The position numbers and the translations under genes are program-made. Positions 1 to 64,000 of a stretch of 64,000 nt of DNA are shown here, one piece after another (position 1 is the stretch's first letter; every line of letters starts with the position of its first letter). This DNA is from Neoechinorhynchus agilis (taxonomy: Eukaryota > Animalia > Acanthocephala), in contig CM121343.1 of assembly GCA_051530055.1 (NCBI GenBank), positions 5,364,389-5,428,388 of the forward strand. The letters run 5' to 3'. The notes beneath the pieces were generated by a model. The model was not told the DNA's origin and made no database searches. It worked only from the letters and a program-made list of their open reading frames with translations.

Positions 1-1215
1 ACTGCTTTAAATAGATGCTCAATGGCGCCGATAAAGGTTACGTGGACAGAAATGATTTTGTGAGGACATTTTGTGAGGTCGGTCGATGTCTAAATTCAAC
101 GAAACCTTAATAGAGTAATCACCTAGAATGAACAGGTGATCATAGCACTGCAAAATCAAGTTGTTATGTGAAAATCAATTACAAACTACTTCTTACATCA
201 AAATCAGAAACCAATTCCTCGGGCGAAATGACAGTCGATTTTTTGTATCACAAATCATTGTGCTTCAATTTATTTAAAACTGTACAATTGATTATGTACA
301 TCATTGATGAATAAATTGTCAGTAGATAATATCGACGAATGTACAAAGAAGCTTTTTTAAAGATTGATTATTAAGCGGATACTTAAGTTGCGTACAAATA
401 AGACTTATCAATTGGCGTCCTAACCATTTTACAAGTCTTGCCTAATTTATACGCGATTTTAGGTCAAGATTCAATAGGTACCTAAGGCTAAATCATAGCT
501 GGAGAATCTGTAATGCACACTATTGACTTAAGCGATCTTTTGAAAATGCCATGGAAATAAATTTACAACACAGAACATATTTCTTACTGGTGAAGTTTTA
601 TTAAAAAACTAACTTCTTAGCTAACCACTTTATAAACCATGTATGGAAATCGAAGGTCAGTTTTCTAACTCATGGAGAATCGCTATTTAAATTTTGGATT
701 TAAACTTCACAATCAAAGGAAATAAGTTTCTCTAAACGTCTAAATGCTTTGAGGATTCGGCGCTAATCCTAAAATAATGTGAGGATCCAGGAAATTTCTC
801 TTTCACTGCACAGTATCGTCCATCTCAATGAATAAGAATTTAGGTTAAACTTGGAGTTCATTCAATTGATTTTGAGCAATCGAAACTCACCACGGTGCGC
901 GCGCGGTCGCATAAAATCGCAAACAAATCGCGGATGACGGTTTAATGTTTAAGTTGCGATTATGTTCACTTTAGAACATATTTCTACCGAATAGAGCAAA
1001 ATTATCAAAGAGTTTAGGGATAAAGCGAAGGATTTTGGTGGCCAACAGCGGGATGATATTCCATAGCAGGTTCTTGGTACAACGCTTTTCACCATAGAGA
1101 AGGAGAGTAAACAAATAATGTCATATGCTTTATTTGTTGAAATGAAATATCCTTCTCGGGTTCTGACTTGTTAAATGAATGCGGTTGTTGATCTTGAAGT
1201 AGATTACGGATTCGG

Positions 1216-1258
1216 TCGGGTGAGAATATCCGGTCGTGGGATGTCCGCTCTGGTGGGA
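1216..1258 (-). repeat. Single orphan unit of the 57.4-58.55 kb minisatellite, in inverted orientation
   Basis: tcgggtgagaatatccggtcgtgggatgtccgctctggtggga matches the reverse complement of the array unit (ccacccgaacggacatcccccgaccggatattcccacccga) with a few substitutions. Confidence 0.75.
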
Positions 1259-1423
1259 TTTGGCGATTATCGTTTGCAGGAGAGCTTGCGAGGTTGGTCT
1301 TTCCTCAGGTTCATTTCACGTCATGATATCCGAGAAGATTGGACAGCATGGAAAAAGCAGCAGAGGTAGAGGGAGGAGCGAGGTATAGGAGGATGAAATG
1401 AATTGGGATTACGAGTGCTGTGT

Positions 1424-2188
1424 TCATTTGAAAAGGGAAATAAAATGTGGTAAAAACTGCCGTGGTGGTGGTGATGATGATGAGGTTGATGGCCGTTTTG
1501 ATTGTTGGATGAAAATTTTATAATGGCATTTGGTGAGCGGGGAAATCAACTGTGCAAATTTTAGAAGCTCGTTATGAAACGTTTCAAGGCAACGGATTTG
1601 TGATTGGGAAAGGTTGCAAAATACGGAATAGCCGTAGGTGAGGGAGGGTAAAATAAAGCTGAAGTAAAATTTGTAGAGATCGGAAGAAGGGAATCCTAAA
1701 TGTCGGAGGCGTTTGAAAATATAAATTTTAACGGTATTGCGCTCGATGGGGAGTTTGCTGAGCGAGTCCCATTTCAAGTTTGATTGAAATTAGAGACCCA
1801 AAATTCTGAGGGTGGCGACTTGTTGGATGTCATTCAGAAGCTCAGGGGATGATGTGGGGTTGCGGGAGAATAAAGGGAGCATTTTGAAGCATTTAGAGAA
1901 ATTCAGGTGGGGTTTGCGATCGTTGCAGAAATAATTTATGTGTGTGATTTCGTTAGCGGTTAAGGAGAGGGAGTTGAGTGATAAGGCTGAGATCGTCGGC
2001 ATATAAGAAAAGTTTAAAGTGAGAGAGGAAAAGGTAATAGTGACAAGACGGCGTTTTGAGGTACGCCTTTGGTGAGGGATAGGGTGATCGAGAAGGTAGC
2101 CCGGCACCGAATGTACTGTTGGCGACTGTGAAAATAAGAGGCAGGCCAGCGGATCTCCTACGCATTTAGATCGAAATGAAAACAACAA
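1424..2188 (-). mobile_element. 5'-truncated, frameshifted non-LTR retrotransposon RT fragment (CR1/L2/Jockey-group-like)
   Basis: Motifs KLFLYADDLSL, LNFSKC, LRILGL and FKRLRHLGF...YFSFILPSLTYG are spread over several frames. Confidence 0.75.
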
Positions 2189-2426
2189 AAATACGAGCTA
2201 CTTTGCAGTACAAAAATTTCCGGCCGTTCTTTAGCGCAAAATTACTCATAAAAAATCGACCTAATTGAATATGATTGCCCATTAGAAAGCTTTCTTTGCC
2301 TCAGAAAAATAAGACCGAAACATTTGCAAATACTGAAAAGCACGAGACAGTTTTCAGATTCGGTATCTGGATTGTCGGGAGCAGATGGAGCAAGGAAAGG
2401 TAGGGAGATATGGGTGATATTCTGGT

Positions 2427-2760
2427 TTAGTCCCCGTTGATGCCGGCTCGCGCTTTCATCATTCTACATAGCTTTTCTTGGAACAGGAGGACTCCAGTTT
2501 TTGATCGTACATTCCAGTAATCCCTGCTTTCCGAGAAATTTTCCAGATTTCCTGGCTGTATGTTGCGCGTCTTCAGGTTCCCAGTGGCCACCTCCCCATT
2601 GAAGATGATCCTTGGGAGACGCTGATGAGGCATCTTAGTAATGTACCCCGCCCATCTCAGAGATCGACGAAGAACCATCAATTCGATTCTGGATGCTGTG
2701 GTTCGGGATGCATAATGCACCAGTTTCGGTATCCTACGGAACGTGGCTGCCAATGTTAAA
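2427..2760 (-). mobile_element. RTE/BovB-like LINE C-terminal fragment
   Basis: LRWAGYITKMPHQRLPRIIFNGE...NIQPGNLENFSESRDYW resembles the RTE C-terminal consensus (LRWAGHV.RM...RLPK..FYGEL). Confidence 0.7.
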
Positions 2761-2790
2761 TGGCACAACGATGCTTGCAATTCATATGAT

Positions 2791-3022
2791 TGTAAAGATA
2801 TTCTCCATTATAGTTTGTTTCAATAGCGAAGATTGTATCAATTAAATTTATTATATGAAAATTTTCGGCCTTCTCGTTGGCCTTCAGTCACTTGTTAAAG
2901 TGTTTTATTACATTTAAGTGGGAATAAAACACTTTAACAAGTGACTGAAGAAGGCCAACGAAAAGGCCGAAAATTTTCATATAATAAATTTAATTGATAC
3001 AATCTTCGCTATTGGAACAAAA
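2791..3022. mobile_element. Palindromic element 1 with a minimal hammerhead motif (Penelope pLTR-like), flanked by a 12-bp direct repeat
   Basis: Arms of ~95 bp at 2814-2909 and 2923-3021 are near-perfectly inverted. The right arm reads GTGA-CTGAAGA-A-GGCC-aacgaaaa-GGCC-GAAA-ATTT-TCAT (2941-2980). AATTCATATGAT occurs at 2779-2790 and 3023-3034. Confidence 0.75.
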
Positions 3023-3453
3023 AATTCATATGATACCGAATCGTTTCTTTTTTTATTGAGGTTCCTATTATCATAAAGTGATCAAAAGTCGCTGGAGAGG
3101 GTTTTGTGATCAAACCATCACTTCGGTTTTACGGCTTACGAATTCAAAACGTTACTTACCTGAACTCAGGAATTTGCTTGATGCATGGTAGTTTTGAAAA
3201 TGAACCACGAGTTTGCTTTAGCCTAGCAAAGCTACCACATCGTCTCTTTTAAACTCAGCGGTCATCTGCAATGGGGAAAATGGAAGAAGTGAACATAAAT
3301 CGAACTATATTTTCATTTAATCGCTCGTAAAACACAAATATGCATGTGTATTATTTTTGATGACGAGAAAAAGAGTAATGGTGGAAGTATGATCGGAAAG
3401 TGATCGATCACAAAAGGCACTGTCTCTTTCCGGATATTTTTATCTTCAACATA

Positions 3454-6281
3454 CTATGAAGAACTATTATTCGACAACCTGCAGCGTGTTGCAAGGTCCC
3501 TGAGGAGTGTCCTCACGTGAAGATGGGATAGCACATAAGATGAAGCTTGCGTATATCCTGGACCAACTTTAACACTATAACATGCTTCATTTTCGATGTC
3601 AGTTGGTAAAACTTTAAAGGTTTCCTCGTCGCTGGGACTGTTGCCGACAGCTAAAATGAAGTTCCACGAATGTAAATTTAACCAAGGCTGAACACTTCTG
3701 CCCTTTTGAAATCCGCTTTCTTTGATATCAATAACTTTGGAACTTTCAAAAACTTGTAACTTCGTATGTGCAGTCATTTCCATTAGCAGATCTTTAAATT
3801 CTCGAGTTCTTTGACTTCCTAGCTCAGGATCAACATTTCTGAAGTGCCACGCTACGGAGTTCTCTTTTTCTTCAATAACTGACCCTGGAGTTCTGTCAAC
3901 AACGTCTTGTACTAGACGAACAACTTCCGATTTCCAATCACTTGTTACATCAAATATTCTTTTTCAAACTTACTCAGAAAAGTACTTAAACGAAACTCAT
4001 TGAGCAAGTCGAAAAAACCAAACTTTAAATTCACTAAATTCAACACAACAATAATCAACAACGAGTTAAAACAATTCAAAAAGTTAGTAGCCGAAATAGA
4101 ATAAATGACTCAGGTGAAATTGTTTTTGCCACTCCTGTTTCAACCGAAGCCAAATCCCATGTTCAGCCACCATATCAAGATCCGAACAGTTGTCGAACCA
4201 CTCCATCAGAGTCTTTCTATCCCGCCCTGTATTTAAAACTACAACGGTCTTTGAATCCCCGGATAATCGTTTAAGAATGGATATGAGTTCGAGGTCAGGT
4301 TTCGCCTGTATGGGATCGTTAGTGAACGGGATAAGAGTTCCGTCGTATGATAAAATAATCAAACGAGTATTCGCTTCCTGGAAATCGTCTAAGAGTTTCA
4401 AATGTTTTTCACCGATTAGGAGTGGAACATTTCCGCACCGATTTTGATCAGCAGTATCAACTAGGCGATGAACAAAATCTATGGCCCAAGTAACGTTTTC
4501 CTTGCCATCAGCATTGTTTTCATTTGATTTTGTTGTTTTAGATATTTGATCGTTCATTTCAATCAATCTTTGCTCCTGTTCCTCGACAGGCATTTGGAGC
4601 GCTCGTTTCAATACCTTTATGCATTCATCTTCGTTAGTGGAATCGACTCGAACACAACCTTGAAGATGATGACAACTAGCACTGATCTCACTAATTACGA
4701 GTATGCCGGTCTTGAGGTTCAACCTAGTTGATACGTATTCCATAGAAAACATATTGACACTAGTCAGTAAGGTTGGAATAAAAGCAATGTCGGATTGGGC
4801 GTAAATGTATCGCCGCTCAGATTTACTCATAGCTCTGTGCATCAAAATGACTGGCTTCCATGTAAGTGTAGCCAACTGACCATTTAGACGGCCAACTTGC
4901 TTACAAATATTATCGATAATGTTCTCATCAAGCTCATCTACCTGAACGCTATCCGGAGGTGGAGTAGGAGGCCGTGGAATCCCATAGTATGTTTCACTGT
5001 TGTTACTACTAATCGTAGTGAACCGATCGGCACAAGGGGTTAATACCTCAGCATCGGATGTGGAATTTGGCTCATTTTCTTCGCTGGCTTCATCTATCAG
5101 AAGGTAGATTAATGTAATCTTGCCATGCAAATCTGGATTCTTTTCTAGCAAAGTTTTAAAAAGATAAATTGTACTGGACAGACATCGATTGCGAGAAGTA
5201 TCATTTACCGCAACCATATATTTTACTTTTGAGTCCGGCAAATCCGGATCCTGAGAATGCCCGCTACGACCGACAAGGAGCCACTCACTAACAGTTGATG
5301 CTAAGCTGCTCACATCACCATAAGCCGACCTAAAGAAATCCACATCCACGCAAGGATTGAATGCGTCAACTCGAAGTTCGTGATTGTCGAGCATTATTCT
5401 GCCAAGGTCATTATCCTTTCCAAGCAAATGGTAAACAGTAGTAAGGAAATTCCGAACCCAATGGTGAGTATAGAGGCCTATCAAATCACAACTTAGAAGA
5501 CCATTCAGTAAGTCATTTCGCCAAGGCAGAAGACGATAAACTTCCTGATCCGGAAATGCACAGTGGAGGAAAAATCCAATTGGCGATGTACATCCTTCAT
5601 CTCCACCAAAAGCTTCTCGGAGCATTGAAGGTAGCAACATCAGTTCATAGTCATTGACAAAAAATATATCGCTTGGTCGAGTGAATGCTCTTATGTTTTC
5701 GCAAAAGGTTTTATTCATTTGGCGATAAGAGTCCCATTCGAGCTCTTCTACATATTGAACGTTGTGAGGAAGATAGTGAAACAATGGCCATATTGTACGA
5801 CGAGCATACTCGTAGCAACCATGCTCAAGTTCATCAGCACTCAGAAACACGGGAATCATGTTCTTTTTACCCAATTCACTGAAAACTATTGCTTGTTCCG
5901 GGGAATGATGAGTAACCGGGCAGTTCAGGGAATCGAGTCCAGGCACCAGGAGACCGGGCCATCCAAACCACAGAATGTCGAACTGAGCGCGTTGAAGGGC
6001 GTTGAACAAGTCGGATATAAGCTCATGGGCCGGATCAAGCCTGGGGCTGACTGTACACTTGGGTGTTAAATCACCAGCAGCCGATCCTTTTTCCAACTTC
6101 ACATTTACAGGCAACGAAAATGTCACAATGACCACACGTCTTCTAATTGACGTTGAGGAAAAGCTTCGACGTCCTGGGTCGTTACCTAGGGAGGATTGGC
6201 TCGTCTTTGAATCCTAAAAACGAAAAAAGGGATGGTCAATCAATGCGCACTTACCTGCTGGGGGTTCCTGTCGAAAACCAT
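3454..6281 (-). CDS. Fused trehalose-6-phosphate synthase/phosphatase-like protein (GT20 + HAD) with degenerate catalytic motifs; 3 exons inferred
   Basis: Motifs WFGWPG, IWPLFHY, IGFFLH.AFP, DLIG, YDGTL, TGR, AEHG, DRTPGSVIEEKE..VAWH, YSVKVG. A 41-nt GT-AG intron follows MVFDRNPQQ; a second intron lies at ~3959-4130. Confidence 0.9.
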
Positions 6282-6571
6282 TCTTCTTAACTCCGCAACG
6301 CGTTCTAGTGTCTTAAAAAGTAAAAGTTCGTTAATATTGTGCACCAATGACTTTGCCTTCTTTAAAGAAAAGATTAAAAGCCGCCTTGGGGACAAAATCT
6401 CTTCAGGGTATTTATTAACTAGAATATCAATGAATGTATTTTTGAAATAAAGCGGTCTTAATTGAAGCAAAAGTCGATTCTGAGATGATAAGTAGGAAGC
6501 GATGACTTCAATTGTTTCGCAAGTTAACTTGCTTGATAAAAAGGCGTACAATATTGTGTGCATCTCCGAAA

Positions 6572-6625
6572 CCAATCGGCAATTTAAAAATAAAATCATT
6601 TTAATTTCTTCACCATATAAAACAA
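6572..6625 (+). repeat. ~55-85 bp dispersed repeat, copy A (copy B at ~8790-8845)
   Basis: ccaatcggcaatttaaaaataaaatcattttaatttcttcaccatataaaacaa vs ccaatcggcagttttaaaataaaatcattttagtttgttcaccatataaaacaa. Confidence 0.8.
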
Positions 6626-6649
6626 CCACTTAAATTTCCTGTGGGTTTT

Positions 6650-7050
6650 TTTAGAATGCGGCGTCGGTGGAAATTATCCATCGCCGGTGGTCTTGGGGAT
6701 ATATGCTCCGTCTGCAGTGATGGAATAAAGGTTTCTCCGAAACTAATTTTTTAAGCATTCTTATGAGTGGCTCAGTCCATACACGGCCGATCCCGGCTCC
6801 TCGGAAGGTATCTGAGAATCCGGAGGGATTCTCACAAACTAATAACTGTACGGTCTTGGGCATTGAGCGCCTTCCCAGACCGAAATCGATTCGGCCGTGT
6901 ATGGAAAATCTTAAACAAATCTATAAAAAGAATTCTCTAAGATTTGACTTTAGCTCCAAAAGGCCATCATTACATGGAGAGCACAGAAGTGTAAACATTC
7001 ATGTTTACTTGTTTGAATCTCCAGGAAGTTTCGGATTGAACGCGAAAACT
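6650..7050 (+). repeat. Degenerate dispersed repeat / unclassified element, paralogous to ~40990-41670
   Basis: Shared block acggtc(t/a)tgggcattgagcgc..tcccagaccgaaatc at ~6850-6890 and ~41307-41345, with weaker flanking similarity. Confidence 0.6.
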
Positions 7051-7314
7051 AACCATATTATCGGTCAACATCTTAAGACAATATCGATATTTCTCTGAAA
7101 TAATCTGCAAATGAAGAAGTTGTTAGACACGCACTGTGATACGGACGACCACAGTTACAATGTGGCGGAAAGATGAAATCGATGGACAAAGACAAGGGAT
7201 GATGGCGGCACGCCGTAGAATATCCAAGCGTCATCACCGAGGTCGTCAGTCAAAATCGAACGCGCTGCTCTGATGAGAAAAGCGACTCTGCGCGCACTGC
7301 AAAGTCTCGTCGCG

Positions 7315-7330
7315 AATATGACGTCATATT
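7315..7330. promoter_or_regulatory. 16-bp perfect palindrome containing a CRE/ATF site (AATA-TGACGTCA-TATT), ~1 kb upstream of the TPS-like gene
   Basis: Sequence motif only; function not shown. Confidence 0.25.
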
Positions 7331-8450
7331 GCGCGTTTCGGTTTATTACGAGCGCGGATTTGTTGCCCGGAAGAAACCTACAGTGAGTTTTTGATCAAAT
7401 AAGGAGCTGTAAACAAGTTGTTTGTGCTCTTTGGTACGACGGACGAAATATTGAGATCAATATCGATTTTTACCAAAGAACACAAGGGCAGCAATGATTC
7501 AAGCTTAAGAGTGACGAATTTGTGCTCGCTTTTGCGTATTAGATGTGCGTGTCGAAACGGTGTGATTTCGAAAGCCGTTTGACTTTGAGAACCTGTTATG
7601 TATGAGCCAATTTCTACGTTAGAAGAGGATGTTTATGCAGTTGCGTCATCAAGTTGAGAGTCATTATTTACCGCTTTAAACAAATAAATCATAATATTTT
7701 TATGTTAAGACGCAATTACGCATTTTATAGGGTTTATTTTGCCAAAACCTGATTTAACTCGATTAGAGAAAATAAATATCCGGACGCTTGCTCACACATT
7801 AGCCAAAACCTGAGTTAATCGTCGATTACAGTCGGTGTTTGTCGAGTTGGGGCGATAAAGTTTGTGTTTTGACAGCGCAAATATAACCATCAGGCTGATT
7901 GTGATCATGAAGCCTTGAATGTAATCCGTTATCGAACTTTCTTCGGGTTACTAATCGCCATTTTCGCTTCTACTGCGAAAAGAATTGTGGTTAACAAAAA
8001 TATTTCTTAGCACCCGAAGGATTTTCTCTACATGATTAAATAATATTTACATAGCTGGAAATCTCGAATTGATACCCAATCCTTTTTGCCTTATTCGTTC
8101 ATGAATTCTAAAAACAGTTTCCTAATGGCATTTTTATCCAAATAAAAGGCCTCTTAATCTGTAATAATTTCTTTAACATTGCACTCGGATTATATTTATT
8201 AACTTACATCATCAGATACGCTATAATTGATCAATCGATCGATAGTCCAGTTGGACGTATCTACAGTGCAACCTTGTCAAACATGAACGAATCGTAAAAT
8301 AGTGTTTTTGTGTGTGTGTGCGTACAACGTATACAGCCGCGCAACCGTGATGCCGACGATGAATACGAGAACAACAATTAGCGTTCGTCGTCCGTTGCGC
8401 GGTCCCGCGCATAAAGTTTAATGATTTGTATTATTATCTTCGGGGAAAAG

Positions 8451-8675
8451 ATACTTTCTTTTGGTAATTTTGCCATCCCGGGGGGATTAAGTTCACTAAT
8501 CTATATTTAACCGATATTTCGCCTCTCGGATAATTAGTTTCCTTTCATTTAGTTCCAAACAATGGCAAACCTCAGGGGGGAATGTCAGAATTATCCGAGA
8601 GTTGAAATATCGGTTAAATATAGATTAGTGGAGTTAAATTCCCGAGGGGTGACAAAACTAAGAAAAAGAAAATAT
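8451..8675. mobile_element. MITE-like element with long terminal inverted repeats
   Basis: Core arms 8494-8535 and 8589-8630 are 40/42 complementary, and weaker complementarity extends to ~85 bp. No coding capacity. Confidence 0.75.
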
Positions 8676-11416
8676 TTAGTTTGGTCATGCGTTTTCATTT
8701 CAGATTGTCAGATGTGATTAGGCGAAGAAATTAAAATGATTTTTAAACCACGTATTGTTTTGTGCGAGGCACACAATCTTGTACCTCTCCCAATCGGCAG
8801 TTTTAAAATAAAATCATTTTAGTTTGTTCACCATATAAAACAATCAATATAAACAATTCAATCTTCAAACATTCTCATAATTGAAGGTTCGTATTGAGAA
8901 TTAGGTATTTCTCTGAATTTCTAGCTGAGTCTAATTTTGGATTTGATGGAAAATGAGAATTAAAGCATTAAGGGGACAAGACTTAACAAAGAATCTAATG
9001 AATTTAATAAGAAGAAAGCGGTTAAATCTACTTCATCACTACTGGCTACAAAGTATAAGTGAACAGTGCAAACGCAATTTGAGTCTAGTGAATGCAACAT
9101 AAATTTTAACTCAACGGTATTATTAGTAACTCGGGCAGAGTTTAAGTATTTGTAAAAAACAACCAATATAAACAGTTCAATCTCCATAAAAACAATCAGA
9201 GCCACCTTCGCAACCCTCAATCGATTTTGAACACGTGACGATACGAGCGTCCAAAGCGGCCGATTAGCTTCGATTTTGGTGTCCATGACAGCTTATAGTA
9301 CATTTACACGATTATCTGTGGCGCGAACTGCATATAAGTAAGCTTGTGGCAGCCGATTTAAACGAATTCGTAAAAATCAAATCGACACCCAAGGTTTTGC
9401 GCCAAACATTAATTTAGTTTGCAAAATGGTGTGTAAAGTTTTTGTAGATCTACGTTTTTGTTGAAACCTCAGTTGCCACATTTGGCGAAGCCTAAAAAAC
9501 TTCAATGGTTATTTCGTTTGATTATGTTGAATGAGATCAACAGGTTTCTTGAAAATTTAGATTTGATTGTTTGAAACCATAAACGAACGATGAAATTTCT
9601 CACCTTAATTAGGTTTTCCCATTCAGAAAGACGGTAAACCGAATAATGATTTATTAGGTACAATTCTCTGGACTAGATTTTTCCCTTTTTGGATCTCATA
9701 AGTTCGGCAAAAATATTTTCATGGTCGCAGACGTGGATTCCTTTTAATTTCCATTCAGACAATGCCGTATTTTAAGACGCCCAAACGTTTCCATCTTGCT
9801 AAAACAATGTAAACTTCGCCGCCTGTGGCTTTAAATTGGATACTTGAAGCGTCCCTACTGTCTAAGTCACCACCGAGACGCATTCCTAGAAAACCACGTT
9901 AAAGGCAGCTTACTGTCTTTCACTCTTGCTCGGACAGCGAAGTGATACAAACAAGCTCAAAGTGTAGACGCGGCAACCGATGTGAAAGTCGAGAAGAGTC
10001 TACATTGGACGTATGATATTCTTCGTCTTTGGAATGACTTTGTCACTATCTTAAGAAGGCATTTTTGATTCCTGAGGAGTCCCATTCTTTGCTCTATTAA
10101 CACATCAGATGTCATTCGATTGTCGTAATACTTTGTGATAGATATATGATTTTCTCTGATTATACGGGAAGCGTGTTTGTAAGCAGCAGGCTTCCGCTCA
10201 GATGATATATATTCCCAAGGAAATGCGATCTACACAATTCCCATGATAATTGGATAACCATATCTTGGAAATTGGAAAGAGAGCTTCTAATTGCTAATGC
10301 AATTAAGGTTAATTTAAAAAGTATCAGGTTTTCGCGCACCGTTCATGCGTAATCTAAGCTTAAGGACAAAAATGAGCAATCGATTAACGTCGTAATTCAT
10401 GCGGTAAGTGTGCAGATTATTGTTATGATTAGTAGTATGCACACCGGTACAATGTATTAATCATACTTCTCTTAGATATGCATGAAAGTAACTTTCTGTG
10501 TATTTTGATGGATCATAAAGATACGTCTGTTAATATTCACATTCTTGAGAAGGATTACGTACAAAAATTTAAGTTATTTTTAACAAAAAAAAGGATTATA
10601 TTCGGGGAAAAAGTGAATTTAAATCCGAGACGGCAAATTTAATAAAACAAACTATCCGTCTAGTGCCAACATTGACTTTCTTGGTCCATGAACCTCCAAA
10701 AAAGGTATATTTGAAAGGCAGAGAATTGTAAAGTTTGATTACGTTTTTACTTAATGTGTTCTCGGGGTGACGGGTACCGATAAGCTAGTAGACTCGTCTT
10801 GGATAGTCATGACAGTCGACCTTGTCAAGCTGGGACATTAAAGTGGTTTTACTACATAGACGTGTATATATGGTTCATGGGCATTTTTCGGTTAGTTCTC
10901 TCTCTCCCTCGATGTAACTTCATATCGCCGAACGACTACACATTTTTCGATAACGGTCAGTGTCGCTAATTGGTTGTGCAAGAGTTCCTTTTCGTTGTTG
11001 CATTCGCATTCTAAACTGTCCTGAAATGGATGTTGTAATAACTAGAGGAACTTGTTGGTCTCATTGTGGTTTTCTGTCACACCATGTCGCCTTAGTCCCC
11101 GTATCTCTTCACTTTTTTTGGATGTAGCATGGTAGTGGAGGTAGTATACTACTAGTTAGTACTAGTACTACACTATTCTACGACGCTCTATGACTGTATT
11201 TGACGAGTGTGTCGGTCGTGATAGTGGGTTAGATTCATCATTTAGAGGTGGTGGTGGTGGTGGTGGTAGTTTAGTTCCGCTGTCGTTAATCAACCTTCAA
11301 TCAAAGCGCATCTACTCCGTCCCTTGTTTCTAAGTAATATTCGTAGATACTACTTTGGTCATTCACAAAACGAACAGAAAAAATTAAACCAGCCAACAAA
11401 TACAACAAAAAACGAA

Positions 11417-14400
11417 ATGTCAACAGTAAGTAACAGAATACGCAACCGGAGAGGACCTATCGCCGATACTCGGGGTAGTGTCTCATCCCAACAAGAGCGA
11501 ACGGAGGTGACATTGCGGCAAAATGAACGCCAGTATAGGCCCAGTTCGGATGATGATTCCGGTTGTGCCATGGATGAGTACACATGGGTACCGCCAGGAA
11601 TAAAGCTCCCCGAGTTGGTTTATCAGTACTATTCGTACCTACCGGAAAACAAGATACCTTACATCAACTCGATTGGTGAGCGCTACCGAATCAGACAACT
11701 GCTCCTACAAATGCCACCTCATGATACGGAATCGAAGTACTGCCAAAATTTAACCGAACATGAAAAGCGGACGTTTGCAACTTTTGCTCAGCAAAGAAAG
11801 GAAAATGCTCTTGGAAGAGCCGTGGTTAGAGTTATCGACTGTGAAAATATGCCAGCTTGTGAAAAGGTATTTGTGAGAGAAAATGCGTTCGGCACAATGT
11901 TTTTCTGCCTAGTCGCTCATCGTGAAATGCGGTTGCTCTCTTTTTCTCGCAGCATTCCAGTTGAAACCGCCCGGAACTAAACAATCGCTCGAGAGCTCTC
12001 TATGTCACTCACGATGATTAATCTTCTCGCGATAGATTCGTGCTTTCGGGTGATACTAATCGCCATGTCAATATTGCTGCTATGTTAGCGAAAGGTCAGT
12101 TATTTGAGAAAGACAAATGCTGGATGCTGTATTAGATAAGGTGATACGCCGAGGAGAACTCGAGTGTTGTGCCTTCTCTAATGTACGATCTACATCAGTC
12201 TTTCTCAAAAATACATCAAGCTTCATCCGGAGTAATCATATGACATACCGATTAATGTTTTTACGAAAAGTCCAAATATTTTCACTTTGGTTTCATGACA
12301 TATAGCAGTGTCACTCCATTCCCTACTCAATATTTAGTGCGGGATCAATTTTCAAAAGAAATCATTGGCTGTGTGCTGCTCTCGTTTCGAATCCAAGAAT
12401 CAAATATCTTTGCCGGACCCACTTCCACCACCCCCATCTCTCGGTATTCCTACAAAGATTCAAGCATCGCTTAGTGTGGAGTTGATTGGAACCGAAGCCG
12501 ATCTGTCTATCAAGAATTCGACTAATTTCACGAATAATCAAGTGATTGAACCGTCACAAGAGGCGACCTCTTCGATTGCCTCCGCTCGGGGACTTTTCCA
12601 TCCCAATTGCTTTACGTGCAACACATGTGAAGAACTTCTTGTGGATCTCACTTACTTTTACCACTGTGAGCTCGTCTACTGTGGTCGCCATTACTCAGAA
12701 CTGATCAGGCCCCGCTGTTCAGCTTGCGACGAGATTATCTTCGCCGACGAGTGCACTGAAGCAGAGGGGCGTAGTTGGCACATGCATCATTTCGTTTGTA
12801 GCCAATGTGACACTAATCTAGGCGGTGAAAGGTATATCCTACGGGACGGACATCCGTACTGCTGCACTTGTTTCGAAACCCTATTCGCCGAGCTGTGTGA
12901 CACGTGCGGAGACGCGATTGGAGTTGATCAAGGTCAAATGGCCCATGGAGGTCAACACTGGCACGCAACTCCTGAGTGCTTCTGCTGCCAGACCTGCCAA
13001 TCACCCCTCCTGAATCGACCGTTTTTGCCAAAATTTGGTGCTATTTTCTGCTCAAGTGCGTGCGCTCGTTCCTGCAAGTTTGCTCCATCCTCTCAGTACA
13101 ATGAAAGTAGCAAATGCCGTCGGGCCAATATATCGCCGGTATGTTCAACCAAATTGTACGAGGCGGATGCTACCGTAGACATTGAAAGTGATGCCGATGG
13201 AAATGTTGACCAACAATCGCGGACAATAAGCTCCGCCTCTAGCTTGCAAGGCAACTTCCATCATGCGGACGAGGAGGAGGACGAAGATGAAGACGATGCA
13301 ACTTTGGGTGGCAGCGGCGATACGGTCGAAATTAAAGAGAACGAACAGGAAGCTGCAAGTAAGAGCAAAGAAGCGACTCCCTTTTTCTTTAGTATAACTG
13401 AGACTAATGAGAACAATGATGATGATTACAAAGAAGACATGCCACTTGATAGTAATGATAACACAAACCGGCCATCCTCCAAGGTAACAATAAGTGGCGA
13501 GCACTGTACGCATAAAACCTCCGAGGTTAGCGCGAATAGCCACATCGAGCACGAGTCACCCAAAGTGGTAACCAAAAAAGACGCAGCCGTTTCAGCAGAA
13601 GAGAACATCTTGCTGAGAGAGACTTGCGTTGGCCCTAATCCCATGTCCTCGAACGGAGCCTGCAATTGTTGCTACTGCAACTACCACCACCATCATTGTT
13701 GCGTTTGCCACGGGACAGGATGTTCAGGGACACACGATACACGCATGTGCCATCCCGTCCGAGCTGAGACTAATGAGTTATGTATGTCAAATAATCCATC
13801 GTGCCACAATCGGTCATTGGGTCTCACAAACATTCGCGCTAACATTATTGATAAAATGTTTAACGAAGACTCTTCTCTTTCACGCCAGGTTGTCTTTGAA
13901 ACGTCCAGGTCAAGGCATCAATGCAATCAATCTGATAATATTAACAACAGAAGACTAATTACATCTCAATCATTGGCGCCGACCGATGTGATACAAATGC
14001 CAGCGTGGTATGCACCACCACCACAATTACCATCAAAAAAATTTAATAGACGACATCCAAGCGCAAGTCGTCGACAATATGAAAGAGGTGCTGACCGAAT
14101 CGACTTGGATCAATCACCATCATTATCTAGCTCTTGCTCAACTTATCCATCAGATAAAGAAGATGATAGCGATTGCCATCTTCCTTCCCACCGAATAGAT
14201 TTGGTAGTAAGCGATACGAAGCGAAAAAATGGATCTCGTAGATGCAGATCTGTACTAAATCGCAAAAACGCTGGTCACAGCGAGATGCAAATAGCGAGAA
14301 ATTCAAATGTTATATTAAATGAAAAGCACGGAACGTCAAAAAAGAACCAGACAATGAAGAATGATCATCGTTCCACATCGATGTATGGCAATAATGAAAG

Positions 14401-14668
14401 TACCACTCGTAGAGGGGTCCGGATATGTTATGTTGAGAACCCCGGGATGGTACCAAGAGGAACTGATTTACAAAGTCACCCACATAAACTATCGGTTGAC
14501 GAAGGAAATACTGAATGTTTCAGTATTATTGAAGGCGACGATGGGAATAAGACTCTAAATGTTGTTATCAAGCCAAATGTAGCTTATGGAAATCCTAGAA
14601 ATCCAGGATCAGCTCCCTGTGATACAGATGGCAACAGACGAAGGAACAAAAATTGCGCAATCTCTTGA
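11417..14668 (+). CDS. prickle: Prickle-family planar cell polarity protein (PET + 3 LIM + C-terminal CAAX)
   Basis: [19 protein letters not shown] domain, three LIM domains and terminal CAIS. A GT-AG intron at 11867-12337 joins CEK|CGINF to restore LIM1. Confidence 0.93.
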
Positions 14669-16400
14669 AGTCATTTTTTTCGTTCGAACTTATATACATA
14701 TATACTAGTCCCTACTAAAAATGATTGTCAATCATCTAAAAATTAAAAACTATAGAATAAAACGTACTTAAGTTGTCGTATCGCCATATGAAATTATAGA
14801 GCCGCTTGGTCGTTCTATTTTAGGTTTGTTAATGGTCGGTTATCTTCTTGGCCATTACAAAATAACTTTATAAATAAAACGGAAACAAAACAAACCTCTT
14901 TTAAATTCACTTTGGATTTTTGGGTACTTAGCTGCTTTCCCACGTGATGTGTGCTTACCGTCCAATCTCTTGCCGGTTGCTTTCCAACTTTTATTCACGT
15001 TCTTTTGAAATGCTCATATCTTAAGTTTCACTAACAGTTCTGTAAAATTGTTAGATAATCTTTGTTTTTGGAGGGCAATTACAAAAGCTAGCAGAATGCA
15101 GTATTTTCAAATCCTCTAAAGACCTTAAGTTTCATACTCGTTTTCGAACGTTGTTCTGCAATCCTTATGGTGGTCATTCAATCAATCACATGCTGCAAAT
15201 GGTGTTTTTTAGGTAAAGATTAACTTGTGATTGTACCCTTAAATCGATCGGTCATCACACAATAAAGACTGATCACCAGTATGTTTTGGACACCCTAAAC
15301 TCGGCGGATGTTTTTTTCTGCCAATAATTTCCCGGCTCGCTATTTAATCACTGGATGAGCAAGAAATCTCAGCACCGATCAAAAAGGTATGACAAAGATT
15401 ATTTAATTTTGCATTCGGGGTCCCTAAATGATGACCAGAATATTCTGTTTAGCTCAACCCATCGGACACAATCGATGTATACATTGCCAGTTTAATTTTC
15501 TGTTAGGTTATCTATCGTAAGCGCAGTTTACTGCTCTAAACTTAAAGCCGTTATTTTAATTCGATAATTTGCTTTGATGTCTAAAGATGCGTTGAGAGCA
15601 AAATGCACGATTTCCTAGAAATCGTTATTGAAACTCGATATTTGAAATTAATATACAAAGTTTGTCAACCATGTTTGAACGATGATCAGTCTATCGCACA
15701 TAACTCGTCCCGTTTATTAGGTGCGATCTAAGCCATGGCATGAAACCAAGAGCATCATTGTGATTGCTAAGCAGTAGATTAAAACTTATAAAAAGAAAAT
15801 TGATTAGTCAAAAGGAGAATGAGCAAGAGGAAAAACTTTCTCAAGTGTCACCGGACTCCAATCATCGGATGATTGTTCTTGTAAGTACAATTCATCAATT
15901 ACACACTTGTTCATTGTTTCTAAGATCCAATAATTAACTCCTCATTCGCAGCCATTTTTAACCAAAGTATTGGACATTGGTCATAAAGGAGTTTAAATAA
16001 AAAGCCTTTTAAAAATAAGCATTAAACAGCCAACCCAAGAGATGTCGCAATTCTCACATCCTCTTCATCAAGCAAGATTGCGTGAGAATCAAATAAATCT
16101 AAAAGCCGGTCTCAGTAGAGGGAATCATTAAGGTCCTATCGATTTAGCAAAAGTAGCTTCAATGCTTCAGCGCGCAATAATTTGCCTTATTGGTGCCATG
16201 CAGGCAAACGTGAATCTTGCCGTTTGAAACAAAGACGATTTTTGGCATTGTTTATGAATCATAAATCAAAACGTTTAAGAACGGTAATCATCTGTGCATT
16301 TTTACAGGTTCTCTTGTGGGTTGCGTGTGAGTGTGGATGATTCTTTATACTTCCTTCATAATATATTAATCTTAGCCATAATTTCAAACTAATCCATAGT

Positions 16401-18059
16401 TCATAGAAGATACATCTGTCGTTTATCCGGTTCCGCCATGGTCGACTGATACGGATTAATTCTGGAAGTTGCTACAACATTGGCCCTGGAAACACCATTA
16501 TTAGCCCTATAATTAGCATTATCTCCTGGGCGTAGATAAGATAAAGCTTGAATTCCAGTGGCTCTCGGTACATAATTTTGGTAAACAATTGGTGGATACT
16601 TGTAACCAAAGTTCACCCACCAATGCTCAGCAATAGCATCAATTGTAGCTCGTTTTGACGGATCCACACAAAGACATCTTTTAATCAGCATAAATGCACC
16701 TGTTTAAAGTGGATTCTCTTACTGCTTCATTTAATATAATGACATGAACTAACCTGACTTTTCCTTTGGAATGATGAAATAGCCGTTACTTATGTTGTGA
16801 ATTAGTCTATTGTAATCTCCGCCTTGAAATGGCATTGACCCGTACACAAGCGTGTAAAGTAGAACGCCAAGACTCCAACAATCCACCTATTTGCGAATGA
16901 GTATCGATTTATTATGACAACTGGACACCACCTCAGGTCCATAGTATGGAATTCCTTTCACAATTTCTGGTGAGGCATACAACGGACTCCCGCAGAAAGT
17001 GCGAAGTAGTCGAGTAGGTGCCCAATTGTTGCTTAGACCGAAATCAGCAAGCTTAATCGTGCATGGAAATCAAGTTTAAAATAAGCTCAAAACGTTCAAA
17101 CCTTAATGTTTCCTCTGTCGTCTATTAAAATGTTTTCCAGCTTCAAATCACGGTGCACGATGCGATTCTGCTTTGGTTAATATTACGAATCGAATGCGTA
17201 GATCGATACCTTATGAAGAAAATGTACAGCCGACACGATTTGTCGAAATATAGATCGTGCTTCTGGTTCAGGTATACGCTTCATGATGTTCAAATACTCG
17301 TACAATTCGCCTCCACTAGCGTATTCCATCACAAGTATGATTTTTTCTCTGCTTTCATAAACTGAGGGAAAATCGATAATTTAAATATCAAATAAGTAAT
17401 TTTCCCCAAACTCTAAAATTTAAAGTCTCAAATGAATCCTGTGGATCAATGTTGGAATGTTATTGTTTTAAGCACTCTTTAGAGTGATCCACAGAATTCA
17501 CTAGATGACATTGCAGTGTCATGCTAATTTGTTTCAACGGCAATCGCGACTTTCTGGCGAATGACTGGCTGAATTTCCACGAGAAAATTAATCTAAGATT
17601 TAATAATCAAAAAATTGGGAATAGAAATAACGATCCTACGGTCTATACCTTCCTTGATCTTAATAACATGAGGATGGTTAAGGCCGGACATAAAGCGGAT
17701 TTCCCGGAGCATACGCTCAAGGTCGTGCGGGTTTTCAATTCTTGATTTTCTTATGGTCTTGATGGCTACCTAAATTCGTATGCTTTGTGAACTAAAATAA
17801 AGCAATACAATCTTACCTGTTCATTAGTACGTCTATCTCTAGCTAATTTGACTTTTCCGTATGTCCCTTTTCCCAAAGTCCGTAGAAGCTCAAACCGACT
17901 ATGAAGCGTATCGCGATGAGGCTGAGTGTTAGTTTCTCGACCAGAAGGCACTGTTCCCGAACTGGATTGCTGAAGTGAAGCTCCGAGGCTGTTAAGGCTA
18001 CCAGTACTCGACCAACTGGTTAACTTGGCTTGTTGTTTGGTTTTACTTGGACGCTGCAT
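16401..18059 (-). CDS. NUAK: NUAK/ARK5-like AMPK-related Ser/Thr kinase, about 7 exons
   Basis: [49 protein letters not shown] and [10 protein letters not shown], joined by canonical introns. Confidence 0.88.
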
Positions 18060-19832
18060 TCTTAAATCTGTAGTTTTAAGAGGCGAAGATTACACTAATT
18101 TAAAATGTTGCGAAACTATAAGCGACTTATTCATTGTATTCAATTTAGCATTCATGTGTAGATTACAGAGTAATTCCAAGCTTAAATTTAAGATCTTCTC
18201 TTTGTGAAAAGTCTAAGCTTGGAATGGCGGCAGTAAAAATGAGGAATTGAAAAGTGTAAAAATCAGACAGGAGAGAATGACGAACTTTTTCGTCTATTTA
18301 AAAATGACTCCATTTGCGAAGTAGTCTGCCTGTACGCGATGCCATCGGATCGAGTCTCGTGGGCCATAAGGTTGATTTTTATGCTACCATTCCCCGTAAC
18401 ATTAGCGCCACTCAAATAGACGAACATAAGGTAGTGGAGTAATTGTTCTAGGGCAAATGCATGTTTTCACGCATATCTTTGTGCCTTTTAAAAGAAGACA
18501 AGGAAACGCTGGTGTACATTTATAGTACAGTACGGCGATCTACGTCTGGGCAGCGAAGTCCCTTGTCTTTTAGAAGACCGATTGTTGTCGATCAATAAGG
18601 TTAATGGGTCGGAAACAAAACCAATAGTTTTTTGCAGTTTCACATTTCTCTTTATTAACTAAATTCCAATTATAGGGTGCATCAGTGGGCAGCAAATACT
18701 GTCTTTTTAGCCGAAAATATTGTTCAAAACGAAAACATTCACCGAATCTTCCTTTGAATCATCTTCTTACAAGAGCAAAAATATTGAGGACCTAAGAGCA
18801 ATCAGCGGCTAGTTTTTTTTTCGTTGAACGTTTAAATCACACTCATTAATCAGTCTTACACGAAGAGACAATATGGATTTTTGTTTCTGCATTCCCAAAC
18901 CCCAAGACGTGCGTATGGTCCTCAGTGAGTCTAGTACTTAATACGCAATCAAGACATTAGTCCAGGTTAATTGTGAGACGGAAAATCATCGTACACGAGG
19001 AAAGTTGCTGGATACGCAAGTTTAGATGCAAAGAAAAGAAAAATGAGTCAGACATTGCACGGTTTCGTCAAAAGTCTTCAGTCCGTTTATGATTATACCC
19101 TACTTTTGTGCTATTCGAATGGGAAACCGATATTTATGGTCAAAGACAACTTGTTCGAAAAATTGATTGCGATTACGATTAAGTGTGACCAAATGCAGGG
19201 TCGAAACGGTAGAGTTTATAAACTCTTATTTGAAAACGCTTGTGCTCAATCAAACCATTGAATGAGCAAGAGCTTTGTGAATACCCTTGAACCCTAAACG
19301 CGCAGACGAACGTGTACCAATCATCCAATCACGACGTTGACAATTTTAAACACCCACCTTTGCGATCGAAATAATCATCCACAAATATTCAATGCTATGA
19401 CTTTGCGTTCTCGATTACTTTTAAAATTATTCATCGTATCCGTTAAGTACTACTCAAGGTCGCGCTTCATAATACAGCGAAATTCGAGCTAAAAAGTGTA
19501 TCCGTACAAACGCTTTCTCTGCAAAATATTGCATTTTCATTGGTCGAATATAAAAACATTTGTGCTGCCGCGATGGTGCAAGCATTATCATTCGTGGAAA
19601 TGCTCGTTCTAACAACATTTTCTCGAATATGAAATTTGCTTCTTCAACGATTCTAGCTGGATCTATCATCTTTAATTGGAATCTACTCTCCGTCGCAACT
19701 TTTCTACACCCTTATGAAAAAGCAAAATTTCCACCTCTCATCTTAGCTTCTTTTCGGAGTTTTGAAACTTCTGACAGCACTCTTTAACCTGTGTTTTTGA
19801 TGATGAGAGAAGAATAGATATTGATTTATTGT

Positions 19833-19875
19833 TCTCAATATTTCGTCCGTCTCGTCAAACTTCTTCAGGCTTCTT
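19833..19875 (-). ncRNA. Degenerate hammerhead-like motif (Penelope pLTR type)
   Basis: CTGAAGA-A-GTTTG-acgaga-CGGAC-GAAA-TATT. Stem II and a palindromic stem III are plausible, but stem I is only 1 bp. Confidence 0.3.
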
Positions 19876-20378
19876 GTAATTTTTTCTAGATGATAAAAAA
19901 GATTTCTGCGCGATCCTAGTATTTTCGTGACGCTAGAATTTTAAGCACTTTTTTAAATGCATTCTAAGCAACAATGCCACTTTCATTAGTTCAAATGAAA
20001 GTTTTCATTCTCTCGATATCACTCGACTTTTAAATTTGCAAAATCTCGAAAGTGTAACTTAGTCAAGTCATGTATCCGTCTCATTTATCGTTCATCTTTC
20101 AAAATAAAGTTATATTTCCCTCATTAGTTTTCATCAGTTCGGAATGATTTTTTAATCTTTGCGCCGGCACCCAATTTACTCAAAAACCAATTGGATAATC
20201 TTCTACGTTCCTCCTTGAAAAGGGGCATTGTATGTAACGAATGCGCTTATTGTGTGCAAGGGTTAAATTAAAAAGATTATCTTGTAAATTGCCACTTGAT
20301 TTTCCAGCTGCGTGATTGATCAAGTCTTGTTTTTAAATTGACACTTGTGTGAGCTGTTGTAATGATAAAGAAAATCGT

Positions 20379-20960
20379 TATTTTCGAGTTTTCGCCGTTT
20401 TACGGCTTCCTCAGGAATCTACAAAGGCGCGTGAAGTTCTAAAGTGTGTTAAAGTAGCAACATCGAAGTGTGGAAAGTTCGTCTTACTTTTTTGAGCAGT
20501 TCTAGGGCATTGTCGAGCTGGTGTCCAGTACTCTCACTTGCATTGTCCGCAGAAACACCTTCTCCTTCAAACTGCACAAGATAAAAGCAATGCCTCGGTG
20601 ATAGATAGTTTCAGCGGGTCCTTGGCCACAACCCAAACTCGAGTGGAGAGTTTTACTACTTTGTCGCTGTAACACTCTGAGTGGTATTTTTCCCATGGTG
20701 TGGCCATGATTTTGCATCCAGATTCAATGCGTTGCGAACGTGTCCCGTAAGAAGTTGACGCGAAGGCCGTTCATTTTTCCCGATGTGCAAATGGCTGACA
20801 AGATTTGATTCGCACTCAAAGCAACGTGGACTAGGAGATAACCTGCGAACGATGTTTGGCCGCTGACAATCGCGGAGTCATCTACATTTTCAAAACTGAA
20901 CGGCTTTTGCGTCGGCGAAAGCTCGAAAATAAAGATTCTCTTTATCATAACAACAGCCCG
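20379..20960 (-). mobile_element. Degraded Penelope-like element 3' end: GIY-YIG endonuclease remnant followed by a hammerhead motif
   Basis: Frame-broken CFECESNLVSHLHIGKNERPSRQLLTGH and VVAKDPLKLSITEALLL, then downstream TTC-CTGAGGA-A-GCCG-taaaa-CGGC-GAAA-ACTC-GAA at ~20423 down to 20379. Confidence 0.65.
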
Positions 20961-20984
20961 CCCGAGTGCCAATAAAAAATTAAA

Positions 20985-21170
20985 TTCTCAATGGTGAATT
21001 GTTACACACTCGAGCTTTATTATTGAAATCTTCATTGTGAATTTTCAGGGCCTCAGCCTCCTTCTCAGGCATCCATTTTTAGATGCTTGAGAAGGAAACT
21101 GAGGCCTGAAAATTTTAATAATAAAGCTCGAGTGGTTAACAATTCACCATTGAGAATACACATCCACCCG
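20985..21170. mobile_element. Palindromic element 2 with hammerhead-like motifs on both arms and an 11-bp target-site duplication
   Basis: Arms 20984-21073 and 21082-21157 are inverted. AAAAAATTAAA occurs at 20974-20984 and 21171-21181. Homologous to 59816-60013. Confidence 0.8.
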
Positions 21171-21830
21171 AAAAAATTAAACTTGATTAAAAAGATGGGT
21201 TTAGTTACGTTTCCACTCCATAACTTCTATACTTAACTGATCAATGCTTAAAGCTCAATAATTGCAAAGCTCGTTTTAAAGAGTTCAAACTCTATAAAGC
21301 CACTATTTTTCTTTAGGGGTTTCCATCCCAGTACATGCTATTTCCCTCATCCATATGACAAATAGTAAGCGTTGAATCTTAAAACCAGTATAGCCCACCT
21401 TTACTTTGAGAGTTTTATGCGATCAAGCAATATATATGGGAATCCGACGTAACTACAGTACAACTTTGAGAATCCAAAGGTTATGAGGGACCAAAGATGA
21501 ATGGGTCGTTTTGTGCATTTCTAATAAAAGGTGTGATATTATTAAACTTGTAACAGTTCAAGATCAGTAATACATTAAAAGTAATTTTAACTAAAGTGTC
21601 GTATGCAATAGAACTGTCACTAGAAGTATTATTTAGATCTTCACCCGAACTGATTGTGTGTGCATATCAGTACGAAGTTAAACTAGCAACTTCTACTTCT
21701 GCAGCACGCGATTTAGGACGGGAATAAATTTAATCCCAAAAAACTGAAAATTAAAGCTATAACGCTCTTGTGTATACGGATTCACCTTTTATAGGTGATG
21801 ATATTATGGGCAGTATTGCCAATGATGAGG

Positions 21831-24800
21831 TTACCAAAAGGGACACCATCCAATATAGACTTGACACAAGTTTTCACTAGTTACAGCCTCCCTTATGAGT
21901 TTGTCTACTTGTTTTGTATGTGGAAGCTTTGTTGGATTTGAACATGGTGCAGTTATAGACAGGGATCCTTGGCAGTCTGTAGAAAGGCAGCAGCAAAAGT
22001 CGCGCCCACTCAACTTGTCCTTCACTCGGTCCACAATAGCGATTGCCTTGGCATCCAATAGATCGGAGTTGTCGATATCAATCGCGTTTATATCCTCAGT
22101 GGATTGTTTTTGTTGATCTGTATTCGCTTTCATTCCAAAGGGTAATTCCAGTCTCATTTGCATATGTGATACAGTTTGAGGGTTGTTCAAAACATCAGCT
22201 GCTGGACTTTCAGTTAAGGTCTTTTCGATATGCGTAGATACCTTTGTCCCGAATACCAATTTCTTTGGTGTAAGCAATCTCCAGCTTATGACAGGATCGT
22301 AAACAAATGCTTCTAAAACAGCTAAAAGGTTGTCTCGGTGCATCCGAAGCACTCTCATTACTGTTTCACATGTTATCCGAAATGTTCCGTCCAAACCGGT
22401 CACTTCCATAGCTCCAATAAGCATACGAGTCAAACGGAATGGAACAGTCTCTGGAAATTTCTCACGGTTTATAGCCACTTCAAAGCAGTCACCAAAGTCG
22501 ATGTGAACTACCTTCCCAGATGCCCGGTTGATCATAATATTGGAAGGATGGCGGTCTCCGAGCCCCAGAATATAACCAACCATACTCATTACGGCTAACG
22601 AGCGCGTAAAATTTGACCTAAGGAACGCATGGTTCGATATCAAGTAGCAATAACCCGCCATATCGATCAAATGCGTGTTTACGAGCACACCAGTTCTCCG
22701 CCGTCGAACTTCTCTGCCAAAGAATACAAGCCAAATCGTCGGAATTAGTTCGATGTAGGATTTGCTCAAAAATTTCAACCTTTACAATCAAAGGTCGACT
22801 TTCGAAGTCTGGGCAAAAGAGTTGCATCATCTGATGCTCTAGGTTTATGCGGATATTGTTGCCTTCACGATACTCCTTAATCAATGAGTGTAAAGTATCA
22901 CAATGAGGGACCCAACCAATTAATCCGTTATTCGGAGCCAAGGGAATTGTTGAGTAACGGCAGATTGACAAATCATGAATGTGTTGATCTTCGGATGATA
23001 ATAGAATATTGTTGATCAAATGAAACAACTGCATTACTCTTTGATCTTGTCGAATATCCTCATGACCTTTTAGTAAGAATTGATATTCTTCACCATTAGA
23101 TCCGAATATATTAATTTTTCGAGGGCGTTGCTTTGATGCAATTATCTCAACTTTAGGGCTAAACCCACGAATAGAAATAACTTCGCCGTGTGATTGTGCG
23201 ATGCCCGCCAATTTCGGTGCGCCATAAGTAACCGATGATGGATTATATGTCCCTGGCACAGCCAATTCCAAATCTTTACAGTTTAGAAGTTTAGGCGAAA
23301 CGTATTTCAGATCAAGAACTGTAATTTCCCGAACTTGTTGTGTTATCTTTTGAAAAACATTGTAATACAGGTTCCAAGAATCACTTAACTCTTGTTGATC
23401 ATGTGAGACTAAAAAGCGATTATGTTGGATCATCTCAAGTCTTTAAAGAATGAAAATGAGATAACACAATTTAATGAGAGTGTGTGCTCTACAAAGATCA
23501 GGACCATAGATATCTATGAAATTCTTTTCCTTTTTGGTCTCAGCGCCTTTCTCAATCATAACGTGCAAGGGTTCCAAGATATCGAAAAACCCGTGAACAC
23601 TACCTCCATTAAAGTACATTCTGCTTGCTTCATCCAAAGCCTCTTGCCACTGCTCATGCCACAGAACAGATATTCTTATAAGTTCTTGACTTACGAGCAG
23701 CGCTTGCTCCACCAATTCCTTCGAATGTTTACACATATCGCTTAAGACCTCATTTGCAGCTTGACTTCTTGTTGAAATATTTGACTTGGAAGTTACGGCT
23801 AACGGGTAAATGAGTGCCTATAACGTTAATATTACGGACTGAGAACATTGTAATGTATCTAACCTGTGGATGCCTTTTCCCCACCTGTATAAGGATTTTT
23901 TGAACGCTTTCACGTACTTTACTTTTGATACAATCGATCCGTGCAATCAATTGAGGAATTACCTAATTCGCTGATTTCTTAGGTTAAATATAGGAAAAAC
24001 ATACCTGAAGCCAAGCAGTTTCAGAGATCTGCAATTTACGTTCATTTATTTTATCCGCGACGCTATCCTCGTCCCCAAATTTGAACCAAACAGTCAACAG
24101 TCTATTAGTTTTTAACACACACATGAAACAGCAAATTATACGGGTTATTTTTACCTTAGTAAATTCTGAAGTTGATTTTCATTCGAGAGTAGCACGGACT
24201 CAAAGAAGTGGTCGATCGCTTGGGCAGCATATCTGATCATTTGTTTTTTCGACTTTATTATAAGATGATTGGATATCTTAAAAAGTGGCACAAAAGTTAC
24301 CTCTCGTCCATTGACGGTATTATTTTCACTTTGCTTTTTATAATGAATCACGAGATCATAATTAAATGATGCCATGACGGAGTGTGCCTTGTAAGATTGT
24401 CGATCACACTTGATAGAATTCTCGAAATACGTTTTCGCTCTTTCGACGGTTGAATCACACAACCCATGAACTTCGATCAGCCACGAGCCGCATTGCCGGC
24501 TGCAGGAGGACAAGAGGCTTTGCTTTGAACGAGCATTGTTCTCGTTTGAGTTAGAATTGTGTTCATGTTGAAGGTTACGCTGTACTTCACAAGTAAGATA
24601 CTGAGTGAGGTTTTTCATTTCCGTCAAAATTGCTTCTCGTTCAGATATCTTTGCATTATGCCAAGCTTTCTTTAGATAGGCATATGCTGCGAATGGTCGA
24701 TCGAGTGGAATTTCATGTGAGGAATGTGGCTGCTTTCCCAAAAGATGGGCAAATATGTGACTAGCCTGGTTCTAATTGTCGATGGAAATGAAATATCTAT

Positions 24801-27800
24801 ATGTAAATTGGTACAAGAACATACATGTCGATTTGTTTTCGTACAAATATCTGCCAATTTGAGCCACATGCTTTGATCTTCGGACGGAGGTAGGACTATT
24901 GAGTGAATCAATAAAAGTTGATGCCAATCATCGTAATCAGGCGCGACGCATTCCTAATACACATATTTGAGTTTTTAGACATTATTCGTTTCATTTACAC
25001 GACGTACCGTTAAGCGTTTCGACCACAGCAATCGCAGAATTGGTCTGGAATCGGGCATGAACACGGATTGGATAATTTCTTCAAACTCAACAAGCATTTG
25101 AGCATCAAAAACCACCTAAAATAACTTTTTTTATTGTTTTTCCGAAAACAATACAAGCATAACGAAACCTCATAGTTCCTTCTATAATCTTCAGATGCAA
25201 CAGATAAAAAGCGTTGATACAACAAGTCCCATGCTTCATTTATGACCACATAAGCCTCCCTGTACTTTGATTCAGTTAGCAATGAAATTGTTCTATATTT
25301 GCACGCATTGACCGTACTGGGAGGTAGGTTATTTATAAATCGTTTCAAGGATCGTTCGGAGTTCATTCTCCAAGCGCACGACGAACCTATTTCAGCAATT
25401 GAACGAAGAGTGGCGATGTTTAGGTTAGGGGATTGCAACTTTTCGGCGCACATTTCCTTCAGCTGTTGCCATTCACCCAATGCATGAAGACATCTCATTC
25501 TGCCAAGCATAAGATGTTCGTCATCGGCCTCATTCACTTGCCGATATTCATACATCCGTAAAGCTCTATCCCATTCGTTCAACTTTTCATACCAAAGCTC
25601 CTTAATGTTCATGTTCCGTTTTCTGGCGTAAAAAACAGCCCCATATGCAGCTTCTGATTGATCCAATTGATTGTTGATACTGATAAGGTCTTCGATTACC
25701 TCCTCCGACTGATCGAGTGCGAACCGGACTTCAGTATAGTGCAGGGCCTTGGCATACATTTTCAAATCCATCGCAGTTGCACTTAGCATAGCTAAATCGA
25801 CTGGCAGTGATTCACGGTATTGACTGGTCGGATCGTTAGTTGCAATATTAGACGTAACCCAGGTTGAGGATCGTGAGGATCGGGAGCAAGGCTGACTGTC
25901 TCTAGTCACGGCGCGATTACTTACTCGTCTCATTGGCTGAACTTTGTCCACTCTAACTATTTTCTTAGCCTCAAATAAAGAGTACACTTAGGATATTCAA
26001 GTGTGTTTGATAATTTTTCTTACCAAGTCAGAATGATCAAAAAATTCCACCAACTCAAGCAGGTAAGATGCCACGTCTGTTCCCTCACTATGCGTTAAGA
26101 CTGTGCTAAGGCATCTACGGAGTTCTAGCCGATCGGTGGAATCCAAAGATGTCCACAATGACATAAAACTTACATTGAACAGCTTCCTAAGCGTATATAC
26201 TTTTTAAACTTCTGCAAACAAAAGGACTTACATTGAAATATCGGGATAAGTGTCAGAAATGAATCTGTAACAAGCATTGAGGGAAGGAGATTTACTTTCT
26301 GCAAGTAGAGTGCCAGTGAAGGATCGAAACCAATCGTGGATATCTTGTTTTACCATTGTCCGCGGAGAGTTCCACAATTCACGAGGAGCTAATAAAGATT
26401 GAGCATTATTGGGCAGATCCTTTAATTCTTCATTTGAGTTGAGGGATGACGATTCTTGCCATTGCACATCCTTACTGCTTTCGTTGTTGTTCTTGTATTG
26501 ATGGACACTTCGACGCACCTGATCATTTTCAGCAAGTGGATTAACCAATCTACCGTTTTGCCCGCGATGTGCGTCACTTAGAATACATTCAAGCGTCGAT
26601 AATTCTCCAAATCCCTTATAGAGTTCTTTAGTGTATATTAAGATAGTTGGTCCTAAGTGGCCCGCTACTTCGGCAACGCAATCAAGAGCAGCGTCTTGTA
26701 ATGTTGGATCCGGTGCGCAAGACCGCGTCAATGGTAAAATTATACCCGAAGCGAATCCGGATATATTTATGGAGCGACTAATTTTGGTTAAAGATTTTAT
26801 CGCCGTTTTTCTGACGCCGATGTCTATCTTGACATCAGCGGCAACTTCGGCGATTGCCGGAATAACCACATGCATGTGTTGCTCAAAGAGGTATCCAATT
26901 CGTGAGAAGAGCTGAAGAACGCATTGGACGTTGTCTATATTTTTGAGTACAGGATCGTATTGGAGTATTTGTCGCAATATTGGCAATAGTCGGATGGCAT
27001 ATAGTCGGAATTCCGAGGTGAAAATATGCGCAAGACATTCTATAAGGTCTAAGAGTAAACGGACTACACGAGGATTGCTGCTTGATATATGCTTTTGGAG
27101 GACTTCACAAGACGCATTAAAGATTTGACCAAGGCATGGTTCCGCGTCTCGCTTCATGTGATGTAAAATCTCTGTTAAATGAGTAACCATTGATTCGAGC
27201 GATTCCTCGTTTGTACTCTCCATTATGTCCAGTATATGGATAATTGCAACGTGCATATAAGGAGATGCATCAGGGCCCATCTCGGTAAGTATGCTTGTAA
27301 GTGCTCTTGTTGCTGACAAATGAACGTATTTAAGTTGTGGATTGCCAAGGACGGTCAAAATTTCAAACAAAGCATGCGAGGCATACAGACGTTCACCACA
27401 GATACGTAAACTGAAATTCCCGGGCGAGTGCACATTGACAATGTGATCTTGGCTGAGATCAGGAATCGATTTTGTTGCAACTTTACAAATAACGTGTTGA
27501 GGATTGTTGTAGTACTTCTCAGGAAAACTTTCTATACGGTTACTTATCTCGCCTGAGTATAGCTTGAACTTGTAAGGACTTAATGCGCCAATGGCACCAA
27601 GAACCCTTAGGGCCTATTTAAATTCAGTATGTAAAAAGATCTTCAACAAACCGGCAAACCTCTCTATGTATAAATTTGCTCGACTCCGTCCGAATCAACT
27701 TCGATAAGGTATCAAACAAGGCAGGATAACGCTTTCCGATTTGACCAATACAGGCACTACTCTGAATGACTCGTGTCATCGTCCATAACGCAATCTTCAA

Positions 27801-30800
27801 TGACATAACTTCACTTATAAAATCTTTTAGATACCAAACCTCTTTTCTCTCAGTCGAGTTTTCAGCTCCAAGCATTTTTACAAGCGTCGGGAAAAATAAA
27901 TCATCGGTATATTGTTTCATTTCGCCCATCGAAACCTAAAACCTAATTTTAAATCTGGAAAAATCGAACATACTTGGGCATATTCTCCTACGGTGTGGAC
28001 AGCAGCCACAAGAACAGGAGAATTAAAGTCTTCATTAATGACTCGGATTAAAATCTAAATTAACTTTACAATAAATAAGGAAATTCGAAAATTGCAACAT
28101 ACTTGAATTATCGGATGAATATAAGGACACATTAATCTTGGGGCTGACGAAATTAGGTTTCCAACGCACCTCAGCGTTTGTTCTCTTGTGAAATATAGTT
28201 CTCCGACATACAGTTCGTGTAACAACTATTGGCTTTTTGTGGATAGAAAACCAAAAAGTTTCATACCTCAAATAAAATTTTTCGTAATGAAGGTAAAACG
28301 TGCGAAGGATTTATATTGCTTAATTGTCCGAGCAGTGATATTGCAACTTCTCGTATTTCCGGCACCTTTTCAATTCCATAACAACATAAGATGAAAATTT
28401 AAATTTTTGGTACCTCGTCATTGGTAGCAAAGAAGAGAATGGACAAATTTTCAGCTTTTGCAATGTAATAGTTAAATTTTGGATTATCATCCAGTGAACT
28501 GATTGCCAAGTACCTTACATCAGCCTCTGTATTTAAATATAAAATGAGAATGTTGTAGGGAAATATCTCACCAGAATCACTGACGCCTAATTTTATAATG
28601 GATTGTAGATAATCGGAAACAGCAAGGACTTGAGGATCACTTAGTCGCTTCGCCTTTCGTTGGATTTCCTAGATAAAAATGGTCAAAATTGCCAATTAAA
28701 TAAAATCTAATTTCATTATAAAACATGAAAGCTTTACCTTTATAAGTGGGCTTAGCATCCGAATACAAGCTCTAATAGATTGCATTCTAACAAATTTATC
28801 ATCCAATTGTAGCAGTCGATCATTAATGATTTGTAGAATAGGATTCATGTTGTACATCAAGGAATCTCGTCTACAGCTCCATAATGAGATTCAATGATTC
28901 AACCTCTGAAGGTAAACTTCTCAATGGTTCTCAATGACATCAATATAGCATTCACATTGATGGAAGTGGTGGTAGTTCCGACTGGAGACACATATAGAGT
29001 TCCGAATGTATAGAAATGTTGAGCGATTGTTTGAATTTGACTAATTGATGAAGTATTTGACGATAAGTCGCTTGCTGATGATAACTTCATTGATCCTGAA
29101 AATCCGCCAGTTTCCGGTGGCGTTGATGTGAGTTGTGATTCAGGTATATATGCAATTTTCTGCATTAGAATAGAGAGGTAGTTATATAAGACAGTGAGAC
29201 AGTGCTTCCGCAATTCCGGAATATATGTGATGATTGCATGAGTGCATTCTGATAATGCTACACTCAGTCCACTTTTCACTAAAAGTTCGTAGTGCTTCCT
29301 AATTTCATTACTGTACTTGTCTTTGAAAGTAAAAGCGATTATGTTGAAAACGAAGCAAACATTTGCCTGTACCGATTCCGATGCATAAATATGATGCGTC
29401 GACGAGGGATTAGACATATTTTTGGTACGACCATGGTGGATAACATCGGTAGTGAGTATTTCTTCACGGATAGTGACCAAGATTGGAGTTACATAAGGCT
29501 CCATTTCGTTCGGCAGGACACTTACGAGGCAAGCAAAGGTACAAAGACATCGACAAATATACTTTTCCTTTCTGAGTCCAAATAACAAAAGCTCAAGTAC
29601 ACTTCCAAATGTATTTCCGACTATAAGTGGATCGTTTCGAGCATACAGGGCGGCCAACCATGGAAGTAATTCGAGTGCAGTGTTAATAAGTGGACACGGC
29701 GAGGCTGATCTAAAAGCTGATTTTAAATGTGTTTTCAAGATTAGGCACACTGCCGTCCATATATCAGCTCGGATGTTGATTAAGTAATCCTTGGGTGCGA
29801 AAGGAGCCTTGAAAACAAGCTCGGGTAGTGGTTCAAGCATTGTTACAGGTGAAACCGGTTGGGATAACAAAGAGCCGCTGATTCTCCGAAGTCGAAGTGC
29901 ATGCAATCCAACGAACGTGCACGTATGGACGTTGTCTGCATATGATTGGACGGTTTTGATATACTCCATCATTGCAGAACATCTAGGATAATTGTGACCA
30001 TTTTTAGGCGATATTGTGCCATCTTCCACTATTTCATTTTGTTGACTTATAACGGACGAACGGTATAACTCCTGGATAAGAAGAAGCTTGCCGTGGGCGT
30101 TTTCATCTCGGAGTAAATGCTTCGAAATTCGCAGGCTAGACAACAGGTAGTCCTTTGAAATCTTTTCAAATATTGGTTGATAAAGCTCAAACATGCTGCT
30201 CGATGAGGTTCGATCGGTCAGCGTTTCTCGGTAATTAATTACGAAAATAACTGAACGAAGGGCTAGTGATGCAGCATATCGAATTTTGAGCTTAAAGAAA
30301 GGGATATTATTGGCAATGTGGGTTATGAATGTTATTTAAATTTTTGGCTGTAAAAAGGTTTAAAAGAAAAGCGTTATTCCAGCTAAATTTTCGATAGGCT
30401 ATTATTGACATATATCAATTTTCTGCAATTTCAAGATTAGACTTTTTAAATTGAACCAGAAGTGCAAATAACAGGATAAATTACCGATTTTCATCCAAAA
30501 TATGAATTACCTTCTGATTAAAAACAAGTTTCAAAACTGCAGGTAGACATTCTCTGATGTTAGGAAATACATGATTTGGACAGCGGGCAGCCACTTCTGC
30601 CAAAGTATTCAACTAAAATGTTCATAATATTACTAGGTAGAAATGAAGATAGTTGAGCTCTTACGCAGATTAGTCGTCGAACGTCTGTTTGATCATTGAG
30701 GACCTTCGAAACGATCATGTGAATAACATTGTCGAATCGGAGCGCATGGGCCGGTGATTGTGTCTTTGAACGATTAAAATTAAGGCAACATAATGGATTA

Positions 30801-31284
30801 TTGCAACTTACGGCCTCGAAGTGAGAAATTGCTGATGCAATGAGTCCGCTCAATTCGTCGATTGTAGATTCAAATAACAGCTTCCAGAGATGGTCACGTA
30901 AACTTGCCTTAAGGTCATTAAACAGGATTCCTCCACAGCATATTATGCATACTAAGCGAGAAGATCTTGACAAATAAAAGTTTTAATTGATGCAAAGAAA
31001 TATACTGGTAGCATAGATCGCACGTTTATGATTGATTACGCTGTTCGATGAATATAGACTCGGCATTTTTTGATGCAAATATTCAACAACTATTGTGTAC
31101 TCAGCAGACGGATACTAAACTTTAAATTTAAACCGATACCAACTGAATTTCCAATACTTACAGATTTAAGTTCATTTTGTAAAGAATCGTAAAGGGAAAG
31201 AAGTTCTTGCCGGATACATATTTCGTCTTTCGATGTTAATCCAGTGCACAGAAGTCTGTCAATATTCTTGTAGTGCCGCGACAT
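21831..31284 (-). CDS. mTOR: Target of rapamycin kinase (HEAT repeats, FAT, FRB, PI3K-like kinase, FATC), about 20 introns
   Basis: YAKALHY, VIPQLIARID, LWHEQWQEALDEASRMYF (FRB), FLLKGHEDIRQDQRVMQLF, GLGDRHPSNI, HIDFGDCFEVA, PFRLTRML, terminal NLCQVYIGWCPFW. Confidence 0.98.
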
Positions 31285-32749
31285 ATCACTCGATCGGATA
31301 TTATTCGAAATCTAAAATTCCCATTTCAAATATTAAGTTCAAAATCTTTACTGCAAAGAGATTTGACGATTATAAAAACAACAACAAATCAAATGTCATA
31401 CCTTAGAGTATTTAAGGCTGTCTATTATACTTTAAAGTTGCAACTATTATTTCATTGGCAACACAAAAATAGTAGAAATTAGGTAAAATCGAGTCAAACG
31501 TTTTTTTATCGAATTTGAGAGCAAATGAGATAAACACCGAGGTTATTAATCGAAGTAGTTTCTTGTCTACACCCGCATTCTCGGAACTCGTTTCGAAATT
31601 AAACTTGAAATGGAAAGCCTCGATAGCTTAAAACTTTCGCACTAAAAACGTGAAATTCGTCCCGGCATCGACAAACTTTTGAAATCGAAGAGACAACATA
31701 CTTTTAGTTAAACTCGAATACTAGTTCTAAAAATGTCATTATCTCGAGTACCTTCATTGGTCTTAAGCGACCATAAATTGGCGATGAGATTACTTTAGTC
31801 AGAGCAAGCAGAACTCATATTGCAATCACATGAGAACGTATTGCGATAGTTAGGTAGCATCGGGTTCAATCTCGATTTCATTAGCGTTAAGCCGTAAAAA
31901 TGGTTGGTCTAAAAAGTTGGAGAGGGCAGCCGCCAACCAAAAATCGTTATTTGAATTTAAATGAAAAGCAATCAGTTATTTTTTCTAGAATTGTGTTTCT
32001 CAATTGTTCTTTAATCTACTAGCACAGGGAATTAACGCACTCCGGTGTTCAACTCAATCAAAAATTATAGCATCCGTTTTATTTCGATACGCCTGATAAA
32101 GTTCGGACGAATCAAAATAAAACGGTGCAAATAGGTGATTTTTTTCGTACACCGCGTTGATTTTTCAAATCCAACAATAATCGATTGAAACTTAAAAATA
32201 GAACATAAAAAACCTAAAATCACAACGTCTCTAACGAAATGTACAACAGAAATAAATTTTAACCGGCTTGTTATAATAGTCTCCGGTGCTAATTACATTC
32301 CAGCCAATAGGATGCCGCTAATTAGTTCTTACCAGCTGATTTATCCTTCACTCAGCGAAATGTATGATCTAATCGATGAGTCTTCATAAGGAGTTCTTCT
32401 CGTATGCAAGCGTCATAGACGTCACAGCTCGCTCCTTACATAAGGAGTGCACCTTACGTTTTCTGAGAAAGAATCTACCATTTTAGGTCCCCAATCTTGA
32501 CCGGTCATCGGACAAAAGGAATAGTCCTCCAGGGGATGTGTTTTCAAGAGTTGAAATTGCGCGATTAAGGTGTTAGAGTCCGCCTCTTTGTGTACATTTT
32601 TTGCATTTTTAGAATTTGTATGCCTGAGATGAATACTTTTTTTATGTATATATTTGAGGTTGCTCAAATGTCCTTTAGATAGCTGATTTATTGGTCCGGA
32701 AAGCGCAGCTTCATGCCCCAATGTTCGAACTTCATCAGCTCAATTTGTG

Positions 32750-33915
32750 ACCGTCGATCAATTCGTGATGCAAGCCCGACTCACCGAAGTGATCACTACA
32801 CTCGAAAGGAAGCTCAGCACTCTCCTCAATAATTTGGACAATCTTCCGAATTTACTTTCTTCGTGCATTCCAGTGCCGGATAACTGTGCACGTTATAGGG
32901 CTGGCAATTCGGACTTGGATCCTCAAAGTTTCAAAAAACAAGCCATAGAACTCAATCCGTTCCCATCTGAAAATCCTGCCTATTCTTTTTTAGACCTTAT
33001 AATGTATAAAAACTGTCTTAACTTCTCGGTTCAAGTAGATCGACAAATTTATTCTTTTGACCTAATAGGCCATGATATTTTATTTTGGTCTCTAGGCCCT
33101 AGCAATGTTTTACGTAAAGTCTATCACAATTCTCCACTCAATGTTGCCTTTTTCCGTTTTGTTAGTCGGAATCTCCTTCGTTTCTTTTTTACTTCTTCCT
33201 TATATCAACAACACACTTAATTCAGTTGCTAATTCCTTTTTATTTCATACTGTGAGATCCTTCCCTCGTCCATACGGAAGCCGTTCTCTTCGCTTTCTTG
33301 GGCGGCAACTTTCTTAGCCAAGCGTTCTTGATATCCTCTTCTAGTTAAAATTATATCGAATCACTTTTGGGGTGCCCGGTGACGTATTCATCAACAAAAG
33401 GACGCGGACCTTCTCATCAAAATGGTGGAACACTTTCCAGAGGAAAAAACTGACACCTTGGAAATCCAAGTTATCTTCTTGGATGAAATCTTCGCCCTTG
33501 GAGAACATTCTTAGCTCCGTGTTTGGTCTTCACTCCATAGGATGCACCAATGAAAGGCCGAATATCACCTTTCGTAGAATTCTACTTAATCGTGTGGATC
33601 TGACTCCAAATGACATTGTTGAGGCTTGGTTCACCAACCCGAAATTAGCATCTTCAAACTCTCATTCAAGCACTAAAAAATTTTGCACTTTTTCCCCACG
33701 ACTGCATCGCCAAATTAGCTAATTTAATGCTTATTTGCTCTCCTTTCGCCTGGCAAGATTGCAACACTTCTCGCCGTTTTTTTCTTGTCAAAAATGGAAG
33801 GAAATCGGTAACTCAACCCAAGGGCCTTCGCCAGATTTCCATTCAAAACCCATTTGTTACTATCTACGAACGAGCATTGGCTATACGTTTAAATATTTTC
33901 ACGATGATCGGACTT
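32750..33915 (+). mobile_element. Heavily degraded retroelement remnant, possibly Penelope-like (RT thumb to GIY-YIG)
   Basis: SFLDLIMYK..FSVQVDRQ.YSFDL resembles the PLE RT thumb. ICYYLRTSIGYTFKYFH loosely resembles a GIY-YIG motif. Multiple frame breaks. Confidence 0.35.
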
Positions 33916-33919
33916 GATG

Positions 33920-36900
33920 TTATTGATTCTTGTCGGTCACGTAAAAGAAGCAGCTCCGGCGGCCAGACAGCTACTGATAGTAGCCTGTCAACGCGGCGTC
34001 GGTGTGCCGCTCCACTTGGTGATGCGACAACGAACAGGAGCAACAAAATCCACCAGTGCAACGGGAAAAAGCGAGGGCGTCGTAGCTCTCGCCGATGACT
34101 TGAGCGTCGAAATGTGCGAAACTGTCGCCGAAGGCAACGAAAGCGTCAGTCGAAGTTCATCACTGTGGTGGGTACGGACTGTTCAGGTGGCGCTGACAGC
34201 CGTGAGCCCTTTGGCCCAGCTATTTCAGATAGAAGAGGACTACGAATCGGATCCTTGAATTGTAGGAGTCTGCGAGCGCAATGGCGTAGGGGAACCCTGG
34301 CCAAATTGGCAAGGGACGCCAGAATGGATCTTGTGTTTTTACAAGAATTGCGCATAAGAGGCCAGACAGACACAGACGTAAATCAGGAGGATTTTGGAGG
34401 AGGCTGGTTATTATCTTACCTATCTGCGGACAGTCGAGGAAATGGAGGTGTAGGCGTTTGTTTATCACCCCGCCTCCGAAACTCAGTATTATAACTGACC
34501 GAATCCTTTGTGTCAGCATAAAGCTTCGGTCGAGAAATCTCTATGCTTTTGGCGTATATTCACCAACTTCATCGAAAGGTGAAGAGGCGGTTGAAGGATT
34601 TTATGGAAATCTAGCCGAAGCATTAGATGATGTACCGAACAGAGACACCCTCCTAATAGCCGGTGACTTCAACGCGATTTTACCGCATTCCGAAAGATCG
34701 CTATATGTGTTGAAAGGCGCGAATCGAAACAGCCGGTACTTGATTGAGGCGCTGGAGCGGCATGATCTCGTGTCTGCTAACACTTTATTCCGGAAGCGTC
34801 CGTGGCGTTTGGCGACGTTTATGGGTCAAAAGAATCCGTCCAAACATGCCATGGGAAAAAAATCCAAGAGACGCTTAGCTCAGCTTGACCATATATTGTT
34901 GAGACGTAGGGAAAAATGTCGGGTCAAAAACGCTGACACATTCACAGTTGATGGACTGCGAACCGACCACAAGTTGGTGATGTGTCAGTTGAGCATGAGT
35001 GACTCGTTGTTCCGTACACCTCAACATCCTCCACGTCCGTTCTATGGCGCCCTCGCTAATGAAGAGAAGAGGAAAGAGTTCGATATCGAACTAGAGAATC
35101 AACTGAGCTTGATGCCAGCTGCTGAAACGGATATTGATTTTTATTACAAGTTAATCTTCGACGCAGTGACCGAAGCGGCCGAGAAAACCCTCCCAGCAAT
35201 GAGGCGTATAAAAGCTGCAAAGGTTATATGGCAGGAGGACTGTGAATTTATGGCAATGGCTGAGCAGATCAAAACTCTAAGAAAAAGAGAAAACGATCTG
35301 AGGCTCGCATTGCAAGTCTTGAACTTGCCAACCTCTATAATGAAAAGCAAAAGGCTTTGATAGAGGATGCAGTTCGTGGGATCGCACACAACGAAGGTTT
35401 TGTTCGTACCTCCTTAGCATGGAGAGCGATAAACACTCTCACAAGAAGATCCCAAAGACAGCCAACTTTGATTGAAGGTCCCTCCCCGGAAATCAGAAAA
35501 AAGAGAATCGCAAATTATTTTGCGGAAATTCTCGATTCGCCATTATCGTCTTTGGAAGTGAGTCCTGCACTTCCAAAAGGCACAATCGTCCCAAGCATTA
35601 AGGCATACTTCACTGGACCGCTTTCCGTAAAGGAAGCGATTGCTGCGGCGAAAATGATGCGTGCGGGACGTGCATCAGGCCCAGATGGGATAATGGCAGA
35701 GGTACTGAGGTTTGAATCTATTGCCAGAAAAATCATACCGATAATGAATGGCATAATGAATGGTGGCTCAGTACCTCAAATCTGGCAAACGGCACATTTA
35801 ACAATGATCCCAAGAAATGCTGCTCGACAAAAGTGGAGGACTACAGAGGTATATCCTTGATGTCCAACACGGCAAAACTTTTCAGCAGCATTTTGAGACG
35901 CCGAATTCAGCCAATCCTCGAACCGTTTCTAAGAATTGAACAGAACGGCTTCAGGAAAGGTCGAGGCACCACAGAGCACATATTGGCTTTGAGGAGGATC
36001 CTCCATAAGGCACGAATTCATCAAACGGATGTGACGCTGGTATTTGTTGCTTTCCGTCGAGCTTTCGATTCGGTAAATCGAACGATGATGTGTGGTATCT
36101 TAAAGGAGTATGGAGTGCCGCCGATCATTGTCACATCCGTTATGGCATTATATAAAAACACGAGGTCCGCCGTAAAGACAGCGGACGGTTTGACAGAATA
36201 CTTTTCCACCACTTCATATGTTCTGCAGGGCGACACATTGGCTCTTTTCCTCTTCATCTTGGTGCTTGATTGGGTAATGAGATGGGCACTACCGAATGAT
36301 GAAGATGGATTTCTTCTGTTGGGGAAAAGAGGTCGTAGGTATCCTGAGATACGCGCCTCCTACATGGCATATGCCGACGACATCGTATTGATGTCCTCAA
36401 CAGTCGAAGGAGCTCAACGCATGCTAAATAGGCTGTGCGAGAGGGCGAGGACCATCAACTCGAAAAAGACGGAATTCTTGACGATTCCGCATTTCGCGCA
36501 TACAGTCTCTGGCGAAGTGCCGAATGGCGTTGAGCAATTAAAACAGATAGAGCGGTATGTCTATCTGGGAGTTGTCGTTCCTGAGGTGAGCGTGGATGTC
36601 AGCCGACGGAGAGCTATAGCTTGGAGAGCAATGGGGCAACTTAAACCACTATTTGACCGTGAGTCTTCACCAGATGAACTCCGTTCGCAGCTGTTCAAGA
36701 CTCTAATTGAGAGCATTCTCTACTACAGTGCAGAGACCTGGACACTGTCACCAACGGAGACGAGGCAGTTGGACCAAAATCATTCATCTCTCTTACGTGC
36801 GGCGTTCAAGGTCAGATGGTCAGATAAAGTGACCAACAAAACACTGTATAAGAGAGCCGGAGTCCAACCGCCCAGTGAATATTTGCGCCGCAGACGACTG

Positions 36901-37165
36901 CAGTTCACGGGCAATATAATTCGGTCCGAGGCATCTTGCCCTCAGGTCGTGCAATAGTTCCTTTTCTGGAAGCCAACGACATTGTATCGTAAAGGCAAGG
37001 GGAACTGTCGTACATACGATGACCTGATTTTAAGAGACGCGAATTGCCCGCATAACAGGACTGCTGTCGTGTATTTTAGATCCCTTGCGGAGTCTAATTC
37101 TATTTGACGGGCTTATACCTACGGTGCAACGTAGAAAAGTACCGCTGCATACAATACAATACAAT
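33920..37165 (+). mobile_element. Near full-length RTE-like LINE (AP endonuclease + RT), inactivated by frameshifts
   Basis: APE motifs: GSLNCRSL, FLQE, GNGGVG, YSPT, AGDFNA, LDHIL, TDH. RT motifs: GPDGI, YRGISL, QNGFR, AFDS, LQGD, YADD, YLG. 3' (ACAAT)3 tail at 37151-37165. The 5' boundary is approximate. Confidence 0.9.
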
Positions 37166-37548
37166 CTTCCTAAATAATCAAATGTGTATCTTGCACCCTT
37201 GTCGCGGCTTTAACAAGGGCAAATATGTGCATTCCGCTCTCGACTGATATTTATTCGAAAATGAAATATTTAGCAAGAGGAAACTTGGCCTCATCAACCA
37301 TTTTTTGAAAGTTATTACAACGTATGTTCGTCTACTTTCAAGCGATGATTTATAAGGCGAGGTTTCTTCTATCGAAATATTTCATTACAACAAAAAATTA
37401 TTTCTAACCGGTTGATCATATCTTCAACCACAAGTCAAAACTTTTTTGTTTGAAATTTTTAACTCATAGTACTCCTGCGATGTACTATGGTTAGGCAGAT
37501 CATTGTTATCCTTCTCGGAATATTCCTTCTTATAAACGCCGATCAGAC

Positions 37549-38059
37549 ATATCGACGGTTCATTGAATCGTGTGCCTGTTGGATTCTATGAACGAATATG
37601 GCTAGCTCTCCAGAAATGTCATGGATTCAAAATCGCAAGACGTTGCTTATCTAGCAATTTGACACGAGAGATGACACGAGAAGAGATGAAGTTTGCATTA
37701 GGTATTGAGAACGCAATGCGATTGTGATGACATGTCTGCTGTTGCTAAGTAATACTCGATTCTTCTACAATGGAATCGTTGATCTCGATGCTGTTGTGCA
37801 CCAAGCGAATGCGATATTTTGCGAGGACGAAAAAAATGCTGGTGCGGACGAGGATTTGCTTTACGCCCATTTGTCGTCTCCCGCCAGTATCGCACCAAGT
37901 AGTGCTGCCTTGATTGCTCACGCTTTCTATGACTGTGCACCGAGTGGACGGTACGGAACAATGAACTATATGCTACGGGCTTTATTTTCTGTGTTCAACG
38001 TGAATCCTGAAAGCGAGTGGAATGTTGATACGAATCTATCTTTACTCAATAGAGCTTGA
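37549..38059 (+). pseudogene. PHKA: Phosphorylase kinase alpha-subunit C-terminal fragment with an internal frameshifting deletion
   Basis: HIDGSLNRVPVGFYERIWLALQKCHG...TREMTREEMKFA, then in another frame GIVDLDAVVHQANAIF...AGAD...FYDCAPSGRYGTMNY. Both match the PHKA C-terminus. No upstream PHKA exons were recognised. Confidence 0.75.
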
Positions 38060-38085
38060 TTTTGAACTTCCAACTCACACAGCCA

Positions 38086-39359
38086 CTAAGAAACTATAGC
38101 TTTTTTATTTCCGGGCATCATAACCGAATCTCCGTAGCGCTTGCCATGATAGGGAGAACCTGCAGTCACTACAATGCCTTTCTCCACATTCAAAACCTCA
38201 CCAGAACTAAGTGTAACGCTAAACTTAGGAGTAGAACCGTACACGTGATCCCACGAAGAGTGCCGATCAATTTCACGGATCAATTCAGCATGATGTCTTG
38301 GATATATAAAAGACGATGCGGGACACGTCGTATACCCTAGACCGGGAAGATGTTTCCATATCGATTTAATTCCTTTTTCAAATAAATTGAGCCAAGTAGC
38401 ACCATTGACGTGGCTCGACACATTCGCTACAAGTGGAGCACGGCGACTTTCAATACCACTGGATTTAATACCCAAATTGTCCTCAGGACAGAGGACGTTC
38501 TTTAGTGTGACTAGGTCAACATTGAGCAGTAGTGTACAATGATGGAGCATTGTGTTTCCTCGTTTCCTAGCAGCTGATCCAGAAATCTTGGACAGTTCTC
38601 CTTTACTGCTACCACCAGTTTCCAAGCACATATCATGATCCCTTGTAAGTACAATCGATATCCCTAAGTGTTCATTTAGACCATCTTTTATTGCGGTCGA
38701 GTAATCCTCTCGTTCGTAGCCAATGAGGTTCGATATTATACTAATGTTAGCGTTGCCCATATCGTGGTATACTGATCCACCGCCTGACATTCTTCTACTG
38801 AGCTTGATTCTACGCTGCTCGGCGTACACAGAACCACGGCGACGACACATTATGGCCGATAAAGAAGGAGGAAACTCTCTGAGGGCTATCGCTTCCCCTG
38901 GAGGAGGTATCCGAGAATCAGGTTATTAAGTGTGATTTTATGCGCTACTCTAAAGGAAAAAGCCGAGTAAAGGATGCTCACAGCACTTAGACATAAGAGA
39001 AATGGGGCTTTATCCTAGACTAAGCGACTCGTATTTTAGAGCTCTGCTTTGAAGATTTCTTTTTCGAGTTCCATATCACGTCAGAAGCTGGAATTTCTTT
39101 TAAAAAAGAAGCGATTTCCTTGACGTGCATACGTAAAATACTACCTGCAAGGTCGTCGGCGTGGCTTTCATGCGTATTTGAGGTTACATTCAAGCCAAGG
39201 GTTTTGGTTTCTACCCATCACGACGCAAGGTTGATTTCTATATAAGTATAAGAATGTCAGCGGCAGCTTCGAGTTTTGGCATTTCTGGAATAGATAACTC
39301 TCAACGGCTAGGTTTTGGTAGATGCAGTTCGATAGCGACGTAACCAATCGCGATGCCAT
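38086..39359 (-). CDS. LIPT1: Lipoyltransferase 1 / LplA-family protein, two coding segments separated by a 350-nt insert
   Basis: NLAVESYLF, LYRNQPCVVMGRNQNPWLECN, RRMSGGGSVYHDMGN, KISGSA, LHHCTLL, HVYGSTPKF. Confidence 0.9.
38827..39176. mobile_element. 350-nt TIR-bounded insert inside the LIPT1 coding sequence, with a 5-bp direct repeat
   Basis: GCGTA at 38822-38826 and 39172-39176. Termini cacagaaccacggcgacgac and gtcgtcggcgtggctttcat are 14/20 complementary. Confidence 0.75.
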
Positions 39360-39562
39360 GATCGCGCTCGAATCAATTTAATAAGTGGATGATTCACGAG
39401 AATAGTATCAGATGCGTTGCTTTCCGGGATTCATCCGGATCGCAACTCGACGAGGAAATAACTTTCTTGTGAAAAATTCCGTCTCTCTGATGTAGTCCTT
39501 AGAACGCGAATCACTATTCAGCGTGGTGTGACGTCATCTGAAGTGACAATAACGGAAGAAAC

Positions 39563-40733
39563 ATGGCCAGCTTTTTAGAAATTAAATCATGCGAGTACGT
39601 GGACTTGGCCTTTGGGCTTGGATCACACGAGGCTCTGTTCTTGATCACGAAAACCCTCTTCATCCCCAAGTTCCTTTATGCTCTACGTACTGCGCGGTTT
39701 TTCAATCACAAGGTTCAGCTTGGCAAGCGAGATGACAGATTGAAGGACTGTCTCGAGCAAGTTTTAAATGTCCAGCTGCCAGAAGAGGCATGGCGACAAG
39801 CATCCTTGCCTGTATCTTCTGACGGGTTAGGCATCCGAAAAAATGCAGACATATCCCTGCCCGCATTTTAGGCTCTTATCAGGGAAGCGCAGTTCAGCGC
39901 ATTTTAAAATCTACTTATCATCTTGGGAATCAGTGAGTGGTGTAAACTGACCAACTCCGATCAAGTACCTGTGAATGACCAAAAACAATCTGTGTGGGAT
40001 CGACCTCTCGTCGCAAGAGTTCAAAGCTCTCTCTTATCAGACTCAAGCGACGACGTCAGTGCCAGGTTGTTGGCAGTCTCCACTAGAGAATCCACGGCTT
40101 CGCTGGCATCCGAGGGTACTCTCCGACGAGGCTGTACGGGTCGGAGTTTCAATGAGACTGGGACTACCGATGTGTCATCCCCACCGTTGCCGCTGCGGTG
40201 CAAATGTGGATTCGTCGGGACTTCATGGTCTCATCTGTAGAAAATCAGCCGGCAGATTCGCAAGACATGCCGAAATTAACATAGCGCTGAGCCGGGCACT
40301 TGTTGCGCGGGAAATAGCCCAATTGGAACCTGCCAACCTCTGTAGGGACGACCTGCTTAGACCTGATGGGGTGACCGTATTTCCGTGGCGGGAGGGTAAA
40401 TGCCTCCTCTGGGACGCCACTTGTGTCGATACACTCGCGGCTAGCAATCTCAAGTTCTCGGTGGTTCAAGCTGGAGGTGCAGCGAGCGCTTCGGAAGGAC
40501 GGAAAACGGCAAAATACCTCGATTTAGCCAATGTGTTTGCACCTTTTGGGGTTGAGACCTACGAATCTCTTGATTGCGAGGCTCCTCAACTTCTGAAGGA
40601 TCTGAAGCGACGCCTTCAGATTACAACTGGCGATGCAAGGCCAGGTCAATACCTGGTTCAAAATATCAGCATCGCCGTGTTGAGGGGCAACACTGCAAGC
40701 ATTCGGGCGACAATTGAGGACGAGGACGGCTAG
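39563..40733 (+). mobile_element. CRE-clade non-LTR retrotransposon, 5'-truncated and frameshifted (RT thumb + CCHC + RLE)
   Basis: HEALFL, LP...GLG, CRCG..HGLIC, RH, RPDG, WDATC, KY, PFGVET, SIAVLRGN. Confidence 0.85.
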
Positions 40734-40989
40734 GCATATATAAGTTTGCGAGTGAGCGCTAAAATAAATACGACCTATATAAAAAATATAAACAATTGAA
40801 TCAGTTGTTTGATTTAAGGACCATAAGAGCGGTATTTATTTTCCGGTAAATGTCTTACTTTTTAAAGATCACTTTTTTCTTTATTGTGCGTAAAGTTTAT
40901 CGAATTTTTAGATTGGCATTAGTGAATCATCGGTTTTAACATCTTTATGCGTAGCTCAGCCGGTTATGTTTTTATCAATAAGTATAAGA

Positions 40990-41670
40990 TGGCTATTTTT
41001 GATGCAAATGACGCGGCGGCTGAATTATGGACACACACAGTCCAACGATTTCGGTCTGGGAAGCTCTGGTCTGCGCTCGATGTCCAAGACCCTACGTTAT
41101 ATAAGTTTGTATACATCCCTCCGGATTCTTAGATACTTTCCGAGGAAGCGAGACTCATCAGTGAGTTTTCCCCATTCAACGAGCTTTTTCGTCTCCTTTG
41201 GGTCATCGGCGATTACGGATTTTGAACCCGTTGACCCAACAAAGGCTGAAATCAGCAGGAGCATTAGTCCACTTGACCACCTCGGCAATGTACAAACTTA
41301 TAAATTAACGGTCATGGGCATTGAGCGCGCGTCCCAGACCGAAATCAGGGGACTGTGTGAATTATTGGATTCGTTACTAAAATAACAATCTACGGAGAAA
41401 CAAATTTCGAAAGATATTCGAATTGTCCTTATTTAACAGTTCTAATGCTCTCGAAGCTTTAAAACGGTCGTCTTTTATATGCAAAAAATTTCAAATGTTA
41501 CCGGAGTTTGATTTATCCATCCACCAGATTTCGCGCATGATTTAAAGTTCTGTTGGATAAAGGATTGCTGCTACTCGAATTCGACTAAAAACTTTTAATC
41601 CTTGTCAGGATAAGATAATCCGTCGATCAAGTTGTTCGTCCAGAAAAACGGATAAATGCATTCGAACACA
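40990..41670 (+). repeat. Degenerate dispersed repeat, paralogous to ~6650-7050
   Basis: Shared gggcattgagcgc..tcccagaccgaaatc block; boundaries approximate. Confidence 0.55.
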
Positions 41671-42311
41671 AATCTCCCCTTCCAATGAAATATTCGCGCT
41701 TTTTTATGGTTACGAATTCTTGTTAATGCAGTTCGCTTGTGGTCGCTGGTAACAAAATGTTTAATCTATTATTACTCACAACACGTATTTTATGTTGGAG
41801 AAAGTCCGTTGCTATCTTTTTAGTTCGTGCTTAATTCCATGAGAATCACTTAATTCCTTGAGATTGAAAGTATATTTACACTTTAAAAAATGATCCCCAA
41901 ATTTAAGAATTAGCGTAAGGTTTCTGGGTTTCACAAATTTTTAAATGTTATCTGAAATGACAAAATAGTGCAAATTCTTTGTAATAACTTTTTGTACATC
42001 GAATTGCAATTGATTTTTGTAAAGACTATTTGATTCTTGGATAAGAGGACTTTAACTTCACAAATTAAGTGCTTTAAAAGTATTAAAATTACGTGTTCCC
42101 CATATCTACTGATATTGATCGATCTAGAATTTAAATGAATATTCTACGCAGACTTCGAACTCTATTTTGTTTTGCCAAATTCACTGAATTAATTGTGCAA
42201 AAAATATAAATTTTAGTAATTTAGTATAATAAACGATAACTTTTGAAATGTAGCCTTTCATATCGAAATATCTAAGTTTTTAATACTATATCATACAGCT
42301 TAATAATCATT

Positions 42312-42671
42312 TCAGCTGTACGGTATGTTCATCATTTCATTGAAATTGATGACATTATCTCGGTTTTTATCGAACCTTTGGATTAAATGAGTTGCAAAGT
42401 CATCCGAGAGACCGGTTCCACCCATATTTGAGAAATTAACTACCTCCCTTGCTGTAATCACTCCGTCGTGATTTCCGTCGTACATGTCGAACACAAATCG
42501 AACTTTATCGGAATACTGAGAGCCCGGTATATAGCTCAAAAGGCCACGCATCTGACTCATGTATTGTTCAATATTTTGATCATATCGTCGGTGATTCTGA
42601 GGATATGTTGCAATCGTATACGAGTAAATCGATGCGACAGCAAAAGTTAGCAGAACAACGCTTGGATGCAT
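42312..42671 (-). CDS. Small intronless secreted two-EF-hand calcium-binding protein
   Basis: Hydrophobic N-terminus MHPSVVLLTFAVASIYS; EF loops DGNHDGVITARE and DKNRDNVINFNE. Confidence 0.8.
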   Translation of the reverse strand: MHPSVVLLTFAVASIYSYTIATYPQNHRRYDQNIEQYMSQMRGLLSYIPGSQYSDKVRFVFDMYDGNHDGVITAREVVNFSNMGGTGLSDDFATHLIQRFDKNRDNVINFNEMMNIPYS

Positions 42672-43042
42672 TTTGTCAAACAACAAAATCGCAACCGTGG
42701 AACGTTTTTATACGTGCTAAATGGTCACAAAATATTTATGTGAACATTTGCAAGTCACGTATCAAAACTGGTATTCGTGATGAAATTATCTAAACAAAAA
42801 AGTGTGGATTTACAGTTTGCATTTTACGCAATTTCAGCATCAAGTTTGAATCTCGATAAAAAAATTAACTTTCAACATTGTAAACGCCTTTCCATAGGAC
42901 CGGACACCATTCCGGTGGATAACCGAAAACCAATGTAAGCTGGGCTATTTAGCACAAAGAAGGAAGTGGTTTAAAAAATAGCAAAATGGATGTAGAAATA
43001 CTGACTGATAGCAAATAAAATATATGCATAAAAGAGGTCCTG

Positions 43043-43273
43043 TCAGTTAAATCGTGTACTCCAAATACAATTACTCAAGTGACCAAAACTTGGGTGCAAT
43101 ATCAATGGATTGAAGATATCGTCATCATAATTGTAAATTCCTTTGAATATACATGCTGCAAAATCTGTTGTGATAATTTCTTCGGATAATCTACTAACAT
43201 TTTTTATATTTCTTATGCGATTTTGGACAGGTTCTAGTGCACATTCTAAATTGTTTTTATCAAGAAAATACAC
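43043..43273 (-). mobile_element. Possible Mutator (MULE) transposase remnant
   Basis: ITTDF...F...FGHLSNCIW resembles the MULE TDFE..A..F...C.FH..Q.IW segment. Confidence 0.35.
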
Positions 43274-43662
43274 TTTTGTTAGACATTTTATGCCTTTTTA
43301 AATGGTTGTTAGATTAACTAAAATTTTTGTTTTCATTGGTCGCAGCAGACAGTTTTTGCGTTCACTTCAACAAATCAATTACATTTGATATACGAGAAAC
43401 ATTGAATGGCGTTAAGGATAATATATTCTGAAAATAGGCGGTATATATTCGTTATTTGGAAATAAAAATCATTCTTTTGAGCGGACCAATTAAGCTGGCC
43501 AACAAAAGGCTAAAGAAAGATCCTAAAACGCAGATAATTAAGTCGAAAAAAAAGTCGAGTATAAATAAATTTAAAGCGCATTACCGAATGAGATTTTTGA
43601 AAGCTTTATTCTTTTGCCAACTTCGTTGATTTTAAATATCCTCTGTTTTTTCACATTCTCAC

Positions 43663-44985
43663 ATGGCGGATATAATGCAGTCCTTCGAATCCGTTGCCCC
43701 AGGAATCCGATTAATCAACCGGCAAAGCTTCACTCTTCTCGGCAGTTGCGTCCTGGATGCGAACATAGATCGCGAGATTGAAGAAGAGCTCCCTAAACTG
43801 GATCTTTTGTGCTCCCGCGTTCAAGAATTGAATGCACACGAAGCTCTCTTCTTGGTGAGAAACTGCCTATACATATCGAAGCTTATGTTCAAGATGAGAG
43901 CAGCCCCGTACTTCCGACACACCAAACGTCTCCTTGACTTAGATGGTTTGATGAAAAAGCATCTTGAGAAGGTAACGAACTGCGCCATCACTGATGAAGC
44001 TTGGCAACAAGCTGTCCTTCCGATCAAATACGGAGGTTTAGGCTTACGAAGTGTGGCTGGTTTGGCCCTTCCGGCATTCGTATCCTCGATGCACAAGACG
44101 GAGGAATTACAGGGGGAAATTCTTTTAAACAGAATGCCGAAGCCATGCAAACTATTGAAACAGGGAGTCACATCATGGCTCTCGCAGACCGGTCTGCAAC
44201 AAACTCCAACCAACGCGCACGAACAATCTGCTTGGGATAACCCCTTAATCCTGACGGCTCACAACAAACTAAAAGGCCAGATGGACGAGATGTCTCAAGC
44301 TAGACTTGTGGCCAGTTCCTCGAATGAGTCAGGCGCATGGTTGAACCTTTTGCCAATTGGTACTTTGGGACCTTTGCTGGACGACGAGACAGTTCGAATA
44401 GCCGCCGCTCTACGTTTAGGACTTCCAACCTGTGCCCCACACCAGTGCCGATGTGGAATAAAAGTTGACGTGCTCGGGAGACATGGACTCTACTGCAAGA
44501 GATCGAGCGGTCGTTTCCCAAGGCACGCAGAGCTCAACGCGATCATTAGCAGAGCTCTGAACTCGATACACGTTCCAACCATCCTGGAGCCCAATCACCT
44601 CTGTCGCTCGGATGGTAAGCGTCCCGACGGTATAACCGTTTTCCCTTGGAAAGAAGGGAAGAGTCTAATTTGGGACGCAACATGCGTGGACTCACTCGCC
44701 ATGTCCAACCGGCAAGATGCTTTAGCGGAGACGGGAGGAGCAGCGAGTGCCGCCGAAAGGAGGAAAGCGGAGAAATACAATGAGCTCAAACAAAATTACA
44801 TTTTCCTTCCTTTCGGCGTGGAAACACGAGGGGCGCTGGGATCTTCGGCACGAAGCTTTTGTGCCGAACTCGGACGACGACTTGCAGCACAAACAGGGGA
44901 GCGACGCGAGAGGACTTTCCTGATACAAAGAATAAGCCTCGCAATCCAACGAGGAAATGCGGTCAGCGTCCGGGGGACGATTTAA
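43663..44985 (+). mobile_element. CRE-clade non-LTR retrotransposon, 5'-truncated, with an uninterrupted 440-codon 3' ORF
   Basis: LLGSCV, HEALFL, LPIKYGGLGLR, SGAWL, CRCG..HGLYC, RH, RPDG, WDATC, KY, PFGVETRG, SLAIQRGN. Confidence 0.9.
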
Positions 44986-45309
44986 TCATTTTAAAATAAC
45001 TATGAACAAAATTCCACTATTGTCTATTTTGACCGCAGATTAATTTATGTAAAACGGAGCAGGAATTGAAAATACATAGAAATATAAATTTTAACAATTT
45101 TGATATGAAAAGATAAATTAATTTGCTTTTATTTTCGAGTATCGTGATTTTTATTTTAAAAGAGCAAGCGAAAAATCGTTAGATTTTAAAAGAAAAAAAT
45201 CGTTAATCCGAGCGGCGTATGTATACGCGGCAAAAATAGCATAAACAAGGTTCGGAATATTTTAGTGCACTTTGTATGTTTTGGTAAAAAAAAATCAAAT
45301 TGACCATAG

Positions 45310-46737
45310 ATGCCTTCGATAAGAAGCAATCGAGGTGAGATTTGCATGCAAACTTATATTATTCGTAATTGTTATCATAGCTGATTTAAAAAGGAAGGAA
45401 TTACATTTAACGAATAGAAAGCGTATTGGAGAATATTTCGAAGGTATTTGGTTTTTCATTATAAAGTACAAAGGATAATGCTTTTAGATGAAGAGGTTTT
45501 ATGTCGTTATAAAGATTTAATCTACGATGTTGAAGTAAGATTTTAATTTATTTGAATTATTCTTGATGTTCAGCTTTTGAAATTCTGTCGAAAAAGCAAC
45601 TCATATAAAGTACATTACGTATCGTTTCCGAAATGGTATTACATCTTTATAATAATATTTTAATATTTCTATTTATTACCAAAAAAATCATTTATTGAGC
45701 TATGATGAATGGATCGATTCGGATAGGCTGATGATTGCTAATAAATCGAATAGAGCAAAACAGATGCGATTGAACGCTATGTATAACGAGACAATCAATA
45801 CGGCCAATTGGAATCAGTTTTATGAAAAGTACACCGAAAAAATCCGAATTGAGGTTCAGAACTATATTGAAAATGAGAGGAACTGCCGTAAATTCAGCAA
45901 AGAAACTATCGAGTTTTATGTACTGATTGATGAATTAAGACTAAATAGGCGTACTTCGGACATTGAAACAACATTGAACGTATTTTGATTTTTGTTTAAA
46001 CTTAAACGTATTTGAATCATAGGAAAATAACGTGGATCAACGAGCCGGTCAAATTGTCTATGATGATGCCAATTACCCTGCTCGAAGATATGTTTACGGT
46101 GACATGGAGTATATCTCCAAAGCAAATTTGAGAATCGTATTACCTTGTGAGGTTGCTTGAGGTTGATAGAGGGAGAGGGCTATAATTGTACCATCAATCC
46201 TTGCTGCCATGAACCGTCCATTAAGAAAATCGTAGAAGATTTAGTTTCATACTTTTGTGGAAAAAACACAATGAGGTCGGTAAAAGTAGTCAATTTTTGG
46301 CCTAAAATAATATGGGCTACATTACAGTTCAGTTAAGAACTTCCTTGTACGCTTATTATCTCAAGAAATCGAACGAATGTTTCCGAACGAGTTATTGTAC
46401 CAAAATGAAATGAACGAATTTAAGGCTTTGAGCACCCAAAACGTCACTGATGTATATGGAGCAATTCATTTACTTCGTTCTCTGGGTACTTCAATTTAAA
46501 AACAACTGATGTTTAAAAATGCTCATTCCAGAAAAACTACCGAAAAGCACAGAAAGTGGCACAGCGAATACCGCTAATCTATCAATAGTACTCGATAGAA
46601 CAATTGGATCAATTCAGAAGTACATAATCAAGCATCACATATTTACAACGGTTTACACTAATGTATGAAAGAGCTTTCCGTTTCTATACAAATGGAAAGC
46701 CAGAGCTGAACTAGACAGTGAGCTAATTTACACTTAA
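45310..46737 (+). CDS. MRG15/Eaf3/MSL3-family chromo-barrel + MRG domain protein (multi-exon; exon model partly uncertain)
   Basis: EEVLCRY..LIY, YKVHYVSF..YDEWI, LLYQNE, VYGAIHLLRSL. Confidence 0.75.
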
Positions 46738-47366
46738 ATTGTATGAAGTTATTCTTTTTCTTAAAAATATTTAAGGTTTTAAAGTCATGCTCAAGTAAAT
46801 ATTTTACGGTGAAATTCTTAAGAAATACTCGCAAACGTTAATGCATTACAATGTGAAAACCTTTAATCTAATAGAGACACTTTAAAATACCGACTATTGG
46901 ATTCAAATAAACCAGCATAAGATTGTGACTCTTCGCTATTGATATCATTACATGCGCCATTCGTTTTTATCTTTTACAAACAATAATCACTTTCCTTTTT
47001 CTAAATATTTTGAATTTCTAATAACTCCCCTCAGGTTTTACGTAAATGAACTGGATTGTTTTCGAAAGTTTAAATGCTGAGAGTCCAGATTGGGATCTAA
47101 GTATTTTACTGAGCAAATCACTAAGTCCCACTCGTCGTTGTTTTGCAATATCAAAAGCTTGAAACATTGTTTTTTTCATGAAAAATTCGCCAATTCTTTG
47201 TTTAGGATAAAAGCTCAAATGCCATGTAATATTCGTACCGGTTTTCTGAACCGTTTTCCATTTTTAAACCAAAAATGTGCAAAGCATGAGGCAAACATTG
47301 ACCGTCGTGCAACTCGGCACAGTAATTTCAAATCACTTAATTGGCACAAGAATTTCCTTCACTAAT

Positions 47367-50300
47367 TTAAGCAGTTTTTACTTGCTCGTGTGACTTATGA
47401 GCGAAAACGAATGAAATATGATCATCTGACCAAGCCATTTTAAGAGCTTGATCAGCCAAATGCTTCTTCGTCCAGCAATGTAGCCAAGTGCTCATATCAG
47501 AGGAATTCACAATTTCCGAGCTTTTCCGTTCTGGGTCAGTATTGAGCGTTGTAACATGTACACCATTCACACATCGTTTACACTTAAACATATCGTGAGT
47601 AGAGCTTACTGTTTGAACATTTAAGACGCCACCATCATCTAGACTGAACAAATCCCTTAATTGATCCTTTGTAAAATGCCTTTCCACATTATCCTCTTCA
47701 TCAACGACGCAACTACTCAATGCTTGTTTATGAGCCTGCCTTTGAATGATTTTTTCTTCTAAAGTACCAGTCGATACAAATCTATAAATATAACATTGCT
47801 TCTTTTGCCCATCTCTCCAAACGCGTGCCATCGCTTGCTCGTCATTTGCAGGATTCCAATCAGGATCAAACATTACGAGTCGATTAGCACCAATTAAATT
47901 AAGGCCACATCCGCCAGCCTTACTGCTCAACATGAATATAAACACGCTACTACCAGGATCGTTGAACTCTTGCACCAGCTTTCCGCGTTTCTTTATGGAT
48001 AAAGAACCGTCCAATCTAACAAACGTATAATTTCGAATCTTACACAATCTTTCAAATAACTCCAAAGTCTGAGTGTAATTGCTTATCAAGACAACTTTGT
48101 CATCAGTATTAGCTCGCACAACAGCGAGTAAACGATCCAAAACTATCATTTTACCCGACAAGACCGGATTAAATCCCATCAAGTTCCGCCTTGTATCAAA
48201 TGTCACCTGTGATTTAAGTAAATCGCAAGCATCTTCACCAATATTATCTAACTTATCAAAAATCAAATTCGGATCTGATTAATAAGTAAATAAAACATAA
48301 ACTACAAAAAACTTCGATACTTACGGTTGCATAGATTTTTGAGAATTGTGATAAAAGGAAGCAGTGCGAATCTGTTTTTATCCTCACCATTCACTCTTTT
48401 TCGACCAGCAGAAAAACTTACTTTCCGCTTTACCGTACCCTTCTTTCCTTCGGTGTCGCATTCGTCCGTTACGGAATTGAGCATTAATTCGTTAACAATA
48501 AGATTATACAAATTTGTTTGAAATTGAGTGAGTCGACAGCAAACCACAAATGTGTCTGTAAAAATATTTAATTCTCACTATAAAGAATAAATTTCTTACA
48601 TTTCGTTGGAAGATATTTAATCAATAGATTTTGTGTCCGTCTGATTAAGCAACGATTCACAATACGAGTAAGCTCATTTAATTTCTCACGTCCTAAGATT
48701 TGCTCGGCGTCACTAGCGTCTAAGTCCCGGGCAGCCAGAATTGGATTCTCAAACTTTTTGCGAAATTCAATAGCGCTTCCTGATCGACAAGAGTAAAAAA
48801 TATAGCAAAAATGCCATACCTAGCAGACCAAAGTTTACGAAATGCACTAAACTGAAATATTCGAGAAGATCGTTTTGAATGGGCGTTCCAGAAAGTAGAA
48901 CACGTCTCTTGCATTGAAGACTACTCAAAGCGCCGTATGTCTGATTTTCCATATTTTTTAGACGGTGGCCCTTTTGGAAAGCTTTGAGTAAATGCAGTCA
49001 AAATTTGGAAGACCATTCCTTTTTATAAACAAGGTCTATAAGATTACATAAGCACAAAGGACTTTTCGCAAGAAGATTTTCGTAATTGGAATAATTAATT
49101 CAGCGGTTCTGATGTTTGGGATTTTCGCATATAAGGTCAGTATACCTACCTCATCACAAATCAGTAAACCGATATTTGAGCATTTTGTAAGAACAGCACA
49201 GTGAGACCGGAATGTTTCATATGATATAATCAAAACTGGTTCGATGATGCGATGTTTTGATTGAGATACAAAGCTTTCTATGAATTGGACAATGAGAACT
49301 AATAAGAAATTTAATTCAAACGCAGATGAATAAACGGAATTGGTGCAAATGTTCAGCGTGCTCTTGATGTTCAATTCTACTTTAGCTAATTGGCAATCGG
49401 ACTTGCAAACGGTTAACTCCCTTTTGCTCGTGATGAAAAAATAGCGAGGAGCGTACATGGAGAGCTGATAACAATGGTGGATTTAAAAATGATTTTTGGA
49501 GATTGTTTAGCGATTTTAGAAGCCTACATCAGTGGCGAAATAGCGAGTGAAGCACTCGGGCATGTAAGATTGAATAGATAAATCTCTTGCGGTCAATTGT
49601 TCAAAGTATTCAAAAGTATTCATCTAAAACGAAACATCCACGCTTAAATCATTTGTTTAAATTTCATTTTGTATGATTGAGAAGCTTTAAATACTTATCT
49701 AGTTTTTCAACGTATGATGAGTTTAAATAGTAACAAGACTAGAGAGCGAGATTTTGACATTAAAACAAGAAAAAGTAAGGTAAATCGGTCCACAAGCATT
49801 ATTTCTAGAGCTATTAATGTTTCAATCTTTAATGCAAGAATGAATATTAAAGAAGCATTTATGAATCCAGTCCACGGAATTTTATGAAGATAACTAAGTT
49901 TTGGTCTCAGTAATTAACTAAGGGAAATTTACTACCGCCAGCACGATTAAAAGCGCTAAACTTTGTCCACAAAAAAATTTCAGATTTCCCATTGTATTCT
50001 TCAAATCAAAAAACATTTGGATTAATCGCAGTTTTTTTATAAAACAAGATTTGAAATCGAAACCAAAGCGATAAAATAAAATTGCTGTAGTTACACTTCA
50101 ACAACGAATCAAGAACTATCTGACCTAACTTTTTTTCTATATCGCTTCTAGATCCTGAGTCCACTGCTAAGAAATTTAAGCGATTACCTAACCACTTCTC
50201 GACTTCATTTGCCCAGTTCTAAGATTAAACAAAAGTTCACAAATATCTTTAAAGTCTGATTACCTTGACAAGGCTGCTAGGAGACACAATCACAGCCTTT

Positions 50301-51276
50301 TGTGCGATCGGACACGCTTCCGGACCTTGTTTCTATTTGCAATCAAATGTGACAAATTACTCATAGGCAAAAGAAAACAATTACCAACAAAGTCCATAAT
50401 AAAGCAATGCATTGTAACGTTTTCCCGAGACCCTTTAATATGAGAGGTCATTTGATAAATAGCAAGAACTCATAATAAGCTCACCATTTCATCTGCCATT
50501 ATACATCCGCAGTTTTGGTCTATTTTAATTCCAGTGACACAGTCATACATAAATTTGACGCCCTACAGAATAGTAAAAGAAACTATTCGGATGGAAGCCC
50601 AATGAAATTGACCTCTCTTTGATGGGGCCTTAGAAAGTTGGAAATGTGCGGATCGACCACGACGTGAACCAAAATTTCATCTTCCTTCATTTTCAAAGCT
50701 TCCTCCGCCGAAAGCTGTGGCGGACTGTAAAGCACCAAAGCGTTCTCTGCAAACGGATCGTGAAGCGGTTGTCTTGTAGACGATCGACGCAATCCAAGGG
50801 ATTTAAATCTTATGTCACCTTTGCAAACCATAAAGGAAATTAATTTACAAATATTTGAAAATTAATAAAAAAAAGCATACTCTTGTAGTCACGAATCGGC
50901 ACTTTAAAAGGCTTACTGAGCACTTTCCTGATAAATGAATTCTATCGACGATCAATAAAAGCAATTAATCCCAGTAATCAGCATACGTGTTCATTTGTAA
51001 GAATGTTCATGACTGGTTGACATCTATTTCCAAGTGGCTTCTTTGGCTCGTCGTTGGTCGGTATTATGGTTTGCACGGTAACTAATGTTAAAGCTTAGTA
51101 ATCGAAAGTAAACATTTTCTTACAGTTCTCTATGTTTACTATGGCATCATCTATTTTTGAATCTTCATGTGAGCGCTTGACAATTTTGCTCGGCGCGTAG
51201 CTCCGTCTCTGAATGTGAAAGGTACAGTGAATCGATCTACATATATATTTGAAGGCAAATAGAATCATAATACCAT
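47367..51276 (-). CDS. RAD54: Rad54 DNA translocase (SNF2 family)
   Basis: ATG-only first exon, then RRSYAPS; [80 protein letters not shown]. All introns are GT-AG. Confidence 0.96.
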
Positions 51277-51499
51277 CTAAAACGCAGGACTAACACGGTG
51301 TATTCCGAAACAAATTAATAAACAAAATCGATAATTTTATTCTGGTCAGTATCGAAACTAAAATTGCAGTATATCAAATCCTGTAAAATGTGCGTCCATC
51401 AATGCAAACACAAACAAAATCAGTAAAACTTAAAACATTATATCAAAGTTGCTTTTTCTAGTATCAGTATACTAAATAGTCCAATCTTAAACCACAAAT

Positions 51500-52525
51500 T
51501 TCGGTGCTGTGCGAACGAGTTGATGAATTATCTTCACACGAGGCTCTGTTTCTGACCAAGAACACCCTTTTTATTCCAAAATTGCTGTATAAGCTGCGCA
51601 CAACGCCCTTTTTTAGACATAAGGATAAGCTGGCAAAATTAGACGAGACGGTGAAAGCCTCTCTCGGGAAAATTTTAAATACTCAGCTATCGGACGAGAC
51701 CTGGGGTCAAGCGTCCTGGGTTTTCGAAAAGCAGCCTATATTTCTCTGCCAACTTATTTGGGATCGTATGAAGCAAGCCGCAAAATAGTTCAATCCGTTC
51801 TTGGTGAGAATTACACTGGTGTGGAGATTCAGGCAGCGAACAGGTACCCGTCAATGGTTGCAAAAAATCAGTTTTATTCTTATCACGTGGTGAACCGAAC
51901 TCGATTGACGGCACTCTCTATAAGAGAATCAGATGCTTGGCTCAACGCTCTCCCAATGGCTTCTGTGGGTACCCTTCTCTCCGACGACAAAGTAAGGATT
52001 GCAGTGTCCCTGAGACCTGAGGTACCGATGTGCACATCCGATCGCTGCCGTTGCGGAGCGACCGTAGAACCATCGGGACGCCATGGTCTCATCTGTCAGC
52101 AATCAGGAGGGAAGTAATCACGACACGCCGAAGTGAATGAAAAGAGCCGAGCAATCTTTGCCGACTCAATGGCCGTAGACCGGACGGTGTCACAGTATTC
52201 CCGTGGCGAGGAAAATGCCTTCTTTGGGATGCCACATCCGTGGACACGCTCGCAGCCAGCAACATAAAATTCGCCACTATTAAACCAGAGGGAGCAGCAA
52301 CCGCCGCTGAGGAACGCAAAAGGACAAAATACAGGGACCCAAGTCGAAATCATTGATTTGTTCCCTTTGGCGTCGAGACAATCGAGTCATTTGGTACCGC
52401 GGTGCAGGACCTGGTCAAGCAATTGTCAAAGCGATTGAGAAGAATCGCTGGCGAACATAGAACAGGAGCATTTCTCCTACAAAACATTCCGTCCTTTCGA
52501 CCGTTACACCAGGACGGCAGTTGAG
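51500..52525 (+). mobile_element. CRE-clade non-LTR retrotransposon fragment, frameshifted
   Basis: SHEALFL, SDAWLNALP, CRCG..HGLIC, and frame-shifted RPDG/WDAT/PFGVET equivalents. Confidence 0.85.
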
Positions 52526-54611
52526 TTATCCAGATCGGTGGTCTGAATGATTTCATGACATTTATGATCAAAAAGAAAACTTTGTTTGAAAAATTTTAAT
52601 TTTAGGTCGAAAATTAAATCGGCAAAAATATTTGGCTTTTAATTCGATATGATTGCGTAGAACTTTTTATAAAAAGAAACAATTATGGCCGACATAATTG
52701 GAAAAAATCGATTTTAATTATTACATTCAAATCAGTCTCCTTGCTCCCTCAGTCTTAACGAGGATGTCACCATGGACGTCGGGTGCAAGTCTCTAATCAA
52801 ATAAAAATCGATTCGGAAATTGCAAAACTGAATTTACTACTCTATCGGTATTTTGGAACAGTCAATCATTTCGTTGATTCCGGTAATCATTTCGACAAAA
52901 ATCATAGGCAAGAAAATGACGAAAGGAATTTCGCCCATGCTTCTAGATTTATATTTCTAACGATAAAAATGTTTAATTTTGAAATTTTTTGATAATTCCC
53001 ATTAATTTAAAACTTCGAACGTCCAAAGATCCGATGATTACGAAGGAACATCTTTATCCTTCAATGCCTCTAGAATGCATCCAGCATTCCCATTCTGAAT
53101 CGTTGATCTTCTGATAGCTGCGGCCAACCATTTTTTAACCTTGGTTCAATTTTTTGTGGTGCTTAAGCTATAATACTATTCTATTTTATATATATTGGAT
53201 AAGTGCATTTTATAAAAAACTTCAAGCCTAGTTTTGAAAAAGAAGCAAAACAATTTAATCTCATTTGACAATATTATTGACAAATATGGACTAAATGAAT
53301 ACCACCAAAAAACCGTCTAATGAACCTTAATAATCCAGTTGAACAAAAAGCACAATTTTATAAATAACGATAGCGTTGAGTTGTTTGCCATTGAGCGCTA
53401 GTCTAAATTTATGAACTTCAGCAATCTTCTTTGCTTAACAATTAGGGTCATCAATTTAACTTAAACGGCCTTCATGTAAAAAGCAATTTACAATTAATTT
53501 ATTCACTCTAAATTTCACTTTTAAAAAGTCAGGCAACCATGATAAATTCAACAAATAGACACTAACTTCGAAGTTGATCATTCAAACCATAAAAAAATAG
53601 CTTACATTTAAGTTACATGTTCCACTTTATGGGTTGATTTGGTTTAAAGGTTAAATCTCACGAGTATTCAATCAATATAAACGCTTATTTTCAGCGATTA
53701 AATTGAAGAACTTTCTTATCTAATGAATAAACCATTAATTTTATAGGAGTTCAAAGTGTACTATCTGATGCATAAAAGAAACGCTTAATTTAGTGGAATG
53801 AGGTAGGTAGCATTGAGCGCAAATAATGACGGTTTTTATATTTTCCGGAAAATTAAGCGGACTACCAGCAACCGATATTGAATTTTAACTTTACGATTCA
53901 ATGCCTATTATGTCGGCTAATTGCTAGATTAAATTAGGCTGTTATTTCGACAAATGAGCAACATCATAAAATCCTGACCGTTTTTTATTTTCCAGAAAAT
54001 TAGGCTTGATGTTAAGGGTACAAAAATCTGAACTAATCTGGCTTTTATATACGCCTGTTTCAATTTTTTTCAGATATAATTAACTTTACTAGCAGTTCTT
54101 TACATTACATTAGGTTCATTACATGTCATCCGGACGCTGGCAGCGTTCCCACGCTGGACCGCCAGACTCAAGTTTTGTCGCAAGAAAGTGATTGACTGCG
54201 GCTCTTTCGTCACACTCGCGATACGTCGCCCCAGTTCAATCACGAATTCCGCTGCGGCCTTTTCAATTGAATAAGCCAAGAAGCTTTGATGTAATAAAAA
54301 AATTTAATGCGGAATATTAACAAGCGGTACATCGTACCATTATTCTCACTTTGGCACATAATAGGCCTTTTTGGGGAATAGCGGTTGCAAGAACAAACGG
54401 AACAAATACGAAAATTTGTTAAAAAATAAACCAAGGCTTTTGAAACTGCGACAGTTTCAGCCACGATGAAAATTGTGCAATTTTGTAGTGTAAGATGGAA
54501 TCCCTTTTTGGGCACGCACTAAACTGTATGGGATCGATAATAGTCGATCACATACACACACCGTAAATCGCGTATTTAAATCGATGTCAATATAGAGCAA
54601 AACAGCAGTGA

Positions 54612-56199
54612 TCAGTTTTGTGATGAATTGACTGGTTCTACATAATTGTATGGAAAATGTCCTTGCCTTAAACCGATTGATCCCGTCCACCAAGATCCTA
54701 TTCGCTTTGTAACATTAATAAGCTGCCCTTTGGAGAAACTCAGGTCTCCTGTTACGTCTGAATTAAAATCGTACAAGGCTCTATAGGTTTCGCTACCGGT
54801 CGTTTCGTCCTGCATAACTTCATCGGATCGCTGAGTATAACAAACCGGAAAGAGCCCTAATCGATCGTTCAATCGACCTACAAGCCAATCCTGTTTGAAA
54901 CCTTGAGGATTGTCGGTCGAACTAGCAGTAATAACATCATTTCTTTTGAAACTCAAATCTGTGCTAAGTTCCGAATCGTAATCAAACATTGCAAGAAAAT
55001 TAAACTGCTTTTCCTTATCAGAAGAAGAAGGTGGAAGTGGTGCATTGTGCTTCTTTTTTGGAGAAGATTTCTGCAAGGACAGTTTCGGCGATAAAGAACG
55101 AGGATTGAGATTTACATCGAGCCATGAGGATACATCATCATCAAGATAAGAATCAAACGGGTCATCGGCGAGAAATTTGTAGCTGTCAGTTAAATCGGAT
55201 AAATTTGGGTATATGGCATTGTTTGGTGGAATTGTGAGCTGTTCGTTGGTGGTGACAGAATTAATATCTTTCATAATTGCGTTTTTGGGTCGAAGTTCGT
55301 TTAGAATTGATTTGATACTGTCATCGCAAGATCGCTGATTGATTAACTCGATCATTCTGTTCTCAATGTTTTGTACTTCTTCTTTTAAATTCTGTTCAAC
55401 CAAAACAGCTGAATTCGCGTCAGCCATATCGTTTGAATCGGCGACCTGATCAATCTCCGTCAATATCTGTTGGAGTTCAACTTTCATGTCAGCGACGTTT
55501 AGATCAACATCATTTTGCATCCGTATGAGTTGATCGTGTTTAGTATGAATTGCATCTTCTCGCTCTTTAATTAGCCATAGGTTCTCTTGTTAACCACACA
55601 GAGAATCCATGGTTCACCCCGATTTCATAATCAATTGCTTTCATTCTTGATTCTAATGAGCTGATTTCTTTTTGAAATGCGCTTACTCGCTCGTTCAGTT
55701 CGGTCACGGACGCCGACCCACTTGCTAAAGGTTTGTTACTCCCATCGAAACCAAATATCAAATAGGCAAACTTCTCAATTCGTTTTCGATTATCGCCATC
55801 AATTATTGATGGCGTTTGCGTTGGTTGTATATCTTGAAGTGAACCGTTAAAATTAGGACGTGAAGATTGAGCTCGATGCTTCGGAGGTAGTATAAAGCCA
55901 GATTTGACGAGTTCAGCAAAATACATGGCATTCGCGAACTCACTTCGGCTTAGCCGCCCATCTTGATCTTCATCGGCATATTCCCAAATAGTCGCTAATG
56001 AAGCAGCGGATAATTTAGTCAAATTGGTTAATACATGACGAGCTCGAGTTCCAGCTAAATATCGGGAATCACTCGAATCAACAAATCCGTCAAATAAACG
56101 CTCGTACTCTATCCGTTTGATTGCGCTAAGCCTCGTAGATGGACGGAGAATGTCTGAATCGGGTAGTAATGCATGCGATGACGTAGAATAATTTCTCAT
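54612..56199 (-). CDS. Minimal intersectin-like adaptor (EH + coiled coil + 2 SH3)
   Basis: EH domain YERLF...LATIWEYADEDQDGRLSRSEFANAM; SH3 motifs AMFDY..DLSF..DW..GLFP and ALYDF..DLSF..WW..GHFPYNYV. A 34-nt intron lies at 55584-55617. Confidence 0.8.
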
Positions 56200-56349
56200 T
56201 TACCAATAAACCGTGTACTCTGCAAATGAATTTTTGCCTTAAATCTTCGATAAAGCCTAACCCAAACCACACAGTCACCCCATCGAAACGATGCAAGTCG
56301 CGAGAAGCGTAACCAAGACTACAACAGCATTCCTTTAAAATATTAAAAC

Positions 56350-57330
56350 CGCCGGATTTGCCTTTATGTGTCTTCCGTAGCTTGAATTCACCAATCACGA
56401 GCAAAAGGGAAGCAATCTGCTCAGAACGCGGAATGCAACAGGGTGACCCCCTCTGACCAATAGGCTTCTCCATTGCAATCAATCCATTGGTGAGGTCATT
56501 AAAATCGAACTTCAACGCGTGGTACCTGGACGACGGCACCCTGGGAAGCGACCCTCTCTCTATTCTGGTTGATCTTAACCGCATCATCGAGATCAGCTCC
56601 AAGATGGGCCTCGAGTTGAACAGCTCAAAGTGTGAATTGCTATTCCTGAACATAGACGAAACAGAAAGCTCGCAGGTACACGAGCAATTCAAAAATGTCA
56701 ATCCGAGTATCAAACGAATCAATATTTGCGACTTCAGTCTCCTGGGTTCATGCGTTTCCAAGGAGAATGTTCCAAAGGACGTAACAAATATCTTTGAGGC
56801 CCTGAGTTTACTGTGTGAGAGATGTTCAGAGTTAAAGTCTCACGAAGCCGAGATCTGCACCCGCCTTCGCGTGCAAGAATGATCTATCGAGTTTGGATGA
56901 TCTTCTTCGGAATAAGCTTAGCCAAATCGTCAATATCGATTTCGACGGTTCCCCGTGGGAACAAGTGACGTTACCCTCTAACTACGGAGGTTCAGGACTC
57001 ATGGAGGACGTCGCATTGCCGGCCTCTCTTTCTTAGATTTCGGCTAGTCGAGAGAACTCGCTTGAGGTCTATCCGGAGTCCAACGAATAGCATTTTAATA
57101 ATGCTCTCTCCTCATGGACCTTTAAAGTAGGACAAGCCACAATACCCCAGAAGTGCAAAAAGCAGTCATCGTGGGACTTACTGATCGTGCAGAAGGTTCA
57201 CAAATCACTTCTGGACCAACTGGACAAGAGGTCAGGTTCGCGACCCATGGCTTGATCTACGAAGGAGTCCGCCGCCGGGCTAGAAGCTATCCCGGCCGAA
57301 AAGTTGGGTACTCTTTTGGACAACGAAACA
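56350..57330 (+). mobile_element. CRE-clade non-LTR retrotransposon RT-core fragment, degraded
   Basis: GMQQGDPL, AWYLDDGTLG, LGLELNSSKCE, LLGSCV, SHEA. Confidence 0.85.
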
Positions 57331-57393
57331 TTCCGAATTGCTTTCTCTTTGAGATTGGGTGCCTTTGTAAATAACACACTTCAAATCATATAG

Positions 57394-58550
57394 CCCCCGA
57401 CCGGAAATTCTCACCCGAACGAACTTCCTCCTACCGGATATTCCAACCCGAACGGAATTCCCCCGATCGGATATTCCAACTAGAAGAGACATACGCCGAC
57501 CGGATATTTCCACCCGAACGGAATTCCTCCGATCGGATATTTCCACCCGAACGGACATCTTTCCGGCCAAACAGTCCAGCCCGAACGGACATCCCCCGAC
57601 CGGATATTCCCACCCGAACGGATTTCCTCCGATCTTTTATTCCCACCCGAACGGAATTCCTCCGATCGGATATTCCCACCCGAACGGACATCTTTCCGAC
57701 CAAGCAGTCCAGCCCGAACGGACATCCCCCGACTGGATATTCCCACCCGAACGGAATTACCCCGACCGGATATTCCCACCCGAACGGAATTCCCCCGACC
57801 GGATATTCCCACCCGAACGGAATTCCTCCGATCGGATATTCCCACCCGAACGGACATCTTTCCGACCAAACAGTCCAGCCCGAACGGACATACCCCGACC
57901 GGATATTCCCACCCGAACGGAATTCCTCCGATCTTTTATTTCCACCCGAACGGAATTCCTCCGATCGGATATTCCCACCCGAACGGAATTCCTCCGATCG
58001 GATATTCCCACCCGAACGGAATTCCTCCGATCGGATATTCCCACCCGAATGGACATCTTTCCGACCAAACAGTCCAGCCCGAACGGACATACCCCGACCG
58101 GATATTCCCACCCGAACGGAATTCCTCCGATCTTTTATTTCCACCCGAACGGAATTCCTCCGATCGGATATTCCCACCCGAACGGACATCTTTCCGACCA
58201 AGCAGTCCAGTCCGAACGAACATCCCCCGACCGGATATTCCCACCCGAACGGAATTCCCCCGACCGGATATTCCCACCCGAACGGACATCTTTCCAACCA
58301 AACAGTCCAGCCCGAACGGACATCTTTCCGACCAAACAGTCCAGCCCGAACGGACATCCCCCGACCGGATATTCCCACTCGAACGGAATTCCTCCGATCT
58401 TTTATTTCCACCCGAACGGACATCCCCCCGACCGTATATTCCCACCCGAACGGAATTCCCCCGACCGGATATTCCCACCCGAACGGAAATCTTTCCGACC
58501 AAACAGTCCAGCCCGAACGGAATTCCTCCGATCGGATATTCAAACCCAAA
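57394..58550 (+). repeat. GC-rich minisatellite, ~33-bp units (about 35 copies) with variant half-units
   Basis: Unit: CCCGAACGGA(ATT/CAT)C.. followed by one of CCGATCGGATATTCCCA, CCGACCGGATATTCCCA, CCGATCTTTTATTTCCA or CCGACCAAACAGTCCAG. Confidence 0.95.
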
Positions 58551-59049
58551 CGGTACAATGAACGTTTTTGGATTGGACAAAATACCGACGTGCTGCTCAG
58601 AGTCGTCTTTAAATATCTGTAATCAAAAGTGGGTTTGAACGCATACGCTAGCTGTAGAAATGAACTCTCTCTCTTGTGATACGCGTAGATCTGCGGTTCC
58701 AAAGTTGTTTGCTATCTAACTTTTGACATGGATAAATTCGTCATTAAGTCGAAGCTTTCAAATTTTTTTAATTATAGACGCTATTCGAATTCCTAATAAG
58801 CAATCAATTTTTAAGGTACTATTCGCCTGGTGCATCGGGAGTTTTTAATGTGTCAACAGAAATGAAGATATGAACATTCAAAAATTTATGTAATGGTGGT
58901 GAACATAATTCCGGTTAAAGAAGGATTTTCTTGATATGATTCAAACATTTCAGAAGTTTGCCCGCGTTCAAAACTTCTAAAGAGATTAAATGTGGCTTTA
59001 TTTTCATACAGTACTTATCTGAGAAATCAATACATTTGTGGTCAAGGTA

Positions 59050-62000
59050 CCAATAACTCAGCGTAAACATTGTTTACTTATCTACGCATGTCACTGATAG
59101 AAACAATACATGGCTATTGATTGGGACACATTTCATTTTGTACCATCCGTAGCATGCATTTTCAGCTACTAGCAGTTTCAAACTTTTGTTGAGCTTATAA
59201 TCTGATATCAACTTTGATATTGTATGATAAGATGCGTTTTCGACGTTTATACCATTTACCTCGATTATCCGGTCGTTTTGGCGCAATCCCGCTTTCATGG
59301 CCATTGAATTCTTTTCCACTGATGATATGACATTTGGTGCGATTTGTTGTATAGAAAATCCAATGCTCTTACGGGTTGTGCGGATTTGAAATACAGCGAG
59401 TCTTGGAATATATTGAGTAAAACATTGAGAAGGAGGTTGCTCATAATCAAAAATATTTAAATCTTCACCTTTTAGAACTCCACCTTTACGTTTGTAGTAT
59501 GCATAAGCAAGTTCAGTCAGCACAAGGACTTGCATCCGGCGGCGCGGTAAACAATGGCGCATGTAAACTTCAGGCCATTGGGGACCGTGCTGTTGAACAC
59601 TGATTCTATCAAACGCAAGGATCATGTCGTTCACTGCTATACCCGATCGATGAGCTGGTGAATCCGGGATAACCATATAAGCTTGTGTTTTTTAATACAC
59701 CAATGAATTCTTTACTATAATTTTTATTCTTTTATAATTGTTGTAAATACTTAAATTGTAGAGTAGTAAAGGTCAAGAACCTTTTCTATATTCAAATTTC
59801 AACGTTTAACATTTCCCTCAATGGCCTCTTCATTGCAAATTTTCAAGGCCTCAGCCTCCTTCTCAAGCATTGCTTGTAAGTTTTTAAATATTCGATTTAA
59901 AAACTAACAAGCAATGCTTGAGAAGGAGGCTGAGGCCTTGAAAATTCGCAATGAAGAGTTTAATAAAACTCGAGTGGGAGAACAATTCGCCATTGAGAAT
60001 ACACATCTACTCGAAGGAACAATTGGATAGAATTTAAAATTTCTTAATTTACCTTATTTTAGCTAATGGTAGTATTAAGAATGACAAGCATAAACGACAG
60101 GACAATCTGCGCTCGGAGCAGGACGTACTCTGAAACCCCAATCAGTAGATTCGCCTTGTAGACGTAATGTACAACGTCGAGGAACAGGTTCAATGGGATC
60201 TGTGGCAGCGAAAGTACGGTCTTGTGGTTTCTCAAGGCGATTTTTTTCCACATTGTTTACAGCGGATAGATCCGGAGTTGATGAAAATTTTGGTACATTT
60301 TTTATATACCGACTTCTTTTTACAATTAAACTGACCACAGGATCATTAGTTGAAAATTTTTTGAGTAGTGAAGATACAAATTGATTGGTATGATATTGTT
60401 GAATCGGAATATCGTTGATTTGTATAAGAACATCATTTTCGCGAAGACCAGCCTTCCATGCTGGCGAATCAGCGATTACGTTATCGATTAAGAATAATCC
60501 GCATTCGTATCGTTTCACACTCATACCCAAATCGATTGAATATTTGCCTAGATAGACATCATAATGATAAGTATTGGCAAACTCTACAAATGATGCTTTT
60601 CTCTCCTCTTGTTCTTTTCCATCTCCATTATCATTATCATCATTTTCGATGCCATGTTGAACCGTAGATACATCAATCATTGATTTCGATTTATTGTTAA
60701 CAGATTGATCTTTTAAAGTAGATTGTATGTTAACTGTCTTGAATCGATCATACGAAAAGTTTGAATCGACCGTATGCTCAACCAATACTCCAATAGTGTC
60801 GCTATCGCTTTTAAGATATGCTTTTATCTGACACTTATCCAATCCCCGTAGATCGATTCCATTAATTGAAATCAATTTGTCACCTACCACAATTCCAGAT
60901 TTTGCAAGTCTACTTTCTTTATTAATGCGAGTAAAATAAGAATACGAAGAAGCGCTGTCTGAAATGCAGTCGAAGTCGAATGAATCAGCTTCGGTTTGCG
61001 GTATCGTAATTTTTCGTGGAATCAAACCCAATGATGGTTGCGTATTGAAAGGTGTTACAGTATTAGCGATGAAAGTTTTGTTGGCGGAGGATAATACCAT
61101 TGTTAGTCGATTTTCTCGGTACTTTTTATTAATGAGATCCACAACGGAACCATTATCCAATTTACTTACGTCAACATTTGTCACTTGAACGATTCGGTCT
61201 CCTATTTTAGCAGTTCTCCAACTTAAGGTACCACCTCGTTACAGATCTGCAAACTGATGCCAACATCAACGTTTTCAGCCAAAGATCCTGGACTCACACT
61301 TTTTATCCAATGAATAAATCGGTTATCTTTTTGACTAGTTTCAACTTCGATACCGCACGTATGTTCGTTTTCTTCACTAAAACTTTTTCTCTCGTCGTTT
61401 TTGAATTTTGATGAACCGTAGCTTAAAAACCTCTTGGTTGTAATGGGAAATTTTTGTTTAACGGCCCTATAATTAGGCTCATTTGCAACAACGAGCACTA
61501 ATTGTTCGCAATCTAAATGATGCAATAAAATCCGCAATTCCGCATTAGAGTAGCACTCAGTATTTACCCCATTGATTTCCAAAATCCGATCGTCTATGCG
61601 CAGACCTACAAGACTTAGAGCATATCCATCGACGACTTGACTAACAACGTGCTGATTGTCGTAAGTTGTATAGAAATCAAATCCGAATTGAGTGGCGAAC
61701 TCATTTGGCTCACTTTCAGTCAATGGTTCGATGATTTGCGGAACCTGTTCACGATAACTCGTATATCCTTTGATGATTAAAGATGCCGTGGGTCTTGTCG
61801 GTTTGGACATTGATTGAGTAGTGACGAGAAGTGTCAGCAATCCATGAGCGGATTTATCCTTCATCGCAGCTTTAATTTTGTCGACCACAAATGCATGAGT
61901 ACGCGCTTCAACGTTGATACCATCGATTTCAACCAATCGATCACCTGGTCTCAAACCAGCAATAAACGCATTTGAATTAGCTTCAACGCTTTCTATAACA

Positions 62001-62900
62001 TGTTCGCCATTACTAAGATAACCAAGACTAAATCCATAAGATACAGAACTGTCTTGCGGTAGGATAAGTTTACACAGCCTTTCGCCTCTCAGTTTTCGAT
62101 TCATGCGCTGTTTTGTCGTCAAAATAGTCAAATCAAATTTCTTTATTCGTTCCGCTGAGCCCACTGTCTTTAATATATTCTCGCCGTTTATCTCAACACC
62201 ATTGAGACAAACTACAATATCACCTGCATGCAAGCCAGCATACCAGCCAGCATAATTTGTCTTGACACTAACAATAAAAACCTTTTCTGAATCTCGTTCG
62301 CAGTCAAACAAAACGCCAATGTCATCTATATTAACAAATTGCACTCTTCTTCTTATATTGCCGTTAACATTTAGACTTGTGTCAGCTGTAGATGTCTGAG
62401 GAAAAGGATGTTGTAGCGGGAAAACTGCGCAGCCGTTTCGATTCGTGCAAAGGTTAACGTCTTCTACTTGAAATTCTGGAGAGTTTCTCTCGTTAATTTT
62501 CTGAAAAGAAGTTCCACATGATATCAATGCCGATGGTTCATGCTCGTCATGGCAAGTGGAGCTCGTTGGTACGTATTGTAGAAACTAGTGATTGTGCATT
62601 ATGAAAGCCGCAATCACTACCTTCCACCTTTAAGAAGAAAGTAGTAATACCAACGATTCGTCTATCTTATGATCGCTGATTGTATTCAATACATTCACAT
62701 ACGAGCATTGGCTTACGTCTTGGTCGCCTACTTTTAGAACTCGATCACCAGCCCGTACACCGGCATTATAGGCAGCTCCATCGACGTCTACATGACAAAC
62801 TGTGAATGGAGGACCGGATTGGTCAATCAGGAGACCGTATGTAAGATCCTTCGTAGATCTATTTTTGATTGAACACCTTTTTAGAGCTAGCATTTCGCTT
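59050..62900 (-). CDS. Multi-PDZ scaffold (about nine NHERF/PDZK1-type PDZ domains); termini approximate
   Basis: Repeated GF/GL...V..GS.A..AGL..(G/N/D)D.I..(I/V)NG motifs across ORFs 62630-63085, 61223-62527, 60075-61184 and 59074-59676, joined by GT-AG introns. Confidence 0.85.
59816..60013. mobile_element. Palindromic element 3 (same family as 20985-21170) in an intron of the PDZ gene, with hammerhead-like motifs on both arms
   Basis: The arms meet at the loop ATTCG (59890-59894). The right arm reads GCAATGC-TTGAGAA-G-GAGGC-TGAG-GCCTT-GAAA-ATTC-GCAATG (59911-59953). Confidence 0.8.
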
Positions 62901-63566
62901 TCTCTCTCTTCTATTATCAAAAGAGAGCTTTGTACAAACACGGGAACCGCTTGACCGTTTCTTATGCAAGATAGGAGCACCGTCGACGTTCCATCAGGAG
63001 AAGGTGTTATGAAGTCTACCTTCCTGCAAACATAGTCTGTCTCTGTATCGTGCTGCACTAAGATCACCGCCAGCACATTACACACATTCTGTCAAGACAA
63101 AACTGATCCCTTTCTTCAATATACAGTAGTCGCAGGAGGAGAACGCACATATCGTTTTGAGGGCAATGCTGAGTCTTTGGATCCTACCTACATTTTTGTC
63201 CTATCGTATCAAACACGTCCAGAGATCACCATTAATTTTTTAAAGCTTTATACAATCAAACTTCGCGAAAGTTGACCAGCTCACTTAGTCCATTTCAAAA
63301 TTTTCGTCTATAAAACGATAAAATCTCGTTTCAAGATTAATAATCCACCATTTTTTCTCTCTGTGTGTGTGCGTGGTAACTATTTTATTTTTCCAGCAGA
63401 AAAGAAACCTTATAACAGCCTTTGATCTCCTCTTTATCGAATTTCTAATGCCAACCATAGCTTTTTGCCATCAAAATTCCATTCTCAAAAAGAAATACTT
63501 GAGGATGCTTTTCTTTATCGCAAAGATCTAAAAGGCTACTCACGTTGATGAAATTAGATTATTCTT

Positions 63567-63887
63567 GTGATCACACTGCGATCAATACAGTTGAAGGCGT
63601 TTCGGAAGTCCCACTTCAGCACAATACAGGACTCTGAACTGTTTGTGACAAAAGAGCGAAGTGCATTCACGACAGCTTCGGTTCCGCAAGGCGTACATCA
63701 ACCCAGTTGTATTGGGCGGAAAAGTTCGCCGAGATCCAATAGCGATGGGACGAATCCTACCGTCTTTCTTTTTAAGGGCACAGAGTGAAGCACCGAAAAA
63801 CAATTGAATTGCGACGGGAGGCAATTCGTCACCAACGAACAGATCAACGAGGTGGGTCAACCTTTCACCCACGGAGAAGGACAGCAT
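63567..63887 (-). mobile_element. CRE-clade non-LTR retrotransposon RT N-terminal fragment
   Basis: FFGASLCALKKKDGRIRPIAIG, and in another frame LKWDFRNAFNCIDRS. Confidence 0.8.
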
Positions 63888-64000
63888 GTTTCGAAATCAG
63901 CAATACCAACTGCGTTTACGCGCCGATATTTCCCTTAACTCTATATATTATTTTTTGATTGTTACACTTATAAAGAGCAAATCTTCCTTGACAAAACGTT

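Follow-up and report, generated by a model that had tools for sequence, protein, structure and literature searches.

A palindromic insertion in Neoechinorhynchus agilis with a Penelope-type minimal hammerhead motif, probably an inactive fossil

The palindrome at 59817-60016 of the window (the 64,000 nucleotides of contig CM121343.1 analysed here), referred to as E5, is probably a short retro-insertion of the Penelope (PLE) type that carries a minimal hammerhead and has become a fossil at this locus (probability about 0.75). It would consist of two head-to-head copies, each approximately 100 to 125 nt, of the 3'-terminal portion of either a PLE or a non-autonomous RNA dependent on PLEs. Read in the sense direction, each arm would comprise helix I, a Y3-U-G-A-N-R8-A core, an unpaired purine, helix II, GAAA and a loop-less helix III, the motif being followed by a poly(A) signal and by a short 3' region. 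What looked like a new ribozyme family is therefore one already on record, namely the minimal hammerhead of Penelope type with its U3-A8 covariant. At least six such relics, E5 included, are present in the window.

E5 was delimited by inverted-repeat detection and RNA folding, and its ends (boundaries approximately ±3 nt) were placed by comparison with a sister copy, E3. Its arms (59826-59889 and 59895-59958) are 64 nt each, 97% complementary and separated by a 5-nt central loop, ATTCG (59890-59894), while an outer pairing joins 59817-59825 to 59990-59998, beyond a 30-nt segment unique to the right arm. The whole left arm (59817-59889, sense on the minus strand) lacks this segment, reading GAAGAG and then directly GCCATTGAG, whereas the right arm (59895-60016, sense on the plus strand) reads GAAGAG, the 30 nt and then GCCATTGAG. 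The segment includes AATAAA at 59962-59967. At about 60000-60016 the right arm ends in a one-sided 3' tail (AUACACAUCUACUCGAA), which is also found on the long arm of E3. Folded as RNA, E5 gives -121 kcal/mol (z = -16.9), and its stem of 64 to 73 bp lies at -121 to -130 kcal/mol. Unlike E1 and E3, E5 has no clear target-site duplication around the insertion. Only about 40 nt separates the two outward-facing hammerhead motifs across the palindrome centre, and since their presence on both strands follows from the inverted repeat they are not two independent observations. The motif and palindrome described in the initial annotation were confirmed by sequence and inverted-repeat analysis.

The minimal hammerhead in the right arm (59912-59953, plus strand) matches the minimal-hammerhead descriptor and scores 38.3 bits with the covariance model, of which it is a seed member. 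Helix I pairs 59912-59917 (CAAUGC) with 59948-59953 (GCAAUG) at five of six positions, the other being an A.A mismatch; the core UUGAGAA (U3UGAGA8A) occupies 59918-59924 and is followed by an unpaired G (59925). Helix II is formed by GAGGC (59926-59930) and GCCUU (59935-59939) around a UGAG loop, after which come GAAA (59940-59943), the self-complementary AAUU (59943-59946) and C17 (59947), 3' of which cleavage is predicted. The minimum-energy structure predicted for the isolated 42-mer contains helices I and II. Its counterpart in the left arm (59831-59872, minus strand, which is sense for the host gene) also matches the descriptor and, again as a seed member, scores 40.1 bits; here the unpaired G is at 59859, position 17 is U (59837) and the predicted cut lies between 59837 and 59836. 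Both arms thus have the core UUGAGAA ... GAAA, with U3-A8 accepted as a covariant, a G unpaired between A9 and 10.1, and a loop-less helix III in which AAUU is followed by C (plus) or U (minus), an H17 other than G. In all sister copies the unpaired nucleotide is A or G, and their helix III palindromes are AAUU, AUAU or AGCU.

All of these traits have been published for the minimal hammerheads of PLEs (Cervera and de la Peña 2014, PMC4209133), so the E5 motif belongs to a known kind of ribozyme and not to a new family. Like E5, PLE minimal hammerheads have type-I topology, a CUGANGA ... GAAA core with U3-A8 (a covariant found in the Cercyon PLEs of Schistosoma mansoni) and a single nucleotide left unpaired between A9 and 10.1; they lack loop 3, positions 15.2-16.2 are self-complementary, and activity is expected only as a dimer. 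Because helix III is self-complementary without loop 3, it forms only between two ribozyme copies. As among the copies of the window, PLE minimal hammerheads fall into many heterogeneous families per genome and are mostly solo or truncated, with some opposite-strand pairs 100 to 700 bp apart. The initial annotation was right that the motif is of hammerhead type and resembles those of Penelope pLTRs. Its proposal of a variant ribozyme family is not sustained, since the extra G, the loop-less palindromic helix III, U3-A8 and opposite-strand pairs had all been described (PMC4209133), and the one extra G that it listed is the unpaired nucleotide that is a hallmark of the class. Differences from PLE minimal hammerheads are that no PLE ORF is linked to E5, that helix II is 4 to 6 bp here compared with 7 to 8 bp in the S. 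mansoni families, and that the 10.1-11.1 closing pair is G.U in E5 (and E3), with G-C in the sister families represented by E1, E2, E4 and E7. G10.1-C11.1 is highly conserved in PLE minimal hammerheads, yet lies outside the published descriptor.

The E5 motif is not a chance occurrence, and it recurs in several sequence families of the window. The descriptor gave three full matches (both E5 arms and one at 2945) plus one match without helix I, compared with 0.0 full matches and 0.02 matches without helix I per shuffle when the window was dinucleotide-shuffled 300 times; it had no match in 791 kb of unrelated real DNA. The covariance model added 19831-19874, 20380-20420, 21033-21074 and 37259-37387; its best match in 598 kb of control DNA scored 17.5 bits.

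Comparison of the copies suggests, with moderate confidence, compensatory changes across sequence families in helices I and II as well as in the 3-8 pair. In an alignment of only seven sequences from five loci, which leans towards the structure because it was registered by hand (N-padded) to the hammerhead template, MAFFT alone having misaligned copies across families, 80.7% of the cells were paired compared with 61.1% in shuffles (reached in 0 of 500), changes on both sides occurred in 7 of 13 pairs, and the covariation score was 0.516, compared with 0.230 for shuffles and ≤ 0.175 for slid controls. RNAalifold independently recovered helix II and the inner part of helix I. The 3-8 pair is UA in three copies, CG in two and UG in one. 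The initial annotation had read U3-A8 as a compensatory version of C3-G8 and had looked to stem covariation among copies as a check; the first is borne out by sister copies of the window that hold C3-G8 (2945, 19868 and 20414) or U3.G8 (37297), and, as to the second, helices I and II covary among the copies of the window.

None of the Rfam hammerhead models (types I, II, III, HH9 and HH10) matched E5 even at E ≤ 10, and the canonical-core copy in E1 was likewise missed. As these models expect a helix III hairpin and also miss E1, their silence is uninformative for loop-less hammerheads. Since the curated models miss the whole class, loop-less hammerheads would go unannotated in new genome assemblies.

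E1 (2791-3022) is a palindrome of another sequence family than E5, with a canonical-core hammerhead at 2939-2982 on the plus strand (AAGUGA CUGAAGA A GGCC-AACGAAAA-GGCC GAAA AUU U UCAUAU); the core of its mirror hammerhead (2853-2893, minus strand) has a 3-nt deletion. It is flanked by a 12-bp target-site duplication, AATTCATATGAT (2779-2790 and 3023-3034; the 12-mer occurs just twice in the window), and has a 23-nt one-sided tail (2791-2813). E2 (19831-19874, minus strand; 31.1 bits) is a solo copy with a CUGAAGA core, bulged A, helix II of GUUUG/CGGAC, GAAA, AUAU and a degraded helix I, followed by AATAAA. E7 (20331-20420, minus strand), although outside the covariance-model seed, fits the model (29 bits, E = 8e-4); its hammerhead at 20380-20420 reads AGAUUC CUGAGGA A GCCGU-AAA-ACGGC GAAA ACU C GAAAAU and is followed by the 3' region. 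In its inverted partner E7' (20890-20979, plus strand) the core is degraded; GAAA-GCU-C (AGCU palindrome) is present, as is AATAAA at 20928-20933. The inverted repeat joining the two (20331-20397 and 20913-20979) is 67 nt long and 84% complementary, with a 515-nt spacer.

The second, older palindrome of E5's sequence family, E3 (20985-21170), has hammerhead copies on both arms, that at 21033-21074 (minus strand) with C3.A8 and damage to helices I and II, and that at 21081-21121 (plus strand) with a 13-nt deletion. It is flanked by an 11-bp target-site duplication, AAAAAATTAAA (20974-20984 and 21171-21181), and has a one-sided tail at about 21157-21170. E4 (37259-37387) is an old palindrome of a further sequence family whose arms are 77% alike (32.0 and 32.8 bits). 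Its minus-strand copy (37259-37303) has UUGAUGA, a bulged G, GC(C)AAG/CUUGC, uAAA, AUAU and all six pairs of helix I, while the plus-strand copy (37343-37387) has UUuAUAA and is degraded. Units are approximately 190 to 230 bp in total with palindrome centres of 5 to 21 nt. E1, E3, E4, E5 and E7/E7' are head-to-head pairs; tails of 14 to 23 nt occur on one arm only in E1, E3 and E5, and AATAAA is found 0 to 15 nt downstream of helix I in E1, E2, E3, E5, E7' and one E4 arm. Two further candidates were not classed with these elements. The palindrome at 8487-8637 carries GAAAUAUC but has neither a core nor a covariance-model match, and the similarity of 19062-19094 to E2 is too degraded to call.

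The head-to-head pairs, one-sided tails and duplications of 12 bp (E1) and 11 bp (E3) correspond to the architecture of PLE insertions, and the AATAAA that comes after the ribozyme also fits short PLE-type retro-insertions. PLEs commonly have inverted 5'-truncated copies that form inverted repeats, with a tail at one end (Craig et al. 2021, PMC8557442), and a purified PLE protein (PAc) cleaves and extends both DNA strands, the tail lying between two reverse-transcription start sites (PMC11167929). The elements of the window share with these complex tandem or inverted insertions strong 5' truncation, a head-to-head inverted copy, extension at one end and, in E1 and E3, a single target-site duplication. 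In contrast to them, the units here are tiny and near-perfectly symmetric, with tails shorter than the published 30 to 40 nt. Each palindrome would have been made in one insertion event, either by reverse transcriptase priming on both cleaved DNA strands or by snap-back of the cDNA at the 5' end of a short template. The window offers unusually clean examples of near-perfect head-to-head micro-insertions, with a single duplication of the target site and a tail at one end only, which fit, and could help to test, cleavage and extension of both DNA strands by the PLE protein and internal starts of reverse transcription.

Ten TE-like ORFs scanned in the window included no PLE ORF (RT or GIY-YIG) and yielded only an APE/RVT_1 LINE, CR1/L2-like, at 34.3 to 37.0 kb, so attribution to PLEs is based on motif type and insertion architecture. 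E4 is found about 300 nt downstream of this LINE's ORF, which leaves a small probability that the motifs are linked to a non-PLE retroelement. A protein search with this neighbouring LINE RT gave best matches that were 51% identical, none near enough for a copy from the same genome. Concatenated six-frame translations of the element had no protein match at E ≤ 10, and BLAST of the whole element against the 127 loci from exact 19-mer scans of metagenome and prokaryote genome collections gave only chance matches of 20 to 32 nt. A coding reading of the arms (ORF MLEKEAEALKIRNEEF...) was rejected because it has no Pfam match, copies differ by frameshifting indels and no such product is recorded.

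Animal non-LTR retrozymes and Sm-alpha-like repeats (PMC7229834; bioRxiv 10.64898/2026.07.22.740005) are similar in being short, ORF-less and hammerhead-bearing, in having type-I hammerheads that need dimers, and in being thought to depend on PLEs. Retrozymes differ in their head-to-tail tandem arrays, canonical helix III with loops and circular RNAs, whereas the copies here are inverted pairs or solo, so that no two sense ribozymes lie on one transcript.

The probability that the motif arose by chance in a non-coding palindrome is negligible. The silence of the Rfam hammerhead models, a core that departs from CUGANGA and the damaged motif of E3 would agree with chance, but the shuffles and control DNA, the independent canonical-core copies and the covariation do not. 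A version in which a chance motif sits inside a MITE, argued from Rfam silence, non-conservation in E3 and hairpin energetics, was overturned by the published PLE hammerheads (PMC4209133), the descriptor and the covariance model. It is very unlikely that E5 is a cut-and-paste MITE or foldback DNA transposon in whose terminal inverted repeats a hammerhead-like string is irrelevant. Like the copies here, MITEs and foldback elements are short dispersed palindromes that have target-site duplications, which enclose the entire element in E1 and E3, and that give long double-stranded RNA when transcribed; E5 is AT-rich, has a same-family copy (E3) in 64 kb and is linked to no retroelement ORF. However, in at least four otherwise unrelated families a structurally conserved ribozyme motif faces outward in the same way, its helices showing compensatory changes, and the full descriptor never matches shuffled or unrelated DNA. 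Moreover, the solo copy E2 and the widely spaced E7/E7' pair exist, ends are asymmetric with a one-sided tail, a poly(A) signal comes after the motif, and duplications differ in length (11 and 12 bp).

E5 plausibly lies in a host intron. The non-coding gap that contains it (59682-60085, minus strand) may be an intron of a multi-PDZ gene with putative splice sites GT (60085-60084) and AG (59683-59682): the flanking ORFs match PDZ, the gap of about 400 nt splits a PDZ domain, and joining across it lengthens the PDZ match, which then spans profile positions 11-60 instead of 32-60. The intron named in the initial annotation is thus favoured by the PDZ match, but in the public gene models one gene ends at 60075 and another begins at 59676, so that the gap is treated as intergenic. 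That annotation also had the pre-mRNA containing one motif. A host (minus-strand) transcript would indeed carry one sense motif (left arm, U17), together with its full complement, which would sequester it in a predicted hairpin of about -130 kcal/mol.

Any transcript through E5 would contain this complement and form a hairpin, with the catalytic core buried in its stem of about 73 bp. All core nucleotides are paired in the predicted hairpin (-123.6 kcal/mol on the plus strand and -129.5 kcal/mol on the minus strand), compared with -9.8 kcal/mol for helices I and II alone. With its core predicted to be buried in this way, and with neither an ORF nor a tandem partner at the locus, the motif is most probably inert here, and self-cleavage in the E5 context is unlikely. 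For the host, the likeliest consequence would be long intronic double-stranded RNA, from a hairpin inside a multi-PDZ gene, rather than a self-cleaving intron. In the life cycle of the element the hammerhead, if active, would be weak, dependent on dimers and possibly assisted by protein, acting on multimeric transcripts.

That E5 instead represents an active new hammerhead family cleaving the host pre-mRNA is highly improbable. The motif is real, its U3-A8 pair compensatory and one sense copy lies on the host strand, and double swaps at C3-G8 are tolerated, leaving partial activity (PMC11167929). On the other hand, every feature is already published, single minimal hammerheads have no detectable self-cleavage and dimers only low activity (PMC4209133), helix III has just four A-U pairs and needs a second copy, the complement outcompetes the ribozyme fold by > 110 kcal/mol in the predicted folds, and sister copies have core deletions and mismatches. 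A hairpin small-RNA gene (intronic hpRNA, endo-siRNA or miRNA-like precursor), with the hammerhead a transposon leftover, is also unlikely. Long inverted repeats are Dicer substrates in animals. E5 has a stem of that kind, is probably transcribed within an intron and in Rfam E-value mode matches only long-hairpin miRNA models, but all these matches are generic, plant-type and below the gathering score, and do not make it a curated miRNA precursor. Sister copies decay freely (arm identity down to 77 to 93%, with indels), so the hairpin is not being preserved. Furthermore, small-RNA production describes a possible by-product of E5 and is not a competing account of its origin.

Returning to a PLE-type origin, we tentatively suggest that palindromes of about 200 bp may be a regular product of a distinct class of very short (approximately 100 to 125 nt), hammerhead-bearing, PLE-dependent non-autonomous RNAs copied to a defined 5' end, and not random debris. 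The arms of E1 and E5, although of different families, begin at nearly equal distance upstream of helix I (approximately 24 to 27 nt) and both have an ACAAG box, which suggests a defined 5' end and not random truncation. Snap-back after such copying, or priming on both strands, would produce perfect dimers joined head to head, each with one tail and a single target-site duplication. If so, the copies would be natural records of second-strand synthesis by PLEs, and they would steadily supply long double-stranded RNA from introns, and hence siRNAs against the family.

The palindrome at 59817-60016 (E5) is a near-perfect inverted repeat. Its 64-nt arms (59826-59889 and 59895-59958; complementarity 97%) flank a loop of 5 nt, with outer pairing of 59817-59825 to 59990-59998 beyond a 30-nt segment that the left arm lacks. 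The RNA fold has an energy of -121 kcal/mol (z = -16.9; 0 of 200 shuffles as stable). The right arm carries a minimal hammerhead without loop 3 (min-HHR) at 59912-59953(+), CAAUGC / UUGAGAA / G / GAGGC-UGAG-GCCUU / GAAA / AUU / C / GCAAUG, identical in every letter to the motif string of the initial annotation. As that annotation also claimed, the motif is present on both strands, its mirror lying at 59872-59831(-), where the cleavage position is U, not C.

The oddities of this motif coincide exactly with traits of the min-HHRs of Penelope-like elements (PLEs). These lack loop 3 and have a palindromic 15.2-16.2, so that activity is expected only as a dimer (Cervera & de la Pena 2014, PMC4209133). 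The U3-A8 covariant of C3-G8 has about 1,300 matches in Schistosoma mansoni, min-HHR pairs occur on opposite strands 100-700 bp apart, and cleavage was undetectable for single min-HHRs and low for dimers (PMC4209133). The E5 copy differs in that G10.1-C11.1 is replaced by a G.U wobble. On sequence grounds, the E5 motif is a real hammerhead of Penelope type. The Penelope resemblance proposed in the initial annotation is borne out by these traits; its variant ribozyme family is not, since all structural features of E5, including the U3-A8 swap, were already described for PLE min-HHRs.

The alternative, a chance motif in a MITE-like repeat, was initially based on the silence of Rfam, the damaged motif of E3 (an older palindrome of the same sequence family as E5) and hairpin energetics. 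Rfam at gathering thresholds gave no match for E5, and in E-value mode all matches of the 601 nt around it were to generic miRNA models of the long-hairpin type, none to a hammerhead. This silence is uninformative for loop-less hammerheads, because the control E1, a palindrome of another family with a canonical core, was missed too (no hammerhead match at E ≤ 10). The chance-motif reading was overturned by the match to published PLE traits and then by descriptor and covariance-model tests. The descriptor required ≥ 5 of 6 pairs in helix I; a core of the form YUGANRA, with C-G or U-A at positions 3/8; a bulge of 0-1 nt; a 4-7-bp helix II closed by 3-8 nt of loop; and GAAA, then a self-complementary A-N-N'-U and H17 at the cleavage site. 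In the window it matched both E5 arms and an independent site at 2945 and, when the helix I requirement was dropped, also 19868(-). Dinucleotide shuffles of the window (n = 300) gave a mean of 0.0 matches (0.02 without helix I), and 791 kb of unrelated real DNA gave zero.

The site at 2945 (AAGUGA CUGAAGA A GGCC-AACGAAAA-GGCC GAAA AUU U UCAUAU) belongs to E1, whose arms (2814-2885 and 2950-3021) are 97% complementary. A third version of the motif (UUGAUGA, bulged G, GC(C)AAG/CUUGC, AUAU) is found in the degraded palindrome E4 (37259-37387). E3 (approximately 20985-21170) is a second copy of the E5 repeat; in one of its arms C3 faces A8 and helix II is broken, and the other carries a 13-nt deletion. 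Arm identity falls from 97-98% in E5 and E1 to 93% in E3 and 77% in E4, and there are core deletions in E1-left and E3; the copies therefore decay neutrally.

Seven copies were aligned for covariation, registered by hand because MAFFT alone misaligned them. Paired cells made up 80.7%, against 61.1% in shuffles (0 of 500 as high), 7 of 13 pairs showed changes on both sides, and the covariation score was 0.516, compared with 0.230 shuffled and ≤ 0.175 with partners slid. Helix II is distinct in each family (GAGGC/GCCUU, GGCC/GGCC, GUUUG/CGGAC and GCcAAG/CUUGC). At 2.1-1.1 the copies have C-G, A-U or G.U, and positions 3 and 8 form U-A in three cases, C-G in two and U.G in one. RNAalifold alone recovers helix II and inner helix I. 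Thus, among these seven copies the helices and the 3-8 pair covary, as the initial annotation had proposed to check, and its view of U3-A8 as a compensatory swap is upheld. A covariance model from the alignment found nine sites of ≥ 25 bits in the window; its highest score in control DNA (598 kb) was 17.5 bits. One site, E7 (29 bits, E = 8e-4), lies outside the seed. It reads AGAUUC CUGAGGA A GCCGU-AAA-ACGGC GAAA ACU C GAAAAU at 20380-20420(-), and its inverted partner E7' (approximately 20890-20979) retains GAAA-GCU-C.

What is less ordinary about the finding is its tidy micro-palindromes. In all of them a ribozyme reads outward in each arm. AATAAA lies 0-15 nt past the motif and is followed by 10-60 nt of 3' sequence; an ACAAG box lies upstream of the ribozyme in E1, E5 and the solo copy E2 (19831-19874(-)). 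Centres measure 5-21 nt, and one arm exceeds the other by 14-23 nt in E1, E3 and E5. The 12-mer AATTCATATGAT borders E1 on both sides (2779 and 3023) and occurs nowhere else in the window; the 11-mer AAAAAATTAAA borders E3 likewise (20974 and 21171) and is present three times in the window. Each palindrome therefore inserted as a single unit, at a single staggered break. The nearly equal start distances of E1 and E5 upstream of helix I hint that a defined short template, and not random truncation, set the start point.

PLE insertions show strong 5' truncation and an adjoining inverted copy, giving an inverted repeat with a 'tail' at one end only (PMC8557442); E1, E3 and E5 share the inverted copy and one-sided extension. 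In Anolis, the PLE protein cuts both strands of the DNA, extends them, and begins reverse transcription at two internal sites bracketing the tail; the hammerhead behaves as a protein-assisted ribozyme and is dispensable for insertion in vitro (PMC11167929). Since architecture matches these traits and this biochemistry, E5 is read as PLE-type: it would be a head-to-head pair of very short cDNA copies from one event, joined through dual-strand priming or snap-back. Among 10 scanned TE-like ORFs of the window, no RT/GIY-YIG ORF was present, only a LINE with APE and RVT_1 (34.3-37.0 kb).

E5 lies in a non-coding gap of about 400 nt in a multi-PDZ gene on the minus strand. The host intron of the initial annotation is probably correct, as a PDZ domain is interrupted by the gap: with the ORFs on either side fused, its Pfam match grows from profile positions 32-60 to 11-60. 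Public models, however, place the gap between genes, one ending at 60075 and the next starting at 59676. They divide an apparently single gene (59074-62972(-)) into 965-aa and 200-aa products exactly at the E5 gap, the latter starting mid-domain (Pfam profile position ~32 of 81). The last PDZ exon is followed, about 500 nt downstream, by a 1.16-kb tandem array (57394-58553) of approximately 35 copies of a 33-nt unit, CCGACCGGATATTCCCACCCGAACGGAATTCCT, with higher-order periods of 133 and 166 nt; because several of its frames are open, the array gives long spurious ORFs (423 aa and others). The E5 arms are themselves open in four of six frames (59914-60030(+) and mirror; coiled-coil-like MLEKEAEALKIRNEEF...), a by-product of GA-rich ribozyme sequence and not a gene.

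In the parent element the motif would weakly cleave multimeric transcripts, as a dimer. The E5 locus has no ORF, no sign of a promoter and no tandem partner, and because its motifs are on opposite strands no transcript holds two sense copies; any transcript with one motif includes its perfect complement. Helices I and II amount to only -9.8 kcal/mol, whereas the hairpin, in which all core nucleotides are paired, reaches -123.6 kcal/mol on the plus strand and -129.5 kcal/mol on the minus strand. In host pre-mRNA the motif of the left arm (U17 at 59837) would be trapped in this hairpin of about -130 kcal/mol. In this context the hammerhead is most likely a catalytically silent fossil, and for the host the expected outcome is long double-stranded RNA from the intron instead of self-cleavage.

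Comparison of 59960-59989 with the junction 59825/59826 reveals that the left arm (host-gene sense) has cleanly lost 30 nt, the segment carrying AATAAA in the right arm. The loss could reflect selection against premature polyadenylation of the host transcript; selection is not claimed, because AUUAAA also appears on the host strand when the retained copy is read as its reverse complement.

A further palindrome (8487-8637; 49-nt arms, 92% complementary, 53-nt spacer) contains GAAAUAUC-GGUUAA; it has no hammerhead core or covariance-model match and is an unclassified repeat. The LINE (34290-36954(+)) is CR1/L2-like; it matches RVT_1 at E = 5e-21 and the APE endonuclease weakly, and the nearest RTs in the database share only 51% identity with it. 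E4, some 300 nt beyond its ORF, is either within the LINE 3' UTR or a separate insertion. Non-LTR C-terminal-like ORF fragments (for example, ...RCRCG...GxHGLxC...RH...) occur at 1427-2807(-), 39542-40730, 43636-44982, 51480-52114(+), 56129-56839 and 63585-63896(-); those scanned had no Pfam match, and E1 is inserted at the edge of one fragment. E2, E7/E7' and E3 cluster within about 1.3 kb (19831-21181), 650 nt past the stop codon of a gene for a TOR-like kinase (ORF 21831-22778(-), FATC end ...IGWCPFW). The E3 insertion lies 5 nt away from the 3' end of E7', and the clustering suggests nested insertion or a preference for sites beside earlier copies.
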